Origin: a virus
Lineage: Duplodnaviria; Caudoviricetes
DNA length: 60,790 bases
Direction: 5' to 3' (one strand)
Virus record (IMG/VR): IMGVR_UViG_3300025018_000166
Location: 1-60,790 of that record
Part shown: piece by piece, positions 1-60,790 of the stretch
How the letters are laid out: every line of letters starts with the position of its first letter
Numbering within the stretch: position 1 is the first letter of the stretch
Notes under the pieces: generated by a model
The model's database searches: none
What the model was told of the DNA's origin: nothing
The model's input: the letters and a program-made list of their open reading frames with translations, nothing else
Program-made: the position numbers and the translations under genes

Positions 1-20
1 ATTCCTGAGCCGGGGGGCGC

Positions 21-70
21 TTGACGTGCGTACGCACGACGCGTAGGATGTGGGTGGAGGTACGACCATG
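21..70 (+). promoter_or_regulatory. Class-1 promoter/operator/RBS cassette, copy 1
   Basis: TTGACG(21-26)-17 bp-TAGGAT(44-49), perfect 14-bp palindrome CGTGCGTACGCACG (25-38), GGAGG, ATG at 68. Confidence 0.85.
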
Positions 71-337
71 GCCGAAACCGTCATCGACTACACCCGCGCG
101 CGCCTCGGCAGCGGCAAGCGCAACCGGAAGGTCGAACGATGCCCGGAGTGCGGTCGCAAGGGGCAGATGCTACGGATGCTCGACCCCCGTTCCGGCGGCA
201 AGCCCCAACCGCCACGCTGGATCTGCACGCACGTCGAGCACCTGCGCAACGTCCACGGCATGCGGTTCTCGTCCGGCCGCGACGTCTGCACCGGCCGGAT
301 CATCGACGGCGAGTGCCGCACCCGGACGGCGGCTTGA
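68..337 (+). CDS. small Zn-ribbon protein, hypothetical
   Basis: ATG after the cassette RBS; CPECG plus further Cys/His; GC3-rich codons. Confidence 0.75.
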   Translation: MAETVIDYTRARLGSGKRNRKVERCPECGRKGQMLRMLDPRSGGKPQPPRWICTHVEHLRNVHGMRFSSGRDVCTGRIIDGECRTRTAA

Positions 338-338
338 C

Positions 339-524
339 ATGGCCGGTCCGAAGCACGGCATCCACGCCGCCCGCTACACCCGCTACTCCCGCGGCCAAAG
401 CCCCACCACCGGCCGCACCCGCTACGGGTACCGCGTCGAGTGCGCGTGCGGCTGGACGGAACGCGTGAACGGCACCCTCGCCGATGCCCGCAAAGCGTAC
501 AAGTGGCACCGCCAAGCCCCCTAA
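339..524 (+). CDS. small hypothetical protein (CxC...H)
   Basis: ATG 1 nt after the upstream stop; the track's extension back to 21 runs through the promoter. Confidence 0.65.
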   Translation: MAGPKHGIHAARYTRYSRGQSPTTGRTRYGYRVECACGWTERVNGTLADARKAYKWHRQAP

Positions 525-550
525 CCTAGACCCGGCACGGCCGGACGGAA

Positions 551-580
551 CGCCCCTCGCCCCGAGCGGGGGGCGCTCTT
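551..580 (+). terminator. GC hairpin terminator
   Basis: cgcccctcgc/gcggggggcg stem followed by ctctt. Confidence 0.5.
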
Positions 581-611
581 GTGCCACGCCTCGCGCCCCT
601 ACCGTGAGGGC

Positions 612-977
612 ATGAGCATCCGCGCGCGCCACGTCCTCGCGGCCCTGGTGGTCGCCCTCGCGATCCCCCTCGCCGCCGCTCAGCCCGCGTACGACGCCGA
701 GGTCGGCATCGAAGCCAGCACCCGCTTCGGCGTCCAACCGTACGCGCTCGTGCGCTTCCTGGTGCCACTCACCGACGCCGCCGCGTTCGGTCGCCTCTGG
801 TTCATGCCGGAGGTCGGCGCGTGGACGAACTGGGCGGGCATCCCCGAGCGCGGGTACGCCCGCGTCGGCGTGATCCTCGACGCCACGATCTTGACGGTGG
901 GCGCCGACGTGACGCAGCGGATCGGCGCCGGATGGACCGAATCGACCGCGCGCGCGTTCGTGCGCGCGTCCTGGTAG
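612..977 (+). CDS. exported protein, possible small outer-membrane beta-barrel
   Basis: signal peptide ending AAA-Q; alternating amphipathic strands; C-terminal Trp; TACCGT 6 nt upstream of ATG. Confidence 0.6.
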   Translation: MSIRARHVLAALVVALAIPLAAAQPAYDAEVGIEASTRFGVQPYALVRFLVPLTDAAAFGRLWFMPEVGAWTNWAGIPERGYARVGVILDATILTVGADVTQRIGAGWTESTARAFVRASW

Positions 978-981
978 CCCC

Positions 982-1599
982 GTGATCGCCGTAGCCCTCG
1001 ACGGGGTCGTGGTGGACACGTACGCCGCCCTCAGATCGCGCCTCGCGACCGTGATCCCGCACCTGCGCGACGGCGCACCCGCCATTCGTGACCTCACCGA
1101 CTTCGGCGCGAACCTGCCGCACGACGTCGCCGCGAGCGTGCGCGAGATCGCGCGCTTGGAACTCGCGAGCACCGGCCCTGGGAGCGTGTACGCCACCGCC
1201 ACCATCGTGCCCGGCGCCCTCGCCGCGTTGCGGTACATGCAGATGCGCAGCCTACTTCGCGCGTTCGTCACGCACCGGCCCGCGAGCACGGAACCCGCCA
1301 CGCACACGTGGTTGCGCGAACACGCGCTCACCCGCATCCCGCTCGTGCACGTGCCCCGCGAGCAGGGCAAGCACGGCGCGCTGCGCAGCCTACGAGCGGA
1401 CGTGATGATCGAGGACGACCCGAACGAGGCGCATCGCCTCGCGGAGCACGGCACGAGCGTGATCCTGCTCGATCAGCCGTACAACACCGCGCTCACGCAC
1501 CCGCTCGTGCTCCGAGCGCACGGGTGGTCGGGCGTGCTCGCGCTCCTGAAGGCGTTGCCGCTCGACGCGAGGGCGGGCCGTGACAAGCGGGGATTCTGA
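982..1599 (+). CDS. HAD-fold 5'(3')-deoxyribonucleotidase-like protein
   Basis: IAVALDGVVVD motif I (first Asp replaced by Ala), FVTHRP, MIEDD, DQPYN..RAHGW. Confidence 0.75.
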   Translation: MIAVALDGVVVDTYAALRSRLATVIPHLRDGAPAIRDLTDFGANLPHDVAASVREIARLELASTGPGSVYATATIVPGALAALRYMQMRSLLRAFVTHRPASTEPATHTWLREHALTRIPLVHVPREQGKHGALRSLRADVMIEDDPNEAHRLAEHGTSVILLDQPYNTALTHPLVLRAHGWSGVLALLKALPLDARAGRDKRGF

Positions 1600-1927
1600 C
1601 CCGCGGCGCGTGAACGACGCGCTGGATCTCGCGATGCGCAGCGTGCCGCCGTACGCGCACGTGACGTACCTCGCGCATCGCCTGAACCTGCGCGCGGATG
1701 CGCTGGTGGACGTGCGGTGGCAACCGATCCTGCACGCGACCGCGAACGTGCGGCGCGCGGTGATGCGATGCCCGAACGACGGTTGCGAGAGCACCGCCGT
1801 GAACGTGCAGCACATCCTCCTGCCCGAAACGATGCGGCGTTTGCCGAGCGCGGATCCGGCGGTGAAGGCGTACCTCGTCGGTCGCTGTTGGCGGTGCGGC
1901 ACCGTGCATTGGGCGGGTGTGGTGTAG
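1580..1927 (+). CDS. hypothetical Zn-binding protein
   Basis: CPNDGC and CWRC pairs; start uncertain (GTG 1610 is an alternative). Confidence 0.55.
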   Translation: MTSGDSDPRRVNDALDLAMRSVPPYAHVTYLAHRLNLRADALVDVRWQPILHATANVRRAVMRCPNDGCESTAVNVQHILLPETMRRLPSADPAVKAYLVGRCWRCGTVHWAGVV

Positions 1928-1961
1928 ACACCCGCCCCCACCGTCCCGTATCGTGGACGGC

Positions 1962-2774
1962 ATGCCTGCCAGGAACCCGCTCACCCCCCAAGAGATCGAG
2001 TACGTCAAGAACCAGTACCACCGGCACGGCAGCGCCGTGCTCGCCCGAACCCTCGGCCGATCCCGCTCGACCATCTGGACCGTCGCCCGCAACCACGGCC
2101 TAACCGGCGAGCAGCCCCCCAAGGACTTCATGCCGCTCCTCGAAGCCGCGATGGATCTCGGCACCACCCCACAAGCACTCCACCGCCGCGTCGCGGTGCA
2201 CCCTGACCCGAAGAAGATCTACACCGCCCGCAACGGCCGCGCGTACCTGCGCCGCTCGTACGTCACCACCCTCATCGAGCACTACGACGTCCGCACGTTC
2301 ACCGCCGACGCCCGCGACGCCGGGTACCTCACCGTCCGCGAGGTCGCCCACGAACTCGGCGTGCCCGTCAGCACCGTCCGGCAGGGACTACGGCACGGCA
2401 CCGGCGCCCTCGCGGACCTGCGCGGCGTCCGCGTCGTCTATGCCCCGTACGGGCCGAGGAAGGCGCAGCACGCGTACCTGTTCAACCCGCACGACGTCCT
2501 CGCGCTCGACATGCGGCGCCGCGCGCGCCTCGCCGCGCTTCGGCGAACGCACGAGCCGATCCAACGCGTCATTGACGACACCATCCCGAACCGGGGCCGA
2601 ATGGAGGGCCGAGCGTTCTACGCCTGCCTGCGCGCGCACGTTGCCGCCACCGGCGGCGCGATCCAGCACGAGTACCTGAGCGCCCGACGGCACACGTGGG
2701 TACCGCACGCAACCGCTGACCACCTGCGCAGCACGTTCGGAGCGGCATCCGCCGCCAGGAAGGAAGCCGCATGA
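1962..2774 (+). CDS. multi-HTH DNA-binding protein
   Basis: LARTLGRSRSTI, AAMDLGTT, YLTVREVAHELGVPVSTVR; TAGACA-18 bp-TATCGT 7 nt before ATG. Confidence 0.7.
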   Translation: MPARNPLTPQEIEYVKNQYHRHGSAVLARTLGRSRSTIWTVARNHGLTGEQPPKDFMPLLEAAMDLGTTPQALHRRVAVHPDPKKIYTARNGRAYLRRSYVTTLIEHYDVRTFTADARDAGYLTVREVAHELGVPVSTVRQGLRHGTGALADLRGVRVVYAPYGPRKAQHAYLFNPHDVLALDMRRRARLAALRRTHEPIQRVIDDTIPNRGRMEGRAFYACLRAHVAATGGAIQHEYLSARRHTWVPHATADHLRSTFGAASAARKEAA

Positions 2775-3037
2775 CGCTGCACGTTCACGCCCCTCGCCCG
2801 GATCGCGCGGTTCTCGCCCGCGGCGCGTGCTCGACCTGCGCCCGGCACACGTGGCAGGTGCACTTCCACACGCCCTGGTACGGCTGGGACCGTACGTGCC
2901 TGCGATGCGGTGACGCTTGGTAGGACGGCGAGCGCCACCCGCGCCCGTTCGCGCGCGGGTGGAGAACGCGCGCCATCGCCGCGGCCCGCGCGCGGTACCG
3001 CCACGCACGCAACGCGATCAAGGAGGGACGAGCATGA
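2771..3037 (+). pseudogene. Zn-finger protein gene interrupted by an in-frame TAG at 2921-2923
   Basis: ATGA-coupled at both ends (2771 and 3034); CSTC/CLRC; the frame continues after TAG as DGERHPRPFARGWR. Confidence 0.6.
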
Positions 3038-3429
3038 GCGCGCCCGAGCGCATCTACCTTCATTGGGGCGAGAGCTATCCCGGCTCGACCGATCCCGACG
3101 CGGACGACGTGACGTGGTGCGGCGACCGGGTCGAGCCTTACGACGTGGAGTACGTCCGTGCCGACCGCATCGAGGCGCTGGAAGCCGAAGCCGAGCGGCT
3201 ACGAGTCGAGTCGGACAACTACCGACAGGCGATGGCCGACGCGGTGAAGGTGAGCCTTGATGCCCTCGCCCTAGTCCCGGACCCGGAGGCGCTAAAGCGC
3301 GTCTGCCTTCTCGCCGACGAAGCCTTGAAGGTCGCGCCCGACGGCCCGCTCGGTGCACGTGCTGCGTTGGAGGAACACCTAACGCACGTTCGCGCCACCC
3401 TACCGACACCGAAGGAGGCACAACCGTGA
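3034..3429 (+). CDS. hypothetical phage protein (APERIYL..VTWC..VEYVRAD type)
   Basis: AGGAGG RBS; overlapping start/stop codons. Confidence 0.75.
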   Translation: MSAPERIYLHWGESYPGSTDPDADDVTWCGDRVEPYDVEYVRADRIEALEAEAERLRVESDNYRQAMADAVKVSLDALALVPDPEALKRVCLLADEALKVAPDGPLGARAALEEHLTHVRATLPTPKEAQP

Positions 3430-3893
3430 GCGCCCTAGATCACCTGCTCGACGCCGTACGCGCGACCAAGAACCCGACCGAGGCGCTGGTCGAGGATGTC
3501 CGCCGCGCGCACCAGGAAGCGCAGGGAACGATGGAAGCGGAAGCGGTCGCGCGCATCGCCACCGTCTGCCGCGAGTTCGGCATCGACCCCGACACCCTCA
3601 CCGCCGAAGAACTCGCGGACCGCGTCCTGATCACCACCCGCGAGGTCACGGTCGCCGCACCGAAGTTCATGGTCGTCACCGAGTACCACGCGCAGCAGAG
3701 CGCCGTGCACTACGACGCGCCGCGCGCTGCGAAGTTCATCGTCGGCCTCGAACTCACGTTCGAGGATCAACCCGCGCCCCTGCCACCTGCCGCCGCGTTC
3801 GTCGTGCACGGCGGACCGATCACCGAGGTACCCGCGACCCTCACGAACGGCACCCCGCACGCGCCGTTCCCGGCGCGGAAGGCGGACGCATGA
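3426..3893 (+). CDS. hypothetical protein
   Basis: AAGGAGG RBS; GTGA overlap. Confidence 0.75.
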   Translation: MSALDHLLDAVRATKNPTEALVEDVRRAHQEAQGTMEAEAVARIATVCREFGIDPDTLTAEELADRVLITTREVTVAAPKFMVVTEYHAQQSAVHYDAPRAAKFIVGLELTFEDQPAPLPPAAAFVVHGGPITEVPATLTNGTPHAPFPARKADA

Positions 3894-4378
3894 GCCGCGA
3901 CCTCGGCCCCCTGTTCGAGCACGGCGCCGAACCGTTCGAGCGCGCCGTCAACGACCTCAAGGCCGCGGCGGCGCCGCTCGTGCGTGTGACCATGGCGCCC
4001 GAACCGACACCGGCCACGACGCCGTCGTGGGCCGAGGACAAGTTCGGATGGTGCCTTTGGTACCTCAACGAGAACGGGCACCTGTACGTCGCGTTCCGCG
4101 AAGCCGCGGACGCGCTGTTCGAGCGGCACCCGACCGCGCGCACGAGCGCCGAAACGATCTTGCAGCACCTTCGCTACCTGACGCCCGCCACCGCCGAAGG
4201 CGACCCGTTCAAGATCAACAACAACGCCCGCAGCCTGTTCGCGCGCCTGTACCTCGTGGAGCGCCCCCAGTACCGCGATCAGTTCGAGCGCCGCACCAGC
4301 CACCTCGACCTGCTCAGCGGCTCCGAGAAGTGGGCGCTTGTGCGCGCCGCCGAAGCCGCCGCCGAGGCGAACCCGTGA
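3890..4378 (+). CDS. hypothetical phage protein (FKINNN..ARL..F..R type)
   Basis: ATGA overlap; typical codon bias. Confidence 0.75.
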   Translation: MSRDLGPLFEHGAEPFERAVNDLKAAAAPLVRVTMAPEPTPATTPSWAEDKFGWCLWYLNENGHLYVAFREAADALFERHPTARTSAETILQHLRYLTPATAEGDPFKINNNARSLFARLYLVERPQYRDQFERRTSHLDLLSGSEKWALVRAAEAAAEANP

Positions 4379-4629
4379 GGCGCCGCGCATTCGCGCTCGC
4401 CGCCGTCGCGGTGATCGCCGCGGGCGCCGGAACCGGCGTCGCGCTGCGCACCCTCGCAACCGCGCGGGCACCGGAACCCGAACCGCGCTGCACGCTGGAT
4501 CGCATGGAACGCCGCGTCGGCGCCCCGCAACTCAACCTGCGCGGGAACCCGATCATGGGTGGCGGACTCTACGAGGTCTGGTCGTGCGCGGGCTTCACCG
4601 TCCCCATCGTGCACTACGTCGGGCCATGA
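4375..4629 (+). CDS. small membrane-anchored protein
   Basis: GTGA overlap; hydrophobic N-terminus. Confidence 0.6.
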   Translation: MRRRAFALAAVAVIAAGAGTGVALRTLATARAPEPEPRCTLDRMERRVGAPQLNLRGNPIMGGGLYEVWSCAGFTVPIVHYVGP

Positions 4630-5030
4630 CGAACGTCGGCCTCGACCCGCGCCCGATGAACGAACGCCTCGAATGGGCGGACGCGGACCCGCTCGCGTAC
4701 GCGTACGGCGGCACGGACGACGTCGCCCGGTTCCTGATCGCGCTCAGCGAGGAGCCGTACGAACCCGAACGCGTCGCGCAGATCGACTACTCCCGCAGCG
4801 CCGCGGACCTCGCGCGCGTCGGTGCGCGCTTGCACCCGCGGTTCGACTGGTCCGGCGACCTCGCGGAGCGCGTCGCCGCGAACCTGCTCAGCAAGCCGCT
4901 CCTGAGCATCTGCAATCGCGCGGGCGCCCGCGGCGAACGGCGGTACATCGCGCACCTCAACGCGCTCGGCGTGATCGCCACCTACCGCCGCCGCATCGAG
5001 GCGGGCGCCGCGACCCTCACGCCACCCTGA
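4626..5030 (+). CDS. hypothetical protein
   Basis: ATGA overlap; codon bias. Confidence 0.7.
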   Translation: MTNVGLDPRPMNERLEWADADPLAYAYGGTDDVARFLIALSEEPYEPERVAQIDYSRSAADLARVGARLHPRFDWSGDLAERVAANLLSKPLLSICNRAGARGERRYIAHLNALGVIATYRRRIEAGAATLTPP

Positions 5031-5092
5031 CCCGTCCACGCAACGGGACGGCGCGTGCCATAATGGAATGGCAACACCCAGGAGGTTCGATC

Positions 5093-5398
5093 ATGCCGAC
5101 GCCCGACCCTGCACCCGCCCGCCTCACGCTCGAACACGCGGTCGCCATCGCGTACGCCCTCGGACGCACCGTACCCTCCGAACGCGACGCCATCGCGGAC
5201 ACGCTCAACGAGGACTTCGACACGCTCATGCGCCGCATCGCGTTCGACGGCCCCTACCCCTACGCAGCGCCGGAAACCGTGGGGATCGCGCTCACCACCG
5301 CCGAACGCACCCTCATCCGCGAGCACGTGGACACGTACCTGCCGGACGGGCCGCTCAAGACCAGCATCTTCGACGCGATCCCCGACCCGACCGCATGA
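5093..5398 (+). CDS. hypothetical protein
   Basis: CATAAT -10-like box and AGGAGG RBS upstream. Confidence 0.75.
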   Translation: MPTPDPAPARLTLEHAVAIAYALGRTVPSERDAIADTLNEDFDTLMRRIAFDGPYPYAAPETVGIALTTAERTLIREHVDTYLPDGPLKTSIFDAIPDPTA

Positions 5399-5916
5399 CC
5401 ACCGCACCCGCGCCCCTGATCGACGTCCTCGAACGCGACCGCACCCTGCACTTGCTCCAAGCATGGCGGGTGCACATGGAGGCGCCCACCACCGCCAACG
5501 AGGACGACAACGGCCTCGCGGACACGCTCCTGGACGACACCGACGACCACAGCATCCACCTGTACGCGTGCGGGTACCTCGCCGACCCCGTCGCGAGCGT
5601 CACGTACCGGCCGCACAAGAAACGCGTGCACGTCAACGGCCACTACTGGGAATGGCTCAACGACCCGCACGAAGCCGCACGCGTCACGCCCGCCCGCGTC
5701 CGCGAGTCCTTCCCGATCTACCTGCCGCTCGCGATGGTGCGCGGCATCCTCAAGCGCGGCTGGGCGAAGCACGGCAAGGTGCCGCTGCACGTCACCGCCG
5801 CCGCCGCCATCGCGCACCGCCTCACGCAAACCGAACGCGACATCAAGAACCACCGCGAGTCCATCCGCAGGCTCACCGACGAGCAGGAGGCGTACGCGCA
5901 TGCCCACACGCGCTGA
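5395..5916 (+). CDS. hypothetical protein
   Basis: ATGA overlap; codon bias. Confidence 0.7.
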   Translation: MTTAPAPLIDVLERDRTLHLLQAWRVHMEAPTTANEDDNGLADTLLDDTDDHSIHLYACGYLADPVASVTYRPHKKRVHVNGHYWEWLNDPHEAARVTPARVRESFPIYLPLAMVRGILKRGWAKHGKVPLHVTAAAAIAHRLTQTERDIKNHRESIRRLTDEQEAYAHAHTR

Positions 5917-6199
5917 TCGTCCGCCCCTCACCGCCCTCAAGGTAGCCGCCGCGAAGGTGCTCGGTCGCGCGCTCGCACCCACCGAACTCGCGATCTACAC
6001 GAGCCTTCATCGCGCGTGGCCGCGCCGCCTCACGCCGCGCAAGATCGCGAACGAACACCTCGGCGGGGGCCTCACGTACGCCGGGATCGACAGCGCCCTC
6101 CGGCGGATGGTGGAGCGCGGCCTGCTCGAACCCGACGGCGCCGGACGCGAACGCGTGTACGACTTCCCCGAAGCCATCATCGCCGAGGCGCGCGCATGA
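5900..6199 (+). CDS. winged-helix DNA-binding protein
   Basis: LTPRKIA..IDSALRRMVERGLL..GRERVY; AGGAGG RBS. Confidence 0.65.
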   Translation: MPTRADRPPLTALKVAAAKVLGRALAPTELAIYTSLHRAWPRRLTPRKIANEHLGGGLTYAGIDSALRRMVERGLLEPDGAGRERVYDFPEAIIAEARA

Positions 6200-6507
6200 G
6201 CGCGCCGCACCGGAAGCACGCCGCGATCATCGTCACCGCGCCACCCGAGAACTTCGTCACCGACTTCGACGTCCTGACCGTGACCGCGCCGCGATGGGTG
6301 GACGCCCTCATCGACGGCAAGACGCGCCGCATCCAGGTCGAGGACACGATCCCGCTCACGACGAGCCTGCACGACGCGCTCACGCTGCTGTGCAACGCCG
6401 CCGTCGAGGACTCCGCGACGGGCGGACCGCTCACGCGTCGCTACGGCGCGCAACCCCTCGCGGACGCCGCCCTGATCGTTCGCACCGCTATGGGCGAACC
6501 CGCATGA
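6196..6507 (+). CDS. hypothetical protein
   Basis: ATGA overlap. Confidence 0.65.
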   Translation: MSAPHRKHAAIIVTAPPENFVTDFDVLTVTAPRWVDALIDGKTRRIQVEDTIPLTTSLHDALTLLCNAAVEDSATGGPLTRRYGAQPLADAALIVRTAMGEPA

Positions 6508-7046
6508 TGGAGGAGCCGCCCATGACCCTCACGTTGCCGCCCGCACCGCGATTCACGGACACCGAGCGGCGCTTCCTGCTCGAAGCCGAGCAGTTCGGCG
6601 CGGTACAGATGGTGCCCGACCTCGCGATCTCGGAAGCCATCGACGGCGACGCGATCCTCGCGCACGCGTTCGAGAAGGTGTCCCGGCAGGTGCGCGACGC
6701 CGCCGCGGTGCGCACGCCGGTGCTGTACTCGAAGAACCCGGTGCCCTGGCACGGGGGCAGCATCGAGATCCGCGCGCGATCCTTCGACGTGCTCGCCGCC
6801 TTCCGCGCGCTCGCGAACGCGTACGACCAAGCAAACGCCATCCACTTGGCCCTGGCCGCAGCCCACGACCGCAACGCGTTCGTGGGCGCCGTCACGCTCA
6901 AACCGGACGCGCCCGCGCTCACGTGGGCCGCGACCGCCGCGCGCGCCGAAGCCGCCCGCGCCCACCACGACGGCGACGCCGAAGCCGCCCGCGCGTGGCT
7001 CGACCGCGCGACCGCGTTCGATGCCGCCGCGAAAGCCGCACGATGA
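6504..7046 (+). CDS. hypothetical protein
   Basis: ATGA overlap; alternative start 6522 after GGAGGAG. Confidence 0.7.
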   Translation: MMEEPPMTLTLPPAPRFTDTERRFLLEAEQFGAVQMVPDLAISEAIDGDAILAHAFEKVSRQVRDAAAVRTPVLYSKNPVPWHGGSIEIRARSFDVLAAFRALANAYDQANAIHLALAAAHDRNAFVGAVTLKPDAPALTWAATAARAEAARAHHDGDAEAARAWLDRATAFDAAAKAAR

Positions 7047-7423
7047 ACCCGCGCACGTACCGCAAACGACCCGTCCTGATCGAAGCCGCGGGACCGATCA
7101 CCACGTACCACGACGCGCGCGCCGTCGCCGACTGGATCGTGGTGCACGGTGGCACCGCGGAACCAGAGCGGAACGGCATCGCCGTCCTCACAGCCGAAGG
7201 CACCATGATTGCAAGGTTCGGCGATTACGTCATCCGCGGCGTGGCGGGCGAGTTCTACCCGTGCAAGCCTGACATCTTCGCCGCCACGTACGATGCAGCC
7301 ACCGGCGACGACGTCGGCGGACCCACGACCGTCGTCAAGAGCATGGAGAACGAGATCCAGCACTTGCGGCACCACCTTCGTCGCATCGCGAGCGAAGTCC
7401 AGGAAGCCTTGGAGGAAGCATGA
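7043..7423 (+). CDS. conserved phage protein (PGDYG-like)
   Basis: YRKRPVLIEA...TAEGTM...GDYVIRGVAGEFYPCKPDIFAATY, a widespread phage signature. Confidence 0.8.
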   Translation: MNPRTYRKRPVLIEAAGPITTYHDARAVADWIVVHGGTAEPERNGIAVLTAEGTMIARFGDYVIRGVAGEFYPCKPDIFAATYDAATGDDVGGPTTVVKSMENEIQHLRHHLRRIASEVQEALEEA

Positions 7424-7662
7424 GCATCGAAGTGAACCCCGTCCTGCCCGTCCCGAAGTTCCTGCCCGGCCGCATCGTGGAGTACCGCGCACCGGACGGC
7501 GACCGCATGCCCGTCCGCATCGTCGCGGCGCGCATCGAAGCCGACGGTAGCGACCTCGACCGCTTCCAGACGGTGTACCTCTGCGAGTGGCGCACCCGCG
7601 ATCAGCACATTCATCGCGTGCACATTCCCGAAACCAGCCTCGCGCACGTCGGCGGCGAGTAG
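7420..7662 (+). CDS. small SH3-like hypothetical protein
   Basis: GGAGG RBS; ATGA overlap. Confidence 0.65.
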   Translation: MSIEVNPVLPVPKFLPGRIVEYRAPDGDRMPVRIVAARIEADGSDLDRFQTVYLCEWRTRDQHIHRVHIPETSLAHVGGE

Positions 7663-7703
7663 GCGCAAGTGGCCGAGCGGCAACGCGTGAGGACCGGGCG
7701 CCC

Positions 7704-9764
7704 GTGACCATCACTCGCGGGCGCCCCCGCATGCCCGACACCCGGTTCCGCACGCTCAACGCGACGCGCACCGTCGCCGAGGAGTCGTTCCGGCCGACAC
7801 CCGTGTTCCAACCGTCGGACCTCACGACCCTCGACGCGTTCGTGCGCGCGTCCGGCATCCGCCCGGAAGGCATCGGTGGCGGCAGGCACGACCTCACCCA
7901 GCGTCCGCACCTGCGCGCGCTGTACGCCGAGCATCGCGACCGCCCGTACCGGCGCCTCGTGATCATGAAAGCCGCGCAGATGGGCCTCACCGTGAAGCTC
8001 ATCTACCGCGCGGCGTGGCTCACCGCCGACAGCCGCCGCCGCATGAACACCGCGCTCATGTTCCCGACCCTCGACGCGGTCCTCGACCTGCACCGATCCC
8101 GCTTCCGCCCCATGATGCAGAGTTCGAGCAAGATGATGAACCTCGCCGCCGACGTGGACGCCGTCGGCCTCGTGCGCCTCGGCGTGAGCACCATGCGCTT
8201 CCGCGGCATGCGCTCCGGCATCGGCGTGGACTCGTTCCCCGCCGACGCGATGCTCTTTGACGAAGTGCGCCTCATGGACTTGGCGACCATCGAACGCGCG
8301 TTCGTGCGCGTCAGCGAGAGCACCATTCGCGATCCCGTCACCGGGCGCCGCGGCCTCATCGAACTCAACAGCACGGCGGGCTTCCCCGGCATGGACATTC
8401 ACCGCTACTTCGAGCGCAGCACCATGAACTGGTGGCGAACGCCGTGCTCGAACGCGGCGTGCAAGAATCACACGAAGGGCATGATCCTGCCGCTGCTGTG
8501 GCCGGAGATCGTCCGCGAAACACCCGACGGCCTTCGGTACGCATGCCCCGAGTGTGGCCGCGTGATCGAGGACGAGTGGATGTTCAGCCAGGGCTGGTAC
8601 CAGCCCGAGCAGCCGGGCGCCGAGTGGGAGGGGTACCAGTTCAGTCAGATCCTCAAAGGGCAGGGCGGACTCCCGGACCTGTGGAGCGCATGGACGCGCG
8701 GCGACAACCGCGCCGAGTTCTACAACAGCCGCCTCGGACGCCCGTACAGCGACCCGGACGCCGTCCCCGCACCCCGTGACGTGGTCATGGCTTGCAAGCG
8801 CGACGACCTGCGCCTCATTCACGATCCCGACGACGTGCGCGGCGACTGGGTCAGCCTCGGCCTCGACCAGCGCGCCCCGGAGAAGCACGTGCTCATCTAC
8901 CGCGTCGGCCGCGGCGGCACGTACGACGTGCTGCACGCGGGCGTGATCGAGGCGTCCGGCCGTGACGCGGTGGAGCAGGTGGCGGCGCTCGCGCGCCGAT
9001 GGCACGTGAAGATCGTCGTTGCCGACGGCGAACCGTCGTACGACTTCGTGAAGGACTTGGGCAACGAACTTGGGAGCATGGTGTGGCTCGCGGACTACAC
9101 CACCGGCGACCGGCCGTACCCGATTGAATGGCTCGACCATCGCGACAAGGAATCGCTCAGGAAGGCAAGCGGTGAGGTGAAATGGGCGCAACGCGTGCAC
9201 CTCGACCGCTACAAGGCGCTGGACTGGGCGCTCGCGCTGTTCGGTGTGCAACGCATGGCGCTTCCGGTGGACTTCGAGGAGTTGCGGCAGGCACGACGCC
9301 TCGGCGGGGTCGTGCAGACCGTCAGCATCGCGGACGAGTATTACCGGCACATGGAGAACATCGCGCGCGCGACGATCCCGCGCACGATCAAGCTCGCGAA
9401 CGGCGAGACGGTCGTCACGAACGAGGTCACGCGCATCTACCGGCACCTGGCGGTGGATCCGCACTTCGCGCACGCGCACCTGTTCGCGTGCGCGGGCTTG
9501 GAGCGCGCGCATGGCGGCACGAAGGCGTGGCTCGGTCGCGACGTCGAGCGCGGCGTGCCATCGCAGCTTGACGCACTCTCGCCGTTGCCGCCGTCGCAGG
9601 TCGCGCGCGAGCAGCGGCAAGCGATGGAGCACACGTGCGGCACGTGCCAGTACATGCGCGGCCTGATCGGGGACACGGGCCGGTGCGGGCTTCCCGCGAA
9701 TCAGTTCATGGACTTGCGCGTGACGATGACCACGCCGAAGTGCAACGCGTACCGGAAGAAGTGA
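7704..9764 (+). CDS. terL: terminase large subunit, GpA family
   Basis: KAAQMGLT Walker A variant, MLFDEV Walker B, STAG, CxxC pairs, FYNSRLGRPY, nuclease GLDQ..DPHFAHA; start 7704 or 7731. Confidence 0.88.
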   Translation: MTITRGRPRMPDTRFRTLNATRTVAEESFRPTPVFQPSDLTTLDAFVRASGIRPEGIGGGRHDLTQRPHLRALYAEHRDRPYRRLVIMKAAQMGLTVKLIYRAAWLTADSRRRMNTALMFPTLDAVLDLHRSRFRPMMQSSSKMMNLAADVDAVGLVRLGVSTMRFRGMRSGIGVDSFPADAMLFDEVRLMDLATIERAFVRVSESTIRDPVTGRRGLIELNSTAGFPGMDIHRYFERSTMNWWRTPCSNAACKNHTKGMILPLLWPEIVRETPDGLRYACPECGRVIEDEWMFSQGWYQPEQPGAEWEGYQFSQILKGQGGLPDLWSAWTRGDNRAEFYNSRLGRPYSDPDAVPAPRDVVMACKRDDLRLIHDPDDVRGDWVSLGLDQRAPEKHVLIYRVGRGGTYDVLHAGVIEASGRDAVEQVAALARRWHVKIVVADGEPSYDFVKDLGNELGSMVWLADYTTGDRPYPIEWLDHRDKESLRKASGEVKWAQRVHLDRYKALDWALALFGVQRMALPVDFEELRQARRLGGVVQTVSIADEYYRHMENIARATIPRTIKLANGETVVTNEVTRIYRHLAVDPHFAHAHLFACAGLERAHGGTKAWLGRDVERGVPSQLDALSPLPPSQVAREQRQAMEHTCGTCQYMRGLIGDTGRCGLPANQFMDLRVTMTTPKCNAYRKK

Positions 9765-9771
9765 CGACCGC

Positions 9772-9822
9772 TTGACGTGCGTACGCGCGAGGGCTTAGGA
9801 TGCTGGTGGAGGTTAGACCATG
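9772..9822 (+). promoter_or_regulatory. Class-1 cassette, copy 2
   Basis: TTGACGtgcgtacgcgcg..TAGGAT..GGAGG..ATG 9820. Confidence 0.85.
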
Positions 9823-10134
9823 ACGAACACCGAACCCAGCACCTACGTCGGCGCCGCCTCGAACCTGCGCACGATCCCCGTCCCCGAAGCGAAGGGCGGC
9901 GACACCTACGACGGCATCGTCCGCGGCGACGGCGACGGCCCCTGCTACATCTGCGGGCGCCACATCAAGGTCGCGAAGCACTGGGTTCACGCGGTAGACG
10001 GCGGCGACCGGCTCCTGCACCGCGACGACGAGGACGCGTACGAAGCCGACGGCGGCGACCTCGGCCACCACCCGGTCGGAAGCGATTGCGCGCGCCTGAT
10101 CCCCGCCGAGTACCGCACGAAGGGGGGTGCGTGA
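9820..10134 (+). CDS. hypothetical Zn-binding protein
   Basis: CYICG..PVGSDCA; follows a cassette. Confidence 0.75.
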   Translation: MTNTEPSTYVGAASNLRTIPVPEAKGGDTYDGIVRGDGDGPCYICGRHIKVAKHWVHAVDGGDRLLHRDDEDAYEADGGDLGHHPVGSDCARLIPAEYRTKGGA

Positions 10135-10472
10135 CCGTGCCCGTCGTCACCCGCGCCCCCAACGAAACGAACGGCCTCGACAACCCGACCGCGTACCACG
10201 ACGACTTCACGCACCGCATCGAACGCGCCGTCCCGTGGACGGAGCCGGGCCTGCGCGTCACGCGCCTGCGCCTGCTCACCGATCCCGGCTTCCCCATGTG
10301 GGACGTGAGTTACTGCCACGGCATGATCGGTGACGAGCCGGTCCGCGTGATCCTGCCGTTCGGCCAACTGCCGAAGGGCCGCGTGTCGAGCGCCATCATC
10401 GACCACGCGAAGGCGGACGGCGTGTACGCGAAGCGCCTCGGCATCCTCGACAGCATCAGCACCCTCTCGTGA
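10131..10472 (+). CDS. hypothetical phage protein
   Basis: GTGA overlap; RLRLLTDPGFPMWDVSYCHG. Confidence 0.75.
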   Translation: MTVPVVTRAPNETNGLDNPTAYHDDFTHRIERAVPWTEPGLRVTRLRLLTDPGFPMWDVSYCHGMIGDEPVRVILPFGQLPKGRVSSAIIDHAKADGVYAKRLGILDSISTLS

Positions 10473-10687
10473 GCGGCGCCCCCGCGTGCTCGTGCCCGGA
10501 GCGGTCCAAGCCGCTCCGGGCACGCGACTGGACTGTTGACGTGCTGCATGGCAACCGCAGCGCGTTCAGCGGCTACCGCTGGACGCCATCGGGCTACTCG
10601 CAGGTGCGGTGCCACGCGTGCGGCGCGGTGTGGCGGACGCGCGCTGCGTACGCCAACGATCTCGCCCTCGGCGTGTTCCGCACCTGA
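10469..10687 (+). CDS. small Zn-finger protein
   Basis: CSC..SAFSGY..CHACGAVWRT; GTGA overlap. Confidence 0.7.
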   Translation: MSGAPACSCPERSKPLRARDWTVDVLHGNRSAFSGYRWTPSGYSQVRCHACGAVWRTRAAYANDLALGVFRT

Positions 10688-10747
10688 TCCACCCCCGCTC
10701 GACCCGGCGCCCCTGCTCACGCGGGGGCGCTCGACCATGGAGGCACG

Positions 10748-12604
10748 ATGCCCGCCACCTACCTCACCGGCGACGCGCTCGCCACCCTCGCCACCCTGCC
10801 CGCGAACTCGTTCGACGCCATGCTCTGCGACCCGCCGTACCACCTCACGACCGGCAAGAAGGGCGGCAGCGGCCCCGCGAGCGTCACCCTCGACAACCCG
10901 TACGGACGCGCGCGCGTCACCGCAGGCTTCATGGGGATGACGTGGGACGGCGGCGACGTCGCCCATAATCCCGCCGTGTGGCGCGAGGCGCTGCGCGTGC
11001 TCAAGCCCGGCGCGTTCGCGCTCGTCGCGTGCGGCACCCGCACCCAGCACCGCATGGTGACGGCATTGGAGGATGCGGGCTTCGAGATCCGCGACGTGAT
11101 CGCATGGCTCTACGGCAGCGGCTTCCCCAAGAGCCACGACGTGAGCAAGGGCATCGACCGCGCCGCGGGCGCCGAGCGGCCGGTGATCGGCCCCAACCCG
11201 GCCGCGCGCCCTGGAGACGCGGGCACGGGCGTCGCGGGCGAAACGGCGACGACCAGCAGCGGATGGCGCAAGCCTGTGCGCCCCGACAAGACGGGCGCCG
11301 CCACCCCGGACGCGGAGCGGTGGCAGGGGTACGGCACCGCCCTCAAGCCCGCGATAGAACTGTGGACGCTCGTGCGCAAGCCACCCGAAGGCACGGTCGC
11401 CGCGAACGTTCTAAGGCACGGCACCGGCGCACTCAACATCGACGGGTGCCGAGTGCCGACGGATTGGGCGGCTGATCGCGGGGAGTCGTGGTTGCGAAGC
11501 GGCAAGCAAACGGTCCCCGACGACACCTGGCAAGGCCCAAGCGCAAAAGCGCAAGGTTCGACCGTGGCCGACCGGGTGAACACCCTCGGCCGTTGGCCTG
11601 CGAACGTGATTCATGACGGCAGCGACGAAGTGCTCGCGGGATTCCCAGAGAGCACCGACGGCGTCGCGGTCAAGCGCAACGGCGTAACCCACGGCGGGCG
11701 CATCGCCTTCGGCGGTATCGGCAAACACCCGCCCGGAACCCCTGACGTCGGCTTCGGAGGGTCCGGTAGCGCGGCCCGGTTCTTCTACACGGCTAAGAGT
11801 TCGCGCCACGAGCGCATGGCCGGGCTAGGGCACATCGAAACTATCGTGGTATCGTCAAGCACATGGGACGGCGAGGAACACGAAGCACGGCTCCAGGTGG
11901 ATACGGCACCATCACCCCCAAGGGTTATAGGCGCGTTTGGGACGCCGAACAGCGACGTAGCCGAATGGAACACGTTCTTGTTTGGGAGCGGCATCACGGA
12001 AGCATCCCAGCAGGGATGCAGGTTCACCATCTCGACGGCGACCCCCTCAACAACGCCATCGCCAACCTTGCGCTCGTTGACCCAACGACACACAAGCGCC
12101 TTCACTCTGGCTGCGAGCAGCGAGGTGGACGCTGGTACAAGCCCTGCTCCATCTGCCGCGAACTCAAGCCCATCGACGCCGAGCATTGGTACCTCTCCCG
12201 CGAGGGGTGGCCGCTCTACGGACGGTGCCGACCCTGCCACATCGCCCGAGTGGTGGGCGAGAAACGCGCGCGTAAGGCTGCGAAGCGAAGGCGCCAAAGG
12301 CTCGACCCACCCGACCCATAAGCCGCTCGCCCTGACGACCTACCTCGCGCGGCTGCTGCTACCGCCCGAGCGCGCGGACGGGATGCCGCGGCGGATCGTG
12401 ACGCCGTTCAGCGGTGTCGGCAGCGAGGTGATCGGCGCGCTCCTCGCGGGGTGGGACGAGGCGACGGGCATCGAACTCGATCCCGCGTACGCGAGCATCG
12501 CGCGTGCCCGCACCGCGCATTGGCTTGCGCACCCGCACGACCTCGAAGACGCCGACGAGGCGCCCGTCGCGCCCGCATCGTTCGGCCCCCTGTTCGACGG
12601 TTGA
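10748..12604 (+). CDS. beta-class N6-A/N4-C DNA methyltransferase with a ~160-aa low-complexity insertion
   Basis: DPPY near the N-terminus, WLYGSGFPKS, ALKPA, RWPAN, ARFFY, HPTHKP, PFSGVGS near the C-terminus. Confidence 0.9.
   Translation: MPATYLTGDALATLATLPANSFDAMLCDPPYHLTTGKKGGSGPASVTLDNPYGRARVTAGFMGMTWDGGDVAHNPAVWREALRVLKPGAFALVACGTRTQHRMVTALEDAGFEIRDVIAWLYGSGFPKSHDVSKGIDRAAGAERPVIGPNPAARPGDAGTGVAGETATTSSGWRKPVRPDKTGAATPDAERWQGYGTALKPAIELWTLVRKPPEGTVAANVLRHGTGALNIDGCRVPTDWAADRGESWLRSGKQTVPDDTWQGPSAKAQGSTVADRVNTLGRWPANVIHDGSDEVLAGFPESTDGVAVKRNGVTHGGRIAFGGIGKHPPGTPDVGFGGSGSAARFFYTAKSSRHERMAGLGHIETIVVSSSTWDGEEHEARLQVDTAPSPPRVIGAFGTPNSDVAEWNTFLFGSGITEASQQGCRFTISTATPSTTPSPTLRSLTQRHTSAFTLAASSEVDAGTSPAPSAANSSPSTPSIGTSPARGGRSTDGADPATSPEWWARNARVRLRSEGAKGSTHPTHKPLALTTYLARLLLPPERADGMPRRIVTPFSGVGSEVIGALLAGWDEATGIELDPAYASIARARTAHWLAHPHDLEDADEAPVAPASFGPLFDG
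11863..12321 (+). CDS. HNH homing endonuclease nested in another frame of the methyltransferase
   Basis: GY..EHVLVWERHHG.IP.GMQVHHLDGDPLNNAIANL..H..LH plus CSIC/CRPC; TATCGT 7 nt before ATG. Confidence 0.85.
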   Translation: MGRRGTRSTAPGGYGTITPKGYRRVWDAEQRRSRMEHVLVWERHHGSIPAGMQVHHLDGDPLNNAIANLALVDPTTHKRLHSGCEQRGGRWYKPCSICRELKPIDAEHWYLSREGWPLYGRCRPCHIARVVGEKRARKAAKRRRQRLDPPDP

Positions 12605-12651
12605 CGCGCGTACGCGCGAGGGGTTAGGATGCTCGTGGAGGTACGACCATG
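12601..12651 (+). promoter_or_regulatory. Class-1 cassette, copy 3
   Basis: TTGACG with perfect palindrome CGCGCGTACGCGCG, TAGGAT, GGAGG, ATG 12649; the TGA within the -35 box is the MTase stop. Confidence 0.85.
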
Positions 12652-12915
12652 ATCGACGCGAACGCCCCCATCGCCACCGGCACCGCCCACGGCACCTTCA
12701 CCTACGCGCACGGTGACAGCATCCCCGTCGAACTCGCCGTGTTCGAGGAAGGCGACCACGAGGGCATGATCGACACCCGTGCGCTCGCGCGCACCATCCG
12801 CCGCAGCGCCACCCCCCTCGACCTCGAACTCTGGACCGACTGGACGTTCCGCGTCCTCAACCGCGACGGCGACCGCATCGGCACCCTCGAAGTCCACGCC
12901 GGAGCGGGCGCATGA
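12649..12915 (+). CDS. hypothetical protein
   Basis: follows a cassette RBS. Confidence 0.75.
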   Translation: MIDANAPIATGTAHGTFTYAHGDSIPVELAVFEEGDHEGMIDTRALARTIRRSATPLDLELWTDWTFRVLNRDGDRIGTLEVHAGAGA

Positions 12916-13379
12916 GAGCCGCCCTGGACTGGGCGGCGCCCGGTGTCGAGTGCGGCATCGTGGACGCCGACGGCATGAACCGTTCGCGACCGCGCGTGAC
13001 CATGACCACCGTCGAACGCGTGACGAAGACCCAGGTCGTGCTCGCGAACGGCACCCGATTCATGCGCGACAGCGGGCGCAAGGTCGGCAACGCGACCGCG
13101 TGGACAAGCCCGGACCTGTACCCCGCCGGGCACCCCGCCCTCGCGCGCGCCCGCGAGATCGCGATGCAGCAGCACATCGACCGCCTCGCGAAGCACCTCG
13201 CGAACGTCGGCCTCGACCTCATGGACGTGCGCGAACTCGCGCTGTTCGGGCGTCGCGCGGACGCGGCGCAGTCCGAGCGCGCAGAGCGCGTGCTGAAGGT
13301 CGTCGGTACCGCGTTCGCGCCCGCACCGAGCACCGAACCCGAGGACGAGCACGCGTGGATCAAGGAGAAGCAGCGATGA
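12912..13379 (+). CDS. hypothetical protein (VERVTKTQ type)
   Basis: ATGA overlap. Confidence 0.7.
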   Translation: MRAALDWAAPGVECGIVDADGMNRSRPRVTMTTVERVTKTQVVLANGTRFMRDSGRKVGNATAWTSPDLYPAGHPALARAREIAMQQHIDRLAKHLANVGLDLMDVRELALFGRRADAAQSERAERVLKVVGTAFAPAPSTEPEDEHAWIKEKQR

Positions 13380-13792
13380 AGCACGACGAGTCCAAACTGC
13401 CCGCATGGGCGCGCGACAGCCTGCGCAACCTGCGCGCCGAAGTCGAGCGGCTGCACGCGGACGCGAACCCGACCCTGTACCGCATCGAGGACGCGCCGCG
13501 CGAGGCGGTGTACCTCGACCTGTTCAGTCCCGACTACCGCGCGCGCCCGCACCTGCGCCCCCTGCCCGAGTTCGCGGGCGTGACGTACGTGGACGACCGC
13601 GGCATCCCGATCCGCCTCCTCGCCGAGCGCATCATCCGAAAGGACGGCGTCCCGACGAGTGGCGGACTCGTGCTGCACGGCCGCGACATGATCCTCGCCG
13701 CGCCGGTCGCCGCGAACGTCATCCGCGCCATCAGCCTGTCGATGCACGACCTCGCCATCCGCCAGCACGACCGCACGCCCAAGGAGGCTTGA
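13376..13792 (+). CDS. hypothetical protein (KLPAWA type)
   Basis: AAGGAG RBS; ATGA overlap. Confidence 0.7.
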   Translation: MKHDESKLPAWARDSLRNLRAEVERLHADANPTLYRIEDAPREAVYLDLFSPDYRARPHLRPLPEFAGVTYVDDRGIPIRLLAERIIRKDGVPTSGGLVLHGRDMILAAPVAANVIRAISLSMHDLAIRQHDRTPKEA

Positions 13793-13794
13793 CC

Positions 13795-13986
13795 ATGTCC
13801 GAACTCCACGACGACACCGCCGCGACCGAACGCGCGCGTGTGGCCCAGCACAACCAGTTCATGTGCGCCGCCATCACCGGCCTTCTCGCGGACGGCTTCC
13901 CCACCCGCGACGAGGCGCAGCGTGCCTACCTCATCGAGCGCGCCATCCAGATCGCGGACGCCGCACTCCTGGACGCCGACGCATGA
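13795..13986 (+). CDS. small hypothetical protein
   Basis: AAGGAGG RBS; AAITGLLA..AIQIADA. Confidence 0.7.
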   Translation: MSELHDDTAATERARVAQHNQFMCAAITGLLADGFPTRDEAQRAYLIERAIQIADAALLDADA

Positions 13987-14408
13987 ACGCCGCCGACTGG
14001 ACCGTGGGCGACGCGGTGACGTGGACCGCGTCGGACGGCACGCGCACGCCCGCGAACGTCATGCGGATCGGCGCGGCACGCGTCACCGTCCTGATCGCCG
14101 ACAACGGCCGCCACCGGCACGTGAGCGTGCCCCCGCAGAACCTCACCGCCCGCAGCGAACCGGACCGCATCGACGCCGCCGCCTCGACGTACCGCGCCGA
14201 CACCGCACCCACCGCCCCGAAGAACGCCGCGCGCCTCGCCGCGCTGGAACGCGTGAACGCCAAGCGTCGGTTGCGGAAGGGTGAGGCGACCGCCGCGTAC
14301 CGCGCGCGGATGCCGCAGCGGTACGCGGAACGGTTCGAGGCGCTATCGCCCGAGCAGCGCGGGAAGGTCATCGCCGCCGGACTCGACGCCCACCCTGCGC
14401 CCTTCTAA
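13983..14408 (+). CDS. hypothetical protein with a possible C-terminal ribbon-helix-helix-like region
   Basis: ATGA overlap; YRARMP..FEALSPEQRGKVI. Confidence 0.65.
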   Translation: MNAADWTVGDAVTWTASDGTRTPANVMRIGAARVTVLIADNGRHRHVSVPPQNLTARSEPDRIDAAASTYRADTAPTAPKNAARLAALERVNAKRRLRKGEATAAYRARMPQRYAERFEALSPEQRGKVIAAGLDAHPAPF

Positions 14409-14428
14409 CCGCCGCCCACCACAACGGT

Positions 14429-14462
14429 GAACGCCCCCGGCTCTCGTCGGGGGCGTTCGTTT
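14429..14462. terminator. hairpin terminator between convergent blocks
   Basis: gaacgcccccggc/gtcgggggcgttc stem followed by gttt. Confidence 0.7.
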
Positions 14463-14540
14463 GGGGCGTGCGGGGGGAGGAAGTTGCGCACGAGGCGCGC
14501 CCTGCCCCCATGATGCGCGGGCACCCGCTCCAAAGGCGCT

Positions 14541-15323
14541 TCACTCCACGTCCTCGACCTCGACATCAACCACGTCGTCGTCACCGGCTTCGAGGATCAA
14601 GCCGTTCGGCGCGAACACCTCACGCCGCAAGCGGTCCTCGTACACGTCGAACTGCTCCTCAGGTAGCAAGTCCCAAACGATGTGCCGGACCGCGAGCGCG
14701 AACGTGCGGATCGTGTCCAACGCCTCAGCCTGCGCCAACTTCGCTTTCGTTTCGGCGCGCGCCTTCGTTGCCTTCACGATCTCCAGTGCGAGGCCCGCGA
14801 CCTTCGTCGTCCACGAGTCCAGCATGCCCACGGTGCTTGTGAGGCCGCGCAGGAACGCGTACGCCTGCCGGAAATCGCCCGGCTCCATGATCGCGCCCGA
14901 GAGCGCCGCCCGGAAGTCCTCGATCTGCTCAGGCAACCCGGATGCGGCGCCCTGAATGTCGTCCGCGCGGTCGATGGTGAACGCGAGCACCGCCTTCGCG
15001 ACCTTGATCTCGGCGTCGCTATCGTCCATCTCGATCTGCGCCTCGTCCAGCGCGGCGATCACTTCGCGCAGGTGCGTGCTCGCCCGCTTCGAGTACAGCC
15101 CGTGCACGAGCGGACGCCCGACGCGTGGATCCTTCGCGCGCCCCTCGGCGACGCGCTTCGGGCTACCGCTACCGTGCTTCCAGCACACGTCGAACCCGGC
15201 GGTCGCGACGGCGCCGCACTGGGTACCGTCCTTCTTCAACGCTTGGCAGCGCGGCGCCCGGCCCCCTTTCGGCATGTCCACCATCGGTTCGAGGTCTGGA
15301 GCCGTGCGGCGTCGTTGACTCAT
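14541..15323 (-). CDS. terminase small subunit-like protein
   Basis: RCQA..GTQC..CWKHGSGS (HGGxSTG-like), VHGLYSK, helical C-terminal half. Confidence 0.65.
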   Translation of the reverse strand: MSQRRRTAPDLEPMVDMPKGGRAPRCQALKKDGTQCGAVATAGFDVCWKHGSGSPKRVAEGRAKDPRVGRPLVHGLYSKRASTHLREVIAALDEAQIEMDDSDAEIKVAKAVLAFTIDRADDIQGAASGLPEQIEDFRAALSGAIMEPGDFRQAYAFLRGLTSTVGMLDSWTTKVAGLALEIVKATKARAETKAKLAQAEALDTIRTFALAVRHIVWDLLPEEQFDVYEDRLRREVFAPNGLILEAGDDDVVDVEVEDVE

Positions 15324-15355
15324 GCCCTTATCGTGCCCCAGCCGTGCGGATGGGT

Positions 15356-15455
15356 AGCCATGCCCAAGCCATGACTAAGCCATGGCTTAGTCGTTCTTTG
15401 CGGTGCCAGCGCACAAACGAACCGCGTGCGGCACGCGGTTCGCAGCCATGATGGC
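15356..15455. repeat. palindrome and hairpin cluster upstream of the small-terminase-like gene
   Basis: perfect 20-bp palindrome GACTAAGCCATGGCTTAGTC (15373-15392), AGCCATG three times at 11-bp period, two further hairpins. Confidence 0.7.
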
Positions 15456-15482
15456 TGGTGCGCTTTGCGGTCCGTTTGCGGT

Positions 15483-16724
15483 TCATCGGCGCACGGCTTG
15501 GATCACGAACTCGGTGGATCGCGCGTCCGTGATCGCGGCCAGGTACAGCGCGCCGCCGTCGCGGGTGAGCGCCCGGATCTTCTGCCCGCGGAACAGCCGG
15601 TCGGCGGCGGTAGCGAGGTGCCCACCGTTGTACGCGGCGCCCGCGTTGCGGTCGCCGTCGCGCGCGAGGTCCGTGATGCCCGCCACCGGCAACTGGTCGT
15701 GCACTTCCGCTTCGCCTTCGGCGAGGCTCACCGGGATCGCGACGCCGAGGCCGTTCGAGAACTCGCCGAGGTGCAACCGCACCGCGGAGTTGCCTACCGG
15801 CCCGAAACGACCGTTCGCGAGGGCGCTGACGCGCTTCACGACGACGGCAACCTCGTTCGCGTCGAGCGTCACGTCGTCGCGGTACGGAGCGGTCGCCAAC
15901 TTCCGCAGGATCGGTTGCCAATCCGGGAACGACGCCCTCGGGTCGAGGGCGCGCACTTCCGCGTGCCATGCGTCGCATGCGAGCGCGAGGTGCGACCGCG
16001 TGTGCCAGAGCCGGATGCGGGCGTCGGCGGGCAGCGCGGCGACGCGTGCGCGCAGAATCGCGACGTTGTACCGCGCGACGATCAGCGGTGGCGCATCGTC
16101 CGGCCATGCGATGTCGCCGTCCGGGACGGGCACGCTCACGTGCGCGAGGAGGAAGCCGTTCGTGGCGACCACGCCGAGGCGACCGGGCGCGCGGTGGAAC
16201 TTGACACCGCTGATCCCCCCGCTTCCGGGCAGCGGCGACGCGAACGCGTGAGCGTCCAAGAGCGCGAGCAGGCTTTCGGCGGGCATGGTGGCGCTCGCGC
16301 AAGCGTCCGCTTCGGAACTCCACGCGCGTACGGCTTCCATGGTGACGTTCGGTTCCGCTTCGCGCTCCTTGACCTGCGCCTCGAAGCGTCCGCTGGTGAG
16401 CACGAGGCCCGTGATCTTCGGATCATCGTTCCAGGCGAGCACCACGCCTTCGCCCTCATCGTCGGCCTTGTCGATCAGCGCGGCGAGCGGCGGGTGCGGC
16501 ACCATCACCGCGCGGCTCACGCCGGTGAACCCGTCAGGCTCGATCTCGTGCCGGGTCGCGGCACGGTTCGTGGTCGGACTCGCGACGTCGAGGTACACGG
16601 TGTCGTCTACGCGGTGCAGGCGGGTAGGTACGCCACGCGCTTCACCGCTGGTGGGGTGGAAGGCGCCGAGGACGTTCATGCTCGCCTTGAGCGCGTCAAG
16701 GGGAATGCGCACGCGATGGATCAT
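15483..16724 (-). CDS. divergent DNA sliding clamp (DnaN-like)
   Basis: GVKF..VVATNGFLLA, SFPDWQPIL, AYNGGHL, terminal FVIQAVRR; ~410 aa; lies in the replication block. Confidence 0.7.
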   Translation of the reverse strand: MIHRVRIPLDALKASMNVLGAFHPTSGEARGVPTRLHRVDDTVYLDVASPTTNRAATRHEIEPDGFTGVSRAVMVPHPPLAALIDKADDEGEGVVLAWNDDPKITGLVLTSGRFEAQVKEREAEPNVTMEAVRAWSSEADACASATMPAESLLALLDAHAFASPLPGSGGISGVKFHRAPGRLGVVATNGFLLAHVSVPVPDGDIAWPDDAPPLIVARYNVAILRARVAALPADARIRLWHTRSHLALACDAWHAEVRALDPRASFPDWQPILRKLATAPYRDDVTLDANEVAVVVKRVSALANGRFGPVGNSAVRLHLGEFSNGLGVAIPVSLAEGEAEVHDQLPVAGITDLARDGDRNAGAAYNGGHLATAADRLFRGQKIRALTRDGGALYLAAITDARSTEFVIQAVRR

Positions 16725-16731
16725 CAGGAAA

Positions 16732-17154
16732 TCACTCCCTCACGAGATCTTCGTCGGCCTTGCGGTGGCGAGCCATGTGGCACGAGCGGCACAACCACAC
16801 GACCTCCAGCGGTTTCGCATAGTCCTCGTGGTGCGCGTCAGGGTGGCAGGCGCGCCCGCACTCCGAGCAGCGGTCGGGGCGCACGAGCTTGCCGCGCTGC
16901 GTTGCGTTGTTGACGTGACGGGCGGCGCGATGCTTAGCCGGATCGCGTCGAGCAGCCGGACTTTGCCGTTCCGGCTGCTCGCGGTACCGCTTGCGATCCG
17001 CCGCTCGGACCCGTTCGGGGTCACGCTTTGCTACCCACGCGCGTCGCTCCTCTGGTGTCTTCCGGCGGTACCACGCCCGCATGTACTCTCGATGCTTGCG
17101 CTTCGGGCAGGTACCGCACTCGCATGTCGGTGGCCGTCCGGCTTTCGGTGGCAT
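16732..17154 (-). CDS. free-standing HNH endonuclease-like protein
   Basis: CSECG..DAHHEDYAKPLEVVWLCRSCHMARH. Confidence 0.75.
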   Translation of the reverse strand: MPPKAGRPPTCECGTCPKRKHREYMRAWYRRKTPEERRAWVAKRDPERVRAADRKRYREQPERQSPAARRDPAKHRAARHVNNATQRGKLVRPDRCSECGRACHPDAHHEDYAKPLEVVWLCRSCHMARHRKADEDLVRE

Positions 17155-17176
17155 CCCTCACGATGCCCTAAAAAGG

Positions 17177-18013
17177 CTAGAAGGGGAGGTTTTCTTCCGG
17201 CGGGAACTCCTCGTCAATGTCGAGTTGCCGGGCGGCGGGCTTCGCGGGCGCCGCGGGCCGGGCGCTGGTGGCGGCAGCGGGCGCGGTGGTGGGCGCGGTG
17301 CGCGCGGGCCGGTCGTCGCCTTGGTACGCGGGGCTTGCGAGGCGCAGGATCTCGTCGGCGTTCACGCGGAGTTGGTACCGCTTGTTCCCGTCGCGGTCGT
17401 CCCAGGACGAGAGCACGACGGCGCCCGCGACGCGCACGGGGGTGCCTTTCGTGCACTCGGCGGCGGTGTTCGCGAGGGCTTCGCCCCAGGCGGTGACGGT
17501 GATGAAGTTGCCGCGGGATTCCTTCGTGACGGGGTTGTACTCGTTCACGGCGATGTTGAGGTTCGCGACCGCGTTGCCGTTGCCGGTGTACCGGAGTTCG
17601 CCGTCGCGGGTGACGTTGCCGAGCAGCAGCGCGCGTGAGGCGCCGCCGACGAGGAGCGGGCCGTACTCGCCTTGCTTGATCTCGTGGTCGCCGGGCAGGA
17701 AGTGGAGTTGGTCGATGTCGATGCTGGTGCCGTACCGCTTGCTTCCGTCGGGCTGGTCGGTTGCGTACGACCGCAGGCGCGCTTGCGCGTGCACGGCTTG
17801 GGGGAGGGGGTCGTCGCCGATGAGTGCCGCCCAGCGTTCGGCGCGTTCGCCGTAGAGGCTGACGATGTGGGACGAGAACACGTCGGCGGTTTGGCCGTCG
17901 CCGCGTTGGATCGTGCGGACGCCTGCGATGCGGAAGTTCAGGATGGGTTTGCCGTTGGGCGTGTAGCGGAGTTGCGCGTCGGTGGCGACGCCGGTGAGGA
18001 GCACGACATTCAT
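17177..18013 (-). CDS. ssb: single-stranded DNA-binding protein with two OB folds (Deinococcus-Thermus type)
   Basis: two LRYT-containing OB repeats; tail DIDEEFPPEENLPF; AAGGAG RBS. Confidence 0.93.
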   Translation of the reverse strand: MNVVLLTGVATDAQLRYTPNGKPILNFRIAGVRTIQRGDGQTADVFSSHIVSLYGERAERWAALIGDDPLPQAVHAQARLRSYATDQPDGSKRYGTSIDIDQLHFLPGDHEIKQGEYGPLLVGGASRALLLGNVTRDGELRYTGNGNAVANLNIAVNEYNPVTKESRGNFITVTAWGEALANTAAECTKGTPVRVAGAVVLSSWDDRDGNKRYQLRVNADEILRLASPAYQGDDRPARTAPTTAPAAATSARPAAPAKPAARQLDIDEEFPPEENLPF

Positions 18014-18074
18014 GGGGCTTCTCCTTGGGGGTGAACCTACGCCGTCCATCTTACGGGACAACGGGGGGGCCGCG

Positions 18075-18599
18075 TCAACCGTGCGGCGTCGCCATCCCCT
18101 CAAGCGCCTTCCGCCCGTACGCGCTCTCGTGCAGCAGCAACAGCACCGTCGCAAGCCCAAGCGCGTCCCGCACGTGCACGCTCGACCGCCTCGACTTCAG
18201 TTCCGGGTAGTGCAGTTCGAGCGCGCGTTTCACCGCGTCGTCCGCGGCGCGCGGATTCTGCGTCAGGTACCCCCGCCACGACGAGCGCATGCCCGCACCG
18301 TTCGCGGGCAGGTGGTACACGCGATGCCCGGCGGCGCAACCTTCGATCAGGCCCGCGACGTGCGCGGTGTGGAACAGCGCGTCCGCGCGCGCTTTCGCGG
18401 CGAGGAAGCCGGGCAGCACTTCGATGCCGACCACCGCATCCGGCCCAGCAGCCGCGATCACGCCCCGCAAGGTGCCCACGCGGGCTTCGAGGCGTTCGAG
18501 CGCAGCGATCTTCAGTCGTCCGTCGTCGTCACGGGTCGCGACCGCGTACCCGACTTGTGTGGTGCCGGGATCGAACGCGACGACGACGGGTGCCTTCAC
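18075..18599 (-). CDS. RuvC-like Holliday junction resolvase
   Basis: AFDPGTTQVGYAV, VGIE, HVRDALGLA; GTGA overlap. Confidence 0.75.
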   Translation of the reverse strand: MKAPVVVAFDPGTTQVGYAVATRDDDGRLKIAALERLEARVGTLRGVIAAAGPDAVVGIEVLPGFLAAKARADALFHTAHVAGLIEGCAAGHRVYHLPANGAGMRSSWRGYLTQNPRAADDAVKRALELHYPELKSRRSSVHVRDALGLATVLLLLHESAYGRKALEGMATPHG

Positions 18600-18832
18600 G
18601 TGAGCGGGTTGCGGTCGTGGTCGCGTTCGGCCTTCGTGTCGTGCTTGCCGACGAGGTTCGTGACGATCATGAGCGTGCCGAACAGCGGCCACAGCAGGCT
18701 TGAGATGGCTGCGACGGCGTGCAGCCGTGCGTTCTTGCGGCGGCGTGCCTGATCGGCGGTGTCGTAGATCACGTACGCGGTGAGCGAGGCACCAATGGCA
18801 TAGACGGCGGTGAGGAACAGGATCTCGGGCAT
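18596..18832 (-). CDS. small membrane protein
   Basis: AAAGGAGG RBS; two hydrophobic segments. Confidence 0.7.
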   Translation of the reverse strand: MPEILFLTAVYAIGASLTAYVIYDTADQARRRKNARLHAVAAISSLLWPLFGTLMIVTNLVGKHDTKAERDHDRNPLT

Positions 18833-18845
18833 GCGACTTCCTCCT

Positions 18846-19379
18846 TTAGTCGAGCGCGCCCAGGGGAACATCGAGGGTGAATGCGAGGGCAGTGAGGGTG
18901 TCCAGCACGCCGTTCCCTTTGACGGTTAGGCGGTGGTCGGGTGTGACCAGGCGAGCGTCAACCCAGGCGGGCGGGTGGTCGCAGGGTCCAGCGCGAAGGG
19001 CAAGGAGGATGTATACAAGTGCGAGCGCCCGCAGACCCTCAGCATGCACGAGGTCGTGGGGGTCGATTCGGAAGGCGCGCAACCGTTCGAGGTGTTCGAG
19101 GACGCGCGCGCCCTTCGCGGTGACGCCGCCCTCGTCGGCGATGCCTTGCTCGCGCCATGCGCGGGGGATGCGGCCGGGCGCGAGGTCGTGCGCGCGGAGG
19201 TTCGCGGCGCCTTCGGGCAGGTCGAGGATCGAGAGCGCGTCCGCGAGGTGCTTCGGGCGGGCGCGGTAGCGGGTGTCGCCGTGCACGGCGCGGCCGGGGG
19301 GGCGCATGCGCGTGCGCTGGACCGGCACGAGGTCCGGCCAGAGCGCCCCTTGCCGCGCGAGGTCATGGCGCGAGCGCAT
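18846..19379 (-). CDS. hypothetical protein
   Basis: ORF within the leftward operon; repeated xTxKG winged-helix-like ends. Confidence 0.6.
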   Translation of the reverse strand: MRSRHDLARQGALWPDLVPVQRTRMRPPGRAVHGDTRYRARPKHLADALSILDLPEGAANLRAHDLAPGRIPRAWREQGIADEGGVTAKGARVLEHLERLRAFRIDPHDLVHAEGLRALALVYILLALRAGPCDHPPAWVDARLVTPDHRLTVKGNGVLDTLTALAFTLDVPLGALD

Positions 19380-20154
19380 ACTGCACCTGGCGGCGGTGTT
19401 CGCGCGCTCGGGCGCGGGCGCGTTCTGCGTCGATCACGTGCGCGAGTTGCCGGGTGTCATCCTCAAGGTGCCGAGCGTAGGCGCGGTGCGCATCCTCGAT
19501 CCACCACGGGTCGGGGAACAGCCTCGCGAGGTGCGCGATGTAGACGTTGCCGGTGCCGCCGCAGCCTGCGCGCGCGAGGGCTTTCGCGAGGTCTACGACG
19601 TGCACGTGCACGACGCGCGCAGCGATGGGGATGGGCAGCATCCCGAACGGTTGATCGAGCGGTTCGATCAGCCGGAAGCACGCGTTGCTTGCGCTCCATC
19701 GGCCCCGAACGACGTCCGGGTACGCGTGCAGGCGCAGGTTCGCGAGGGTCGGTTCTTTCGCGTCGATGCGCGTCACGTGCGCTTCGTGCAGGTCGCCGTG
19801 CTGATCCATCGCGAGCACGTGCTTGCGGGGCCGCGCGCGGAAGCTGATCTCGAAGGACTTCAGGTACGCGTACACCTTGCCGGGCCGCAGGTCGGCGTCG
19901 CGTTCGACTTCCGCGAGGGTCCGGTCGCCGCGCCGCAGGAGCGCGTTCAGGAGGTGCGCACGATTCTCAGGGTTCGCCCACCACACGTGCGCTTCGTGCG
20001 CGTTGTCGCTCGGTCGGGTGCCGCGCAGAACCGCGATGGAGTCCGCGTACACACCGAGCGGTTCCGTGAGCAGGCGCGCGATGGTCGGATGCGAGGGCGC
20101 GTTCTGCCATTCGCCGTAGGGGTCGATGCGGGAGAGGTCAACGGCGGGCGGCAT
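19363..20154 (-). CDS. hypothetical protein
   Basis: ORF within the leftward operon; codon bias on -. Confidence 0.7.
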   Translation of the reverse strand: MPPAVDLSRIDPYGEWQNAPSHPTIARLLTEPLGVYADSIAVLRGTRPSDNAHEAHVWWANPENRAHLLNALLRRGDRTLAEVERDADLRPGKVYAYLKSFEISFRARPRKHVLAMDQHGDLHEAHVTRIDAKEPTLANLRLHAYPDVVRGRWSASNACFRLIEPLDQPFGMLPIPIAARVVHVHVVDLAKALARAGCGGTGNVYIAHLARLFPDPWWIEDAHRAYARHLEDDTRQLAHVIDAERARARAREHRRQVQYALAP

Positions 20155-20167
20155 CAGGGATCCGGGG

Positions 20168-20383
20168 TCAGTCGGCCTCAGCCGGGGCGTTCAGGGCTTC
20201 CTGGATCCGCACCAGCGTGCCGAGGCGGATGCGGTCCCGGTTTGTGTTCGCGCGGAGGTTGTAGAGCGTCGTTCGGCCCACCCCGGCGCGTTTCGCGAGC
20301 GCGGTCAGTTCCTTACCGCTGAGCGCGCGAATCGCGTCGTGGATGCGGCGCACGTCGAGCGGAGCGTCGGGGAATGAATCCAT
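20168..20383 (-). CDS. Cro/XRE-like HTH regulator
   Basis: LTALAKRAGVGRTTLYNL..IRLGTLVRIQEAL; TATGCT box shortly upstream. Confidence 0.75.
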   Translation of the reverse strand: MDSFPDAPLDVRRIHDAIRALSGKELTALAKRAGVGRTTLYNLRANTNRDRIRLGTLVRIQEALNAPAEAD

Positions 20384-20442
20384 GTCGTCCCGAGCATAGG
20401 ACACCCGCGGCCGTACCGCAAGCGGGACGGCCACGGCGGGTG

Positions 20443-21846
20443 TCACGAGTGGCTAGGGTGCGGCGCCGCATCGTGCCGCGCGAGGTCACGGAACGACGTG
20501 TGCTCACCCGTCCACTGCGTCCGAACGGTTGCGAGCGGACCGTTGCGGTTCTTGGCGATGATGAACTCGGCGATGCCCGCCTCCGTCGAGTTCGGATCGT
20601 AGTAGTCGTCGCGGTAGATGAAGATGACCGCGTCCGCGTCCTGCTCGACGGCGCCGCTCTCGCGCAGGTCCGAAAGCATCGGGCGTTTGTTCGGGCGCTG
20701 CTCGACCTGGCGGCTCAGTTGGGAGAGCACGAGCACGGGGATGTCGAGTTCGCGCGCGAGCATCTTCAGCCCGCGGCTCATGGCGCTCACTTCCTGCACG
20801 CGATTCTCGCCACCGCCGGAGCGTTTGCCTTCGGGCGCGAGGAGTTGCAGGTAGTCCACGACGAGCAGATCGAGGCCGTCGCGCGCCATCATCAGCCGCG
20901 CCTTCGTCCGCAACTGCGTCACCGTCAGATCGCTCACGTCGTTGAACAGCAGCGACTTCGTGCTGATCCGCTGGATCGTGTCCGCGAGCCGGTCGATGTC
21001 GCGACCGCCAACGCGGCCGGACCGCACGCGTTCGAGGTTCACGCGGCCCTCGGTGGCGGCGAGGCGCAGGAACAAGTCCCGATCCGGCATTTCGAGCGAG
21101 AACACGCCGACGCTGGAGCCGCGCGACGCCGCGTGCCATGCCGCGCCGAGCGCCGCCGCGGTCTTGCCCATGCCGGGCCGCGCCGCGAGGACGTACACCG
21201 CGCCCTTCTGCCACCCGTGCAGCACCGCGTCGAGGTCCGCAAGGCCGGACGGGATCCCGGTCGGGGTGCCGTCGGCGGCGAGCAGCGCCGCGACGTACGC
21301 GGTGACGTCCGCGGCAACCTCGTCGGCGCGGCGGTAGTCGCCGGTGGCGACGCCGGTGAGCAGCCCCGCGAGCGCCGTTTGCGCTTGGCCGAGGACGGTT
21401 TCGGCGTCCTCCAGGCCCGCGCTCGCAAGGCTCACCATCTTATGCCCGACGGCGATCACTTGCCGCAGGCTCGCGTTCTTGCGCACGATCCCCGCGTAGT
21501 GCGTCGCGTACGCCGCCGTCGTCGTTCCCTCAGCGAGCGCGACGAGGTACCCGATGCTTCCGACCACTTCAAGGTCGCCACGGACGCGCAGGTGCTCGCT
21601 CACGGTCACGAGGTCGATGGCATCGCCCGCCTCGAACATCGCCGACAGCGCGCGGTAGATCACGCGATGCTTCTCGGAGTAGAACGCGCGGTCGCCGCCG
21701 AGGACGTTCTGCACGTCCGGCATGACTTCGGGATCGAGAAGGATGCTACCGAGGGTGCTGCGTTCCGCGTCGAGGTCGTGCGGCACCCGGTTCGCAAGCG
21801 CACCGCCGTCGTTCGAGGCGCCGGGCATCGCGCCGGGCGGCATCAT
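20443..21846 (-). CDS. dnaB: replicative DNA helicase
   Basis: PHDLDAERSTLG, ARPGMGKT, FSLEM, VDYLQL, LSQLSR, DLRESGAVEQDAD, KNRNG. Confidence 0.96.
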   Translation of the reverse strand: MMPPGAMPGASNDGGALANRVPHDLDAERSTLGSILLDPEVMPDVQNVLGGDRAFYSEKHRVIYRALSAMFEAGDAIDLVTVSEHLRVRGDLEVVGSIGYLVALAEGTTTAAYATHYAGIVRKNASLRQVIAVGHKMVSLASAGLEDAETVLGQAQTALAGLLTGVATGDYRRADEVAADVTAYVAALLAADGTPTGIPSGLADLDAVLHGWQKGAVYVLAARPGMGKTAAALGAAWHAASRGSSVGVFSLEMPDRDLFLRLAATEGRVNLERVRSGRVGGRDIDRLADTIQRISTKSLLFNDVSDLTVTQLRTKARLMMARDGLDLLVVDYLQLLAPEGKRSGGGENRVQEVSAMSRGLKMLARELDIPVLVLSQLSRQVEQRPNKRPMLSDLRESGAVEQDADAVIFIYRDDYYDPNSTEAGIAEFIIAKNRNGPLATVRTQWTGEHTSFRDLARHDAAPHPSHS

Positions 21847-23057
21847 GCGCCGACCCCCGCGACGGGCGTCAGCAGCGACGTCATCCACGAGCGCGCGTCA
21901 CCTTCAAGCATCGCGAACTTGCCACCGTTCGTGATCGCATCCACACGAGCCTCCAGTCCATCGGGCGTGCGTACCACGCCGCCTTCCACGACGCCCGCGG
22001 GCGCGCCGGTTGCGACGCGCACCGCGGGTGCGGCTTGGGTTGCGGTCGCGAGCGTGCGCGACACCGTCTGCCCGGACAGCGCGTTCACGAAGTACCAGAA
22101 CGGCTCCTTGCCGGTGTCGTTCGCGAGGGCTTCCTGCCACAAGCGCATGAGCACTTCCGCGCCGTGAAGCCGGTACCAGCCGAGCATGCGGTTCCTGACG
22201 GACGCGTACCCCATCTGCCGCGCATCCCAGATGCTCGCGAAGAACGCACGCGCTTCGTGCGCGGCGTGCTTCGCGCCGCCCTCGCCGCGCATCATCGCCG
22301 CGAACGACGCCTCATCGCTCACCGCCGGATCGTCCGCAGCATGAACCGCCCGCGAACGTGCCCTTCGTTCGCGGGCGGGCTGGACTTCGGGGATGCCGAC
22401 CATGTCCAAGTCCCAGGACTCCGAGGCGTCGAGGGTCGAGTCCACGTGATCAGCCGCGCGTTCGAGGACGGCTGGCTGGCTAGCTTGAAGATCTTGACTT
22501 CCTTCGTCGGTCGCTGGGACCGCACCTGCGGTCGCCGGGACCGCACGTGCGGTCGCTCCGACCGCACCCCCACCTTCAGGTGCGGTCGCTGGGACCGCAC
22601 CTCGGACCAGGGGTGCGGTCGCACGGACCGCAGGTGCGGTCGCTGGGACCGCACCCCCCTTGCCGACCGGATCGGTAGGTGCGGTCGCTGGGACCGCACG
22701 TGCGGTCGCTCCGACCGCACCTACCCGGCCCGTCCAGCGGTATTCGGTCGGTGCGCCCGGCCGCTTGTCGGCGATGAACAGCCCGACCTCGACCAACCGA
22801 TCCTGAGCGGCGCGCACCCGTTTCGCGCTCATCCTCAACGCCGGACCCATGGATCGCGCGCTCTCGAAGCACGCGCCGTGCTCACCCGCGCGACGCATCA
22901 TCCGCGTCAGCACCGCGCGAGCGTACGGGTCGATCCCATAGGCTTCGAGGAGGTCATCGAGCACGGCCGGAACGAAAGGGGCGGGGATGGGATTGCCAGA
23001 AAAGTCGTCCTGCACGTTGGGCGTCCCTTCGGGGTCGCCGGTCGTTCCTGCGTGCAC
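21843..23057 (-). CDS. phage replication initiator (N-terminal winged helix, iteron-encoded linker)
   Basis: CFESARSM..LRMSAKRV..LVEVGLF; ATGA-coupled to dnaB; AVPATAP repeats; start uncertain. Confidence 0.75.
   Translation of the reverse strand: MHAGTTGDPEGTPNVQDDFSGNPIPAPFVPAVLDDLLEAYGIDPYARAVLTRMMRRAGEHGACFESARSMGPALRMSAKRVRAAQDRLVEVGLFIADKRPGAPTEYRWTGRVGAVGATARAVPATAPTDPVGKGGAVPATAPAVRATAPLVRGAVPATAPEGGGAVGATARAVPATAGAVPATDEGSQDLQASQPAVLERAADHVDSTLDASESWDLDMVGIPEVQPARERRARSRAVHAADDPAVSDEASFAAMMRGEGGAKHAAHEARAFFASIWDARQMGYASVRNRMLGWYRLHGAEVLMRLWQEALANDTGKEPFWYFVNALSGQTVSRTLATATQAAPAVRVATGAPAGVVEGGVVRTPDGLEARVDAITNGGKFAMLEGDARSWMTSLLTPVAGVGA
22505..22720. repeat. eight 21-bp palindromic iterons, probable replication origin
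   Basis: GTGCGGTC-N5-GACCGCAC at 22505, 22526, 22547, 22580, 22613, 22634, 22679 and 22700. Confidence 0.8.
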
Positions 23058-23234
23058 ACCCCCGAAGCCGTGTGGTACGGTACGGCTGTCCAGGCCCCTC
23101 GGTCACGTGGCTTCGGGGGATGCGCGATCAGGTTGCGACCGGCAGCCCGCCCCACCTTTCGAGGTGGGGCGTTCGCTTGGTAGGAGCCACCGTACACCCA
23201 GCGTCCGATGCGCGGCAAGAGGGTGGCGCCGTGT

Positions 23235-23264
23235 CACGGCACGCGCGGCTAGGGTGAGTGCATG
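23235..23264 (+). promoter_or_regulatory. Class-2 leaderless (late-type) promoter of the portal gene
   Basis: CACGG-N9-CTAGGGT-6 nt-ATG; the same geometry recurs before many structural genes. Confidence 0.7.
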
Positions 23265-25124
23265 ACCAAGGCCCGGCGCTACTTCGCGCGCAAACCCTCC
23301 GACACGCCCGCTGGAACGCCCGACTTCACCAGCGCCTCGCGCGTGCTCATGGATCGGCGCGCACCCGCCGACGAGCGCGCCGACGCGGAAGCGGTGGCCG
23401 CGCAGGCGACAGCGCCGTTCGCGAAGGGCATCGACCCCGACCAGATGCTCGCGTGGGCGCAACGCCTCGCGAAAGCCGAGGACGCGAACGCGCGCCGCGC
23501 GGGCGCCGCCGCCGCGGAGCGCCTGATCAAGCCGCTCAGTCAGGGCATGACGCCGGGCATGGCGAAGCAGGTGGTGACGCTCAGCCCCGAGGAGTCCCGA
23601 ACCGTGTGGCTCCAGCGCCCCGTCGGCCTCGACTTCCCACGGTTGCGGCACATCATCCGCAACGACGTCGTGCTGCGCAGCATCATCTGGACGCGCATCA
23701 GCCAGGTCACGCGGTTCCTGACGCCATCACAGGACGAATGGAAGCCCGGCTTCCGGTTGCGGTACCGCGATCCGAACCGGCAGGTGAACGACAGCGATGC
23801 CGACCGCTTCTGGTGGCTCACCCAGTACGTGATGAACAGCGGCGCCGAGTTCAACACGCGGCGCCGCCGGATGCTCAAACGCGACGGCCTCGTGGACTTC
23901 ACCGCGAAGCACCTTCAGGACTCCCTCGCGCTCGACGCGGCGCCGGTGGAGATCGTGCCGACCCTGAGTGGACGCACGCACGGCTGGGTCGCGGTGGACG
24001 GGGGCCGCACGTACCTCACCGATCCCGTGTACGGCCTCGAAGGGCACGAGGAACGCCCGGAACTCATGGACAAGTACGGGATCGAGTTGCCGGACGCGGA
24101 GCAGACCATCGCGATCCTCACCCGCGAGGGCCGCATCCAGGCGTGGTACACGCACGACGACCTGCTCTACCCGGTCAGGCGCCCCACGTCCGATCACTCG
24201 TGGATGGGGTACGGCCAACCCGAGGTCGAGGAACTGATCCGGGTCGTGACCGCGTTCCTGAACGCGATGGAACTCAACGCGCGCGGCTTCACGCACAACA
24301 GCATCCCGCAGGGCATCCTCACGCTGTTCGGGGACTTCGCGGATCAGGACATTCAGCAACTCCGCGAGGAATGGGACGCATGGACTTCGGGCGTGAGCAA
24401 CCGTTGGCGCCTGCCCGTGCTCGTGAGCAAGGAACGCGAGAGCGGCGCGACGTTCGTCGGCACCGGCCAGAACTTCACCGAGATGATGTTCTCGCGGTGG
24501 ATGACGTTCCTGGTGTCCCTCAAGACGGCGCTGTACCTCATGGACCCGGAGGAGATCAACTTCGACGCGTTCACGAGCCGCGGCGCGAGCCTCAGCGGCA
24601 GCGACACCGAGGAACGCATCACCAGCAGCAAGGACAAGGGCTTGTACCCGCTCCTGACGTTCTACGGCAACACCCTCAACGAACTCGTGCAAACCGTAGA
24701 CGAAGAAGTCGAACTGTACTGGACCGGCCTCCTGCCCGATCAACAGTCGATGAAGCAGGACGAGGGCATCGGCGCGACGTTCGGGGAGTTCCGCCTCAAG
24801 CGCGGCTTGCCGCTACACCCCGTCGAGATCCTGAACGACGCACCCCTCAACCCCGGCTTGCAGGGCATCTACATGCAGGCCGCGCAACCGCAGCAGCCGA
24901 TGGCCGGACCGCCACCGGCCGGTGGTGATGCGGACGAGGACGGCAACCGCGTGATGATGGACGGCGAGGGCAACCCCATGCAAGTGATGCCCGGCCAGGA
25001 CAACCCGGAGATGCAGCAGGAGCAGGGCGAGCAGCCGCAAACGGAACCGCAGATGCCCGAGGACGAGAGCGTAATGGGCAAGGCGGTCAGCCACGACGGC
25101 CAAGCGAGCCTCTGGTGGCCGTGA
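23262..25124 (+). CDS. portal protein
   Basis: DSLALD..EIV, AVDG, GYGQPEVE, FTHNSIPQGIL, EMMFSRWM..LYLMDPEEINF, SKDKGLYPLL. Confidence 0.9.
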   Translation: MTKARRYFARKPSDTPAGTPDFTSASRVLMDRRAPADERADAEAVAAQATAPFAKGIDPDQMLAWAQRLAKAEDANARRAGAAAAERLIKPLSQGMTPGMAKQVVTLSPEESRTVWLQRPVGLDFPRLRHIIRNDVVLRSIIWTRISQVTRFLTPSQDEWKPGFRLRYRDPNRQVNDSDADRFWWLTQYVMNSGAEFNTRRRRMLKRDGLVDFTAKHLQDSLALDAAPVEIVPTLSGRTHGWVAVDGGRTYLTDPVYGLEGHEERPELMDKYGIELPDAEQTIAILTREGRIQAWYTHDDLLYPVRRPTSDHSWMGYGQPEVEELIRVVTAFLNAMELNARGFTHNSIPQGILTLFGDFADQDIQQLREEWDAWTSGVSNRWRLPVLVSKERESGATFVGTGQNFTEMMFSRWMTFLVSLKTALYLMDPEEINFDAFTSRGASLSGSDTEERITSSKDKGLYPLLTFYGNTLNELVQTVDEEVELYWTGLLPDQQSMKQDEGIGATFGEFRLKRGLPLHPVEILNDAPLNPGLQGIYMQAAQPQQPMAGPPPAGGDADEDGNRVMMDGEGNPMQVMPGQDNPEMQQEQGEQPQTEPQMPEDESVMGKAVSHDGQASLWWP

Positions 25125-25125
25125 C

Positions 25126-26223
25126 GTGAGCAGCGAGCACGACATCTGGACGCAGGACGACGATCCGCTCCTGGGCATGCTCGAAACGGACGCGTACGAC
25201 CTCGGCAGCGGCTACCTGCAACGCGTGCATCGCGAAGCGCACGCCGCCCTCGGCCTGCCCGCCCTCACCCGCGGCGCGCTCGCGAGCGCGTACCCGTCCG
25301 TCACCATCGCGAAGGCGCTCGATGATCGCGACCGCGAAGCCCTGCTCAACCGCGCGTACGGCGTCCTCCGCGACCTCAACGCGCGCCGCCGAGCCGGAGA
25401 GCCGGTCACGGTGCCACCCGACCAGTACGACGCCCTCGCGGACGGCGCCACGAGCCGATGGCTCGCCGAGGGGCGCCTGAAGGACCGCGCGGAGAAGACC
25501 GCCGTCGCTCAGTACCTCGTCGGCCGCATGCGCGGCGCCGCCGCCACCCGCGACGCCGCCACCCTCGACGGCATCACCGCCGATCCGCGCGCCGCCCTGC
25601 GCGCCGCGCCCGGCATCGTCGGCGACCGCGCCGCGCTTCAGATCGAGTACGCCGAACACCGCGCCGCCGCGTACGTCACCCGCCTCGCCGACGACGCCCG
25701 CGAACGCATGCGGCAGACGTTGTACGCGTGGGAGATGAACGGTGCGCGCTCGACCGCGCACCTGGAGAGCACGCTGCGCGATCAGTTCGCGACCCTCAAT
25801 CGCGACTGGCGCCGCATCGCGATCACCGAGGCGGCGTTCCATCGCAACAACGGCTTCCTCGCGAGCCTCAAGCCCGGCACCCGCGTGCGCTGGAGCGCCG
25901 CCGCGGACGCCTGCCGCCACTGCCGCAAGTTGGACGGTCGCGAGTTCGAGGTCGTGGACCCCAGCGATCCGAACCGCAACGACGAGAAGCACGTGTGGAC
26001 CGGGAAGGTGCGAGTTGGGTACCGCATCTACCGCGACGAGGACACCGGCGAGTACGTGATCGAGTACCCCGCGATCCCTCTGCACCCGCACTGCCGGTGC
26101 GGCTGGAAGGTGTACGCGGATCCGCTCGCGAGCCTGCCGAAGCAGGAACGCGACCGCGTAGAAGCGCAGATGCGCACGGCGACGTTCGCGATGCGCGCCG
26201 CCGCACGCGACTTCGTGCTGTAA
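25126..26223 (+). CDS. MuF/SPP1 gp7-like head morphogenesis protein
   Basis: LNRDWRRIAITE, ACRHC, IPLHPHCRC. Confidence 0.88.
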   Translation: MSSEHDIWTQDDDPLLGMLETDAYDLGSGYLQRVHREAHAALGLPALTRGALASAYPSVTIAKALDDRDREALLNRAYGVLRDLNARRRAGEPVTVPPDQYDALADGATSRWLAEGRLKDRAEKTAVAQYLVGRMRGAAATRDAATLDGITADPRAALRAAPGIVGDRAALQIEYAEHRAAAYVTRLADDARERMRQTLYAWEMNGARSTAHLESTLRDQFATLNRDWRRIAITEAAFHRNNGFLASLKPGTRVRWSAAADACRHCRKLDGREFEVVDPSDPNRNDEKHVWTGKVRVGYRIYRDEDTGEYVIEYPAIPLHPHCRCGWKVYADPLASLPKQERDRVEAQMRTATFAMRAAARDFVL

Positions 26224-26260
26224 CCCTCGCCACATCCGGTATTGCCAACGGGTGACTACG

Positions 26261-26312
26261 TTGACGCGGACCCCTGCCGTCCCGTAACGTGGAACGCGGA
26301 GGTACGACCATG
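26261..26312 (+). promoter_or_regulatory. sigma70-type promoter with RBS (cassette variant lacking the palindrome)
   Basis: TTGACG-18 bp-TAACGT, GGAGGtacgaccATG 26310. Confidence 0.7.
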
Positions 26313-26714
26313 AACGAACTCATCGGCCCCACCCTCATCCTCGTCGGCGCCGCCAGCGTGGCGATCACCGCCGCCGTCGGCCTGAAGGACGTGCGCGCCA
26401 ACGCACGCCTCAACCGCGACCTCGACGCGTACACGCAGGATCCGCCGCCGCCAAACCCACCCCGACCGACGCCGCCGACGCCCGACCTGCCCCTCATCCG
26501 CGACGACGAGATCCCCGACGACCCCCGCGACCGGCTCGAACGCGCCATCATCCGCATGCGCGACTTCGCGGCCCGCACCCCCAGCGAAGCCGCGCACGAC
26601 CTCGTCGCCCGCAAGATCAAGGAAGCCGAGGAGCGCCTGGTCGAACTCAGCCACACCGGCACCCTCGACACCATCCGCGGCGCCCGCAGCGGCCTGCGCA
26701 CGTACAGCGCATGA
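26310..26714 (+). CDS. membrane-anchored hypothetical protein
   Basis: N-terminal hydrophobic helix; Pro-rich linker. Confidence 0.7.
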   Translation: MNELIGPTLILVGAASVAITAAVGLKDVRANARLNRDLDAYTQDPPPPNPPRPTPPTPDLPLIRDDEIPDDPRDRLERAIIRMRDFAARTPSEAAHDLVARKIKEAEERLVELSHTGTLDTIRGARSGLRTYSA

Positions 26715-27220
26715 CACCCGCCGAACTCGCCATCGCGCGCGCCTACCGCGACGCCGTCAGCGCGTACCGCGCCACCGCCGACGCGCTCCTCGCCAACCGG
26801 ACGAAGCGCGACGCGGTCGATGCCTACTTCGACGCACGCCGCACCCTCGCCAGCGTCGAAGCCAGCATCGACCTCGACCTGCGCCCCGACGCCACGGCCC
26901 CGGACCCCGTCGAGGCAGAGCACGGCATCGACCCCAGCACCCGCCCCGCGTTCCGCATGCCGCACCCGAGCGCCATGAAGGTCGCCGCCGTGTTCCCGGA
27001 CCCACAATCGGTGGACTTCGGCGTCCACATCACGAGCGACACCATCACCATCGACCGGAAGCACGCTCTCGCCCTGATCGGCGGCGCGCTCACCCTCGCG
27101 AACGACCTCGTCAAGCGCCAGCACCCCCGCAACGCCGCCCGCTACCGCGACGCCGCCCTCGCCCTCACCGAAGCCCTCGCCCTGCCGCCCCTCGCCGACG
27201 ACCCCACGGAGGAGTCATGA
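26711..27220 (+). CDS. hypothetical protein
   Basis: ATGA overlap; codon bias. Confidence 0.7.
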   Translation: MTPAELAIARAYRDAVSAYRATADALLANRTKRDAVDAYFDARRTLASVEASIDLDLRPDATAPDPVEAEHGIDPSTRPAFRMPHPSAMKVAAVFPDPQSVDFGVHITSDTITIDRKHALALIGGALTLANDLVKRQHPRNAARYRDAALALTEALALPPLADDPTEES

Positions 27221-27639
27221 CCAGCACCCGCCCCCGAACCTTCGCCCGCACCGTGATCGCCCTCGCCGCGCTCCTGTTCGCCACCGTCGGCGCCGCACAG
27301 ACCGGCACGAACTGGACCCCGCGCGAAGTCGCGTGGGTCATGGCGGACTTCATGGACGGCGTCATGACCGACGTGTGCCCCGGCGAACGCGAACGCGGCG
27401 TGCCCGAACCCACCTGCTTCTTCGTCACCCGCGGCACGTTCGGCGCGAAAAGCCTTCTGGACGACTTCGCGTACCGCATGATCGACTTCACGTGGGCCGG
27501 GAACTGGGACAGCCTCGGCAACATTCTCGGCCGCGGCGCCTACGCCACGAACCGGAACGGCGGAAGCGATCCGTTCTACATCATGGTCACGCCGCACCTC
27601 ACCGACTTCGCGCTCGTATGGGTGCTGGAGGACAAGTGA
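27217..27639 (+). CDS. exported hypothetical protein
   Basis: GGAGGAG RBS; signal peptide ending GAA-Q. Confidence 0.7.
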   Translation: MTSTRPRTFARTVIALAALLFATVGAAQTGTNWTPREVAWVMADFMDGVMTDVCPGERERGVPEPTCFFVTRGTFGAKSLLDDFAYRMIDFTWAGNWDSLGNILGRGAYATNRNGGSDPFYIMVTPHLTDFALVWVLEDK

Positions 27640-28121
27640 CCACCACCCCCACCGAACGCGCACCCCTGTTCGAGCACATCACCATCCACCTCACCGACGC
27701 GCTCGGCACGTCGTCCAGCATCACCGTCGCCGCCAGCAAATACTTCGACGTGCTCCGCGCCGTCGGCGCCCGCGGCATGTGGAGCGGCGACATCCCCCGC
27801 GGCGGCATCCGACTCCCGTACGCCAACGCCGACGACTTCGACTGGCGCCTGATCGGCGGACGCGAGTACACCGACCGCGACGGCAACCCGACCGTGTTCG
27901 CCCGCGGCCACTACTGGAAGCGCCGCGAACTCGCCGCGAACCCGAACAAGAACCTGCGCGCGATGGTCAAGTACAGCCGCGGCGCCCGCCCGTTCGACCC
28001 GCCCGACATCATCGAAGGCGACGAAGGCCAATCGTTCCGATACGTCACCCTCATCGTGTTCGCCGGGGACGGCCACAAGGACGAACGGTACGCCGACCCG
28101 CGACGGGCGGCAGCGTCGTGA
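27636..28121 (+). CDS. ddrB: DdrB-like single-stranded DNA binding/annealing protein
   Basis: SGDIPRGG..P..N..DFDWRLIG..RGH.W.RREL..VKYSRGA..DP..YVTL.VF.G..ERYA.P matches Deinococcus DdrB blocks recalled from memory; GGAGG RBS with GTGA overlap. Confidence 0.85.
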   Translation: MTTTPTERAPLFEHITIHLTDALGTSSSITVAASKYFDVLRAVGARGMWSGDIPRGGIRLPYANADDFDWRLIGGREYTDRDGNPTVFARGHYWKRRELAANPNKNLRAMVKYSRGARPFDPPDIIEGDEGQSFRYVTLIVFAGDGHKDERYADPRRAAAS

Positions 28122-28336
28122 CCCGCCCCGGCATGATGGGCGGCACCTTCAAGCGTGACGATCAGGCGCACGTGTTCGACCAGGGCAAGATCATCAACTG
28201 CGTTGTCGTCGCCGTCGCCGACAACGACGGCATCATCACCGTCACCCTCGACAGCGCGTACGGCATCCGCTACACCCTGCCCGCCGCCCAGGTCGGCCGC
28301 GGATGGCTCGCGGTCGGATCAGGAGGGCACGAATGA
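28118..28336 (+). CDS. small SH3-like hypothetical protein
   Basis: overlapping start and stop codons. Confidence 0.55.
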   Translation: MTRPGMMGGTFKRDDQAHVFDQGKIINCVVVAVADNDGIITVTLDSAYGIRYTLPAAQVGRGWLAVGSGGHE

Positions 28337-28763
28337 CCGGCCTCGACGGCACCCCCGTCCTCATCGGCGCAGGCCCCGCCCTCAAGGTCGCTACCCTGTT
28401 CACCGCATGACCCAGCCCACGCTTGTCAGCCTGTTCGCCGCGAGCGGCGGCGACAGCGACCCGCACGTCGCTCTCGCGCCAACGCTGACCGCCGCGAACG
28501 ACCCAAGCCGTAGCCCGCAGTCCAGCGAAATCACCGCCCAAGTCGCGGCAGTCCACGCAGCTGGGTACGCCGTCCGCCGCCTCACGCCCCGCGAGTGCGA
28601 ACGCCTCCAAGGCTTCCCCGACGACTGGACGGCCCACGACCACAACGGCCGCCCCATCGCCGACACGCACCGCTACCGTATGTGCGGCAACGCCGTGACC
28701 GTGAACGTAATCGAGTGGATCGCCTCGCGCGTGCGCGTCGCCACCGAGCCGCCACCCACTTGA
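28333..28763 (+). pseudogene. internally deleted C5-cytosine methyltransferase remnant
   Basis: LKVATLFT* (28333-28410), then MTQPTLVSLFA joined to VRRLTPRECERLQGFPDDWT..RYRMCGNAVTV (28407-28763); no catalytic PC or ENV motif. Confidence 0.75.
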
Positions 28764-28810
28764 CGTGCGTACGCGCGAGGGCGTACGATGGTGACGGAGG
28801 TACGATCATG
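28760..28810 (+). promoter_or_regulatory. Class-1 cassette, copy 4
   Basis: TTGACGtgcgtacgcgcg..TACGAT..GGAGG..ATG 28808; supplies the upstream TGA. Confidence 0.85.
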
Positions 28811-29044
28811 AGCACGAGCACCCACACCATCGAACTCGCCAAGGGCCAGAGCATGCTGGACCCCACCAGCACCAACGGACGCCGCATCCACGGACCCGCG
28901 CTCGTCACCATCATCCAGTACGCCGACGGTGGCCGCGACGTGAACGTGAGCGACCTGCCGACCGACGCCCTGCGCGACATGCCCGCCGCCGACGAGATCG
29001 TGATGGCCGCAGCCGCGCACGAGCACCCCGCCACGAAGCCATGA
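28808..29044 (+). CDS. small hypothetical protein
   Basis: follows a cassette. Confidence 0.7.
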   Translation: MSTSTHTIELAKGQSMLDPTSTNGRRIHGPALVTIIQYADGGRDVNVSDLPTDALRDMPAADEIVMAAAAHEHPATKP

Positions 29045-29310
29045 GGTGCCCGCCGCTCGAATGGCGCAACACCGCGCGCGGCGCGGGCCGCGATCTGTTC
29101 TGGCGCCTCTACGCCGGAACGACCATGCTCGCAGCGGTCGGCATCGACTACGGCGTGTGGCGCGCCGACGATCCGAGCGCGCGGTGGCGACCACGCGCGC
29201 TCGTGCCGGGCGTCACGTTCTTCAAGAACGAGAGCACGTTGGACGAAGCGAAAACCGTCGCGGAAGCCGCGGTGCGGGCGTGGTTCGAGGCGCTACCCGA
29301 CCCCACTTGA
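29041..29310 (+). CDS. small hypothetical protein
   Basis: ATGA overlap; TLDEAK..AE motif; stop lies within the next -35 box. Confidence 0.7.
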   Translation: MRCPPLEWRNTARGAGRDLFWRLYAGTTMLAAVGIDYGVWRADDPSARWRPRALVPGVTFFKNESTLDEAKTVAEAAVRAWFEALPDPT

Positions 29311-29357
29311 CGTGCGTACGCGCGTCGGCGTACCATGTCGGTGGAGGTAAGACCATG
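29307..29357 (+). promoter_or_regulatory. Class-1 cassette, copy 5
   Basis: TTGACGtgcgtacgcgcg..TACCAT..GGAGG..ATG 29355. Confidence 0.85.
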
Positions 29358-29765
29358 ACGAACACGACGCCCTACATCGACCCCGCCGCCGCCGCCCTCG
29401 ACGCCGCGCCCGACACCGGCCTCCTCGTCCACGTGTTCCGCAGCACGTCCATCGGCGACACCACCAACGGCGGCGTCACCGGCAAGCACAACGCCCTCGT
29501 CCTGCTCGTCCCCGGCCTCGACGCCCCCACCGAACCCGACTACACCCGCCCCGCCCTCGTGTTCGTGGAACGCTACATCGGCGGCAAGCCCGCGCACTTC
29601 GCGATCCCCGCCGCCGACGCGCGCATGCACGACGCCGGGTACACGACCCCAATGTTCGGCGGTCACTTCGTCTGGTCGAGCGACAGCCGATTCCCCACCC
29701 CCGGCCCGATCCCCGTCCACGACCGCTACGAAACCTGGAGCGAGTACGACCGCATGAGCCGCTGA
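29355..29765 (+). CDS. conserved phage hypothetical protein
   Basis: DTTNGGVT..MFGGHFVWSSDSRF..PIPVHDRYE. Confidence 0.8.
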   Translation: MTNTTPYIDPAAAALDAAPDTGLLVHVFRSTSIGDTTNGGVTGKHNALVLLVPGLDAPTEPDYTRPALVFVERYIGGKPAHFAIPAADARMHDAGYTTPMFGGHFVWSSDSRFPTPGPIPVHDRYETWSEYDRMSR

Positions 29766-29783
29766 TCCGAACCCCACCCGATC

Positions 29784-29809
29784 CCGCCCCCGGCCCGCGC
29801 CGGGGGCGG
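29784..29809 (+). terminator. GC hairpin
   Basis: perfect 11-bp stem ccgcccccggc/gccgggggcgg; no clear U-tract. Confidence 0.5.
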
Positions 29810-29986
29810 TACGCTTGAGCCGGGCGCGCGACACCGTGGGAGGCCACGGCACAGCGCGACGGTAAGGGTAGATGGCCGACTCCGCACTCGCCGACCGGCC
29901 TGCCCCGAGTGATCGCTACCGGGATCTCGACCGACCGGCGCGCGCCCACCACCGCCTGCGACGGCGGCGCCCGCTACCGTGAGGGC

Positions 29987-32900
29987 ATGTACCGGCCGAC
30001 GTTCACCGCGGGCTACTACGAAGCGCACCACCCGCGGGTGGGCCGCGTGATCTTCTACGCGACCCTCAGCCCGCTCGAACACGTGACGTTCGCGAAGGCG
30101 GGTGACGCGCCGGACGAGAAGTGGATCACCCTCAAACCGCACGGCCCCGACCACCCCTCGTACGTGCACGTCAAGATCCGACAGCACGTGGACGGCACCG
30201 CCTCGGTCATCACCGGCGCACCCGAACTCCGCGGCCTGCGCCTGAACCGCATGAAGAAGCCGGACGATCCCGACGCCGCACCGAGCGGTGGCCGGAAGGC
30301 GCTGCGCGCCGCCGCGAAGGAACGCGTGGCGGGCCTCAGCGATCAGCAGCGCGAGGTGCGCGCGCAACGGCAGAAGGCGCTGAAGGACAAGGTCGCCGAA
30401 GTCACGAAGCGCGCCGCGTCGCTCGCCAAGGAGTTCACCGGCGGCAGCGACGACGACGACAAGGACGACGAACCGCTCACGAAGGTGCAGACGCGCTTGC
30501 GGCGGCTGGAGCGCGAAACGATTCGCGAACTCGCGCAGGACACCACCGTCCGCGCCGCCGTCCTCGGTCACGACGAAAGCGTGAGCGCCGATCAGGTGCC
30601 CGGCGCCCTGCCGACCGGCAGCGGCACGCGGGGGTACGCGTTCAGCGCCAAGGAAGAAGCCGCGGAGCGCGGCTTCACCCGCGAGGACGCGCGCAAGGAG
30701 GACGACGCGTTCTTTCAGAAGCGCGTGGACGCCGTCCTCGCTACGGACCCGGTGAAGGCCGCACGGATGATCGAGGCGCGCGAGCGCATGCAGGCGCGCC
30801 GCGACGAACGCGAGCAGAACCCGAAGCCGAAGCCGCCGCGGCCGGATCCGGTGAAGCCCGAGCAGTTGGTCGAGAACGCCGCGAAAGCCCGCGAGTACCT
30901 GGGCGCCATGCGGGAACTGCGCGCGATGAAGCGCCAACTCAGGATCACGAACCTCGCGCTCGATCCCGACAGCAGCGACGCCGAACTCGACGCGATGACG
31001 CGCGCCAGCGAACCGCCGAAGGATGCACCGTGGGACGTGAGCGCCAGCACCCTCAGCCCGGAGCACGCGCGGGAGATCGAGAAGGCCGTCAAGGACGCCG
31101 CGGATGAAGACCTCACGCGCGCGTTCCTGGACGCCGCTACCGCCGACGAAGGCATGGGGTGGGGCTACGACCGCATGCGCACCGCCTTGCGCGCACCGCA
31201 CGCGGCGGGCGCGTACGCGCACCTCAACAACCTCGCGCTCGCCACGTACGGCCACGAAGTCCTCGACCGCACCGCGCTCGACATGCTCGGCACGAACGCC
31301 GCCGCGCAACTCCTCGCGCGGCACCTGATCCAGAACCAGACACCCGAAGACCTCGATCTACTCCGCGACGGCTTGGGCGAGTACCACGACCGCAACAGCA
31401 CCGAGCGCATGCGCACCGCCCTCGATGAAGCGCAGGTCGCGCGCGACGCCGCCGCCGAGATGGAAGTCCCCGACATCACCGCGAACGTGGACGCCGTCGT
31501 GGCACGCCGCATGATCCTCGACAAGCGCCGGATGCTGGAGAAGGCGCACCATGCGCTCGGCACCGCGCTCGGGCAGGTCGAAGCGGGCGCCGCGATCAAC
31601 TTCGCGCTCGGTCGCCCGAAGCAAGACCAGTTGATCGTGGACTTGGGCGACACCGACGTCGAGCGCGCCAGCACGAACCTGCGCGCCCTCGGCCTCGATG
31701 ACGGCCAGTACGACTTCCATCGCGACGCCGAAGGGCGCCTGTGGACGTCAATCAACGGCGCGGGCATGGACGCGCTCACGCAGCCAGTGGACCCCGCCGA
31801 AGCCGAACTCGCGGACGCCGTGAACGCGATCAAGGACGGCGCCGAGGACGAAGCCGACTGGCTACCCGCAGGCTTCACGCGGTACCCCGCCAGCGCGTTC
31901 GACAAGAACCCGCCGCTACCCGAAGCGTTCGCTACCAACCCCCTCGCGCCCGACCCCGACGACGACGGCGAACCGAAACCGATCAGCGACCGCATGCGCG
32001 ACGCCGTCGCCAGCCGCCTCGCGGACGGCTGGAACCCCGCCGAAGTGCGCCGGTACCTCACCAGCGAGGGCACCCTGAGCGCGATGCCTACGCACGAGCG
32101 CGCCGAAGCGGAAGCCGCGATCAGCGACCTCATGCCTCTGCGCGACGCCGACGGTGAACCCATCGACTACGCACGCATGCACGAGAAGCACCCGGACGCG
32201 TACGCGACCCTCATGGGCACCGCGACCGACTGGGCGCGCGAGAACAAGCCCGACGAGGCATCGTTCCTCGACCAGCAGATCAGCGACACCGACCCGGACG
32301 TGCACCGCGCGCTGTTCATGGCGATCACCGAGGATCCCGCAACGCAGGTCGCGCACAAGCCCATCGGCACCCTCACCCCGCAAGATCAACGCGCGATCCG
32401 CGGGTACTTCCTCCAGAGCATCGTCGGCCTCAGCCCCGAGCAGATGGCCGAACGTCAGGAGGACGCGGGCAAAGCCGTCGAAGGCTGGGAGAAGGCCACG
32501 AACGCGGACGGCACCATCCGAAACCCCATGCCCGACAAGTTCGTCGGCCTCATGGGCGCCAAACCGAACCCGTACGTGACCCTGCGCCTCAACGTGCCCG
32601 CCCGATCCGACGAGAAGAAGGCGCTCACGAGCATGGGGTTGACGGAGGAGGGCGTGCACTTCGTTCGCGACGCCCAAGGCGAAACGATCACGCTCACCGA
32701 GGAAGGCAAGCGTGCGCTGAAGCCGCCGCCGAGCGCGTGGGCCGACAAGATCAAGGGCTTGGAGGGCTTGAACCCGGCGTACCGCTCGTGGCACGACGAC
32801 CGCAAGAAGGTCGCCGCCGCCGCGTTCAACCCCGACGACACCCCGGAGTGGCGCGACTTCGTCGCGAACGTCGGCGGCGCGCAGCAAGCACAGAAGGTCG

Positions 32901-35900
32901 TGCAACAGCACATGCAGGGCGCCCTCGCGGATCGCTTCCAGCGGTACCACGCGAACCTCACGAAGAAGCCGTTGCGCCTCACGACCCGCCCGAACGATCA
33001 CGGCGACATGCTCATGCGCCTGCAAGACCCCGAGGAGTTCCAGCGCCTCAGCGCCCGAATCAAAGCGGAGCAGGACGAGAGCCGCGTTCGCGAAGGCGGG
33101 AAGTTCGCGGACATGGGCGGCAAGGGCGCCCTCAAGCGCGCGTTCGAGGAGCAGGAGCAGAAGCGTCGCGCCGCCGCCCTCGCGCAAGGCAGCATGTTCG
33201 GCGGCGCCAGTGAGGACAACGGCGGCAAGCGCCCGGATCCGATCCGGCACTTCGAGCGCGTCGCCCTGCCCGACCACATCGCCGCGCGCCTCGGCGCGAT
33301 GACGACCACCGTCGCGGGCAGCATCGGCCCGAACACGAACCCCGTGAACCTCATCCCGGACCTCACGATGGGTAGCGGGACGAAGTTCGTGAAGCAGCAG
33401 CGCGCGATCAAAGCCGCGTTGCGCGCCAAGAAGTTCGCGACCTTCCTCGGCGTCGGGTGCGTGGACGGCGCGACGCTACTCACGGACGCCGTGACGGGCG
33501 AAACCCGGTCGTTCCACGAGTGGATGATCGCGCGCCGCGCGCCGCGCGTGTGGGCACTCGATCAGCAGCAGAAGCCGGTCATCGCGCAGGCGACGGTGCC
33601 GTTCGTGAAGGCGTTCGAGCCGATGTTCGACGTCGCGACCACCGGAGGACGCACGATCCGCGTCGCAGCCGGGCACAAGTTCCTCACGCCCGACGGGTGG
33701 CAGCCGCTCAAGAGCCTTCGCGTCGGCGACGCCGTCGGTACGCCCGCCCGCCTTCGCGGATGCGCTCCTTCCCTTCCGGCGTCCAGTTCGGCACTTGCCC
33801 CTTCAGGGTCGCCGCAAGATGCGCACCGTTCGACTCGTACACCGCCAGGTTCGACGGATCGTTGTTCGCCACGTCCCCGTCCAGGTGATGCACGACCTCA
33901 CGCCGCCGCAACCGGCGCCCTAGCGTGCGCTCCATCACCAACCGATGCTCACGCACGTACCCGTTCGAGTTCGCATGCGGATGGTCCGGTGCACGCACAA
34001 GCCGATACCCATGCTTATCCACAACCACCCCGCCTCCCCATGACGGGTTTCGCTCACCTAGACGCGCCCCTTCGGGAAGCCGCGGGATGCCAAACCGAAT
34101 CGTGGCTTGACGCACCGACTCCGCGCTCGAAAGGCCCAGCGCAGCCGCGATCTCGGACGTGCTCAACCCACGCGCCGCAAGTTCTCGTAGCCGCGCTTCC
34201 TGATCCGCAAGTGGACTCGGCCGACCCTTCCGCGCCGGTGTACCGCCCGCCAACACCAACGCCGTCATCACAAGGCGCTGCGAGCAACCCAGGGCGCGAG
34301 CCAGCGCCGGGCCGCGCTCACCCGCCTCGTAGCGACGCCGGACTTCCTCTTGGAACGCTGGATCGTTCTGCCGACCGTACGGCTTTCGAGGCATGGACGC
34401 AGCATACCTTGGGGTGGGATGCGGTCGAGAGCATCATCGAACGCGCGCCCGACCTTGTGTACGACATCACCGTGCCGCACCACGCGAACTACCTCGCGCA
34501 CGGCATGTGGCACCACAACAGCGGCAAGACCGCCGTCGGGATCGGCGCGTTCACGGAGGCGCACGCGAAGGGACTTGTGCGCAAAGGCATGTTCGTGGTG
34601 CCGAGCATCGTCAGGAACCAGTTCGGCGAGGAGATGGCGCGCACCGTCGAGCCGGGCAAGTTCGGATGGCACGCCGGAGAAGCGAACCTGGACGAGCGCC
34701 TGAAGCAGTATCAGAACCCGGACACGCACATGGTCAGCGTCACGCACCAGGCGTTCCGGGACGACATGGTGACGCTCATGCAGCGCGCGCACGGGTACGA
34801 CGACGCGGACGAAGCCGCGGACGCGTTCCTCGAAGCGGACCCCGGCGAGCGCACGCGGATGCTCAAGAAGGCGCTCGATCAGCACCAGATCCCGATGGAG
34901 TTCCTGATGATGGACGAGGCGCACGACAGCCTCGACCGCGCCGGGAAGGCCGAGAGCCTATTGACCGCCGTCACCGAAACCGCGATGGGCCTCGCGAGCC
35001 ACGCGATCCTCGCGACCGGCAGCCCCGTCAAGAACGACGCCAGCGAAGTCCACTCCTGGCTGAAGAAGTTGGACCCGCAACGGTTTGGGGATCGCGACGA
35101 GTTCATGCGCAAGTACGGCACGGACATGCACGCCAGCGCCGAAGCCCTCAAGCGCCTCATGGGCCGGTACGCGTACTCGGACGTGGTCGCCAGCGGATCG
35201 AGCAAGACCGTGACGTGGGGCGCCGAAGGCGAAAACGGCGACAGCCCGAGCGGGCACGCACGCATCCGCCTCAGCCCGCAGCAGCGCGCCAGCCTCGCGC
35301 ACACCCGCGACGCGTACGAGCGCGCGCGCCGCGCCCGGCAGAACGGCGGCGTGGACGTGGAGGCGCTGAAGGTGCTCACGCCGCGCTCGTTCGAGCGCAC
35401 GAAGCCGGACCAGCACCAGGCACTCGCGAAGCGCCTCAACCGTGCCTTGGGCGCGCTGAAGCACGCCGCCGAGAGCCGGGTCGTGAACGAGGCACCCGCG
35501 GAGCACAACGCGAAGATCCAGCACGTCCTGAAGCTCGCGGACGGGCGCCGCGGGAAGGGCGGCGTCGTGTTCGCGCACAATCGCGCGAGCGTCACGAACC
35601 TCGCCGCGTCGTTAGAGAAGGCCGGGCACAAGGTCGCGACGCTCACCGGCAGCGACAGCAGCGAGCAGAAGGCGCGCATCCGGGAGCGGTTCAAGCGTGG
35701 CGAGATCGACGTCATCGTCGCCAGCGACGCCGCCGCGACCGGCGCGAACCTCCAGGATCGCGGCGAATGGCTCGTGAACTACGACCTGCCGCTCACGTAC
35801 AAGACGCTGGAGCAGCGGAACGCGCGCATCGACCGCCTCGGCCAAACGCGCCACATCGAACTGCACCACCTGATCACGGACGCGGATCACGACACCGACA

Positions 35901-36061
35901 ACCTCGACCGCCTCACCCGCAAGCACGCGCTCGCGGGCATCCTGCAAGGCGAGCACGAGAGCCTGGACGACACCGGCCTCGCGAAGTACCTCAACGTCGC
36001 CGCCGCCGCGCGCACCACCGAACCGCCCGCGCCCGCCGAAGACCAGGGAGGCATGTTCTGA
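29987..36061 (+). CDS. giant virion-type protein with an intein-interrupted SNF2/SF2 helicase
   Basis: GVG|SGKT Walker A split by the intein, MMDEAH, ATGSPVKN, AAATGANLQ, EQRNARIDRLGQ; leaderless TACCGT-6 nt-ATG at 29987. Confidence 0.88.
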   Translation: MYRPTFTAGYYEAHHPRVGRVIFYATLSPLEHVTFAKAGDAPDEKWITLKPHGPDHPSYVHVKIRQHVDGTASVITGAPELRGLRLNRMKKPDDPDAAPSGGRKALRAAAKERVAGLSDQQREVRAQRQKALKDKVAEVTKRAASLAKEFTGGSDDDDKDDEPLTKVQTRLRRLERETIRELAQDTTVRAAVLGHDESVSADQVPGALPTGSGTRGYAFSAKEEAAERGFTREDARKEDDAFFQKRVDAVLATDPVKAARMIEARERMQARRDEREQNPKPKPPRPDPVKPEQLVENAAKAREYLGAMRELRAMKRQLRITNLALDPDSSDAELDAMTRASEPPKDAPWDVSASTLSPEHAREIEKAVKDAADEDLTRAFLDAATADEGMGWGYDRMRTALRAPHAAGAYAHLNNLALATYGHEVLDRTALDMLGTNAAAQLLARHLIQNQTPEDLDLLRDGLGEYHDRNSTERMRTALDEAQVARDAAAEMEVPDITANVDAVVARRMILDKRRMLEKAHHALGTALGQVEAGAAINFALGRPKQDQLIVDLGDTDVERASTNLRALGLDDGQYDFHRDAEGRLWTSINGAGMDALTQPVDPAEAELADAVNAIKDGAEDEADWLPAGFTRYPASAFDKNPPLPEAFATNPLAPDPDDDGEPKPISDRMRDAVASRLADGWNPAEVRRYLTSEGTLSAMPTHERAEAEAAISDLMPLRDADGEPIDYARMHEKHPDAYATLMGTATDWARENKPDEASFLDQQISDTDPDVHRALFMAITEDPATQVAHKPIGTLTPQDQRAIRGYFLQSIVGLSPEQMAERQEDAGKAVEGWEKATNADGTIRNPMPDKFVGLMGAKPNPYVTLRLNVPARSDEKKALTSMGLTEEGVHFVRDAQGETITLTEEGKRALKPPPSAWADKIKGLEGLNPAYRSWHDDRKKVAAAAFNPDDTPEWRDFVANVGGAQQAQKVVQQHMQGALADRFQRYHANLTKKPLRLTTRPNDHGDMLMRLQDPEEFQRLSARIKAEQDESRVREGGKFADMGGKGALKRAFEEQEQKRRAAALAQGSMFGGASEDNGGKRPDPIRHFERVALPDHIAARLGAMTTTVAGSIGPNTNPVNLIPDLTMGSGTKFVKQQRAIKAALRAKKFATFLGVGCVDGATLLTDAVTGETRSFHEWMIARRAPRVWALDQQQKPVIAQATVPFVKAFEPMFDVATTGGRTIRVAAGHKFLTPDGWQPLKSLRVGDAVGTPARLRGCAPSLPASSSALAPSGSPQDAHRSTRTPPGSTDRCSPRPRPGDARPHAAATGALACAPSPTDAHARTRSSSHADGPVHAQADTHAYPQPPRLPMTGFAHLDAPLREAAGCQTESWLDAPTPRSKGPAQPRSRTCSTHAPQVLVAALPDPQVDSADPSAPVYRPPTPTPSSQGAASNPGREPAPGRAHPPRSDAGLPLGTLDRSADRTAFEAWTQHTLGWDAVESIIERAPDLVYDITVPHHANYLAHGMWHHNSGKTAVGIGAFTEAHAKGLVRKGMFVVPSIVRNQFGEEMARTVEPGKFGWHAGEANLDERLKQYQNPDTHMVSVTHQAFRDDMVTLMQRAHGYDDADEAADAFLEADPGERTRMLKKALDQHQIPMEFLMMDEAHDSLDRAGKAESLLTAVTETAMGLASHAILATGSPVKNDASEVHSWLKKLDPQRFGDRDEFMRKYGTDMHASAEALKRLMGRYAYSDVVASGSSKTVTWGAEGENGDSPSGHARIRLSPQQRASLAHTRDAYERARRARQNGGVDVEALKVLTPRSFERTKPDQHQALAKRLNRALGALKHAAESRVVNEAPAEHNAKIQHVLKLADGRRGKGGVVFAHNRASVTNLAASLEKAGHKVATLTGSDSSEQKARIRERFKRGEIDVIVASDAAATGANLQDRGEWLVNYDLPLTYKTLEQRNARIDRLGQTRHIELHHLITDADHDTDNLDRLTRKHALAGILQGEHESLDDTGLAKYLNVAAAARTTEPPAPAEDQGGMF
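33458..34519 (+). mobile_element. 354-aa intein in helicase motif I
   Basis: CVDGAT N-terminus, AAGHKFLTPDGW block B, VYDITVPHHANYLAHGMWHHN|S C-terminus. Confidence 0.93.
33708..34394 (-). CDS. HTH-HNH homing endonuclease encoded antisense within the intein
   Basis: two HTH segments, NPSWGGG..GY..HPHA..GYVREHRLVME..LGR.L..EVVHHLDGDVANNDPSNL; TATGCT 6 nt before ATG on -. Confidence 0.88.
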   Translation of the reverse strand: MPRKPYGRQNDPAFQEEVRRRYEAGERGPALARALGCSQRLVMTALVLAGGTPARKGRPSPLADQEARLRELAARGLSTSEIAAALGLSSAESVRQATIRFGIPRLPEGARLGERNPSWGGGVVVDKHGYRLVRAPDHPHANSNGYVREHRLVMERTLGRRLRRREVVHHLDGDVANNDPSNLAVYESNGAHLAATLKGQVPNWTPEGKERIREGGRAYRRRRRREGS

Positions 36062-39000
36062 TGCCGGACACGAAGCGCAAGGACGCACGGGATCAGCCAC
36101 CGCCGACGCCGGAGGACGCGAAGAAGATGCTCGCGGCGCTCACCGGCGATCTCGCGCGCACCGACGCGGAACTCGACCGCGTGCACCAGGCCGCCGAACG
36201 GCTGCACGACCACCATCGTGCACGCCGCGACCTCGCGAGCGGTGCGATCACCGACTACCGGCCGTCGCACCTCACCGCCGAGTACCTGGATCACGTCCGC
36301 GAAAGCGCCCGAGCGGATGCGCTCGCGAACGCGGACGGCGCCCTCGACCACCACGCCGCCCGCGACCGGCTACCGTTCGCGAAGGCCGACCAACCGAGCC
36401 TGTTCGGATCGTCCCCGCTCATCCCCGTGAAGAAGGTCGTGCGCCGCAAGGACGGCGCGCACGTGCAGACGTTCCACGTCAGGCCCGCCGACACGCGCCC
36501 CGCGGAGCGCGTGAGCATGTTCGATCCCGCCGCCGCACCCCCCGAACCCACACCCGCGCTTGACGCGCGTACGCACGAGGCGTACACTTCGGGTGGAGGT
36601 TCGACCATGACCACGAACGCGACCGAGAAACCGACCGCGCCCGTCCCCACCGTCCAAGGCATCACCGCGCTCCTGAAGCGCGCTGGACTCACGTCCCGCG
36701 CGTCCGGCACCGCGTACGGCTACGGCGGCACCGCGGCGGGTTTCGTCGTCGGCAAGGAATACGATCCCCGCATCAAAGGCGGCGCGGTCCGGGTCCGATA
36801 CAACGGCGGCGCACTCGCGCAACTGCCGAATCACCCCGAAGCCCTCGCGATGGCCCGACCCGTCCTCGCCGAAGCGGGCTTTGCGATCACGAACAGCATG
36901 GGCGACTGGATCGTCACCGCCGCGCCGCAACCGGAGCCAACCCCCGAGCCGGTCGCGGCGCCCGACCCGACCGAGGACGATGCGCCCGCGACGACCATCG
37001 TGCAGGTGCCGACCACGTTCTACGACGACCACGTGGATCGCCAACTGCCCGCCGGTCGCGTGATCAAGCGCACGAGCCGGTACGTCCGCCTCGAACTCGA
37101 CGCCGACGACCACGCGGAACTCCTGAGCGACGCCGAGCATTACAGCGAGAGCGACGACTTCGACATGACGGACCCGCGCATGCGCGGCCTCGTCCTCAGC
37201 GCCCGCGCCACCGCGAAGGCGCTGCGCAAAGGCGAAGCGCCCGCGCCGCTCACCGAAAACGCCGCCGAGAAGCGCGCCATGAAGGACGCCATCGAAACCG
37301 GCGACAGCGACGGCCACGCGTTCGCGTTCGACCACCGCGACACCCCCGACATCGAACACCTGATCCCGGACTTCCTCGCGAACCTCCGCATCCCGTACGC
37401 CCACCGCGAGCACCCGACCCGCATCGCCGCGATGCGCGTCGCCGCCGAACAAGGATTCCGCGCAGCGCACGCGCGCTTCCGCGCCACCCTCGCGCCCGAA
37501 CCGGAACCCGAGCCGGAACCCGAGCCGGTCGAGGCGCCCGCCGACAAGCCGAAGGTCACGGTGCGCGCGTACGACATCCACGAAACCGAGCACGGGTGGC
37601 GGATCGAGCAGACGCACGAGTCGTTCCGCAGCGCCGCCGAAGCCAGCGCCGCCGTCCGCGCGCGCGATCAAGCCGCCAGCGACGACGAAGGCACGAGCAT
37701 CGTCAGCACGATCTCGTGGCACCCGACCACGAACGCGGGAACCCGCATCGTCCAGACGTTGCAAGCGATGGGCGGCGCGGTCGAACCCGAGGAGCGGCCC
37801 GCGCCGACGCTGAAGAAGGTGCGCGCAGGCTTGTACCAGGCCGAGCGGTTCATCGACGGCAAGCGCGCCACGTTCCAGATCGAGCGCATCGAGCGCGGCG
37901 ACACGGCCCACGCGAGCGACGTGGGGCTGTGGGCCGTGCACGTCAACAGCGACGTCGGCGAACCCTGGTACCAGACCCTCGCGGAAGCCCGCGCGTACGT
38001 CCTCGACGGCGATTGGTACTGGCACCCTCAGTACGGCCTCACGCCCGGCAAAGCGCCAACGCCCGAACCCGATCCCGAACTGAAGCCGAAGCCCGAACCG
38101 AAGCACCGCGTTCGCATGACGGACACCCAGTACGCCGCCGCCATCGAGCAACGCATGGACGGAGGCGAGCACGTGGACGGCCTGAAGTGGGACGGCCGCA
38201 ACTTGCTCGTGGACGATCCCGCCGCCGTCAGCGCCGCCCTCACCGACATGGCGAATCAGGAAGACGCGCAAGCCGAGGAGAGCGACGGCGACACCCGGAA
38301 GCACGCGCGCGCCGCCTCGACCGCCCTCAGCAACCTCGCGCTGAAGGTGGCGCGCCTTGCCTACGACCCCGAACCGGACCCCACCCCCCCCGTTGACGCG
38401 CGTACGCACGAGGCGTACACTTCGGGTGGAGGTTCGACCATGACCGATACCACCCCGAGCACGAAGATCGTTCGCGCCACCGACGCCGACGGTTTCGGCC
38501 GCGAGTTCCGCATCCGCGAGGACGGCGTCACCGAAGCCCGCGAAATGCTCGACGGCGAAGCCCTCAGCGATTGGAAGACGACGCCCGAGTTCCAGAACAC
38601 CAAGACCCTCGGAGGCGTGTTCCAAGCGCCCGAAGACCTCGATCACATCGTCCGCAGCCTCAACCGCAAACTCGGCACGAAGGGCAACTGGCAGACCGTC
38701 GAGATCGTGGACGCCGACGAGTCCGACGCCCGCGTGGACGCGCTCGCGAAACTCCTCGCGGAACGCCACGACAAGGTGCTCCAGGACGTCGATAACGAGT
38801 TCGCCCGCCAGCGCGCCGAGGAGGAAGCCAAGGACCGCGAAGCGGGCGCCGACTCCGCGCGCCGCCGCGTGGATCAAACGCTGCGCTACGACGGCAGCCT
38901 CGAAGACGCGCAACGCGAGAGCAAGTACGACCTCATCGCCCGCAGCAAGGCGTACACCGAGGCGTACGAAGCGGCCCTGACCGAAGGCTTCCGCACCGCG

Positions 39001-39795
39001 CCGCCGTACCGGCCGTCCCGCGACGAAGCCGCGCACGCGTCGTACAAGAGCGGCGTCAAGACCGCCGCGAAACTCCTGCACCTGCTCGATGATCCCGCGA
39101 ACGCGGACCGCGAGCGGATCAAGGACTTCGTGAACACGGCGATGTGGAAGCACACGAGCCTGTTCCCGAAGAAGTACCGCGGCGTCGCCGGTCAGGACTT
39201 GCCGATGTACGACGCCGAGAACTTCGAGCACGGCCTAGCGAACGGCTTGTGGGACTTGCGGCACACCGAACCCGAAGCGCCCACCGATCCGAACGTGCCG
39301 CTTCCGAACGCCGACGATCTCCTCGCCGAGCACGCGCGCGCCATCGCGACCGCCGAAGCGACCCCCGACTTCGATGAACCGGAACCCGACCGGCCCGACC
39401 TCAACGAGCCGTGGGGCAGCATGAAGTCGCAGGTGTGGCACGCGTGGCGCAACCGTCGCGACACGCACGACGAGAAGCGCGCGATTCCCGCGCCACCGAT
39501 CACCGTCGAGCACAACGACGCCGAAGCCAAAGCGTTCGTGCGCGGCTGGGAGCGGTACATCCCAACCTACCAACGGATCGCCGCCGACTTCGACTTCGAC
39601 AGTTACGAGGTCAGCCGCGACGCCGACCACCTCAACATCGCCTTCGTCCTCAAGCCCCGCAAGTGGTACGACACCTACCGCCACTTCATGCTCCGCATCG
39701 GCGCGCGCGGCAAGATCCAGTCCTTCACGAAGAAGAACTCGAAGTCCGGCAGCATGCGCTGGACCGACGGCTTCATCTCGACGGACGGGAAGTAG
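36061..39795 (+). CDS. giant multi-module virion-type protein (1244 aa)
   Basis: TGATG coupling with GGGAGG RBS; FAKA-QPSLF-KKVVRRKDG module; small domains joined by PEPEP linkers. Confidence 0.8.
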   Translation: MPDTKRKDARDQPPPTPEDAKKMLAALTGDLARTDAELDRVHQAAERLHDHHRARRDLASGAITDYRPSHLTAEYLDHVRESARADALANADGALDHHAARDRLPFAKADQPSLFGSSPLIPVKKVVRRKDGAHVQTFHVRPADTRPAERVSMFDPAAAPPEPTPALDARTHEAYTSGGGSTMTTNATEKPTAPVPTVQGITALLKRAGLTSRASGTAYGYGGTAAGFVVGKEYDPRIKGGAVRVRYNGGALAQLPNHPEALAMARPVLAEAGFAITNSMGDWIVTAAPQPEPTPEPVAAPDPTEDDAPATTIVQVPTTFYDDHVDRQLPAGRVIKRTSRYVRLELDADDHAELLSDAEHYSESDDFDMTDPRMRGLVLSARATAKALRKGEAPAPLTENAAEKRAMKDAIETGDSDGHAFAFDHRDTPDIEHLIPDFLANLRIPYAHREHPTRIAAMRVAAEQGFRAAHARFRATLAPEPEPEPEPEPVEAPADKPKVTVRAYDIHETEHGWRIEQTHESFRSAAEASAAVRARDQAASDDEGTSIVSTISWHPTTNAGTRIVQTLQAMGGAVEPEERPAPTLKKVRAGLYQAERFIDGKRATFQIERIERGDTAHASDVGLWAVHVNSDVGEPWYQTLAEARAYVLDGDWYWHPQYGLTPGKAPTPEPDPELKPKPEPKHRVRMTDTQYAAAIEQRMDGGEHVDGLKWDGRNLLVDDPAAVSAALTDMANQEDAQAEESDGDTRKHARAASTALSNLALKVARLAYDPEPDPTPPVDARTHEAYTSGGGSTMTDTTPSTKIVRATDADGFGREFRIREDGVTEAREMLDGEALSDWKTTPEFQNTKTLGGVFQAPEDLDHIVRSLNRKLGTKGNWQTVEIVDADESDARVDALAKLLAERHDKVLQDVDNEFARQRAEEEAKDREAGADSARRRVDQTLRYDGSLEDAQRESKYDLIARSKAYTEAYEAALTEGFRTAPPYRPSRDEAAHASYKSGVKTAAKLLHLLDDPANADRERIKDFVNTAMWKHTSLFPKKYRGVAGQDLPMYDAENFEHGLANGLWDLRHTEPEAPTDPNVPLPNADDLLAEHARAIATAEATPDFDEPEPDRPDLNEPWGSMKSQVWHAWRNRRDTHDEKRAIPAPPITVEHNDAEAKAFVRGWERYIPTYQRIAADFDFDSYEVSRDADHLNIAFVLKPRKWYDTYRHFMLRIGARGKIQSFTKKNSKSGSMRWTDGFISTDGK
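36560..36612 (+). promoter_or_regulatory. Class-1 cassette, copy 6, internal and in frame
   Basis: TTGACG-17 bp-TACACT, GGAGG, in-frame ATG 36607. Confidence 0.8.
38393..38445 (+). promoter_or_regulatory. Class-1 cassette, copy 7, internal and in frame
   Basis: 53 bp identical to 36560-36612; in-frame ATG 38440. Confidence 0.8.
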
Positions 39796-39826
39796 GTCCG
39801 ACGGCGACGCGCGCTACGGTGCACCC

Positions 39827-42800
39827 ATGAGCCGTTCCTTGGTGGACAACGCCCTGCTCCTGATCGCGAAAGCGGAGGAGCAGGGCAGCCTATTCGACGC
39901 ACCGCTGGTGCCCGTGAAGAAGGTCGTGCACCGCAAGGACGGCACGCACGTGCAGACGTACCACGTGAAGCCCGGTGAGGCGCCCGCGGCACCGCAGGAA
40001 GCGACCGCGCCGCCGCCAATCCCCGCCGAGCACCACGCGACGGGCGCGCTCCTGCCCGCGCAACCGATGAAGGTCGGCGACGACTGGGGCGCGCTCGTGC
40101 CGTACGCGGGCGTGCAGCCGGGCCAACGCATCCGCGTCACCGCCCGCGACGGCCGGACGTGGGAACCCATCGTCGGCGAGATCGTGAGCACGTCCGCCGC
40201 CGGAACGGTCGTGACCACGATCCGCACGAAGCCCGAACCCGTGGCGCCGCCCCCGACGCCCAAGGGCGAGGGCGCCGCCGCCGCAGGCATGGCGACACTG
40301 TTCCCGGAGGATCAACTACCCATCACCGGCCACGTCTACACCCGGCCCGACGGCAAACGCGTGGTCTACGACCGCTTCGCGCGTGACCCCGTCACCATCG
40401 ACGCGGACGCGGCGCGCACGCATGGTGAGCACCTGCGCGGGCACGAAGGCAAACGCGGCGTGTTCGCCATCCACCGCACCGCGACGGACGACGACATTCT
40501 CCGCAGCAACGCGAACCGGGACCGCCTGCTCCTCCTGCGCGCCCGCGCGGTCCCGGCGCTGAAGGCGTTGCGAACCGCGATGCTTGCCGCGTACCCCGAC
40601 GATCACGACTACGTCGAGCACTACCTTACGGAGCGAGTCAACACCGTCACGGACCCGCGCACGCAGCGCGACCCGGCTGTGCAAGCCGCCCTGCGCGCGT
40701 ATCTGGAAGTCGGCCCCGAGTACGAACGTGCAAAGTTCGACTTCGTCGCGAACGACGCGCAACTCGCCGCGATCCTCGACCCCGCACCGGCCGCGCAACC
40801 CGCACCGCGAGCCGTGGACCCGGAGGCGGCGCCCGTGCCGACGCCGCACACCCGCGACGTCACCGGCCAGCACGACGACGTCCTCACCCGGTACGGCCTG
40901 CCGCTCGGCACGAGCGTCGAGATCGGCGTTCGCAGCCCCCTCACGCGCGGCAAGTACCGCGTTGGGAACTCGAACTACCACGACACCGTCGAAGCCGCCG
41001 CCGCCGAAGCGATGGACTTCATGCGCCAGTCGCGCGCCGCCAACCAAGAAGCCGACGATCACGCCGCCGCCAGCGCCAGCCTCGCGAAGAAACTCCGCGC
41101 GGGCGAACAACCGACCAAGGACGAATGGACCGCCGTCCTCGGCACCCACTACGAGGCGCGCCGCCAAGTGGACGACGGCTACATCGAGCAGGCCGCGATC
41201 AGCGGCTTCCTCCGCGAGCACTTCCCGCACAAGGGCTTCACCGCGTCGCAGATCCGCAAGCACCTCGGCGCCGCCGCCATCGAGACTGAGAACCAATGGG
41301 GCAAGCGGTACCCCGCCGTGCGCCTCGCGCGCCTACCCGAGATCCTGCGCGACGCGCCCGCCACACCGGATGACGCCGACCCGCCCGGCGACGACCCGCC
41401 CGCGCCGCCGGACAGCCCGGAAGCCCTCGACGCGCGCCTCACCGACGCGCTGCGCAGTCTGATCGCCGACCCGAAGGAACGGATCGCGTACGCGCAACTC
41501 GCCGCCGCGGATGCGAAGGTCGGCGACCCCACCGACCCCGAGTACCGCTACCACGCGCGCCGCGCCGCCGCGCTCGCCCTCGGCGGCGGCTACAAGGGCA
41601 AGGACACCGCCACGAACGCATGGCGCGCACGCCTGTACGACACCTTCTCCGACAAGGACAAGCGCCTCGCGCCGCTCACCGCCCTGCGCGACAGCCGATT
41701 CCCAGGGCAGGAGTCGTCCGAAGCGGCACTCAAGAGCCGCGCCGCGTACGGCATCGCCGTGGTGCGCGCCGAACCCCTCGCGCGCCACCTCCTCGCGGAC
41801 CTACCGAACGTGATCGAGCGCCCGCAGGCGCCGCCGTTACCGCCCGCCCTCGCGGAACCTGAAGCGCGCATCCCCGCCCGCCCGAAACTGCTCGGTCCCG
41901 ACGACTGGGGCGCGTTCGTTCCCTACTCCGGCGTGAAGATCGGGCAGATCGTCCGCATCACGACCCGCGCCGGTAAGTCGCGCGAAGCGGTCGTGGTCGG
42001 CATCGCGGACGAGGACGAGCGCGGCACCACCGTCCGAACCGCGCGGATGGACAAGGCGCAGATCGCGAAGGGCGCGGACCTCGCGGACCTCGCGGATCGC
42101 CTGGTCGCGAAGGCGCTCGATCCCGGCGCCCGCGCCGCACCGCCGAAGGCGGCGCCGAAGACCCCGAAGCCTACCGGCACCCCGGCCGCGCCGACCACGC
42201 CCGCGGCGAACCCGAAGGCGCGCGGCCTCGTGCCAACCAAGACCGTTGTCCGCCGCGACGGCAAGGCGCACGTACAGACGTTCCACAAGCGCCGCGGCGA
42301 CGCCGCCGGGACCGCACCTGCGCCCGCTCAGGCCGAGCAGCCGAAGGCAGGCGCGGTGAAGCCGACGGCGACCCCGAAGTACGAGCACGCGACCGTCGTC
42401 GCGCCCGACATCCACCTGCCGAAGTACGACGACGACGGTGAGCAACTGCCGAACCCCGCGGGGCCGGGCACGCACGCGCTCGTGAAGATGCACGACACGC
42501 ACCCGCTCCACCCCGGCCACGAGTTCCGCGTTCCGAAGGCCAGCCTCGCGCACCACCTGGACGAGATGCACGGCCGCGTGACCGGCAAGCCGAACCACAC
42601 GAGCGAGCACGTGAACGCCGTCCTTCGGGGCGACGCCGAGTACCTGGGGCGCGGCAACGACGGCATGGCTTTCAAGGTCGGCGACAAGGTCGTGAAGGTC
42701 GGCGGCGTGACCCCGTTCCAGCCGAGCAACCACCACGCGTACCGCACGCCGGAGGAAGCCGCGCGGCGCTTGCATCAGGACGCCACCCTCAGCGAGCGCC

Positions 42801-43471
42801 TGCGCGCCAGCGGCGTGCCGATGATGCCGAAGACCGAGATTCACCACCACGAGGGTCGCGCGTTCATGGTCCGCGACCACCTCGACATTCCCGAGAAGTT
42901 CACGAAGCCGGAACTGGACGAGATCGCCGAAGGCATGACCGCCCTGCACCGCAGCGGCCACGCGCTGAAGGATCAGATCCAAGTCGGCCGCGGCAAGGAC
43001 GGGCACCTCTACCACTTCGACACCGGCACCCTCGACGTGAACCGCACGTACGACCCGGACGGGCACAGCGGCCCGGACGACGACATTCTGCGCGATCACG
43101 AACGCCTCGAAGCCCTGTACCGGCAGCATGGGCACACGTACGAGCCGAAGGGCGGGCCGATGCTGCACCGCCAGTTGCGGAAGCATGCGCGCGAAGCCAT
43201 GTTCGTCGGCCAGAACCACGGCGACAAGCACGATCCCGACGACCGCCTGAGCAGCCCCGAGGACTACGACCTCGGCGCGCACACCGAGAAACTGCACGAC
43301 CTCCACGCGCGCGTCGTCGCGGACGTGAAGAAGCACCACACCGGCAGCGAACGCGACCGGCTCCTCGCGGAAGCGGACGAGCACCTGAAACTGCACGCGA
43401 AGATGTACGCGAAGGGCCGGAAGATGCGCGAGGGCCTGAACGAGCGCGAGGCAGCACGCGCGAAGGGTTGA
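39827..43471 (+). CDS. giant multi-module virion-type protein with a kinase-like domain
   Basis: IAKA-QGSLF-KKVVHRKDG; duplicated DDWGAxVPY domain; YLGRGNDGMAFKVGDKVVKV..HFDTG; TACGGT-6 nt-ATG. Confidence 0.8.
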   Translation: MSRSLVDNALLLIAKAEEQGSLFDAPLVPVKKVVHRKDGTHVQTYHVKPGEAPAAPQEATAPPPIPAEHHATGALLPAQPMKVGDDWGALVPYAGVQPGQRIRVTARDGRTWEPIVGEIVSTSAAGTVVTTIRTKPEPVAPPPTPKGEGAAAAGMATLFPEDQLPITGHVYTRPDGKRVVYDRFARDPVTIDADAARTHGEHLRGHEGKRGVFAIHRTATDDDILRSNANRDRLLLLRARAVPALKALRTAMLAAYPDDHDYVEHYLTERVNTVTDPRTQRDPAVQAALRAYLEVGPEYERAKFDFVANDAQLAAILDPAPAAQPAPRAVDPEAAPVPTPHTRDVTGQHDDVLTRYGLPLGTSVEIGVRSPLTRGKYRVGNSNYHDTVEAAAAEAMDFMRQSRAANQEADDHAAASASLAKKLRAGEQPTKDEWTAVLGTHYEARRQVDDGYIEQAAISGFLREHFPHKGFTASQIRKHLGAAAIETENQWGKRYPAVRLARLPEILRDAPATPDDADPPGDDPPAPPDSPEALDARLTDALRSLIADPKERIAYAQLAAADAKVGDPTDPEYRYHARRAAALALGGGYKGKDTATNAWRARLYDTFSDKDKRLAPLTALRDSRFPGQESSEAALKSRAAYGIAVVRAEPLARHLLADLPNVIERPQAPPLPPALAEPEARIPARPKLLGPDDWGAFVPYSGVKIGQIVRITTRAGKSREAVVVGIADEDERGTTVRTARMDKAQIAKGADLADLADRLVAKALDPGARAAPPKAAPKTPKPTGTPAAPTTPAANPKARGLVPTKTVVRRDGKAHVQTFHKRRGDAAGTAPAPAQAEQPKAGAVKPTATPKYEHATVVAPDIHLPKYDDDGEQLPNPAGPGTHALVKMHDTHPLHPGHEFRVPKASLAHHLDEMHGRVTGKPNHTSEHVNAVLRGDAEYLGRGNDGMAFKVGDKVVKVGGVTPFQPSNHHAYRTPEEAARRLHQDATLSERLRASGVPMMPKTEIHHHEGRAFMVRDHLDIPEKFTKPELDEIAEGMTALHRSGHALKDQIQVGRGKDGHLYHFDTGTLDVNRTYDPDGHSGPDDDILRDHERLEALYRQHGHTYEPKGGPMLHRQLRKHAREAMFVGQNHGDKHDPDDRLSSPEDYDLGAHTEKLHDLHARVVADVKKHHTGSERDRLLAEADEHLKLHAKMYAKGRKMREGLNEREAARAKG

Positions 43472-43509
43472 CCGTATCGTGTGACGGCCGCGACCGCTAG
43501 GGTGCGGGT

Positions 43510-46500
43510 ATGACTCGCGCCCTGACCGACGTGTTCCGAACCCTGATCGCGAAGGCCACCGAGCAGCCGCCGTTGTTCGGGGGCAGCACGAAGGACAACC
43601 CGAACCTCGTCGCGACGAAGAAGGTCGTGCGTCGCAAGGACGGCGTGCACATCCAGACGTTCTACGAACGCCGCGCGCAGGGCGCCGCACCCGCGAAACA
43701 GGGCGGCATGTTCGACACGCCGCCCGCCACGCCCCCTGTGCCGAAACCGGAGGCACCAGCGCCCGCGCCCGCCCCGAAGCCCGCTACGGCCCCCACAGCG
43801 CCGCAGGCGGGCATGTTCGAGGAGCCGAAACCGGCCGCACCGAAGCCCGAACCCGCGGCGCCCGCGGCGCCATCGCTTCAGGATCGCCTCGAACGCGCTC
43901 GGGCGCTCGGCCGGGAAGCGCAAGCCGCCGGACTCGGCAGCGCACCCGCCCTCAACCCCGCCGTCGCGGACCTCTGGCGCGGCTTGCCGCACAAGGAACT
44001 CATGGCGGTCATGGGCGCGTACACGCGAGCGTGGACCGAAGCGATGGTCGCCGCACCCATGCCGGACGACATGCGCGAGTTCCAACCGCTGCGCGCGCAC
44101 GAGAGCGCAAGCACGCCCGCCGAGAAAGCCGGGAACGAAGCGGTCCTGCTCCTCGAACAGATCGGCAAGAGCCTCGACGCGAACCTGCTCGACCTCCTCA
44201 CGACCGACGTTCGCAAGGACTTCCACCTCAAGATCGAGAACCCGAAGGGCACCGGCGAGATCCTGGACGTGCAGCGCAGCGGCGCCGACCTCACCCTTGG
44301 GGTGTACCGCACGAACGGCGATCTCGACGCCAGCATGCGCCTCCGCGCGGCGCCCGATGGGACGCTCATGCACCGCGCCACGACGGTGATGACGGTCGGC
44401 GATCCGCACCCGTACCAGAGCAACGACGCGAACATGGCGCGCCACCTGATCATGGGCATGCGCATGGACGGCTACACCGACGTCGCGCGCAAGCACGTCA
44501 GCGGCCCGAGCGCGAACGCGTTGCCGACCCCGCCCGAAGCCGCACCGCCCGAGAAGTGGCACCTGACCTCGAAGGCCGAGTACCGCAAGATCGCCCTCGC
44601 GCGCGTGCAGGAACGGTTGCGGAACGGTGACACGGTGCAGTTGCCCGGTCAGCCGCCACGCGTGTTCCGCGGCGCGCAGCACGCGGACTCGTTCCGCATG
44701 CACAACGGCAGCGCGCAGGTGCAGATCGGCGCGAAGTGGGCCGCGGTCGTGGACGACGACCTCACGAGCATGGCCGGGATGCCACCTCAGTACCGCCTCA
44801 ACCTCGAAGCGCAGGAAGCGGTAGATCGCGGCGAAGACGTCCCGGAGCACGTTCGCAAGGACCGCGGCGCGCTCACGGCCGACGAACAAGCCACCCGTGA
44901 TCGTGAGGACGCGGACGCCGAAGAAGCCGAGAACCTGCTGCACGACCGCTGGGTCGAGCACGTCGAGAAGCACCACAAGGGCGACTACGGCGCCGCCATC
45001 GACGCGCAGGACGCCGCGGGCTTCACCGGCGGCCTGAAAGACCGCGCGGCGTACCTGGAATGGCATGCGAACCAGCCGAAGGCACTCGCGGGCGCCTCGT
45101 ACCTCGACAACGCGCTCGCGTCGTACACGCACCAGGGCGGACGCATGCGCGAGCCTGTGAACCCGAAGACCCAGTACGTGTACGCCTCGACCCTGCGCCC
45201 CCTCGGATCGTGGGCATCCCGCCTGCGCCCGCTGCTCACGAACGAAGCCGCGGAGATCGTGGACTCCCCCGATGGCCGCAAGCGGGGCGAAGCCGCGCAC
45301 TCGTACGTGTTCAGCGACGTCCCCCTGGATGACGATACGCAGGCCGCGTACGAACTCACGCCCGTCGCGGAACCCACCGAGGATCCCGAACGCGGCAGCG
45401 AAGGCGACACCCGCACCATCGACGGCGTCACGTACACCCTGCGCAAGAGCAACGGCGGCGCCGGACCGCTGCGCTGGATGCGCGAGGACGAAACCGCCAG
45501 CGCGGAGGAAGCCGCGGCGCCGGACGAGGATGCAGCACCGGCCGCGAAGCGCACCTCCACCGACATCCGCGACGAAGGCCGACGCGCCATCGCCGAACGC
45601 GACCGGCTCATCAGCGCCGGTCAGAAGGTGCCCGCCGACCTCACGGAACGCATCGAGGCGCTGCGCAAGGAGTGGGTCGCGACCGACTACGAGGACGAAC
45701 CGACACCAGACGGCGACGCGGAGGAATCCGCGACGCCGGACCCCTTGCGCGACAACCTCGCGGGCGCACGGCCCGGCGGGGACGCGGGCGACATGTTCGA
45801 TGAGGTCGTGGAGGAACTGCGCAACGACTTCCCGACCATCGGCGCGATCCAGGGCAAGACGCCCGCCGACGCGAAAGCCGCCGTCGCCGCGAACGTCGCC
45901 GACATCGCGCTCCGCGTGCGCCGCTGGATGGGACGGCGCGCCGACGCGGGCGACATCCACAAGGACGCGCTCAACGAAATGCTCGCGTGGCACGACCACC
46001 AGATCGCGGACGGGTGGAAGACGTTCGCGGACGCGTACGTGACCGGGTGGCGGAAAGACTTGCCCGAAGGCACCCGCCTCGACCACCCCGACGAGGACGA
46101 GGACGCCGCCATGCAATCCCGCGACGACTTCCTCCTGAGCGTCGCGGAAGCGATGGAGGATCAGCCGGAGGACGCGCCGATCACCGACGACGAACGCGCG
46201 GTGTTCGCGCAGCCCGGCGTCGCGAACGCCGAAGCCGTGAAGGTGCTCGTCAAGCCCCTCGCGGGCGGCGAAGCGCCCGGCCCGCGCGCCCGCGCGCTCC
46301 TCGCGGAACGCTTTGGGACCGGCGCCATCGCCGCATCCCAACTCGACCTGCTCCTCGGCATGATCGGCGTGACGAAGAAGGTCGCCTCCGGCGCCAAGAG
46401 CCGCTTGCGCGGCAAGGCCGCGTTCACGTGGGACGACCTCGCGGGCGCGCTGAAGGAAGCGGGCGCGACCGCGAACGCGGAGCAGGAAGCCAAACGCACC

Positions 46501-49500
46501 GTCGCGGCGCTCAAGCGCCTCGCGTTCACCGACCGGCCGAACGACCCGTCGCTCGACCGCTTGCGCACGGACCTGCACGCCCTCTCCGGCGCCGAAACCG
46601 ACGTGAGCCTGAGCCTCGCGGCGGCGAAGAAGCGGAACGCGCGCAACCGGGCGGGCCTGAACGTCAAGGACGCACGCGCCATCGTCAAGAAGCAGATCGC
46701 CGCGGTCGCCTCGAAGCACGCGGGCCTCCTCACCCAGCCGCGCGCGGAAGCCGCCGCACCCGATCCGGCACCGCGCGTGCCCGCCGAACCCCGGCCGCGC
46801 GCGGAAGCCAGCCAGCCTGAAGGCTTCGAGGACGTCGGCACCGTCATCCCGTACAGCCGCAAGGAGATCGCCGCGCTCCGGCAACGCGTCAACGACGGCG
46901 GTCACGTCAGCCGCGCGGACCTCGACCGCTTGGAGCAGAGCGGAGGCGGTGTCGCGGAGAAGATGTTGACCCGCAACGGGATCGTCGGCAGCCGTCTCGC
47001 GGATCCGCGCGCGCTCGGCATGAGTCCCGGCGCCGCGTACCTCGTCCGCAACCTCATGGGCCGCATCAACACGCACCCCAAGAAGTCCACGACCGAAACG
47101 CGCGACACGTTCTACCGCCTCGTGAACCGGATCGCGGACGCGTTCGCGCAGGTGCGCACCACGAACGACATCAAGGGCGTCCTCGGCGAGATCGCCGCCG
47201 AGTACGGCGACGTGTACGAGGGCTTGCGGATCGGCATGCGGTACGGGGGAGTCCTCCGGGAAGCGAGGAAGGGCGAACGCACCATCGAGGAAGTCAAGCA
47301 GGAGATGGGCGCCGAGAACTATGACAAGTACGTGAACGGCGCCGCGCGGTACAGCGAACTCGAAACGCTCGGCCCCAAGTTCCTCGACGCCGCCGGACTC
47401 TCATCTGGATACGCGCCCTACAACACGCCCAACGCCCCGCACCTGTTCAGCCACAAACTCACGTCCGCGCTGCACAAGGCGTACGACCACGACCACAACC
47501 AGGACTGGACGTGGCTGTACGGCGACGGCACCGAGAAGGAAGCCGGCGACGACCCGAAGCCCGAGCCGAAGTCCGAAACGCCGAAGTGGGAGCGCACCGG
47601 CAACGAGGAAGCCATCCGCGAGGGCGGACAGATCAAGCAGTTCGACTCGCAAGCCCTCTTGGACACGTTCGGCATCGCGGGCGTTCAGTACGGCAACTAC
47701 ATGGACGAAGCCGCCTCGCGGGAGCACACGCAGCGCGCCGGTGAAGCCCTCCTCGACCTCGCGGACGTGCTCGGCATCGACCCGAAGCACGTGAGCATGA
47801 ACGGGCGCCTGAGCATCGCGTTCGGCGCGCGCGGCAACGGCGCAGGCAAGGCGCACTACGAACCCGCGACGACCGCGATCAACATGACGAAGTTTGCGGG
47901 TGGCGGCAGCCTCGCGCACGAGTGGGGCCACTTCCTCGACAACCTGCTCACGCGGTACGCCACGAACTTCGAGGGCGGCCACAACTCGTTCGCCAGCGCC
48001 GACCTGCACGAGCAGGTCGAAGGCGAAGGCACGCGGCGGCGAGGTCGCCGCGGACGCCTCGCGGCTCGCCGCAGCGCGGGCGGGTACGAGCCTTTGGGCG
48101 AGCACCTGCCGCCCGCCGCGCAAACCGCGCTCGAACGCGTCCACCACCTACTGTTCACGCACAAAGAGCCGTTCACGTACCGCCAAAGCGTCGAGTCCGG
48201 GCCGCTCCAGCCGCACGATCCGAAACTCGCCCGGAGCCTCCTGAGCCGGTACCTGAACCCGGATGGCACACCGAAAGGCGACCTCGTCGCCGACATCGTC
48301 GCGAACGCTCGCCAACGCATCGAGCGGTACGGCCTCGCGCCGGAAGAAGCGATGAAGAAGATCGCCGCCGACCTTCCGTTCGCCGCCGTGCTGCTCGGCA
48401 AGCCGGTCACGGCCGATCTGGAATGGGTCCAACAAGAGAACCCGATGCGCGCCGCCGCCGAGAGCATGGCGAAGTCGAAGAAGAACTACTGGGCGCGCCC
48501 GGAGGAGATGTTCGCGCGCGCGTTCGAGTCCTACGTCAGCGACAAGGTCGAAGCCGGTGGGCGTCGGAACACGTACCTCGTCAGCGGCGTCAACAAGGAC
48601 GCCGCCGCGAAGTGGTCCCGCGAGAACCGCCACAAGGATCAGGTCGGCGGCTACCGCGCGCTCTACCCCCTCGGCAAGCAACGCGAATCCCTCAACGAAG
48701 CCTTCGACGCGCTGCTCGCCGCACTCCGCGAAGACCAGACGTTCCAGAAGGCCCTCGACGCATGGGGCAGCATCGGAGAGGACATGAAGCGCCTACCGCC
48801 CCTCGCGGGCACGTTCCAAGACCTGCTCGCGAAGGCCGCGGAGCAGCACAGCATGTTCGGGCAGCCGAACCCGGACCTGATCGCCGTCAAGAAGCAGGTG
48901 CGCCGCAAGGACGGGGTGCACACGCAGACCTTCCACGTGAAGCGCGACGAAGCCCCGGCGCCCGCGAAGCAGACGAGCATGTTCGACACGCCCGCCCCAG
49001 CGCCGAAGCCCGCGCCACCGAAACCGACCCCGGCGCCCGTCGCGAAGCCGCAACCCAAACCCGCCGATCCGCTTGCGGACGGCCTGAAGGCCGTGCGGCG
49101 CGCCAGCGGGGACGTGCATCGCGCGCTGCGCAGCGCGTACAAGCGCGAGCCTACGCTGGACGACCTGAGCCACCGCAACCACCCGCCCGCGGTTCTCGCG
49201 GCGATGGACAAGCAGGCCGCTCTCCAGGACGCGTGGATCAACGCCGGTCCCCAGTACGACTTCCTCGATCCCGACGACCCGACCAAGACCCCGCTCGATA
49301 AGGACGGACTCAACGCGCTTCTGAGCCGCCCGAAACCCTCGCCGTGGGCCGCGACGCCACCCGCGGACGACGCCGAGCGCCGCGCGCAGCAACAGCGGGA
49401 CGCGGACGCGGCGCTCACCACGCGCGCGAAGGAAGACCCGACCACCGCGCGCAACTACGACGCGGGCGTGATCGAGTACACGAGCGAAACCGACCGCCGC

Positions 49501-51408
49501 AACGACGTCGAGTTGCGGTTGAAGCAGCGCGGGTGGCGCGACCCGGACGGTACGTGGAACGTGATCGTGGACGAACCGAACGTCGATGCCTCCACCATCG
49601 CCGTGCAACCCACCGCGCCGCTCAAGGTGTCGTTCGAGAGCAACCACCCGACCCGCGGCAAGACCACCCGCCGCATGAGCGTGGACGGGATCGTGCGGCG
49701 CCTTCGGGAGCACGCCGAACTCGCGCGGCGCGGCAAGGACGGCATCGACCCGATGCGCGCGCCAACCGATCCGAAGAAGGCGGAAGCGGAAGCGCGCGCG
49801 TACGAGCAGTTCGCGAACCGCGTGCACTTCGCCGGGCAATCGCAGAACGCGTACATTCGCGACCAGCGCACGAAGGCGGCGATCACCAGCGCCATCCGCG
49901 ACGCGACCGGCAGGCCGAACATCGACCCCGACGAGGTCGAATGGTGGGGCGACCACAACGCCTTCACGGTCGTGATCCCCGACGCCGCCAAAGGCTTCAC
50001 GCCGGACCTTGCGCACTACGGCGCGCCACGCGACGCCATCGCCCTCCACGCCCGCGTGGACGGCGACGGCCACCTCGACGGCGTGCGCTTCACCACCGGC
50101 CGCGACCGCGGCGATCTGATCCCGCAACTGCGCGCCGCGACCGCGTCGAAGCGTTCGCCCGCCGCCGCGGAATGGCTCGAACGCTTCGAGCGCGTGACCG
50201 CATCCCGGCAGGCATCCGAACGCGACCTCGTGGACTCCCTCAACAGCGCCGCGCCGAGCACCGGCGACGTCAAGGCGGCGCTCGCCAGCGAACTCGATGC
50301 CGCGGGCGGCTCGATCCCCGTCGCGTTCGAGAACGCCCTGCGTCGCTACCACCCGAAGGCGGGCCTCAAGCGCGCCGTCGGCCGGTACGCGAGCCTGTTC
50401 GGGAACCCGGAGCACATGGGTCGCGAACCCGGCGACGTCCTCGCCAGCCTCAGCGACAGCGAACGCGAACGCGCCCTCGCGCTCAACGTCGCGCTGGAGG
50501 GGAGCACGAACCGGCACGGCGGAACCGCCGCCATGACCCGCGAAGGCTTCCTGGACGTCACGAAGTCGCTCGGCCAACTCGCGACGAAGAACCTCCAGTA
50601 CGGCCACGCCTTCGACGGCATCCTCATCGCGAGCACCGGCGATCAGGTCGTGGTCGGCGCCACAGACGGCTTCAGCCTCCGCGCGAACCGCACCGCCACC
50701 ACCACCACCGGACCCATCGGCGCGTGGTCGATCCCCTCCGCGGCGGTGCGCGAGTTTGCGAAGGCCGCCAAGTCCGCCCCGAAGGGCGCGCACCTCCAGT
50801 TCGAGTGCCGCATCAAGGCGACCGGCACCAGGGACGACCACACGCACACGGCCGCGACGTTCGTCCTCAGCCACGACGGCAACGAACTCGCCTCGTACGA
50901 GTACCAGAACCCCGAGAAGCCGAGCAGCCCCGAACGTGGGTACCCGGACTTCGCGGGCCTCGACGTCACGAGCGCCGCCGCGGAACGCGACGTGCCGATG
51001 AAGGGCAAGCCGCCCGCGGTGATCAAGCAGACGCCGCAGGAGCGCAAGGACGATCCGAACGTGCGCCGCGACCTGCACCTGAGCGACGACGGCAGCATCG
51101 ACCTCCGGCCGTTCACGGAGGAGAACACGAACGACCGCTCGTTCGTCGGCGCCTTCAACGCCAAGTACGTCACCGACGCCCTCAACGCCGCTGGACCGGG
51201 CGCGCACCTGCACCCGCTACCCGGCAGCGGCACCACGCCATCGAACCTGCGCATCACCCACCCGAACGGCTTCCGATGCGTCATCGTCGGCCTGCGCACC
51301 GAACGGAACGAGCGCACCGTCGCGAAAGCCGCCGAACCCGGCCCGGTCATGGCCGCGCTCGACGCCGTACTCAAGCGCCTCGGCATCACCCTGGAGGGTC
51401 ACGCATGA
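43510..51408 (+). CDS. giant polyvalent protein (LPD1/zincin-like region, DarA-like) with a C-terminal clamp-like domain
   Basis: GVQYGN..DLADVLG..LSIAFGARG..AHYEP..SLAHEWGHFLDN, YWARPEEMFARAFESYV; ATDG..YPDF..FNAKYV; TAGGGT-6 nt-ATG. Confidence 0.85.
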   Translation: MTRALTDVFRTLIAKATEQPPLFGGSTKDNPNLVATKKVVRRKDGVHIQTFYERRAQGAAPAKQGGMFDTPPATPPVPKPEAPAPAPAPKPATAPTAPQAGMFEEPKPAAPKPEPAAPAAPSLQDRLERARALGREAQAAGLGSAPALNPAVADLWRGLPHKELMAVMGAYTRAWTEAMVAAPMPDDMREFQPLRAHESASTPAEKAGNEAVLLLEQIGKSLDANLLDLLTTDVRKDFHLKIENPKGTGEILDVQRSGADLTLGVYRTNGDLDASMRLRAAPDGTLMHRATTVMTVGDPHPYQSNDANMARHLIMGMRMDGYTDVARKHVSGPSANALPTPPEAAPPEKWHLTSKAEYRKIALARVQERLRNGDTVQLPGQPPRVFRGAQHADSFRMHNGSAQVQIGAKWAAVVDDDLTSMAGMPPQYRLNLEAQEAVDRGEDVPEHVRKDRGALTADEQATRDREDADAEEAENLLHDRWVEHVEKHHKGDYGAAIDAQDAAGFTGGLKDRAAYLEWHANQPKALAGASYLDNALASYTHQGGRMREPVNPKTQYVYASTLRPLGSWASRLRPLLTNEAAEIVDSPDGRKRGEAAHSYVFSDVPLDDDTQAAYELTPVAEPTEDPERGSEGDTRTIDGVTYTLRKSNGGAGPLRWMREDETASAEEAAAPDEDAAPAAKRTSTDIRDEGRRAIAERDRLISAGQKVPADLTERIEALRKEWVATDYEDEPTPDGDAEESATPDPLRDNLAGARPGGDAGDMFDEVVEELRNDFPTIGAIQGKTPADAKAAVAANVADIALRVRRWMGRRADAGDIHKDALNEMLAWHDHQIADGWKTFADAYVTGWRKDLPEGTRLDHPDEDEDAAMQSRDDFLLSVAEAMEDQPEDAPITDDERAVFAQPGVANAEAVKVLVKPLAGGEAPGPRARALLAERFGTGAIAASQLDLLLGMIGVTKKVASGAKSRLRGKAAFTWDDLAGALKEAGATANAEQEAKRTVAALKRLAFTDRPNDPSLDRLRTDLHALSGAETDVSLSLAAAKKRNARNRAGLNVKDARAIVKKQIAAVASKHAGLLTQPRAEAAAPDPAPRVPAEPRPRAEASQPEGFEDVGTVIPYSRKEIAALRQRVNDGGHVSRADLDRLEQSGGGVAEKMLTRNGIVGSRLADPRALGMSPGAAYLVRNLMGRINTHPKKSTTETRDTFYRLVNRIADAFAQVRTTNDIKGVLGEIAAEYGDVYEGLRIGMRYGGVLREARKGERTIEEVKQEMGAENYDKYVNGAARYSELETLGPKFLDAAGLSSGYAPYNTPNAPHLFSHKLTSALHKAYDHDHNQDWTWLYGDGTEKEAGDDPKPEPKSETPKWERTGNEEAIREGGQIKQFDSQALLDTFGIAGVQYGNYMDEAASREHTQRAGEALLDLADVLGIDPKHVSMNGRLSIAFGARGNGAGKAHYEPATTAINMTKFAGGGSLAHEWGHFLDNLLTRYATNFEGGHNSFASADLHEQVEGEGTRRRGRRGRLAARRSAGGYEPLGEHLPPAAQTALERVHHLLFTHKEPFTYRQSVESGPLQPHDPKLARSLLSRYLNPDGTPKGDLVADIVANARQRIERYGLAPEEAMKKIAADLPFAAVLLGKPVTADLEWVQQENPMRAAAESMAKSKKNYWARPEEMFARAFESYVSDKVEAGGRRNTYLVSGVNKDAAAKWSRENRHKDQVGGYRALYPLGKQRESLNEAFDALLAALREDQTFQKALDAWGSIGEDMKRLPPLAGTFQDLLAKAAEQHSMFGQPNPDLIAVKKQVRRKDGVHTQTFHVKRDEAPAPAKQTSMFDTPAPAPKPAPPKPTPAPVAKPQPKPADPLADGLKAVRRASGDVHRALRSAYKREPTLDDLSHRNHPPAVLAAMDKQAALQDAWINAGPQYDFLDPDDPTKTPLDKDGLNALLSRPKPSPWAATPPADDAERRAQQQRDADAALTTRAKEDPTTARNYDAGVIEYTSETDRRNDVELRLKQRGWRDPDGTWNVIVDEPNVDASTIAVQPTAPLKVSFESNHPTRGKTTRRMSVDGIVRRLREHAELARRGKDGIDPMRAPTDPKKAEAEARAYEQFANRVHFAGQSQNAYIRDQRTKAAITSAIRDATGRPNIDPDEVEWWGDHNAFTVVIPDAAKGFTPDLAHYGAPRDAIALHARVDGDGHLDGVRFTTGRDRGDLIPQLRAATASKRSPAAAEWLERFERVTASRQASERDLVDSLNSAAPSTGDVKAALASELDAAGGSIPVAFENALRRYHPKAGLKRAVGRYASLFGNPEHMGREPGDVLASLSDSERERALALNVALEGSTNRHGGTAAMTREGFLDVTKSLGQLATKNLQYGHAFDGILIASTGDQVVVGATDGFSLRANRTATTTTGPIGAWSIPSAAVREFAKAAKSAPKGAHLQFECRIKATGTRDDHTHTAATFVLSHDGNELASYEYQNPEKPSSPERGYPDFAGLDVTSAAAERDVPMKGKPPAVIKQTPQERKDDPNVRRDLHLSDDGSIDLRPFTEENTNDRSFVGAFNAKYVTDALNAAGPGAHLHPLPGSGTTPSNLRITHPNGFRCVIVGLRTERNERTVAKAAEPGPVMAALDAVLKRLGITLEGHA

Positions 51409-52034
51409 CCATCGCCCGCGCCGCCAAGTTCGTCCTCACCCTGCCATCCGGCGCGAAGGCACCCGCCGTGTTCGCGGCGCCGCCCGCGCCATCCCGGAAG
51501 CCCGCAGCGCCCGCCGCTACCGTCGCCGCGGCACCCGTGACGCCGTCGATCTCGCGGCCCGCGCCCGCCGAGGTCGGCGCGTTCGCGGACGCCGTCGCCG
51601 CCCTCGCGAACGGTCGCCGCGTCCGCATGATCGCGAAGGCGTTCAGCACCCGCACCGGCGCGGACGGCAAGGAAGAAATCCAGTACCGACCGAAGAAGCG
51701 CCTCGACATGCGCATGGGGCCAACGCACACGCCGCCGAGCAAAATCCCGCAATCCGTCGCCGTTCACGAGAAGCACATGGGCGGCGTACGCAAGCACGAC
51801 TTCACGTTCACGCCCGACACCAACCACGGGTACGACAACGTCGTGCACGTCGTCCACCACAACGGCAAGCGCATCGGCCGCGTGTCCGCAGGAGCGCACG
51901 GCGCCGTCGCGCGCCTCGACGCGAGCCAGCACACGCACCGGCACGCGCGTCCCGCCGAAGCGATCCACAACATGCTCCACGAGCACTTCCACGAGCACCA
52001 CGCGGGCGAAGCGAAACAGGAGAAGATGTTCTAG
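51405..52034 (+). CDS. head-associated hypothetical protein
   Basis: ATGA overlap; IAKA motif; His-rich C-terminal half ending QEKMF. Confidence 0.7.
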   Translation: MTIARAAKFVLTLPSGAKAPAVFAAPPAPSRKPAAPAATVAAAPVTPSISRPAPAEVGAFADAVAALANGRRVRMIAKAFSTRTGADGKEEIQYRPKKRLDMRMGPTHTPPSKIPQSVAVHEKHMGGVRKHDFTFTPDTNHGYDNVVHVVHHNGKRIGRVSAGAHGAVARLDASQHTHRHARPAEAIHNMLHEHFHEHHAGEAKQEKMF

Positions 52035-52049
52035 CCGCACCGACCACCC

Positions 52050-52078
52050 CGCGCCCCCGGCCTACCGCCGGGGGCGCG
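52050..52078 (+). terminator. GC hairpin
   Basis: 12-bp stem cgcgcccccggc/gccgggggcgcg. Confidence 0.55.
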
Positions 52079-52114
52079 CTCGTGTGCTACCCCACGCGCC
52101 GCTACCGTGAGAGC

Positions 52115-53026
52115 GTGCTGCACACCGTCCCCGATCAACCCCTGAGCATCAGCATCGGCATGCTCGCGAAGGCGGAACTCGCGAGCGGCGGACGCCGGTA
52201 CGTCTACTTCGAGACTTCCCGCGAGGGCGTCACGGACCGCCAAGGCGAGGACATCGCCGCCAGCGCGCTATGGGCGTCCCGCGACCTGTTCCTCACGCAA
52301 GGCAACCTCGACCTCAACCACTGGTCGTGGCTTGGGAACCCGTACGGCAGCGGCGCCCGGCCCGAGTACGTGATCGGCCTGCCCGTGGACGTGAAGCGCA
52401 CCGGCAAGAGCATCTACGTCAAGGGCGAGGTGTTCGGGAACAAGACCCCGCCCCCCGAGGATCACATCGGGCACTGGGCGGATCAGTTCTGGCACTCGAT
52501 CACCGCCATGCGGCCCGCGCAACGCTGGTACCCGAGCGTGTTCGGCAGCGTGAAACCGAACGGGTGGCGCACCGAGCAGCGCGGCGGCAAGACGATCCGC
52601 TTCATGACCGCCGTGGACTGGTACTCGGTCGGCTTCGCGCAACGCGCGCAGCATCCGACGCTTCCGCCCGTCAGCACCAGCCCGCTCGGATCGTTCGCGA
52701 AAGCGGACGGCCTCGTGCAACCCGTCCACCTCACCGACTGGGGCACGTTCGCGAAGGCCCTCGCCGTCGGCGCACCCGTCACCGACAGCGCCGCCAAGGT
52801 CGGCGTGCAAGCCGTCACGCCCGAGAGCCTGGAAGGGAGCAAGCGCGCGCACCGCGCGTACGAGGACGTGCACGGCGACGTCCTCAAGGACGTGCTGCGC
52901 CGCATCGTGCCTGCCCGCAGGGAAGCCATCGCGAAGGCGTTCATGGCGCGCGGCTGCGACGAGTTCACCGCCGCCGCGTACGCACACCGCCTCCTCACCG
53001 ACGCCGCCCGCGACTGGAACGGGTGA
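52115..53026 (+). CDS. prohead protease
   Basis: S.E..DRQGE.I, GNLDLNH, VIGLP, YVKGE, PSVFG; lies upstream of scaffold and capsid; TACCGT-6 nt-GTG. Confidence 0.75.
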   Translation: MLHTVPDQPLSISIGMLAKAELASGGRRYVYFETSREGVTDRQGEDIAASALWASRDLFLTQGNLDLNHWSWLGNPYGSGARPEYVIGLPVDVKRTGKSIYVKGEVFGNKTPPPEDHIGHWADQFWHSITAMRPAQRWYPSVFGSVKPNGWRTEQRGGKTIRFMTAVDWYSVGFAQRAQHPTLPPVSTSPLGSFAKADGLVQPVHLTDWGTFAKALAVGAPVTDSAAKVGVQAVTPESLEGSKRAHRAYEDVHGDVLKDVLRRIVPARREAIAKAFMARGCDEFTAAAYAHRLLTDAARDWNG

Positions 53027-53110
53027 CGCCGGTTTGCTCACCGCGCACGCCACTACGGTCACTCGTAGACCACCCGGCCCCATCGGGCCGATCACACGGA
53101 AGGAGCACGC

Positions 53111-53299
53111 ATGCCTCTAGACCTCAAACGCATCGAGCGCATCGGTGGCCCCGGCAGCAGCGACCTCAAGGACTTCCTGCGCGACCTCGCGGTCGCGGTC
53201 GCGGACTTGCAGACGGCGCACGACACGCACGAGCACACCGCGCTCGACACCGCCCCGACCGTGTTGACCACGGTCGATGCGCCGACCACCACCGGCTAA
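53111..53299 (+). CDS. small structural-region protein
   Basis: AAGGAG RBS. Confidence 0.65.
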   Translation: MPLDLKRIERIGGPGSSDLKDFLRDLAVAVADLQTAHDTHEHTALDTAPTVLTTVDAPTTTG

Positions 53300-53316
53300 C
53301 CCCAGGAAGGAGCCGC

Positions 53317-54033
53317 ATGAGCAAGCCACGCACGAATCACCCGAGCGATGACGAGTTGACGGCAGGCGAAGAAGCCCTCGCGAACGCCGCCGACCTCATC
53401 GCCAAAGCCGCCGACGGCGACCTCGACGCCGACTTCGGCGACTACGACAAGGCCGCCGCCGCCAGCGCCGAACCCGACGAGGACGAGGACGAAGAAGGCG
53501 GCGACGCCACCGACGAAGCCCTCGAAGGCGACGACATCGAAGCCGCCATGGGCGACGACGAGGACGACGAGGACGAGGACGAGGACGAGGCGCCCGAGGG
53601 TGCCGGAGGCGACATGCCGTTCGCGAAGGCCGACGAGGTCGTGGTCGATGCGTTGCCGCTCCTTCAGAGCATCGACGCGCATTTCGCCGCGCTCCGCGAG
53701 GAACTGACGACCCTGCGCACGCAGAACCGCGCGATGCTCAGCATCGCCAAAGCGCAGCAGGCCGCCATCGGCCACTTCGCGAAAGCGAACGACGCCATCA
53801 GCGGCATGCCGACCACGCCCAAGAGCCAGCGCCCCGTCAAGGTCACGACCGCCGCGCCCGCCGCGCCCGCCCGCGACCTCAACACCCTGTTCGTCAAGGC
53901 GTCCGAGATCGTCAGCGATCCCGGCCGTTTCGGCGTCATCGAGCACTACTACAACCGCAAGGACGCCGAAGGCATGATCGGCGCCCTTCTCCCCGACGAG
54001 CGCGAACGCGTGCTCGCGACCCCAAAGGAGTGA
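53317..54033 (+). CDS. scaffold-like acidic/coiled-coil protein
   Basis: AAGGAG RBS; D/E tracts; four xAKA motifs; directly before the capsid gene. Confidence 0.7.
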   Translation: MSKPRTNHPSDDELTAGEEALANAADLIAKAADGDLDADFGDYDKAAAASAEPDEDEDEEGGDATDEALEGDDIEAAMGDDEDDEDEDEDEAPEGAGGDMPFAKADEVVVDALPLLQSIDAHFAALREELTTLRTQNRAMLSIAKAQQAAIGHFAKANDAISGMPTTPKSQRPVKVTTAAPAAPARDLNTLFVKASEIVSDPGRFGVIEHYYNRKDAEGMIGALLPDERERVLATPKE

Positions 54034-54039
54034 TGAACC

Positions 54040-55512
54040 GTGTTTGGACTTGGTGAGCACAACGTCATGGCGGGGCAAGGCATCCCCGCCGGTGGCATCT
54101 CCTCGTACGACGACTGGAACCAGTTCGCGAAGGCGGTCCAGACGTCCGGGTACGAGACGGACCACAGCACCCTCGAAGGCTCTCAGGCCCTTCGTGTGGA
54201 GAGCCTGGAAGGGCAACTCCGCAAGGTCATCGAGGCCGAACCGACCTTCAAGCTGTTCCGCGCGCTGAAGCGCCAGCCGGTCACGAGCGCCGTCCACGAG
54301 TGGACCGTGCAGACCGACATCGGCGGGCAGCCGGAAGGCGCGTTCAACTCCGAAATCGGGCCGATTGGCTCGAACGTCGGCCAGTACGAACGCAAGATCG
54401 TGTTCATCAAGTACCTCATGACGCAGGCTGCGATCAGCCACGTCGCGAGCGTGCAGAAGGGCATCGTCAACCTCAAGGCCGCGGAGAACACGAACGCGCT
54501 CCTGCGCCTCTCCCGAAGCGCGAACTGGGGCATGTACCACGGTGACAGCGCCGTGTCGCCGATGCAGTTCGACGGCCTCGCCGCGCAGATGGGCGCGTTC
54601 CGCGCCGGAACGCACGTCACCGACCTCGCCGGTTCCAGCGACGTCCAGGAACTCATCGACACCGTGTACGGGGCGTTCGCCCGCGTGATCGGCCTCGGCA
54701 ACTTCGGGAAGCTCACGCACATCCACATGGACCCGCAGATGCAGAACGCGTTCGACCGCGAACTCGATCCTGCGTACCGCGTGAACCTCGACAACAGCCC
54801 CGCGGGCATCCAGTACGGCTCGCCGGTGACGGGCATCCGCACCTCGTACGGGAACGTCGTCACCGAGCAGGACATCTGGATCAACAACAGCGACAACACC
54901 CTCCCGAACTACGCGCGCTACGGCAAGGTGCCGACCGACGCGCCGGGCGCGCCGACCGCCGCGGTCGCCGTCAGCGGCGGCGCCACTGCCGGAAGCGAGT
55001 TCACGGCCGAGAAGGGCGGCACGAGCCTGTTCTTCTACGTCGTGTGCGCCATCGACCAGCGCGGCGTGGAGAGCCTGCCGACCGCGGCGGCGTCCGCGAC
55101 CGCTCAGGTGGGCCGCAGCATCAACGTCACGATCACGCACAACGCCGACGGCCTCGCGACCGGGTACTCGGTCTACCGTTCGCGCGCCCTCGCCGGTGGC
55201 GCCGGTGCGCCGGACCTCAGCGACTACCGCCTCGTCAAGCGCATCCCCGCCGCGGTTGCCGCGACGACCGTGTACGCGGACCTGAACCTGGACATTCCCG
55301 GCGCCAGCCACGCGTTCCTCATGAACCGCGCGCCGGAGAGCATCGCGTGGGCGCAACTCCTGCCCGCCACGCAGTTCCCGCTCTACCCGACCAACGCGGC
55401 GATCATGCCGTGGGCGGTGCTGCTCTACGGCGCCCTCCAGGTCGTGATCCCCAACCACCACTTCGTCATCAAGGGCTTCGTTCCCGCCACCGCGCGGTGG
55501 AAGCCCTGGTGA
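54040..55512 (+). CDS. major capsid protein (SPO1/A511-like type)
   Basis: FAKA|VQTSGY..ALRVESLE, SAVHEW, YHGDS..QFDGL, AVLLYGAL. Confidence 0.88.
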   Translation: MFGLGEHNVMAGQGIPAGGISSYDDWNQFAKAVQTSGYETDHSTLEGSQALRVESLEGQLRKVIEAEPTFKLFRALKRQPVTSAVHEWTVQTDIGGQPEGAFNSEIGPIGSNVGQYERKIVFIKYLMTQAAISHVASVQKGIVNLKAAENTNALLRLSRSANWGMYHGDSAVSPMQFDGLAAQMGAFRAGTHVTDLAGSSDVQELIDTVYGAFARVIGLGNFGKLTHIHMDPQMQNAFDRELDPAYRVNLDNSPAGIQYGSPVTGIRTSYGNVVTEQDIWINNSDNTLPNYARYGKVPTDAPGAPTAAVAVSGGATAGSEFTAEKGGTSLFFYVVCAIDQRGVESLPTAAASATAQVGRSINVTITHNADGLATGYSVYRSRALAGGAGAPDLSDYRLVKRIPAAVAATTVYADLNLDIPGASHAFLMNRAPESIAWAQLLPATQFPLYPTNAAIMPWAVLLYGALQVVIPNHHFVIKGFVPATARWKPW

Positions 55513-55546
55513 GCCACCGGGCCTGACGGCCCGGCCTCCAAGAGCC

Positions 55547-55580
55547 ACCCCCCTCGCGTTGCGGAGCGCGAGGGGGGTTT
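55547..55580 (+). terminator. intrinsic terminator after the capsid gene
   Basis: GC stem ccccctcgcg/cgcgaggggg followed by ttt. Confidence 0.7.
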
Positions 55581-55625
55581 CCCTTGCCACCCCCGAACCG
55601 TTCACGATAGGGGATGGAGGTACGC

Positions 55626-56222
55626 ATGCGTCACCGCATCGAAAGCCACATGGTCAGCGTCAACGAGATGGCCCGGAAGGACGGGGTCCACCTCGTCAAC
55701 AACGTTCCCTTCCGCCCGCGCGCCGAAGCGCAGGGCCGCGTGATCAGCGACGAGATCACCGAGGACGCGGTGATGTCGTTCGACGGCGCCGTAGGCTTCG
55801 CGCTGGTCGAACCCGACGAACCGTTCGCGATGATCAAGGCGCTCGATCCCGCGATCCCGCTGCACATCACGAGCGAGAGCCTGCGCAAGCCGCGCGCGCA
55901 ATCCCTCGAAGCGGACCTCAGCGGCATGTTCAAGTTCGGCGACGAGGACAGCGCCGCCACGCCCGCCGACGACGGCGAGAGCGAAAAGCCCGCCGCCGAC
56001 CCCGCGCCTGAGACGCCCGAAACGCCCTCGGACACGCCCGCGGAACCCGAAGTGATGGAACTCACCGAGGAATCGAACGCGCGTACGGTCGAGGCGTTGC
56101 GGGAGCAGATGAAGGACATGACCGTGAAGGAACTGAAGGCGCTCGCGGCGGACATGAACATCGACCTCGGCGGCGCCCGGAACAAGGCCGACATCTTCGA
56201 GGCCATCGTCACCGCCCCCTGA
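55626..56222 (+). CDS. protein with a C-terminal HeH/Rho-N-like domain
   Basis: MTVKELKALA..NKADIFEAI; GGAGG RBS. Confidence 0.75.
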   Translation: MRHRIESHMVSVNEMARKDGVHLVNNVPFRPRAEAQGRVISDEITEDAVMSFDGAVGFALVEPDEPFAMIKALDPAIPLHITSESLRKPRAQSLEADLSGMFKFGDEDSAATPADDGESEKPAADPAPETPETPSDTPAEPEVMELTEESNARTVEALREQMKDMTVKELKALAADMNIDLGGARNKADIFEAIVTAP

Positions 56223-56237
56223 TAGGAAGGAGTCCCC

Positions 56238-56321
56238 ATGCCCCCCGCCTGGATCCGCTACTTGGTCGTGTTCGCCCTCGGCATCGTCGTCGGCGCCTCG
56301 CTCGCCCACTACTTCGGTTGA
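56238..56321 (+). CDS. 27-aa membrane peptide
   Basis: AAGGAG RBS; MPPAWIRYLVVFALGIVVGASLAHYFG. Confidence 0.55.
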   Translation: MPPAWIRYLVVFALGIVVGASLAHYFG

Positions 56322-56373
56322 CCCCCCGCCCGTCGTCCGCCCCGGCTACCCGCCGGGGCGTCATGCTTGAGGC

Positions 56374-56586
56374 ATGACCCAAGACCCCGACCGCACCCTC
56401 CGCGTGTCGTACGTCGAACTCGTCGCGCCCGATCCCGAACCCACGCCCGTCGAGCCGCCGCCGGTCGAACCCACCCCGGTCGAGAAGCCGGAGAAGCCGA
56501 AGCCCGTGCGTCCGCCACCGAACCTCGGCCTCATCCTCGCAGTCGCGTTCGGGATCGCCGCCATCGTCGCCGTCACCCTCCTCTGA
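56374..56586 (+). CDS. small C-terminally anchored membrane protein
   Basis: Pro-rich segment followed by a hydrophobic helix. Confidence 0.6.
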   Translation: MTQDPDRTLRVSYVELVAPDPEPTPVEPPPVEPTPVEKPEKPKPVRPPPNLGLILAVAFGIAAIVAVTLL

Positions 56587-56619
56587 CCCTGTGACGGCGC
56601 GCGCCCCTAGCCTGAGAGC

Positions 56620-57447
56620 ATGGCTTCCTCGACGCCGCCCACCGCCGTCACCGCACTCACCGGCCAGTGGGTGCTCGACAACATGCTTCCCGGCCTACCG
56701 CTCGAAACGAGCAACGGCGCGCCACTCACGGACGCGCTGATCGACGGGCGCATCAAGAGCGTCGTCGCCTCATTCCAACGCAAGTACGGCATCCGCCTCG
56801 CACCGACCGTGATCAAGGTCGGCACGGACCCGCTCACGGATGACCCCCAGGTGATCCAAGAACGGTACCGCGGCCTCGACTACATGAACGACGGCAACCT
56901 CGACAACCGGCACCACAGCATGAAGCTCCCCATCGGTCCCGTACGCGCGATCACCGCGGTCGGCCTGCGGTTGCCGGGCATGTACCGGCCCGCGGACCTG
57001 CCGGTGGACTGGATCTCGTTCGAGCCACGCTCGAACGTCATCCGCCTCTACCCGAACAAGACGCTCTCGTTCGCGGTCACGTACACCGGCGGCTGGTTCC
57101 TCAACGTCCTCGGTGCGGGCCGCACGATCCCGGAGGCGTGGCACGTCACGTACGAAGCCGGGTACGGTCCCGACGACCTCACCGGCCTCGACTACGACAT
57201 CCTCGAAGCCCTCGGGAAGATGGTCGCCATCGAACTGCTCGTGCCCGGATCGCTCGACCGCTTCCTCGCGGAAGGCGTCGGCGGCAAGACCATCAGCGCC
57301 GACGGCCTGAGCCAGTCGATCCAACTCCTCCAGCACGCGGGCGGGATCAAGTACGCGAACGTCATCCAGTCCCTCGCGCAGCAACTTCAGGAGTGGGAGA
57401 GCATGTTCTGGGCGCGACGCGGCGGCGTGCGCATGGCGATCCTCTGA
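56620..57447 (+). CDS. head-tail adaptor/neck protein
   Basis: VTYEAGY..I.EA.GK, ISADGLSQS; position; TAGCCT-6 nt-ATG. Confidence 0.7.
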   Translation: MASSTPPTAVTALTGQWVLDNMLPGLPLETSNGAPLTDALIDGRIKSVVASFQRKYGIRLAPTVIKVGTDPLTDDPQVIQERYRGLDYMNDGNLDNRHHSMKLPIGPVRAITAVGLRLPGMYRPADLPVDWISFEPRSNVIRLYPNKTLSFAVTYTGGWFLNVLGAGRTIPEAWHVTYEAGYGPDDLTGLDYDILEALGKMVAIELLVPGSLDRFLAEGVGGKTISADGLSQSIQLLQHAGGIKYANVIQSLAQQLQEWESMFWARRGGVRMAIL

Positions 57448-57449
57448 GC

Positions 57450-58370
57450 ATGGCGCGGTACCCGGACTTCCCCACGCACGGCTTCAATCCGCGCGACTTC
57501 ACCAGCCTGCTCAACAGCAGCAACGTCACGTACCGCGCGCTGCACAAGCGCGCGGACCTGTGCCCGTGCTTCGACAGCACCCGCGGTGGCCCCGAGTACG
57601 CGTGCCCCGTGTGCGGCGGCATCGGGTACGTGTGGGCGGACCCGGCCACCGTCGCGCGCACCGACGATCTCGTGCGCGGCAGCCAAAGCCTCCCGGAACG
57701 CGCGAGCGCCGCGCTCGTCACCGGCAACGTCGTCACCGTCACCATCCCCGGCGACCCACCGACGGTGCTCACGGACGTGCCGCTGGACGACAACGGCGAG
57801 GTCGTGTGGCCCGGCGCACCGCCCGCGGTCGGCACGCGCTACTCGATCACGTACACCGCGCCGCAGCAAGGGCGCATGCACGCCCAGTCGATCCGTAAGG
57901 ACCGGCAGATCGCCGACCGCGGCGAGATCACCGTTGGCTCGATGGAGGTCACGGTGCCCGCCGAACTCGAAGACCGCGTGACGCCGAACCCCGCATGGAT
58001 GGCCGCGGAGCATGACCGCTTCGTGTTCCCGGACCTCAAGCACCGGCACCAGGCACGGTTGGAGATCGGGAAGAAGAACCGGATCACGTACGCGAGCGTC
58101 GTCCGCGAGGTCAAGGGCGCGCGCGCCATCGTAGGCGGCGTGATCGTGCTGTACGCGCACCCGCAGCAGTTCCAGATCACCGCGGCGGGGGATGTGGAGT
58201 GGGCCGTCGGCGAGGGGCCACCGCACGGGACGCCGTACGTGGTCGAGTATGTCGCCGCACCCGAGTATTACGTGTGGGCCGAGATCCCTCAGCAACGGCA
58301 CGTAGACGGCCACGACCTGCCACGCCGCTTCGGACTCCGGCTGTTCGAGCAGTACCCGAACCGCGTGTGA
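57450..58370 (+). CDS. neck/head-closure protein
   Basis: CPC..CPVCGGIGY, DRF, Y...PEYYV; position after the adaptor. Confidence 0.65.
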   Translation: MARYPDFPTHGFNPRDFTSLLNSSNVTYRALHKRADLCPCFDSTRGGPEYACPVCGGIGYVWADPATVARTDDLVRGSQSLPERASAALVTGNVVTVTIPGDPPTVLTDVPLDDNGEVVWPGAPPAVGTRYSITYTAPQQGRMHAQSIRKDRQIADRGEITVGSMEVTVPAELEDRVTPNPAWMAAEHDRFVFPDLKHRHQARLEIGKKNRITYASVVREVKGARAIVGGVIVLYAHPQQFQITAAGDVEWAVGEGPPHGTPYVVEYVAAPEYYVWAEIPQQRHVDGHDLPRRFGLRLFEQYPNRV

Positions 58371-58395
58371 CGGTGCCAGCCGCTACGGTCGCGGC

Positions 58396-58575
58396 ATGAA
58401 ACCCGTCAGCCCCATCCCCCGCCTGCCGCGGTCCCGGATCGTGGTCGGCGCCCCCGTCAACGTCCACCCGGCGCGACTCGTCACGACCCTGCTCCGCATG
58501 CCGCCCATCCTCGCTTCCGGCCTCGGTGGTACCGGCGACGTGCACGCCACCATCACCATCATCGCCGCCCCCTAG
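58396..58575 (+). CDS. 59-aa hypothetical protein, not in the ORF track
   Basis: GACGG-N9-CTACGGT-6 nt-ATG class-2 promoter; open to TAG at 58573. Confidence 0.55.
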   Translation: MKPVSPIPRLPRSRIVVGAPVNVHPARLVTTLLRMPPILASGLGGTGDVHATITIIAAP

Positions 58576-58652
58576 CCGCGCTCGTTCGCTCACCGCCCCG
58601 GCACCTACGCTCGACGTAGGAAGCCACACCCGCTCGAAAGGAGCACCACCGC

Positions 58653-59024
58653 ATGCCCAAGTCCACGTACCTTCGCAACGCGGTCCTCAGCGCCGTCTTC
58701 AAGAACGCCTCCCTCGTCGTCGCGCAGGCATACCTGAGCCTGCACACCGCCGATCCCGGCCTCACCGGCACCAGCGAGGTCAGCGGCGGCTCGTACGCCC
58801 GCCAAGCGATCACGATGGGAACCGTCAGCGCCGGATCCGTCGCGAACACGGTCCTGATCGCGTTCGACAGCATGCCCGCCGCGACCGTCACGCACGTCGG
58901 CGTCTGGTCCGCGAGCACCGCCGGGGACTTCCTGTACGGCAAGAGCGTCACGTCCAGCAAGACGTACGGTGCGGGCGACCGCGCCGAGGTCGCCACCGGC
59001 GCCCTCACCGCCACCGAAACCTAA
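58653..59024 (+). CDS. small tail/fibre-associated structural protein
   Basis: YLSLHTADPG..EVSGGSYARQ..VTHVGVWSASTAG; AAGGAG RBS. Confidence 0.75.
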   Translation: MPKSTYLRNAVLSAVFKNASLVVAQAYLSLHTADPGLTGTSEVSGGSYARQAITMGTVSAGSVANTVLIAFDSMPAATVTHVGVWSASTAGDFLYGKSVTSSKTYGAGDRAEVATGALTATET

Positions 59025-59095
59025 ACGCTCGGCGGGCGTTCGTCGCGCGTCCGCAAGCCCCGCGCTTGCGGACGCGCTTTCATCAGAGGTGACAC

Positions 59096-59554
59096 GTGCC
59101 GCAAGTCGTACGGCCCATCAGCGACGTCGCCGTCGGCGACTGGACACCCGCCCCCCTGTACGCCGCGCTGGACGAAGTCACGCCCGACGACGGCGACTTC
59201 ATCGCCAGCGAAGGCACCAGCGTCGGCGAAGTCCTGCTCGCACCCATCAGCCCACCCGTCGCGGGCGACGTCCTCATCCGCGTTCGGCACGGCCGCGATC
59301 CCGCCGCCACCGACCTCCTCAGCCTCATCGTCACGCTCGCGCAAGGCGCGACCGTCATCGCGACACGCACCTTCGAGGAGATCAGCAGCGCGTTCACGAC
59401 CAGCACCATCACCCTCACGCCCGCCGAACGCGCGCTCATCACGGACTGGACGAACCTGCGCCTGCGCTTCGCCCGCGCGGTGTCAAGCGCGAACACGCTC
59501 ACGTACGAGGGCGAACCCCTAATCTACGAAGGCGAGGCGTTGACGTATGAGTAG
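59096..59554 (+). CDS. virion structural protein
   Basis: RP.SD..W..LDE..PDD; ITDWTNLRLRF; GAGG RBS. Confidence 0.65.
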   Translation: MPQVVRPISDVAVGDWTPAPLYAALDEVTPDDGDFIASEGTSVGEVLLAPISPPVAGDVLIRVRHGRDPAATDLLSLIVTLAQGATVIATRTFEEISSAFTTSTITLTPAERALITDWTNLRLRFARAVSSANTLTYEGEPLIYEGEALTYE

Positions 59555-60236
59555 AACCACGATCCCTGGACCCGGCATCAACATGGCACTCGACGGCGCG
59601 GGCGACGCGATCATCAGCGCCGATCCGACCCTCCTCGATGCCGTCGCGGGTGGCGCAGGCTTCGTCGCGGTGAACGGCGTGGTCACGCTCGATCTCGCGA
59701 CCGCGCACGTGTTCCACCAGACGATGACCGGCGACATCACGACGTTCGCGTTCAGCAACCTGCCGAACGCGGACGAGTTCGCAATCGCGTGGCGATGGGT
59801 TCTCAAGATCGACTCCGTCGGAGGCTACGCGCTTCCGATCCCCGCGAACCGACCGACCGTGACCTGGGTGGATGGATCATCCTTCGATGACCTCGACATG
59901 AGCGCGGACGCCGTGAACCAAGTCGCGTTCTGGAACGAAGGCGCCGAGGTATTCGCCGCGCTGGTGTGGAACGGCGGCCTCGCGCTCGACTCCCGCGAAA
60001 TGAGCTTCGCGGCGAACGGCACCATCGTGGTACCCATGACCCGCGCGGAAAGCCTGGACGTGGCGAACGACGTCGTGAGCGGCGACGGCACCATCACGTA
60101 CCAGCGCACCCCGAGCGGCGGCAGCATCGGCAGCATCACGACGCGCACCGACTTCGCAGCGGGCGACGTGCTTACCGTCACCTGCTCCGGCACGACCGGG
60201 CCGACGGGCGTCAGCATCCCAAGGTACGCCGCATGA
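59547..60236 (+). CDS. tail-fibre-like protein
   Basis: TLDLATAHVF..GDITTFAFSNLP beta-rich repeat. Confidence 0.6.
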   Translation: MSRTTIPGPGINMALDGAGDAIISADPTLLDAVAGGAGFVAVNGVVTLDLATAHVFHQTMTGDITTFAFSNLPNADEFAIAWRWVLKIDSVGGYALPIPANRPTVTWVDGSSFDDLDMSADAVNQVAFWNEGAEVFAALVWNGGLALDSREMSFAANGTIVVPMTRAESLDVANDVVSGDGTITYQRTPSGGSIGSITTRTDFAAGDVLTVTCSGTTGPTGVSIPRYAA

Positions 60237-60790
60237 GTCCCTTCGTGCACGCGCTTTGGCCCACGAGCGTGTTCCCGAATCGGGTTGGTACGGCCAATGG
60301 GGCCACGGACGTCCTCACGGCAGACCCGGTGCTCGACCTAACCGCTCTGCCACGCACTGAGGGCAACGTGATGATTCTCGCGTTCACTAACCCAGATACG
60401 ACGCACGATGGACCGACCGGCTGGACGCTAGTAGCCGAACGCCACGAGGTAACGGCCGCTACGAATCGCCACCTGAGCATCTGGCGAAAGACCGTAGGCG
60501 CGAGCGAAGCCGCAACGCAAGCGTTCAACATCAGCAGTTCAAACAGGTGCGCTTGGGTAGCGTTTGAGTATGAGGACGCACACGGAGACGTGGAGGCGGG
60601 TGCTATCTCGTTCGAGTCGCTCGACCCCGCCAGCCTCACCCCCTCGTGGGGAAACGCGAAGACCGCGTGGCTCACCGCATGTTCGGTATCCGCGAGCGAC
60701 AACACCCTCACCGCACCGAGCGGGTACACCGGACAGGTAGACGGAGCGAGCGCGGCTTCGACCGCGGACTCGCGCGCAAGGTGCGCGATG
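60233..60790 (+). CDS. beta-rich tail/adhesin-like protein, truncated by the window end
   Basis: ATGA overlap; PTGWT..W.K..ASE, TAPSGYT motifs; lower GC3. Confidence 0.6.
   Translation, partial: MSPFVHALWPTSVFPNRVGTANGATDVLTADPVLDLTALPRTEGNVMILAFTNPDTTHDGPTGWTLVAERHEVTAATNRHLSIWRKTVGASEAATQAFNISSSNRCAWVAFEYEDAHGDVEAGAISFESLDPASLTPSWGNAKTAWLTACSVSASDNTLTAPSGYTGQVDGASAASTADSRARCAM

What the first reader, a model, noticed from the sequence alone, without database searches (positions are those of the whole stretch)
27636..28121. Phage-encoded DdrB homolog
Seen: a 161-aa ORF, buried in a longer track ORF, with blocks SGDIPRGG, DFDWRLIG, RREL, KYSRGA..DP, YVTL.VF.G and ERYA.P. Known: DdrB is a pentameric ssDNA-binding and annealing protein of Deinococcus radiation repair, usually described as lineage-restricted. 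Inference: it may act as the phage single-strand annealing protein, since no RecT, Erf, Sak or RecA is visible in this window. It may also bear on a viral origin or reservoir for ddrB, and could anneal the short repeated cassettes.
Basis: partly seen in the sequence, partly recalled or inferred. Interest (0 to 1): 0.8.

Follow-up and report, generated by a model that had tools for sequence, protein, structure and literature searches.

The report
DdrB annealing protein in a phage
A tailed phage related to Thermus phages carries a genuine copy of DdrB, the ring-shaped single-strand DNA binding and annealing protein known from radiation-resistant Deinococcus, and relatives of this gene turn out to sit in several other phages and plasmids.

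Summary
ORF 27636-28121 (+, GTG start, 161 aa) is coding (GC by codon position 0.64/0.52/0.91). It matches Pfam DdrB PF12747 at E 3e-29 and solved DdrB chains at E 2e-29. An AF2 model (pLDDT 93) hits only DdrB structures (4noe_E TM 0.93).

The window is about 75% of a myophage related to Thermus phage Lalka (TerL 59%, MCP 64% identity). Lalka encodes a RecT-like annealase and no DdrB. This phage has DdrB and no RecT, ERF, Rad52 or RecA in 60.8 kb.

I found DdrB homologs in 8 further IMG/VR contigs, mostly beside replication genes, and in 10 plasmids. None of the 12 viral, metagenome or plasmid loci scanned carries the Deinococcus RDRM operator. It precedes 23 of 27 canonical chromosomal ddrB loci.

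Most likely role: the phage's own ssDNA annealing and protection protein. That role is inferred, not shown.

Novelty is moderate. No match in 50,697 deposited phage genomes, but UniProt already names one uncultured-phage protein "DdrB-like". The direction of transfer is unresolved, and the cassette-annealing idea is unsupported.

The parts
27636..28121 (+). ddrB-like gene, 161 aa, GTG start
   Evidence: Translation. Pfam PF12747 E 3.1e-29. PDB 4exw_A E 2.1e-29 and 4hqb_A E 2.1e-26. Coding GC pattern. AF2 model pLDDT 93, top Foldseek hit 4noe_E E 7e-17, TM 0.93.
27217..27639 (+). upstream gene, 140 aa, unknown function; its stop overlaps the ddrB start (GTGA)
   Evidence: ORF. GC3 0.91. No Pfam or PHROGs family. 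In a divergent contig of run X3, 27266-27642 is replaced by 369 other letters while ddrB is kept.
26310..27220 (+). two further small genes of the same abutting block (26310-26714 and 26711-27220), unknown function
   Evidence: ORFs. Cassette-like ribosome site and ATG at 26296-26312. No families.
28118..28336 (+). small ORF, 72 aa, whose GTG start overlaps the ddrB stop
   Evidence: Read from the sequence and from the frame of ORF 27779-28336. Not otherwise tested.
28155..28763 (+). remnant or short form of a C5 cytosine DNA methyltransferase; only the C-terminal part matches. The true start is probably later than 28155.
   Evidence: Pfam PF00145 E 7.5e-15, profile positions 256-321 of 324 only. 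PHROGs DNA methyltransferase families.
28760..28789 (+). sigma-70-like promoter cassette that ends the ddrB block; one of 7 exact copies of the core TTGACGNGCGTACGC
   Evidence: In 25900-29500, 2 promoter-like sites were found against 0.1 expected.
29909..36061 (+). context: 2050-aa SNF2-type helicase with an intein, homolog of Lalka27a_41
   Evidence: Pfam Helicase_C, SNF2-rel_dom and Intein_splicing. 36% and 58% identity to the Lalka27a protein on either side of the intein.
14541..21888 (-). context: replication block with DnaB 20443-21888, SSB within 17177-18160 and a clamp-like gene 15483-16724. No RecT in it.
   Evidence: Pfam DnaB_C 300.5 bits; SSB 125.7 bits with 2 stretches. phrog_947 processivity factor. 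RecT not found.
7587..9764 (+). context: terminase large subunit, which ties the phage to Thermus phage Lalka
   Evidence: 58.8% identity over 91% of the query to Lalka27a TerL. Pfam GpA_ATPase.

Best explanation
The gene encodes a true member of the DdrB family: a small protein without an OB fold that is expected to form a ring and bind single-stranded DNA on its basic beta-sheet face and in the channels between subunits. It belongs to a tailed phage with an estimated genome of about 81-86 kb. The phage is related to the Lalka and phiMa myophages of Thermus, so its host is probably a member of Deinococcota.

I read it as the phage's own single-strand annealing and ssDNA-protecting protein. 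After host or phage nucleases resect DNA ends, it would coat the 3' tails and pair complementary strands. That would serve recombination-dependent replication, repair of broken phage DNA, and closing of a terminally redundant genome. This is the job done by the RecT-like protein in its Thermus-phage relatives.

It is expressed from the phage's own gene block and not from the host radiation-response operator.

Shown here: family membership, fold, conservation of key DNA-binding residues, phage context, and absence of other known annealase families in the 60.8 kb. Inferred: ring stoichiometry, ssDNA binding, annealing, and the role in the phage life cycle.
For: Family and fold.
- Pfam DdrB at E 3.1e-29.
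- phmmer to solved DdrB chains 4exw_A at E 2.1e-29 and 4hqb_A at E 2.1e-26.
- AF2 pLDDT 93.0, pTM 0.84.
- The 15 Foldseek PDB hits with E <= 0.001 are all DdrB chains. The best is 4noe_E at E 7e-17, TMt 0.93, rmsd 1.8. The next, unrelated hit has E 0.11.

DNA-binding residues.
- Passages of PMC3834827 list nine D. radiodurans residues tested by alanine substitution: R64, W66, R83, K94, K108, R132, K135, R85 and K102.
- The alignment maps them to R76, Y78, K95, N106, R118, A143, H147, R97 and K112. Six of nine are kept in kind.
- R85 and K102, called absolutely conserved in that paper, are R97 and K112 here. Both are invariant in all 20 aligned homologs.

Self-association.
- Four copies scored ipSAE 0.67 against a best of 3 controls of 0.00.
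- That mark was reached by 20 of 30 proteins solved as pairs of one chain and by 1 of 23 solved as single chains.
- The runs agree in at least 92% of contacts, and partner pLDDT is at least 78.
- DdrB pentamers are solved, so this pass may be from memory and shows likeness only.

Phage identity.
- The window is an IMG/VR virus record.
- Identity to Lalka27a is 58.8% for TerL, 54-58% for portal and 63.7% for MCP.

Annealase census.
- RecT, ERF, Rad52 and RecA are absent from the window at E <= 0.1.
- The Lalka27a RecT-like protein finds nothing in the window by tblastn at 1e-3.
- As a positive control, the same Pfam model finds the Lalka27a RecT at 38.2 bits.
- Lalka27a has no DdrB.
- The Lalka paper states that Lalka and phiMa encode a RecT-like protein and have redundant termini (passages of PMC11437467).

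Recurrence in mobile elements.
- I found 8 other IMG/VR contigs with DdrB homologs.
- In six of them the gene lies in an early or replication context. In L056, L057, L083, L085 and L088 it is within about 6 kb of Prim-Pol, DnaB, SSB, clamp or methylase genes, and in L055 it lies between an integrase and the terminase.
- L057 is a second Lalka-related phage (TerL 44%, DnaB 41%). Its DdrB sits in another clade of the tree.
- Across the 9 viral records, RecT is found in 0 of 9, Rad52 in 0 of 9 and ERF in 1 of 9. The one ERF lies 77 kb from the DdrB.

Signs of selection.
- GC3 is 0.91, like the neighbouring genes.
- Seven close homologs at 59-84% identity keep R76, K95, R97, K112 and R118 invariant.
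- Of the 18 listed substitutions inside the gene in a divergent contig of run X3, 11 are at third codon positions, 5 at first and 2 at second. That list is cut, with 18 more rows not shown.
Against: - No activity was measured.
- In this window the gene is not in the replication block. It lies after the portal and MuF genes and before the giant helicase and polyvalent proteins.
- No exonuclease partner was found. YqaJ is absent from 5 of 5 viral records tested, and Pfam finds no nuclease among the 10 genes scanned beside DdrB in L083, L085, L087, L088 and L055.
- The contig is about 75% complete. A RecT or an exonuclease could lie in the missing 20-25 kb. In Lalka27a the exonuclease gene sits next to the nucleotidase gene, and this window starts just before its nucleotidase homolog.
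- Four Deinococcota genomes that carry a Lalka-like TerL have no Pfam RecT at all. In the three that have DdrB, it is on a different contig from the TerL. RecT and DdrB are therefore not a clean either-or in this phage group.
- I measured no base rate of annealases among comparable phage contigs, and 4 of the 9 viral records are only 43-57% complete.
- Three of the nine tested DNA-binding positions are not kept: N106, A143 and H147.
- The protein lacks the C-terminal tail of the Deinococcus proteins.
- The phage already has a canonical SSB. That argues against a plain SSB role but does not prove an annealing role.
Confidence: 0.6

Rival explanations
1. It is an ssDNA shield and not an annealase. 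The protein coats ssDNA or resected ends of the incoming or replicating phage genome and blocks host nucleases. It would then be part of the block of early-protection and anti-restriction genes around it.
For: Passages of PMC3834827 say DdrB suppresses RecJ exonuclease and was first proposed as an alternative SSB. In the window the gene lies between MuF and a methylase remnant, an SNF2 helicase homologous to a Lalka virion-module protein, and an LPD1 polyvalent protein. In L064 a DdrB homolog directly follows a methyltransferase-helicase giant. DNA methyltransferases lie next to DdrB in L057, L088 and the KNUC1210 plasmid.
Against: Binding and annealing are not exclusive in DdrB. Most other viral copies sit with replication genes and not with anti-restriction genes. 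There is no evidence of packaging or early expression.
Confidence: 0.2
2. It is a host-benefit gene carried by a temperate phage. Expressed in the lysogen, it would add DNA-damage or desiccation tolerance to the host.
For: Lalka relatives carry integrases and LexA-like regulators. IMG/VR classes 4 of the 8 other DdrB-bearing records as proviruses. Deinococcus species often hold 2-4 DdrB copies.
Against: No RDRM operator is present in the window at up to 4 mismatches. The gene sits inside a block of abutting lytic-looking genes with no promoter of its own by the scan. No integrase was found in the 60.8 kb: the Lalka27a integrase gave no tblastn hit at 1e-3.
Confidence: 0.08
3. It anneals the phage's repeated short cassettes to drive rearrangements.
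For: Seven direct copies of a cassette of 70-90 nt exist on one strand. From the title and abstract start in the listing only, PMC4627823 reports single-strand annealing between 438-bp repeats in D. radiodurans and mentions DdrB 96 times.
Against: Each cassette is a TTGACG-N18-TAnnAT promoter followed by GGAGGT and ATG in front of a gene. The copies are 69-92% identical and short. Annealing between them would delete the genes in between.
Confidence: 0.03
4. It is a passenger gene picked up from a host, with no role in the phage.
For: Phages do pick up host genes. DdrB is common in Deinococcota, in 137 of 364 species genomes.
Against: At most about 51% identity to any named Deinococcus protein. 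Composition matches the phage. The gene is conserved in a starred clade of 7 proteins with key residues invariant, and it is retained where the neighbouring gene was replaced.
Confidence: 0.04

Closest known systems
DdrB of Deinococcus radiodurans and D. geothermalis (PDB 4hqb, 4noe, 4exw)
   Same: Same Pfam family, with about 40% identity in the structural alignment. The predicted fold is the same (TM 0.93). R64, R85 and K102 equivalents are kept, and W66 is kept as an aromatic residue. The model predicts self-association.
   Different: Encoded by a phage. No RDRM operator is present. It is 161 aa and ends 6 residues after the ERYA.P block, so it has no C-terminal tail. It has a 2-residue shorter hairpin at the K94-L97 region. 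R132 and K135 equivalents are not kept.
RecT-like annealing protein of Thermus phages Lalka and phiMa
   Same: Proposed same job in a related phage. Lalka27a has RecT and no DdrB, and this phage has the reverse.
   Different: Unrelated fold and family. In Lalka the gene sits inside the replication operon. Here DdrB sits after the portal and MuF genes.
Phage annealases of the Rad52-like group (Red-beta, Erf, Sak)
   Same: Ring-forming, ATP-independent ssDNA annealing proteins. DdrB has been compared with Rad52 in mechanism.
   Different: No sequence or fold relation. No match to PF03837, PF04404 or PF04098 in the window. No paired exonuclease was found.
UniProt A0A6J5MLY4, 'Single-stranded DNA binding protein DdrB-like' of an uncultured Caudovirales phage
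   Same: A database entry that already names a DdrB-like protein in a phage. It is the top BFVD hit.
   Different: 293 aa and a weak structural match (E 1.1e-3, TMq 0.39). I did not align the sequences. I found no paper about it.
Phage P1 'DdrB' of the Dar anti-restriction system
   Same: The name only.
   Different: An unrelated ParB-like domain protein (passages of PMC5512222). Most papers found with 'DdrB' plus 'phage' concern this protein.

Membership tests
DdrB family (Pfam PF12747) | Profile match above the curated cut-off over nearly the full domain | tested here: met
   101.9 bits against a cut-off of 25, profile positions 13-131 of 132. 102 bits in the six-frame search.
DdrB family (Pfam PF12747) | The DdrB fold, a non-OB ssDNA-binding fold | tested here: met
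   AF2 pLDDT 93. All 15 Foldseek PDB hits at E <= 0.001 are DdrB chains, best TMt 0.93 and rmsd 1.8. This is a prediction, not a solved structure.
DdrB family (Pfam PF12747) | Homo-pentameric ring | tested here: inconclusive
   Four copies scored 0.67 against a best control of 0.00, so the model supports self-association. The tool takes at most 4 copies, so five-fold stoichiometry was not tested. The pass may be from memory of the solved pentamers.
DdrB family (Pfam PF12747) | Conserved ssDNA-contact residues (R64, W66, R83, R85, K102, K108 and others in D. radiodurans) | tested here: met
   Six of the nine mutated positions are kept in kind (R76, Y78, K95, R97, K112, R118). Three are not (N106, A143, H147). 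Sources: alignment and passages. Supplementary Figure S2 of that paper could not be seen.
DdrB family (Pfam PF12747) | Binds ssDNA but not dsDNA, and stimulates annealing | not testable with these tools
   Needs purified protein.
Deinococcus radiation-desiccation response regulon gene (ddr) | RDRM operator upstream, under DdrO/IrrE control | tested here: not met
   The motif TTATGTTATTTACRTAA is exact upstream of 23 of 27 canonical Deinococcus loci. A 1-mismatch form precedes 6 of 7 short-type loci. The window has 0 matches at up to 4 mismatches.
Two-component phage recombination module (annealase plus exonuclease) | Adjacent 5'-3' exonuclease gene | tested here: not met
   No YqaJ in the window. 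The genes upstream in the block (26289-27639) match no Pfam or PHROGs family, the gene at 28155-28763 matches only DNA methyltransferases, and the 28118-28336 ORF was not scanned. The Lalka exonuclease has no homolog in the 60.8 kb, but the contig is incomplete.
Rad52-like, RecT or Erf phage annealases | Profile match to PF03837, PF04404 or PF04098 | tested here: not met
   P0001 matches only PF12747 in Pfam at E <= 10. The window has no match to the three families.

The most novel reading that the evidence does not exclude
DdrB is not a Deinococcus invention for radiation repair. It is a family of ring annealases that circulates on phages and plasmids of Deinococcota and a few other phyla, and so would be a further structural class of phage single-strand annealing protein beside the Rad52-like, Rad51-like and Gp2.5-like ones (these class names are recalled, not taken from a call). 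On this reading the chromosomal ddrB of Deinococcus is a captured copy that was placed under the RDRM operator. The phage copies would then be natural, host-matched recombineering proteins for Deinococcus and Thermus.
Probability: 0.25. Interest if true: 0.75.

Novelty: new member of a known kind. Interest (0 to 1): 0.55.

Why it matters
A review describes DdrB as Deinococcus-specific (passage of PMC6300522). This gene shows it as a working part of phage genomes. I found 8 more viral contigs and 10 plasmids that carry it, and those scanned lack the host's damage-response operator.

If the phage protein anneals DNA, three things follow:
- It adds a structural class to the known phage annealases.
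- It gives a concrete route for how ddrB copies move among Deinococcota and into other phyla.
- It offers a candidate recombineering protein for high-GC hosts in Deinococcota.

The limits are that the family, fold and chemistry are already known, that one uncultured-phage protein is already labelled DdrB-like in UniProt, and that the role in the phage is inferred only.

Tried and rejected
- **Other family libraries.** PHROGs and NCBIfam gave no family for the protein.
- **Name clash.** Of the 53 papers holding 'DdrB' and 'phage', 20 were listed. Those I opened concern the unrelated P1 Dar protein, merely cite Deinococcus DdrB, or report metagenome homologs.
- **Pentamer test.** Five chains were not accepted (error, not counted), so four copies were run instead.
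- **Host from the SSB.** The closest SSB homologs are all unnamed metagenome proteins. They also show that the true SSB is about 276 aa, shorter than ORF 17177-18160.
- **Host from prophages.**
  - TerL relatives at 44-54% identity occur in 4 of 364 Deinococcota species genomes, with weaker partial matches in a fifth, and in 0 of 401 sampled Gemmatimonadota. This points to the phylum only.
  - The DdrB of genome G126 lies on another contig and has no window homologs beside it.
- **RecT against DdrB as either-or.** This is weakened by 0 of 4 Deinococcota genomes with a Lalka-like TerL having any Pfam RecT.
- **Sister group of the phage clade.**
  - FastTree (166 rows) puts it next to the canonical Deinococcus clade.
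  - IQ-TREE quick (85 rows) puts it with L060, L061, L063 and the short-type clade.
  - Neither placement is starred, so I draw no donor.
  - Rows left out: 31 of 198 domain hits with incomplete domains, 1 duplicate, and for the second tree a hand-picked 85.
- **Promoter for the ddrB block.** TTGACG at 26262 with TAACGT downstream did not pass the sigma-70 scan.
- **Nuclease partner.** None found.
- **Close relatives in JGI metagenome contigs.** The best was only 51% identical, and none shares other genes with the window.
- **Expression.** No RNA holder listed.
Full report
**The observation**

The longer mechanical ORF 27333-28121 is an artefact of high G+C. Its first 303 bases have GC3 0.46, whereas 27636-28121 has GC by codon position 0.64/0.52/0.91, the same pattern as the neighbouring genes. 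The GTG at 27636 overlaps the stop of the upstream gene (GTGA). The next ORF starts with a GTG that overlaps the ddrB stop. The gene is therefore one link in a chain of abutting genes running from about 26310 to 28763.

**What the protein is**

- Pfam gives a single family, DdrB PF12747, at E 3.1e-29 and 101.9 bits against a cut-off of 25, over profile positions 13-131 of 132.
- PHROGs and NCBIfam give nothing.
- phmmer against all PDB chains finds the DdrB chain of entry 4exw (E 2.1e-29) and the D. radiodurans chain of 4hqb/4noe (E 2.1e-26) over residues 18-156.
- An AlphaFold2 model built on 20 homologs has mean pLDDT 93.0 and pTM 0.84.
- In Foldseek against the PDB, all 15 hits at E <= 0.001 are DdrB chains. 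The best is 4noe_E at E 7e-17, TMt 0.93 and rmsd 1.8. The next hit is unrelated at E 0.11.

**DNA-binding residues**

Passages of the 2013 complex paper (PMC3834827) name nine residues tested by alanine substitution. Using the alignment, they map as follows.

| D. radiodurans residue | Phage residue | Kept in kind? |
|---|---|---|
| R64 | R76 | yes |
| W66 | Y78 | yes (aromatic) |
| R83 | K95 | yes (basic) |
| R85 | R97 | yes |
| K102 | K112 | yes |
| K108 | R118 | yes (basic) |
| K94 | N106 (K105 is adjacent) | no |
| R132 | A143 | no |
| K135 | H147 (K148 is adjacent) | no |

The two residues the paper calls absolutely conserved (R85, K102) are invariant in my 20-sequence alignment. The protein ends six residues after the ERYA.P block, so it lacks the disordered C-terminal tail. 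The same paper says that tail's SSB-like motif is not needed for radioresistance.

**Self-association**

A four-copy model scored ipSAE 0.67 against a best of three controls of 0.00. That mark was reached by 20 of 30 proteins solved as pairs of one chain and by 1 of 23 solved as single chains. The runs agree in at least 92% of contacts, and partner pLDDT is at least 78. Pentameric DdrB structures exist, so this may be memory. Five-fold stoichiometry could not be tested.

**The genome around the gene**

The window is an IMG/VR virus record, linear, with a CheckV estimate of 75% complete and 69.5% G+C.

Its relationship to Thermus phage Lalka27a is clear:
- TerL (7587-9764) is 58.8% identical.
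- Portal is 54-58%, MuF 33% and MCP (54040-55512) 63.7% identical.
- The 2050-aa helicase is 36% and 58% identical on either side of an intein.
- Lalka27a is a myophage with DarB-like and Ulx-like anti-restriction genes.

The window also holds:
- a DnaB helicase, a two-domain SSB and a clamp-like gene on the minus strand;
- an N6/N4 methylase and a nucleotidase;
- an LPD1 polyvalent protein of 2632 aa.

By synteny with Lalka27a, what lies beyond the window's ends is mainly the tail module, and perhaps the exonuclease that sits next to the nucleotidase in Lalka27a. Near-identical DdrB proteins lie on contigs of 83,635 and 86,451 b, which fits a genome of about 81-86 kb.

On the host:
- TerL relatives at 44-54% identity occur in 4 of 364 Deinococcota species genomes, with weaker partial matches in a fifth, and in 0 of 401 sampled Gemmatimonadota. 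The host is probably in Deinococcota, and I can say no more than that.
- Contigs identical to parts of 26200-28800 occur in a hot-springs run, X2 (5 listed pieces with 0 differences, one covering 27859-28437), and in a cold-spring run, X3. An aquifer run, X1, may be the source.

**Is there another annealase?**

- RecT, ERF, Rad52/Sak and RecA models find nothing in the window at E <= 0.1. YqaJ exonuclease finds nothing either.
- The Lalka paper (passages of PMC11437467) says Lalka and phiMa encode a RecT-like protein and have redundant termini.
- The Lalka27a RecT-like protein finds nothing in the window by tblastn at 1e-3.
- As a positive control, the Pfam RecT model does find the Lalka27a gene at 38.2 bits.
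- Lalka27a has no DdrB.

Among these phages there is thus one case of RecT without DdrB and two of DdrB without RecT (the window, and L057/G003, a second Lalka-related contig with TerL 44% and DnaB 41%).

Several points cut against a clean swap:
- Four Deinococcota genomes with a Lalka-like TerL have no Pfam RecT at all, and their DdrB genes are on other contigs.
- The window is incomplete.
- I measured no base rate.

**DdrB elsewhere**

- The family is small. There are 122 clusters at 50% identity with E <= 0.001 among 1.84 billion representatives, 91 of them at E <= 1e-10.
- In species genomes, PF12747 occurs in 137 of 364 Deinococcota, often in 2-4 copies, and in 1 of 401 sampled Gemmatimonadota.
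- The pattern scan of genome contigs gave 53 loci. Most are Deinococcus. Four are Gemmatimonadota bins and one is a Rhodothermales bin.
- Ten of 72,556 plasmids carry a homolog. Nine are Deinococcus plasmids. The tenth is the conjugative Oceanithermus profundus plasmid, where the gene follows a tyrosine recombinase.
- Three DdrB queries found nothing in 50,697 deposited phage genomes at E limits of 1e-5, 0.01 and 1.
- IMG/VR holds at least 8 further contigs with a homolog.

The contexts of the viral copies are as follows.

| Locus | Genes around the DdrB homolog |
|---|---|
| L055 | integrase, then DdrB, then terminase and a Mu-type portal |
| L056 | serine recombinase, then DdrB, Prim-Pol and a helicase |
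| L057 | DdrB, Dam methylase, DnaB |
| L083 | integrase, then DdrB, then DnaB |
| L085 | SSB, then DdrB, then DnaB |
| L088 | clamp, then DdrB, then a methylase |
| L087 | DdrB, then an IstB/DnaC-like ATPase |

Two large metagenome contigs (L060, L063) place it between a DprA/SLOG-DUF4326 protein and a class II ribonucleotide reductase.

Over the nine viral records, RecT is found in 0 of 9, Rad52 in 0 of 9 and ERF in 1 of 9. The single ERF lies 77 kb from the DdrB in a 114-kb provirus call.

The top hit in the viral structure library is a UniProt entry already named 'Single-stranded DNA binding protein DdrB-like' from an uncultured Caudovirales phage (E 1.1e-3). The idea therefore exists as an automatic label. 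I found no paper on it. 'DdrB-like', 'PF12747' and 'DdrB homolog(s)/homologue' occur in 3 papers, and none is about Deinococcus-type DdrB in a phage (where I saw listings only apart from the papers I opened).

**Regulation separates the copies**

- The RDRM operator TTATGTTATTTACRTAA is found exactly within 150 nt upstream of 23 of 27 canonical-clade Deinococcus loci. One further locus has 2 mismatches and three have no good match.
- A 1-mismatch form precedes 6 of 7 loci of a second, shorter chromosomal type.
- No site with up to 4 mismatches exists in the window. None exists in the four viral loci L055-L058, the five metagenome loci L060-L064, the two plasmid loci or the three Gemmatimonadota loci.
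- In the window, the only sigma-70-like sites in 25900-29500 are the two cassettes just downstream of the block.

**Phylogeny**

- The phage protein sits in a well-supported clade of seven unnamed metagenome proteins at 59-84% identity (95* by FastTree, 99* by IQ-TREE quick).
- The place of that clade differs between the two trees and is never starred.
- Viral copies fall in at least four separate parts of the tree. L055 and L057 are inside the canonical Deinococcus clade (95*). L056 is paired (99*) with unnamed P0025 and falls in or beside the short-type Deinococcus clade, depending on the tree. L058 is in the Gemmatimonadota/Rhodothermota clade (96*). The window clade stands on its own.
- The two Lalka-related phages thus carry DdrB genes of different clades at different genome positions. 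That fits repeated uptake or exchange.
- The trees are unrooted, so no donor can be named.

**Selection**

- The seven-member clade keeps R76, K95, R97, K112 and R118 invariant.
- In a divergent 2003-letter contig of run X3, the gene upstream of ddrB is replaced by 369 other letters while ddrB is retained.
- Of the 18 listed substitutions inside ddrB in that contig, 11 are at third codon positions, 5 at first and 2 at second. The table is cut, and three of these lie between a 1-base loss and a 1-base gain.

**Verdict**

The gene is a real DdrB family member in a real phage. Its most likely role is ssDNA annealing and protection for the phage's own recombination and replication, at about 0.6. 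The main rival is a purely protective or anti-nuclease role. Novelty is that of a known protein family in a new carrier, with a possible wider meaning if the annealase role is shown.

Noticed in passing
window 22493-22739: An array of about ten 21-bp units with the palindromic core TGCGGTC..GACCGCA. It lies in the gap between the divergent DnaB block and the portal gene, and looks like iterons or operator sites.
   Followed up: no
window 21, 9772, 12601, 28760, 29307, 36560, 38393 (+ strand): Seven exact copies of TTGACGNGCGTACGC. Each is part of a cassette with a -10-like hexamer, GGAGGT and an ATG about 50 nt on. These are the 'short repeated cassettes', and they read as phage promoters with a palindromic GCGTACGC spacer. 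Two of them lie inside the mechanical 1800-aa ORF 34393-39795, which must therefore be several genes.
   Followed up: partly
window 36415, 39902, 42224, 43603, 48874: An 89-nt coding repeat (61-83% identity) gives a shared peptide of about 30 residues in the giant proteins, including the LPD1 polyvalent protein 43510-51408. Its function is unknown.
   Followed up: no
window 29909-36061: The 2050-aa SNF2-type helicase carries an intein (Pfam Intein_splicing, residues 1213-1537). The Lalka27a homolog aligns on both sides of it without the insert.
   Followed up: partly
window 28155-28763: The gene just after the ddrB block matches only the last quarter of C5 cytosine methyltransferases (profile positions 256-321 of 324). 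It is likely a remnant or a split form.
   Followed up: no
window 17177-18160 (-): The SSB has two binding-domain matches (SSB_1 plus SSB). Its homologs are about 276 aa and all come from unnamed metagenome contigs, so the true start is later than 18160.
   Followed up: partly
L002, L005, L015, L017, L018, L020 (Deinococcus genomes): A second, shorter chromosomal DdrB type of about 150 aa forms its own clade. It has a 1-mismatch RDRM 40-75 nt upstream in 6 of 7 loci, so in these species it also looks damage-regulated.
   Followed up: partly
L077 (Oceanithermus profundus plasmid pOCEPR01, NC_014753.1 41091-41516): A DdrB homolog of 141 aa on a conjugative plasmid of a member of Thermales. It lies directly after a tyrosine recombinase and near dnaN, and is annotated only as a single-stranded DNA-binding protein.
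   Followed up: partly
L060 10609-13854 and L063 10590-13808: In two large metagenome contigs the DdrB homolog is followed by a class II ribonucleotide reductase (with an intein in L060). It is preceded by a DprA/SLOG-DUF4326 fusion protein.
   Followed up: no
L058 9443-10966 and protein P0057: Some homologs are much longer (369-507 aa frames) and show a second partial DdrB-profile match near the C-terminus. Many metagenome members carry C-terminal extensions of 60-200 residues with no known family.
   Followed up: no

What the first reader, a model, noticed from the sequence alone, without database searches (positions are those of the whole stretch)
33458..34519. Intein whose homing endonuclease is encoded on the opposite strand
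Seen: a complete intein (C...HN|S) splits the GVG|SGKT Walker A of the SNF2 helicase. Where an in-frame endonuclease normally sits, the + frame reads ~220 aa of stop-free Pro/Ala/Ser/Arg-rich sequence with atypical codons. The - strand there encodes a coherent 228-aa HTH-HTH-HNH protein (33708-34394) with its own TATGCT box 6 nt before the ATG. Known: inteins normally carry LAGLIDADG or HNH domains in frame. Inference: this is a composite element in which splicing removes the junk peptide while the nuclease is separately transcribed antisense, so homing is decoupled from late expression of the host gene. I do not recall this antisense architecture being described.
Basis: partly seen in the sequence, partly recalled or inferred. 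Interest (0 to 1): 0.9.

Follow-up and report, generated by a model that had tools for sequence, protein, structure and literature searches.

The report
Intein carrying an antisense HNH nuclease gene
A self-splicing protein insert in a phage helicase gene carries its DNA-cutting "homing" gene on the opposite DNA strand, a rare layout already known for other nuclease types, and relatives of this nuclease sit the same way in many other phages.

Summary
A 354-aa intein (33458-34519, +) splits the Walker A motif (GVG|SGKT) of a 2050-aa SNF2-type phage helicase. A 228-aa HTH-HTH-HNH_3 gene (33708-34394, -) fills the slot where an in-frame endonuclease would normally sit.

In this 69.5% GC window the stop-free + frame could be chance: 13.8% of synonymous shuffles are stop-free. 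Relatives settle the matter.
- In 76 of 82 viral loci holding a relative of this HNH (GC 0.29-0.71), the gene lies antisense inside an ORF of at least 500 aa, always in the same codon phase.
- The 67 unique loci have 0 host-frame stops against 353 expected.
- Substitutions pile up on HNH codon position 3 inside the overlap and on host position 3 outside it.
- Sigma-70-like promoters are about 11-fold enriched upstream of the HNH start codons.
- The hosts are P-loop ATPases, mostly large terminases, cut at the Walker A site.
- One metagenome holds both an intein-bearing contig and a precise intein-less contig.

Antisense LAGLIDADG and VSR-like endonuclease genes in inteins are already published. 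I found no report of an antisense HNH_3, nor of the layout being this common. Verdict: a new variant of a known kind. Splicing, transcription and cleavage remain untested.

The parts
29909..33457 (+). N-extein of the SNF2-type helicase, ending ...FLGVG
   Evidence: ORF. It is 37% identical to the intein-free helicase of Thermus phage Lalka8 up to ...FLGVG.
33458..34519 (+). Intein (354 aa), from Cys1 (TGC 33458-33460) to His-Asn (AAC 34517-34519), in frame with the helicase
   Evidence: Pfam Intein_splicing E 7.5e-13, above the cut-off. The genome search PF14890 hit 33545-34519 with no stops. NCBIfam intein-bearing DnaB E 7.5e-21 on residues 1-100. This stretch is exactly what is missing from Lalka8 and from a contig of run X2.
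33458..33737 (+). N-terminal Hint half (CVDGATLL ... AAGHKFLTPDGWQPLKSLRVGD). Its last ~10 codons overlap the 3' end of the HNH gene
   Evidence: Read. GC3 is 0.90, as in the exteins. The 3' boundary is approximate.
33710..34394 (+). In-frame linker of the intein (~228 codons, Pro/Ala/Ser/Arg/Thr-rich), which is the reverse complement of the HNH gene
   Evidence: 61.8% P+A+S+R+T and GC3 0.55. No Pfam or PHROG family beyond the intein. In relatives, substitutions here fall on host codon position 2.
34395..34519 (+). C-terminal Hint half (...WDAVESIIERAPDLVYDITVPHHANYLAHGMWHHN)
   Evidence: Read. The same ...NY.A.G...HN|[STC]GK junction occurs in 56 of 68 related host ORFs.
34520..36061 (+). C-extein, starting SGKT (the rest of Walker A), with SNF2-rel_dom and Helicase_C
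   Evidence: It is 58% identical to the Lalka8 helicase from GSGKT onward.
33708..34394 (-). Gene for a 228-aa protein with two helix-turn-helix domains and an HNH_3 nuclease domain (ATG 34394-34392, TGA 33710-33708): the putative homing endonuclease
   Evidence: Pfam and PHROG hits. At least 931 homologs. AlphaFold model with mean pLDDT 89.6. Best structural match is I-HmuI, Z 6.8, over residues 121-198.
34401..34428 (-). Weak promoter-like site TCGACC (34428-34423), 16 nt, TATGCT (34406-34401), then 6 nt to the ATG. This spacing would give a leaderless mRNA
   Evidence: Sequence. It scores 8 of 12, below the 9-of-12 threshold of the tool scan, which found none. The same geometry with stronger boxes occurs in L010, L016, L017 and L025. 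Function is inferred, not shown.

Best explanation
This is a mobile composite element made of a class-1 intein and a separately encoded homing endonuclease gene. The intein sits in the Walker A codons of a phage SNF2-type helicase. Its endonuclease slot is occupied, on the opposite strand, by an HTH-HTH-HNH_3 gene.

Proposed mechanism:
1. The helicase mRNA is translated straight through the insert. The ~228 codons that mirror the HNH gene give a non-conserved Pro/Ala/Ser/Arg-rich linker that is only required to lack stops.
2. The two Hint halves fold together and splice, rejoining GVG-SGKT to restore the P-loop.
3. The HNH gene is transcribed from its own promoter, which lies inside the antisense of the C-terminal Hint coding region. 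In this window the mRNA is probably leaderless.
4. The HNH protein recognises and nicks or cuts intein-less alleles of the helicase in co-infecting relatives. Repair then copies the intein and the HNH gene together.

Shown here: both ORFs and their domains; that the architecture and its codon phase recur; that selection acts on the HNH frame inside the overlap and on the host frame outside it; enrichment of expression signals; and the existence of intein-less alleles.

Inferred: splicing, transcription, cleavage specificity and homing.
For: Anatomy.

Recurrence:
- All 7 loci of the first viral scan have the HNH gene inside a 769-923-aa ORF on the other strand.
- A profile scan found 379 relatives in IMG/VR. 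The best 80 plus L004 and L006 were examined. In 79 of these 82 loci the HNH ORF is fully covered by an open antisense frame. In 76 of 82 the covering ORF is at least 500 aa, and all 76 share one phase, with host codon position 1 facing HNH codon position 1.
- Control: 0 of 78 other long ORFs in the same loci have that phase open over 600 nt, and 10 of 78 have any antisense frame open.
- The 67 unique nested loci have 0 host-frame stops against 353.3 expected from synonymous shuffles. In 37 of them, 0 of 300 shuffles were stop-free.

Selection:
- Over 52 pairs, differences at HNH codon positions 1, 2 and 3 number 1359, 1332 and 3244.
- Over 7 pairs, differences at host-frame positions 1, 2 and 3 are 111/81/260 in the N-Hint, 101/288/93 in the overlap, 23/17/60 in the C-Hint and 378/225/1180 in the C-extein.
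- Protein-level footprint: this phase forbids Phe followed by I, M, T, N or K. That dipeptide occurs 8 times against 54.6 expected in 120 homologs, and 4 times against 83.9 in 133 further representatives. Control dipeptides run at 0.7-0.9 of expectation.

Host ORFs are inteins in P-loop genes:
- Intein_splicing hits on 4 of 4 host ORFs tested, all below the curated cut-off.
- 56 of 68 show the ...HN|[STC]G[KR] junction.
- The 65 C-exteins hit Terminase_6N (17), Terminase_3 (14), Helicase_C (4), SNF2 (3), DNA_pol3_delta2 (2), ResIII (2) and AAA (2).

Expression signals: 21 of 67 loci have a sigma-70-like site of at least 9 of 12 within 80 nt upstream of the HNH ATG, against about 1.9 expected. 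41 of 66 have a Shine-Dalgarno-like motif; no shuffled or background control was run for this count.

Mobility:
- Thermus phage Lalka8 has the homologous helicase reading ...FLGVG|SGKT... without the insert.
- Run X2, from a different study, holds a 1255-nt intein-bearing contig and a 193-nt contig that joins 33426 to 34519 through 30 divergent letters. That is a precise intein-less allele.
- The window's HNH is 45-49% identical to HNHs nested in exteins that are only 10-21% identical to this helicase.
Against: - In the window alone the open + frame is not significant: 13.8% of shuffles are stop-free.
- The window's promoter-like box is weak, 8 of 12, and the tool scan found none.
- No RNA data exist for this sequence.
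- The HNH gene's GC3 (0.715) differs from the phage's 0.90. This fits a foreign origin or dual-coding constraint, but it proves nothing about activity.
- Block B has Ala where many inteins have Thr (AAGH; read, consensus recalled).
- The intein-less contig in X2 is short (193 nt, depth 3.6) and was laid at an 85% likeness threshold.
- The pairs are not independent. One search was run on loci already chosen for being open. HNH start codons were taken as the first ATG, which is a heuristic.
- The 80 loci are the closest of the 379 relatives. Among more distant relatives in genomes the layout is mixed: 14 of 26 are nested.
Confidence: 0.8

Rival explanations
1. Accident or decay. A free-standing HNH gene landed in a mini-intein. 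In this 69.5% GC phage the host frame stays open only by chance, and the element is no longer a working unit: either no splicing, so a dead helicase, or a dead nuclease.
For: 13.8% of synonymous shuffles of the window's HNH ORF are stop-free in the host frame. Long shadow ORFs abound in this window. Free-standing relatives exist, such as L022, L039 and L087.
Against: The same layout and phase occur in 76 of 82 loci, down to 29% GC, with 0 stops against 353 expected. The window's HNH keeps all 26 invariant family columns. Cys1, the block-B His, His-Asn and Ser+1 are intact. GC3 of both Hint halves matches the exteins. A contig with 20 differences in run X2 carries the same element, and protein P0001 is 99% identical.
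Confidence: 0.07
2. The nested HNH protein is not a homing enzyme. It serves the phage instead, for example by assisting the terminase in DNA packaging or by attacking competing phages, and the intein is merely a safe place to keep it.
For: At least 31 of 65 host C-exteins are large terminases. That small HNH proteins cooperate with terminases in some phages is recalled knowledge; it is mentioned in PMC11855218 section 4.2.
Against: Hosts also include SNF2 and ResIII helicases, clamp-loader-like AAA+ proteins and a Strawberry-notch-like helicase. What they share is the Walker A insertion site, not packaging. The protein has two HTH DNA-binding domains, and its nuclease core resembles the homing nickase I-HmuI. 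Intein-bearing and intein-less alleles co-occur.
Confidence: 0.08
3. Both strands encode functional protein. On this view the + strand linker is a real domain of the intein, for instance a regulator of splicing, and not just filler.
For: The host frame is kept open in every nested locus. With this phase, a conserved HNH gene automatically gives a semi-conserved mirror peptide.
Against: Within the overlap, substitutions fall mainly on host codon position 2 (288, against 101 and 93), the opposite of a protein under amino-acid selection. There is no family hit for the linker. Its composition is low-complexity.
Confidence: 0.03
4. Fractured gene. The helicase would be made as two polypeptides joined by a split intein, with a free-standing endonuclease gene between the halves (the Dassa et al. 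2009 type).
For: An endonuclease gene lies between the two Hint halves, as in fractured genes (abstract of PMC2677866 seen in the listing).
Against: One uninterrupted 2050-aa ORF spans the whole insert with no stop. The same holds for 76 of 82 relatives.
Confidence: 0.02

Closest known systems
Non-canonical inteins with an anti-sense homing endonuclease gene. LAGLIDADG: Synechocystis dnaX and a Chloroflexus SpoVR-like protein, credited to Gorbalenya 1998 and Gogarten 2002. Anti-sense LAGLIDADG and VSR-like in actinophage inteins: Gosselin, Arsenault & Gogarten, bioRxiv 10.1101/2025.01.02.630785 (passages and section 15 read)
   Same: The endonuclease ORF lies on the opposite strand between the splicing blocks. 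The host frame runs through it without stops. The proposed origin is invasion of a mini-intein by a free-standing endonuclease gene. Hosts include large terminases.
   Different: The endonuclease here is an HTH-HNH_3 protein, not LAGLIDADG or VSR-like. That paper lists HNH only in frame. It calls such integrations 'extremely rare', with 63 non-canonical inteins among 784. Here, 76 of the 82 closest viral relatives of one HNH clade are nested, in one codon phase. The taxa are not actinophages: this phage is Thermus-phage-like, and there are many others. Their supplementary tables were not seen.
Cyanobacterial dnaX intein with an out-of-frame LAGLIDADG endonuclease (Phillips, DeSimone & Gogarten, bioRxiv 10.64898/2026.09.14.751524; abstract and section 17 read)
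   Same: Overlapping endonuclease ORF inside an intein. Purifying selection acts on the endonuclease frame and is relaxed on the host frame. Intein-bearing and intein-free alleles co-occur in populations.
   Different: That text describes a +2 ORF and a LAGLIDADG enzyme in a bacterial chromosome. Here the gene is on the opposite strand, is an HNH_3, and sits in a phage.
ShiLan-type insertion: an out-of-frame HNH hidden in a phage DNA methylase (Arsenault et al. 2025, PMC11855218; abstract and section 19 read)
   Same: An unannotated HNH homing gene overlaps a host ORF that reads through it without stops.
   Different: It is on the same strand and has no intein, so the insert stays in the host protein. 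A look-alike of this type is also present in this window at 10748-12604 / 11863-12321.
In-frame HNH_3 inteins, e.g. the dCTP deaminase intein of cyanophage CL131 (PMC6293099; passages read)
   Same: A Hint domain combined with an HNH_3 endonuclease in a phage gene. Splicing of that intein was shown in E. coli.
   Different: There the HNH_3 domain is part of the intein polypeptide. Here it is a separate protein from the other strand.
I-HmuI, the intron-encoded HNH nicking homing endonuclease of phage SPO1 (PDB 1u3e)
   Same: Best structural match of the nuclease core: Z 6.8, rmsd 2.8 A over 71 residues, model residues 121-198. It is also an HNH enzyme with added DNA-binding modules.
   Different: I-HmuI is encoded in a group I intron. 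The Z score is middling for this kind of search. The DNA-binding part here is two N-terminal HTH domains.
Fractured genes with split inteins and a free-standing endonuclease gene (Dassa et al. 2009, PMC2677866; abstract start seen in the listing)
   Same: An endonuclease gene lies between the two intein halves.
   Different: Those host genes are split into two ORFs. This one is continuous.

Membership tests
Class-1 intein (Hint splicing domain) | Significant match to intein splicing-domain models | tested here: met
   Pfam PF14890 at E 7.5e-13, 49 bits against a cut-off of 35.8. The genome search gives 48.3 bits, over the cut-off. NCBIfam intein-bearing DnaB model at E 7.5e-21 on residues 1-100.
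Class-1 intein (Hint splicing domain) | Nucleophile at position 1, block-B His, C-terminal His-Asn, and a nucleophile at +1 | tested here: met
   Cys1 (CVDG), His in AAGHKFLT...WHHN, and Ser+1 (SGKT), read. The Thr usual in block B is Ala here (consensus recalled from memory).
Class-1 intein (Hint splicing domain) | In frame with the host gene, and absent from an otherwise collinear homolog | tested here: met
   One 2050-aa ORF. The Lalka8 helicase reads FLGVG|SGKT without the 354 aa. A contig of run X2 lacks it as well.
Class-1 intein (Hint splicing domain) | Protein splicing activity | not testable with these tools
   Needs expression of the precursor. A single-sequence AlphaFold run of the intein was uninformative, with mean pLDDT 40.
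HNH_3 homing endonucleases (I-HmuI-like) | HNH_3 domain with its catalytic His/Asn residues | tested here: met
   PF13392 at 28.9 bits against a cut-off of 24.8, and 31.6 bits. H170, N178, N182, N189 and H192 are among the 26 invariant columns kept.
HNH_3 homing endonucleases (I-HmuI-like) | Fold of the nuclease core like a solved homing HNH enzyme | tested here: inconclusive
   I-HmuI 1u3e_M is the top hit of the wide search, but only at Z 6.8. Foldseek gave no match at E <= 1e-3, with I-HmuI at rank 14 and probability 0.89.
HNH_3 homing endonucleases (I-HmuI-like) | Site-specific cleavage of the empty allele, and homing | not testable with these tools
   Only indirect evidence: intein-bearing and intein-less alleles occur in one metagenome.
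Inteins with an anti-sense homing endonuclease gene (Gorbalenya 1998; Gosselin et al. 2025) | Endonuclease ORF on the opposite strand between the splicing blocks, with the host frame open across it | tested here: met
   The layout recurs in 76 of 82 related loci.
Inteins with an anti-sense homing endonuclease gene (Gorbalenya 1998; Gosselin et al. 2025) | Purifying selection on the endonuclease frame | tested here: met
   Met in relatives. It could not be tested for the window's own lineage, because no DNA of a close relative was obtainable.
Inteins with an anti-sense homing endonuclease gene (Gorbalenya 1998; Gosselin et al. 2025) | Endonuclease of the LAGLIDADG or VSR-like class, the classes reported so far | tested here: not met
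   It is HNH_3. Hence 'new variant' rather than 'new member'.
Fractured gene / split intein with a free-standing endonuclease gene (Dassa et al. 2009) | Host gene split into two separately translated ORFs | tested here: not met
   There is no stop in the host frame across the insert.

The most novel reading that the evidence does not exclude
This HTH-HNH_3 clade may be a lineage of homing endonucleases that lives almost only as an antisense passenger of Walker-A-targeting inteins. It comprises 2121 clusters at 50% identity with E <= 1e-30. Carriers include phages and prophage-like regions in genomes labelled Planctomycetota, Acidobacteriota, Firmicutes, Proteobacteria, Cyanobacteria, CPR and an archaeon. 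The protein sequence itself appears shaped by the need to keep the opposite strand open, seen as near-absence of Phe followed by I, M, T, N or K. Its promoter sits inside the intein's C-terminal splicing blocks. If so, this would be one of the commonest intein types in phages, hopping between unrelated P-loop genes and systematically missed by annotation.
Probability: 0.55. Interest if true: 0.8.

Novelty: new variant of a known kind. Interest (0 to 1): 0.68.

Why it matters
Antisense endonuclease genes in inteins have been treated as rare curiosities. If one HNH clade is routinely nested this way, several things follow.
- Many inteins now called 'mini' or 'decaying' may be fully mobile.
- Phage annotation misses a whole class of nuclease genes. 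In the cultured Pectobacterium phages Ymer and Taid, no HNH gene is annotated and the large terminase is labelled 'hypothetical protein'.
- The element is a clean natural case of obligatory dual-strand coding, with a measurable footprint on codons, on dipeptides and on promoter placement.
- It bears on the 'splicing first, endonuclease later' view of intein origins, and on how inteins jump between genes that share only a nucleotide-binding motif.

Tried and rejected
- Gorbalenya 1998 (PMC147447) is not held. What it reports is taken from how two preprints cite it.
- Supplementary files were not opened. The supplementary tables and figures of bioRxiv 10.1101/2025.01.02.630785 could list an antisense HNH that the main text does not mention.
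- Ten literature searches found no report of an antisense HNH gene in an intein. Papers followed up and found irrelevant: PMC8966425, PMC3610870, PMC4853749, PMC6669764.
- The tool's promoter and terminator scan of 33300-34800 found 0 sites.
- Single-sequence AlphaFold of the intein gave mean pLDDT 40, which is uninformative about the linker or the Hint fold.
- Foldseek against the PDB with the HNH model gave no match at E <= 1e-3. A profile search of PDB sequences matched only HTH-type chains.
- The metagenome scan for close relatives of the window's HNH gave 3 loci, none closer than 51%. A per-frame test in the window's own lineage was therefore impossible.
- No RNA holder was listed for the stretch, and the one RNA run laid covered nothing. 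Expression remains unknown.
- A second joint in run X3 (33267 to 34291, sides of 21-29 nt, 1052 other letters between) was judged an unrelated short match.
- Pairwise-identity correlations among HNH, Hint and extein were only moderate (Spearman 0.48, 0.38, 0.41). They do not decide between co-inheritance and repeated invasion.
- My regular expression for the N-terminal junction was unreliable, so intein lengths are given only where G|C... was clear.
- timed out. Searches had script errors and were rerun. One search exceeded a size limit and was replaced by a scan of C-exteins only.
Full report
**1. The observation**

The window is a 60,790-base viral record, estimated 75% complete, with 69.5% GC. 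The + ORF 29909..36061 encodes 2050 aa. It reads ...KKFATFLGVG|CVDGATLLT......HGMWHHN|SGKTAVGIGAF....

- The 354-aa insert (33458-34519) hits Pfam Intein_splicing above the curated cut-off (E 7.5e-13, 49 bits).
- Its first 100 residues match the intein part of an intein-bearing DnaB model (E 7.5e-21).
- The flanks carry SNF2-rel_dom and Helicase_C.
- On the - strand, 33708..34394 encodes 228 aa. This protein has an HNH_3 domain above the cut-off, two sub-threshold HTH hits and strong PHROG 'HNH endonuclease' matches (5.6e-26).
- The + frame over this stretch is 61.8% Pro+Ala+Ser+Arg+Thr. Its GC3 is 0.55, against about 0.90 in the exteins and in both Hint halves.
- TATGCT lies 6 nt before the ATG.

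**2. Is the open + frame more than chance?**

Not in the window taken alone. Permuting synonymous codons of the HNH ORF gives a mean of 1.7 host-frame stops, and 13.8% of 3000 permutations have none. The window is also full of long shadow ORFs. The question has to be settled with relatives.

**3. Relatives**

The HNH protein has at least 931 homologs in the large protein collection. A profile of 37 of them (A1) finds 2121 cluster representatives at E <= 1e-30 and 36,111 at E <= 1e-10 among 1.84 billion.

A first scan of IMG/VR gave 7 loci, with GC 0.47-0.53. In all 7 the HNH gene lies inside a 769-923-aa ORF on the other strand. On 4 of 4 host ORFs tested, Pfam reports Intein_splicing across the gap (E 1e-6 to 2e-4, below the cut-off).

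A profile scan found 379 relatives. I examined the best 80 plus L004 and L006.
- In 79 of 82 loci the HNH ORF is wholly covered by an open frame on the opposite strand.
- In 76 of 82 that frame belongs to an ORF of at least 500 aa, and in all 76 host codon position 1 faces HNH codon position 1.
- These loci span GC 0.29 to 0.71.
- Some are redundant: L040 and L052 are the contigs of L002 and L003, and several loci are near-identical. There are 67 unique HNH sequences.
- For those 67, the host frame has 0 stops where synonymous shuffles give 353.3. In 37 loci none of 300 shuffles was stop-free. This test is conditioned on loci already seen to be open.
- As an unconditioned control, a 600-nt piece of each of 78 other long ORFs in the same loci had the same-phase antisense frame open in 0 of 78, and any antisense frame open in 10 of 78. 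All 10 were in loci with GC >= 0.55.

**4. Which strand is under protein-level selection?**

In this phase, HNH codon position 3 faces host position 2.
- Over 52 pairs of loci at 75-99.5% nucleotide identity, differences at HNH positions 1, 2 and 3 number 1359, 1332 and 3244.
- Seven pairs were split by region and counted in the host frame at positions 1, 2 and 3:

| Region | Pos 1 | Pos 2 | Pos 3 |
|---|---|---|---|
| N-Hint | 111 | 81 | 260 |
| Overlap | 101 | 288 | 93 |
| C-Hint | 23 | 17 | 60 |
| C-extein | 378 | 225 | 1180 |

Selection therefore switches strand at the borders of the HNH ORF. The linker is selected only to stay open. The pairs are not phylogenetically independent, but each pair shows the pattern, apart from the nearly identical L057/L064 (2 differences in the overlap).

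The phase also predicts a protein-level footprint. Phe followed by a codon starting with A always makes a host-frame stop, so the dipeptides F-I, F-M, F-T, F-N and F-K are forbidden.
- They occur 8 times against 54.6 expected in the 120 best homologs; 113 of 120 have none.
- They occur 4 times against 83.9 expected in 133 further representatives; 130 of 133 have none.
- Control dipeptides run at 0.7-0.9 of expectation.

This suggests that most of the close family is nested, including members whose DNA I could not see.

**5. What the hosts are**

- Of 68 host ORFs, 66 have an HN[SCT] junction downstream of the HNH gene. In 56 it is followed by G[KR], that is ...HHN|SGKT or similar.
- Where the N-junction is clear it reads GG.G|C.... 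This is the Walker A motif, as in the window.
- Pfam on 65 C-exteins gives Terminase_6N 17, Terminase_3 14, Terminase_6C 6, Helicase_C 4, SNF2-rel_dom 3, DNA_pol3_delta2 2, ResIII 2, AAA 2 and one Strawberry-notch-like helicase.
- The HNH ATG lies 80-161 nt before the C-terminal junction in 63 of 65 measurable loci (the other two: -19 and 206 nt), most often 122-131 nt (34 of 65). In the window the distance is 125 nt.
- The window's HNH is 45-49% identical to HNHs nested in exteins that are only 10-21% identical to this helicase. This fits an element that moves among P-loop genes.

Exceptions:
- L022, L039 and L087 look free-standing. L087 and L029 sit beside helicase genes, and in L029 a helicase fragment ending at its P-loop precedes a full copy. 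L014 is flanked by a Hint-like fragment. L047 is cut by the contig end.
- In species-representative genomes, the 9 closest relatives are all nested in phase 1. Their records are labelled Tepidisphaeraceae, Holophagaceae, Eubacteriales, two Acidobacteria, a Mycobacterium MAG, Phycisphaerae, Paracoccaceae and Ca. Enterousia.
- Over all 26 genome loci, 14 are nested and the more distant ones are mixed.

**6. Expression signals**

- Within 80 nt upstream of the HNH ATG, 21 of 67 loci have a sigma-70-like site with at least 9 of 12 matches. Several are near-perfect, for example TTGACA-18-TATAAT in L050. The background rate of the same loci predicts about 1.9.
- 41 of 66 loci have a Shine-Dalgarno-like word at -4 to -18; no shuffled or background control was run for this count.
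- In 4 loci the -10 box ends 6-8 nt before the ATG, the geometry of a leaderless mRNA.
- The window has that geometry with a weak site: TCGACC-16-TATGCT-6-ATG, 8 of 12. The tool's own scan, with a 9-of-12 threshold, found nothing.
- These promoters lie in the antisense of the C-terminal Hint coding region.
- That leaderless mRNAs are common in Deinococcus-Thermus is recalled knowledge, not tested here. Start codons were assigned as the first ATG of the open stretch, which is a heuristic.

**7. Mobility**

blastn of 33300-34700 against 50,697 phage records hits only the helicase flanks in three Thermus phages, Lalka8, Lalka27a and Lalka27b. The Lalka8 'putative helicase' aligns to the N-extein (37% identity) up to ...FLGVG and resumes at GSGKT (58% identity), with no insert.

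Contigs of public runs were laid on 32900-35100.
- Run X1, the possible source, covers the whole stretch.
- Run X2, from another study, holds two contigs. One is 1255 nt and spans 33377-34630 with 20 differences. The other is 193 nt (depth 3.6) and joins 33426 to 34519 through 30 divergent letters ending ...GGCGTCGG. That is a precise intein-less allele.
- Run X3, from a third study, holds pieces of the intein and HNH region with no differences.

Intein-bearing and intein-less alleles therefore co-occur in one sample. This is what a homing element predicts, although it would equally follow from loss of the intein. The intein-less contig is short, and the likeness threshold was 85%.

**8. The HNH protein**

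AlphaFold with alignment A1 gives mean pLDDT 89.6. The model shows two three-helix HTH modules (residues 12-48 and 63-101), a beta-beta-alpha nuclease core (about 121-198) and a C-terminal helix. In a search of 48,161 representative chains, the best match is the homing nickase I-HmuI (Z 6.8, rmsd 2.8 A, 71 residues, model 121-198). The other hits are HTH DNA-binding domains. Z 6.8 is middling for this search. Foldseek alone found nothing at E <= 1e-3.

**9. What is known**

Ten full-text searches were run.

- The antisense layout is published. Gosselin, Arsenault & Gogarten (bioRxiv 10.1101/2025.01.02.630785; passages and section 15 read) credit anti-sense LAGLIDADG endonucleases in the Synechocystis dnaX intein and a Chloroflexus intein to Gorbalenya 1998 and Gogarten 2002.
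[quoted passage not shown] It proposes invasion of an intein by a free-standing endonuclease gene and calls success 'extremely rare'.
- Phillips et al. (bioRxiv 10.64898/2026.09.14.751524; abstract and section 17 read) show purifying selection in the endonuclease frame of the dnaX intein.
- Arsenault et al. 2025 (PMC11855218; abstract and section 19 read) describe a same-strand, out-of-frame HNH in a methylase without an intein.
- An in-frame HNH_3 intein that splices is known in cyanophage CL131 (PMC6293099; passages read).

None of the texts I could read reports an anti-sense HNH in an intein. Gorbalenya 1998 itself is not held, and supplements were not seen.

**10. Verdict**

The claim that the architecture is undescribed is wrong.

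What appears new:
- The endonuclease class, HTH-HNH_3.
- The finding that a whole, large clade of it is almost always nested antisense in Walker-A inteins, in one codon phase, with its own promoters and with a footprint on its own protein sequence.
- Its breadth across phages of very different GC and host range, including cultured but unannotated examples. In Pectobacterium phages Ymer and Taid the large terminase is a 754-aa 'hypothetical protein' with FG|CVHP...HHN|TGKS, and a 232-aa HNH_3 ORF lies on the other strand.

Splicing, antisense transcription, cleavage and homing remain to be shown.

Noticed in passing
window 10748-12604 (+) and 11863-12321 (+): A 618-aa DNA methylase ORF (DPPY motif; Pfam N6_N4_Mtase E 5.2e-8) contains a 152-aa HNH_3 ORF (E 1.3e-16) on the same strand in another frame (offset 2). 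The methylase frame reads through it as stop-free Ser/Thr/Pro/Ala-rich sequence. This looks like the 'ShiLan'-type hidden HNH of Arsenault et al. 2025, so this phage would carry two different hidden HNH genes.
   Followed up: partly
L119:1080-3344 (-) and L119:2453-3151 (+) (Pectobacterium phage Ymer, OP748252.2); also L120 (phage Taid, PQ008975.1): In these cultured phages the gene between 'terminase' and 'portal protein' is annotated 'hypothetical protein' (754 aa). It is a large terminase with a Walker-A intein. A 232-aa HNH_3 ORF on the opposite strand is not annotated at all. Only 12 of 50,697 phage records hold a relative of the window's HNH at E <= 1e-10.
   Followed up: partly
L029:2444-3205 and L087:363-2408: Relatives of the HNH that are not in an intein sit immediately upstream of, and divergent from, DEAD/ResIII-type helicase genes. 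In L029 a short helicase fragment ending at its P-loop (...LLVAPTGK) lies on the far side of the HNH from a full-length copy, as if the nuclease gene had moved with a piece of its former target.
   Followed up: no
window 33708-34394 (-): The HNH gene's GC3 is 0.715, against about 0.90 for the helicase exteins and both Hint halves. This fits a foreign origin, the dual-coding constraint, or both.
   Followed up: no
C-exteins in alignment A3 (e.g. among L004-L088): Two C-exteins each hit Hint_2 and Intein_splicing beyond the first junction, so some of these host genes may carry a second intein.
   Followed up: no
window 34393-39795 (+) and 36370-39231 (-): Shadow ORFs of 1800 aa and 953 aa overlap the real genes in this 69.5% GC phage. 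This is a reminder that ORF length alone means little here.
   Followed up: no
window 29909-36061 versus L089:505-5652: The intein host is a giant helicase-like protein: 1696 aa once the intein is removed, and 1715 aa in Thermus phage Lalka8. In Lalka8 it lies between genes annotated as tail protein and baseplate protein. That is an unusual neighbourhood for a helicase.
   Followed up: no

Follow-up and report, generated by a model that had tools for sequence, protein, structure and literature searches.

Gene content of the locus

We analysed a 60.8-kb stretch of DNA (hereafter the window, meaning the whole of that stretch), which carries terminase, portal and capsid genes and is therefore a phage record. 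The capsid protein is 63% identical to Thermus phage capsids, which is the best clue to the host, and no tRNA genes were found in the window. The gene for a 1244-aa protein, P0001, sits between the portal/MuF-like genes and the capsid gene, among other giant genes:

29909..36061, + strand, upstream giant gene of 2050 aa, an SNF2-type helicase with an intein; FAKA at residue 61
36061..39795, + strand, P0001 ORF of 1244 aa; starts after GGGAGG, with its first codon overlapping the stop codon of the preceding SNF2 gene (TGATG)
39827..43471, + strand, downstream giant gene of 1214 aa; leader motif at residues 11-67 and again, in part, at about 801-832
43510..51408, + strand, giant gene of 2632 aa; LPD1 at residues 1655-1741, leader motif at residues 10-69 and 1772-1826

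P0001 begins with a leader, followed by a first cassette, modules A-E, a second cassette and modules F-G, with Pro/Glu-rich linkers between them. Its parts, with the cassette elements read directly off the sequence, are as follows:

36376..36480, + strand, leader motif: FAKA (residues 106-109), then PLIPVKKVVRRKDGAHVQTFHV (repeat family D1)
36560..36612, + strand, embedded cassette 1, opening with the -35 element TTGACG (36560-36565)
36564..36577, + strand, 14-bp dyad CGCGCGTACGCACG of cassette 1
36583..36588, + strand, -10 element TACACT of cassette 1, after a 17-nt spacer
36595..36599, + strand, GGAGG of cassette 1, followed by ATG 36607 (ORF residue 183)
36613..38392, + strand, block with modules A-E between the cassettes; 1833 bp (611 codons) when one cassette is counted in
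38384..38391, + strand, C8 run, one base upstream of cassette 2
38393..38445, + strand, embedded cassette 2, with the same sequence as cassette 1; its -35 is at 38393-38398
38397..38410, + strand, dyad of cassette 2, with the -10 at 38416-38421
38428..38432, + strand, GGAGG of cassette 2, followed by ATG 38440 (ORF residue 794)

Both the PEP-rich linkers and the N-terminal FAKA/KKVVRRKDG motif described in an earlier, sequence-only reading of this DNA are present in P0001. Leader residues 121-140 were predicted to form a beta-hairpin, and in the predicted structure the cassette peptide (pLDDT under 50) lies between this confident hairpin and the folded module A. No Pfam family matched P0001 at E ≤ 0.01 and none relevant matched its segments at E ≤ 1; across Pfam, PHROG and NCBIfam, no family accounts for the protein. 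The Atlas gave no usable match for the leader, and a protein search with the leader region returned 2 proteins close in length and none that was shorter. The confident model of module B (pLDDT 87.5) had no PDB match at E ≤ 0.1 in Foldseek, and the structure search with module A gave generic alpha/beta matches only (best Z 6.2).

The FAKA of the leader belongs to a motif, ΦAKA (Φ = F/I/L/M/V), that occurs 22 times against 2.6 expected, with 20 of the 22 occurrences in the portal-to-capsid block. The sites include residue 29 of the capsid protein, four in an acidic scaffold-like protein and four in a protease-like protein, which had no match among PDB sequences, and in Thermus phage Lalka8 ΦAKA is conserved at the corresponding positions. 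The phage appears to process head proteins at a motif. Because ΦAKA recurs in the N-terminus of the capsid protein and in the scaffold-like and protease-like proteins, the proposal that the leader is a head-targeting signal gains indirect support. Together with the place of P0001 between the portal/MuF-like and capsid genes, the shared motif is an indirect sign that the protein may be packaged in the virion.

Two identical cassettes are read in frame

The results showed that the 53-mer occurs at 36560-36612 and 38393-38445 only, with 0 mismatches over the whole window, and none of 100 shuffles contained any such match; the wider similarity of the two copies extends over 72 nt at 92% (repeat family D4). 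The distance from copy to copy is 1833, or 3 × 611. Both copies read (L/V)DARTHEAYTSGGGSTMT in the P0001 ORF, GGAGG stands 7 nt before ATG 36607 and ATG 38440, and both ATGs are in frame with the ORF. The pair is open in the ATG frame only, the other two frames being closed by TGA, and the third-position GC plot gave a single coding frame from 36040 to 39800, unbroken across both copies. The claim of 53 identical bp at 36560 and 38393 with the ATG in frame was therefore upheld on each count.

The identity of the pair begins exactly at TTGACG and stops at ATGACC, and the modules on either side are unrelated. The codons of the cassette are rare in the four giant genes: ACT makes up 1.3% of Thr codons, GGT 7.8% and GGA 7.0% of Gly, CTT 4.4% of Leu, GTT 4.0% of Val and CGT 5.2% of Arg. 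Judged by these rare codons, the embedded cassettes are without adaptation to coding. RNA folding around the embedded start sites was no weaker than the giant-gene background. The C8 run before cassette 2 is the sole run of G or C of at least 8 in the window, and a change of +1 or -1 in it would bring in an in-frame TGA, which would lie within the -35 hexamer or overlap the ATG.

The embedded pair belongs to a family of seven cassettes

A profile search with nhmmer yielded seven matches at E ≤ 1.8e-17, all on the + strand, and the next match had an E value of 0.004. The family in the 60.8-kb record thus comprises five intergenic and two embedded copies, and over the TTGACG-to-ATG unit the embedded copies scored 1.8e-18 and 9e-18, inside the range of the free copies, which are:

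21..70, + strand, free cassette c20, with a 17-nt spacer and -10 TAGGAT; heads an 89-aa ORF
9772..9822, + strand, free cassette after the large terminase gene; heads a 104-aa ORF
12601..12651, + strand, free cassette; the upstream methylase gene stops in TTGACG; heads an 88-aa ORF
28760..28810, + strand, free cassette; the upstream gene ends ...EPPPT, then TGA; heads a 78-aa ORF
29307..29357, + strand, free cassette; the upstream gene ends ...LPDPT, then TGA; heads a 136-aa ORF

All seven cassettes share TTGACG, the 14-bp dyad, TAnnnT, GGAGG and ATG. The intergenic ones head genes of 78-136 aa in five of five cases, and at 12601, 28760 and 29307 the stop of the upstream gene is the TGA inside TTGACG, where the coding frame switches. 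The sequence-only reading had the same cassette heading free-standing small genes; five such copies do so, but they are similar to the embedded pair (76-84% identical) and not identical to it. The free copies differ from each other by 10-22%, whereas the embedded pair is 100% identical. A GC-rich hairpin lies at about 29784-29809, after the 136-aa ORF, and a protein search found no longer, fused form of this 136-aa gene at 29355, which is weak evidence. No terminator-like site was found within or directly at any of the seven cassettes, their sole symmetry being the 14-bp spacer dyad. An HTH protein encoded at 1917-2774 is one candidate for binding this dyad. Outside the cassettes, GCGTACGC is enriched, with 12 further sites, which may reflect Ala-Tyr-Ala codons.

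We also scanned the window for sigma-70-type sites (hexamers near TTGACA/TATAAT, a spacer of 16-18 nt, and a -10 with A at position 2 and T at position 6). Eight sites were found where about 2.2 would be expected in total, and seven of the eight are cassettes. Both embedded copies match at 9 of 12 positions (TTGACG, 17 nt, TACACT), which equals the score of the five free copies; such a consensus scan does not amount to evidence of promoter activity.

Three sequence features bear on the reading frame. Relative to the free copies, the embedded ones have 8 extra bases upstream, after a common CCCAC. Their spacer is of the 17-nt subtype. The free copy nearest to them, c20 (84%), is closed in the ATG frame solely by the TAG of its -10, where the embedded pair has TACACT.

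Modules of P0001 have stand-alone homologs

At least five segments of P0001 have separate sets of homologs, many of them stand-alone proteins of 80-130 aa. Three of these (P0005, 95 aa; P0011, 85 aa; P0046, 97 aa) match the sequence after ATG 38440 from their own first residues, and two (P0009, 103 aa; P0010, 104 aa) likewise match that after ATG 36607; all five (85-104 aa) end where the next part of P0001 begins. Modules other than those after the embedded ATGs likewise have stand-alone homologs. Such homologs had been set beforehand as a test of the fusion proposal, and they were found for both embedded ATGs as well as for other modules. We set aside the 451-aa protein P0002, which starts from ATG 38440, as a possible free-standing form. 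It is only a gene call on a contig that itself starts at 38416, and so gives no evidence for such a form.

A relative shares the first junction

In one relative, P0003 (923 aa), the leader is 72% identical across the N-terminal stretch that aligns; DARTHEAYDAGGGSTMTT comes next, and the modules behind it stand in another order. The two proteins share the leader, the cassette and MTTxxTEKPTA and then diverge. In P0003, 15 of the 17 residues of the cassette peptide are kept, whereas the preceding linker differs by substitutions and indels; the two changed residues (TS to DA) fall on the -10 and the bases after it, and the -10 would lack its last T if the Asp codon is GAC. The P0003 junction after module E has no cassette, and the protein carries LPD1 (PF18796). 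At the DNA level, seen as partial pieces of a 4839-bp contig of run X4, the flanking coding sequence of the relative is 83-91% identical and the leader about 83-85%; its 53 cassette bases have at least 3 differences, so no clear extra DNA-level conservation is seen.

Wider searches added no further cases. P0152, a leader protein that is more distantly related, lacks the cassette peptide. Megablast of ORF 36061-39795 against phages and plasmids and tblastn of P0001 against phages gave no matches; a search of viral, metagenome and genome contigs with the cassette pattern found no other genome with the cassette; and related loci were found neither among viral contigs (P0001, P0003, and the alignments of the leader, module F and module A) nor among metagenome contigs (leader alignment).

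Integrity of the assembly

A 53-bp repeat could have led the assembly to join pieces that are not contiguous in the phage. The Logan contigs (k = 31) of run X1, possibly the source sample, end or begin inside both copies, with the 53-mer as a node of its own, and among the contigs listed none spans the whole repeat with at least 31 nt on both sides; how the pieces are ordered therefore follows from the assembly of the window itself and from an argument based on depth. In run X1 the 53-mer node had a depth of 31.9, about twice that of the three unique pieces (13.8, 15.5 and 13.9), and just one linear path takes in every piece once, which is the one in the window. The same gene call and identical 1244-aa protein come from JGI/IMG and ENA records (2 contigs), contigs of run X2, from another study, agree with the window without a difference at 36560-36852 and 38166-38422, both joints are crossed by an unbroken frame and coding signal, and the relative has leader and cassette in one ORF. 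We therefore regard an artefact as extremely improbable.

Origin and possible function of the embedded cassettes

There is good support for the view that small genes were captured along with their regulatory cassette, and we hold this fusion origin with high confidence, because the embedded copies are members of the cassette family and lie in frame, homologs of the modules start at the embedded ATGs, and a relative carries the same peptide. The sequence-only reading had spoken of early-gene units captured with their promoters. Capture agrees with the seven-member family and with the ATG-starting homologs; "early", however, is an assumption, since the same cassette type heads the unit holding the large terminase gene and two copies lie in the head-gene block. 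The 100% identity of the two embedded copies points to a recent common origin, by duplication, insertion or gene conversion.

The proposed course of events is as follows. The phage would use one conserved regulatory cassette seven times, each copy probably combining a sigma-70-type -35/-10, an operator-like 14-bp spacer dyad, a strong Shine-Dalgarno sequence and an ATG. In its usual state the cassette would form the entire intergenic space between small genes, with the TGA in TTGACG ending the upstream gene. At two places small genes would have been fused to a leader-bearing head-cargo gene with the cassette retained, and three features would make it readable as a 17-residue linker: the upstream phase shifted by the 8 extra bases, the 17-nt spacer subtype, and TACACT in place of the TAGGAT of c20 with its in-frame TAG. 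Every promoter and start element appears intact and as good as in the free copies, and on that ground three nested products are most likely: the leader-bearing protein of 1244 aa, which is probably cargo of the prohead, and leaderless forms of 1062 aa (from ATG 36607, beginning MTTNATEK) and 451 aa (from ATG 38440, beginning MTDTTPST) that would remain in the producing cell. Internal transcription and translation from the embedded cassettes are plausible, with chances that we judge about even, and the same balance applies to the explanation as a whole, fusion origin and predicted activity together.

The intactness of the cassettes could simply reflect youth. They may then be inert scars, recent fusion junctions of no function whose signals have not yet decayed, with the full-length polyprotein as the only product. 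The complete identity of the embedded pair, set against the divergence of the free copies, fits a recent event, and the other module junctions of P0001 are plain Pro/Glu linkers with no cassette trace, as expected if cassettes decay or vanish; the cassette-free P0003 junction after module E agrees with this. However, the relative shares the embedded state after a leader that is only 72% identical, so junction 1 is not very young, yet in the window its rare codons and both hexamers are all intact. Silencing a strong GGAGG that stands 7 nt from the ATG, just as it does in the free copies, would also be hard. We consider inert scars possible, though on the unlikely side. The DNA might also have been kept for its peptide, DARTHEAYTSGGGSTMT serving for example as a flexible linker or as an in-capsid processing site. 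The retention of 15 of 17 residues in P0003 next to a variable linker, the predicted disorder of the peptide and the apparent processing of head proteins in this phage are in line with such a role; against it, the recurring ΦAKA is absent from the cassette peptide, the other P0001 linkers are unrelated Pro/Glu runs, and the DNA is clearly homologous to non-coding intergenic cassettes, which makes the peptide a by-product and this account very improbable.

The cassettes may instead act mainly as stretches of homology for the in-frame swap, insertion or deletion of modules, with expression secondary. Identity that runs exactly from TTGACG to ATGACC between unrelated modules would suit this role. 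Because block and cassette together make 611 codons, recombination between the repeats would delete modules A-E in frame and leave leader, cassette and cargo, which is the layout of P0003, a protein that parts from P0001 in what lies behind the shared MTTxxTEKPTA. In T4-type phages PeSL cassettes mediate such exchanges and form mini-circles (PMC2839356). Against this stand the depth of the middle block (15.5), which is not below that of the flanks (13.8 and 13.9), the lack of any other cassette-bearing genome with such exchanges among those searched, and the lack of an observed deletion or circle form, contigs that break at the repeat being unable to show one. Homology as the main role is unlikely, and it is compatible with the preferred explanation of fusion plus internal expression.

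An extension of that preferred explanation, which we think rather doubtful, is that the cassette is kept translatable to work as a universal joint in frame, one that serves together as promoter, operator, ribosome-binding site, start codon and linker. It would have three roles jointly. By homologous recombination, small anti-host modules may move between free genes and packaged polyproteins; each block may be deployed twice, as injected head cargo and as leaderless isoforms under the same regulator; and slippage at the C8 run may switch the locus from the fused to the split state and back.

Comparison with known systems

Cluster K mycobacteriophages carry start-associated sequences, short elements near the ribosome-binding site. 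The cassette resembles them as a conserved sequence that recurs directly before numerous start codons of a single phage genome; we know of no reports of start-associated sequences inside ORFs as in-frame linkers. In-frame nested genes include lambda C/Nu3 and T4 gene 49, and P0001 is like them in having a Shine-Dalgarno sequence and a start codon inside the ORF and in the same frame, at ATG 36607 and ATG 38440. Phage endolysins with short isoforms are further cases (PMC9430671, PMC4777826, PMC12203907). In all these cases the short product has reportedly been shown experimentally, whereas here it is predicted. The internal start of P0001 also differs from them in lying within a whole promoter-like unit that copies an intergenic cassette, and in doing so twice.

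The PeSLs of T4-type phages have reportedly been described as mobile regulatory cassettes (Comeau et al. 2014, PMC4122927). As set out in the accessible text of Arbiol et al. 2010 (PMC2839356), they consist of a promoter and a terminator stem-loop and stay intergenic, and the words "in frame" are absent from that text; two of the copies described here are translated in frame. Compared with those accounts, our cassette has a spacer dyad, no terminator part, and includes the Shine-Dalgarno sequence and the ATG. It is similar to the PeSLs so described as a short, repeated, conserved sigma-70-like promoter cassette between small accessory genes, here in five intergenic copies, and it could likewise serve as homology for module shuffling.

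ΦAKA, a putative targeting motif, differs from the motifs of T4 and SPN3US. Like the capsid-targeting propeptides and processed internal proteins of those phages, as far as the accessible texts describe them (T4, PMC3012670; SPN3US, PMC7411985 and PMC10052503), the giant proteins here have an N-terminal motif, and it is common to the capsid protein N-terminus and the scaffold-like and protease-like proteins.

The closest comparison is with polyvalent proteins as presented in the available text of Iyer et al. 2017 (PMC5512222). P0001 is, like them, large, encoded by a tailed phage next to portal and MuF-like genes, and composed of many small domains that also exist stand-alone; its neighbours carry an SNF2 helicase and LPD1, and P0003 carries LPD1. 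It has many distinct domains in one phage polypeptide, but itself lacks the hallmark Pfam domains of the class (MuF, SNF2/methylase, LPD, peptidases). The available main text of that paper has 0 occurrences of "promoter" and does not describe cassettes at domain junctions, and no description of a dual deployment of such proteins was found in the accessible parts of the literature searched. Provided that the internal signals are functional, a single locus would yield the same modules in two versions, one injected and one newly made, and the intact signals suggest that shorter versions of P0001 are also made. Polyvalent proteins are thought to be built from stand-alone domains, and the joining step is rarely caught. 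The present genome holds both states, small genes separated by the cassette and the cassette read through as a linker, which offers a concrete route from operon to polyprotein that needs few base changes. Intact promoter, ribosome-binding site and start cassettes in frame at two module junctions show how such proteins arise from small genes.

Gene layout and the repeated cassette within P0001

P0001, the 1244-aa protein of the 36061-39795 ORF, very probably consists of modules that were once small genes, captured along with their regulatory cassette. The window, an entire IMG/VR virus record (60,790 bp, ~70% GC), has an estimated completeness of 75%, and its capsid protein shares 63% identity with counterparts in three Thermus phages. 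Its recognisable genes are as follows, with four giant ones in the interval from the MuF-like gene to the capsid gene:

7704-9764, large terminase
10748-12604, DNA methylase
minus strand, SSB and DnaB
23262-25124, portal
25126-26223, MuF-like minor head protein
29909-36061, giant gene, SNF2-type helicase with intein, 2050 aa
36061-39795 (+), giant gene, P0001, 1244 aa
39827-43471, giant gene, 1214 aa
43510-51408, giant gene with LPD1 domain, 2632 aa
54040-55512, major capsid protein

The intein of the 2050-aa protein (Intein_splicing) spans residues 1213-1537, and FAKA is at residue 61.

The sequence-only reading had described two identical in-frame cassettes inside the P0001 ORF, and this was confirmed. 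A 53-mer occurred exactly twice in the window, at 36560 and 38393 (0 occurrences in shuffled sequence), with the copies 611 codons apart; both translate in the P0001 frame as (L/V)DARTHEAYTSGGGSTMT, and the third-position GC signal followed a single frame across ~36040-39800. Exact identity ran from the first T of TTGACG to two codons past the ATG. Upstream of it 13 of 19 flanking bases were kept, and downstream the flanks were unrelated.

The embedded cassette is unadapted to coding. Its codons are rare across the four giant genes, with shares counted within each amino acid: ACT (Thr), 1.3%; GGT (Gly), 7.8%; GGA (Gly), 7.0%; CTT (Leu), 4.4%; GTT (Val), 4.0%; CGT (Arg), 5.2%. These rare codons are compatible either with recent capture or with selection on DNA signals. 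In the structure predicted for P0001 residues 100-310, leader residues 121-140 formed a confident beta-hairpin and module A was folded, and the stretch including the cassette peptide had a pLDDT below 50, suggesting that the cassette is tolerated as a disordered linker.

Free cassettes and the genes that they head

We searched the record with a 72-nt stretch and then inspected every GCGTACGC site, which located five additional copies, at 21, 9772, 12601, 28760 and 29307. A profile built from the seven cassettes recovered exactly those seven in the record, every one on the + strand and at E ≤ 1.8e-17; the match ranked after them (E 0.004) spanned the ribosome-binding part only. The consensus reads TTGACG, a 17- or 18-nt spacer containing the dyad CGYGCGTACGCRCG, TAnnnT, GGTGGAGGT, seven bases and ATG; the copy at 28760 carries GACGGAGGT in place of GGTGGAGGT. 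Scanned in full with a plain sigma-70 consensus, the window returned 8 sites against ~2.2 expected; the cassettes made up seven of the 8.

The ORFs headed by the five free copies are 89, 104, 88, 78 and 136 aa long. The earlier claim that the same cassette also heads small free genes therefore stands as regards the family, but not as regards identity, since the nearest copy (c20, at 21) is 84% identical to the embedded pair. At 12601, 28760 and 29307 the coding frame changes, and the TGA within TTGACG (12602-12604, 28761-28763 and 29308-29310) serves as stop codon for the preceding gene, so the promoter-like unit occupies the entire intergenic space. The palindrome GCGTACGC occurred at 19 sites against 3.3 expected, 7 of them cassette dyads and 12 elsewhere, mostly intragenic; a single regulator that binds these sites, or else the coding of Ala-Tyr-Ala, could account for the excess.

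Stand-alone homologs of the modules and the relative P0003

As a query against 1.84 billion representative proteins, P0001 from ATG 36607 to its stop gave 463 matches at E ≤ 0.001, 150 of them listed. The module behind cassette 1 aligned from the first residue to the end with P0009 (103 aa) and P0010 (104 aa) at 55-56% identity, and that behind cassette 2 aligned end to end with P0005 (95 aa), P0011 (85 aa) and P0046 (97 aa) at 47-60% identity. Two further modules had stand-alone homologs (P0007/P0013, 89/91 aa; P0086/P0100, 94/129 aa). Module B (36973-37320), a very common domain of ~85 aa, accounted for 138 of the 150 matches listed, many of them stand-alone; its model was confident (pLDDT 87.5), but it matched no Pfam family, and Foldseek returned nothing from the PDB at E ≤ 0.1. 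The free-standing small homologs anticipated for the modules were thus found, including proteins that start at both embedded ATGs. The 451-aa match P0002 was rejected as a free-standing form because its contig begins at 38416.

P0003, a 923-aa relative on a 4839-bp contig that comes from a different study, shared 72% identity with P0001 over the aligned N-terminal parts, leader included. Its leader precedes DARTHEAYDAGGGSTMTTTTEKPTA, to which module E is joined directly, and its C-terminal part differs and carries LPD1; therefore, an embedded cassette after the leader is common to two diverged phages with different cargo. The cassette at the junction after module E was present in the window only, not in P0003, and the more distant leader protein P0152 lacked the cassette peptide. 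The two altered residues of the P0003 cassette peptide fall on the -10 and the bases that come next; whether the final T of this -10 is retained hinges on one synonymous base. Family membership, free-standing module homologs and P0003 together support well the proposal that small genes were captured with their regulatory cassette.

Probable conversion of the cassette into an open frame

By frame analysis, the ATG frame is the only one that stays open through either embedded copy: a TGA within the -35 hexamer closes one of the remaining frames, and a TGA overlapping the ATG closes the last. In c20, which likewise has a 17-nt spacer, the ATG frame is blocked solely by the TAG within TAGGAT, its -10. 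The -10 of the embedded copies is TACACT, still compatible with TAnnnT. At 28760 and 29307 an upstream CCCAC abuts TTGACG, and the gene tails are EPPPT and LPDPT; both embedded copies have the same CCCAC but eight extra bases ahead of TTGACG, which shift the TGA out of frame. Therefore, with TACACT, a few small changes convert "gene, stop, promoter, start, gene" into a single frame. The eight extra bases ahead of cassette 2 belong to a C8 run (38384-38391, one base ahead of the cassette); no other G or C run in the window reaches 8. Slippage here by +1 or -1 would break the ORF at one or other TGA, and the downstream part would keep a cassette of its own.

Assembly and possible expression of the embedded copies

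In Logan contigs of X1, a sequencing run that is possibly the source sample, the assembly was broken at both cassette copies. The 53-mer had ~2x depth and the three unique pieces around it had equal depth, so the window order is the only linear path using each piece once; the middle block was not under-represented, so no deletion form was indicated. On either side of this block, contigs from a different study agreed with the window at every base.

Judged from the DNA, it is plausible that the embedded promoters and starts work internally, with the chances evenly balanced. Nothing in the analysis showed the cassettes to be early, as had been proposed: one heads a unit holding the terminase gene, and two sit within the head-gene block. 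Other observations point the opposite way. A perfect 11-bp GC stem without a T run (29784-29809), right behind the stop of the 136-aa gene and just ahead of the giant genes, may be a terminator separating these from the cassette-headed small genes. The sigma-70 consensus scan of the window found no sigma-70-like site ahead of the giant genes or the portal, and together with the hairpin this suggests that the giant genes may form another transcription class.

Leader motif and ΦAKA sites

The leader motif comprises ΦAKA (Φ = F/I/L/M/V), then xEQxxLFG, then PLxPVKKVVRRKDGxHVQTFHV, and occurred 5 times in three giant proteins, near every N-terminus and at two internal places. The internal motifs lie at about residue 801 of the 1214-aa protein (without the FAKA part) and at residue 1772 of the 2632-aa protein, just past LPD1; these two giant genes may be fusions of leader-bearing genes, or their products may be cut at the internal motifs.

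The pattern [FILMV]AKA occurred at 22 sites against 2.6 expected (maximum 9 across 300 shuffles), 20 of them in the portal-to-capsid block (23262-55512). It was found near the N-terminus of all four giant proteins and at capsid protein residue 29; an acidic scaffold-like protein (53317-54033) and a 314-aa protease-like protein (52082-53026) have four sites each. Homologs in Thermus phage Lalka8 carry ΦAKA at matching places. The 314-aa protein had no Pfam or PHROG match, shares a short stretch with the capsid N-terminus (blastp E = 0.001), and resembles HK97-type prohead proteases (Peptidase_S78) in the Atlas, an assignment that we regard as a lead rather than a proof. ΦAKA probably acts in head assembly or as a site for the prohead protease, and its distribution indirectly supports the giant proteins being head cargo. 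Products begun at the embedded ATGs would lack it.

Comparison with known systems

A literature search found no paper joining "polyvalent protein" with "internal promoter", and in one account of polyvalent proteins (PMC5512222) "promoter" occurs 0 times. As described in PMC2839356, the PeSLs of T4-type phages are repeated promoter cassettes driving module shuffling; they are intergenic and carry a terminator, whereas two cassettes of the window are embedded in the P0001 ORF. Endolysins are known to have short in-frame isoforms made from internal starts. The P0001 locus would combine these known kinds: a polyvalent protein, a repeated regulatory cassette and a nested in-frame gene.
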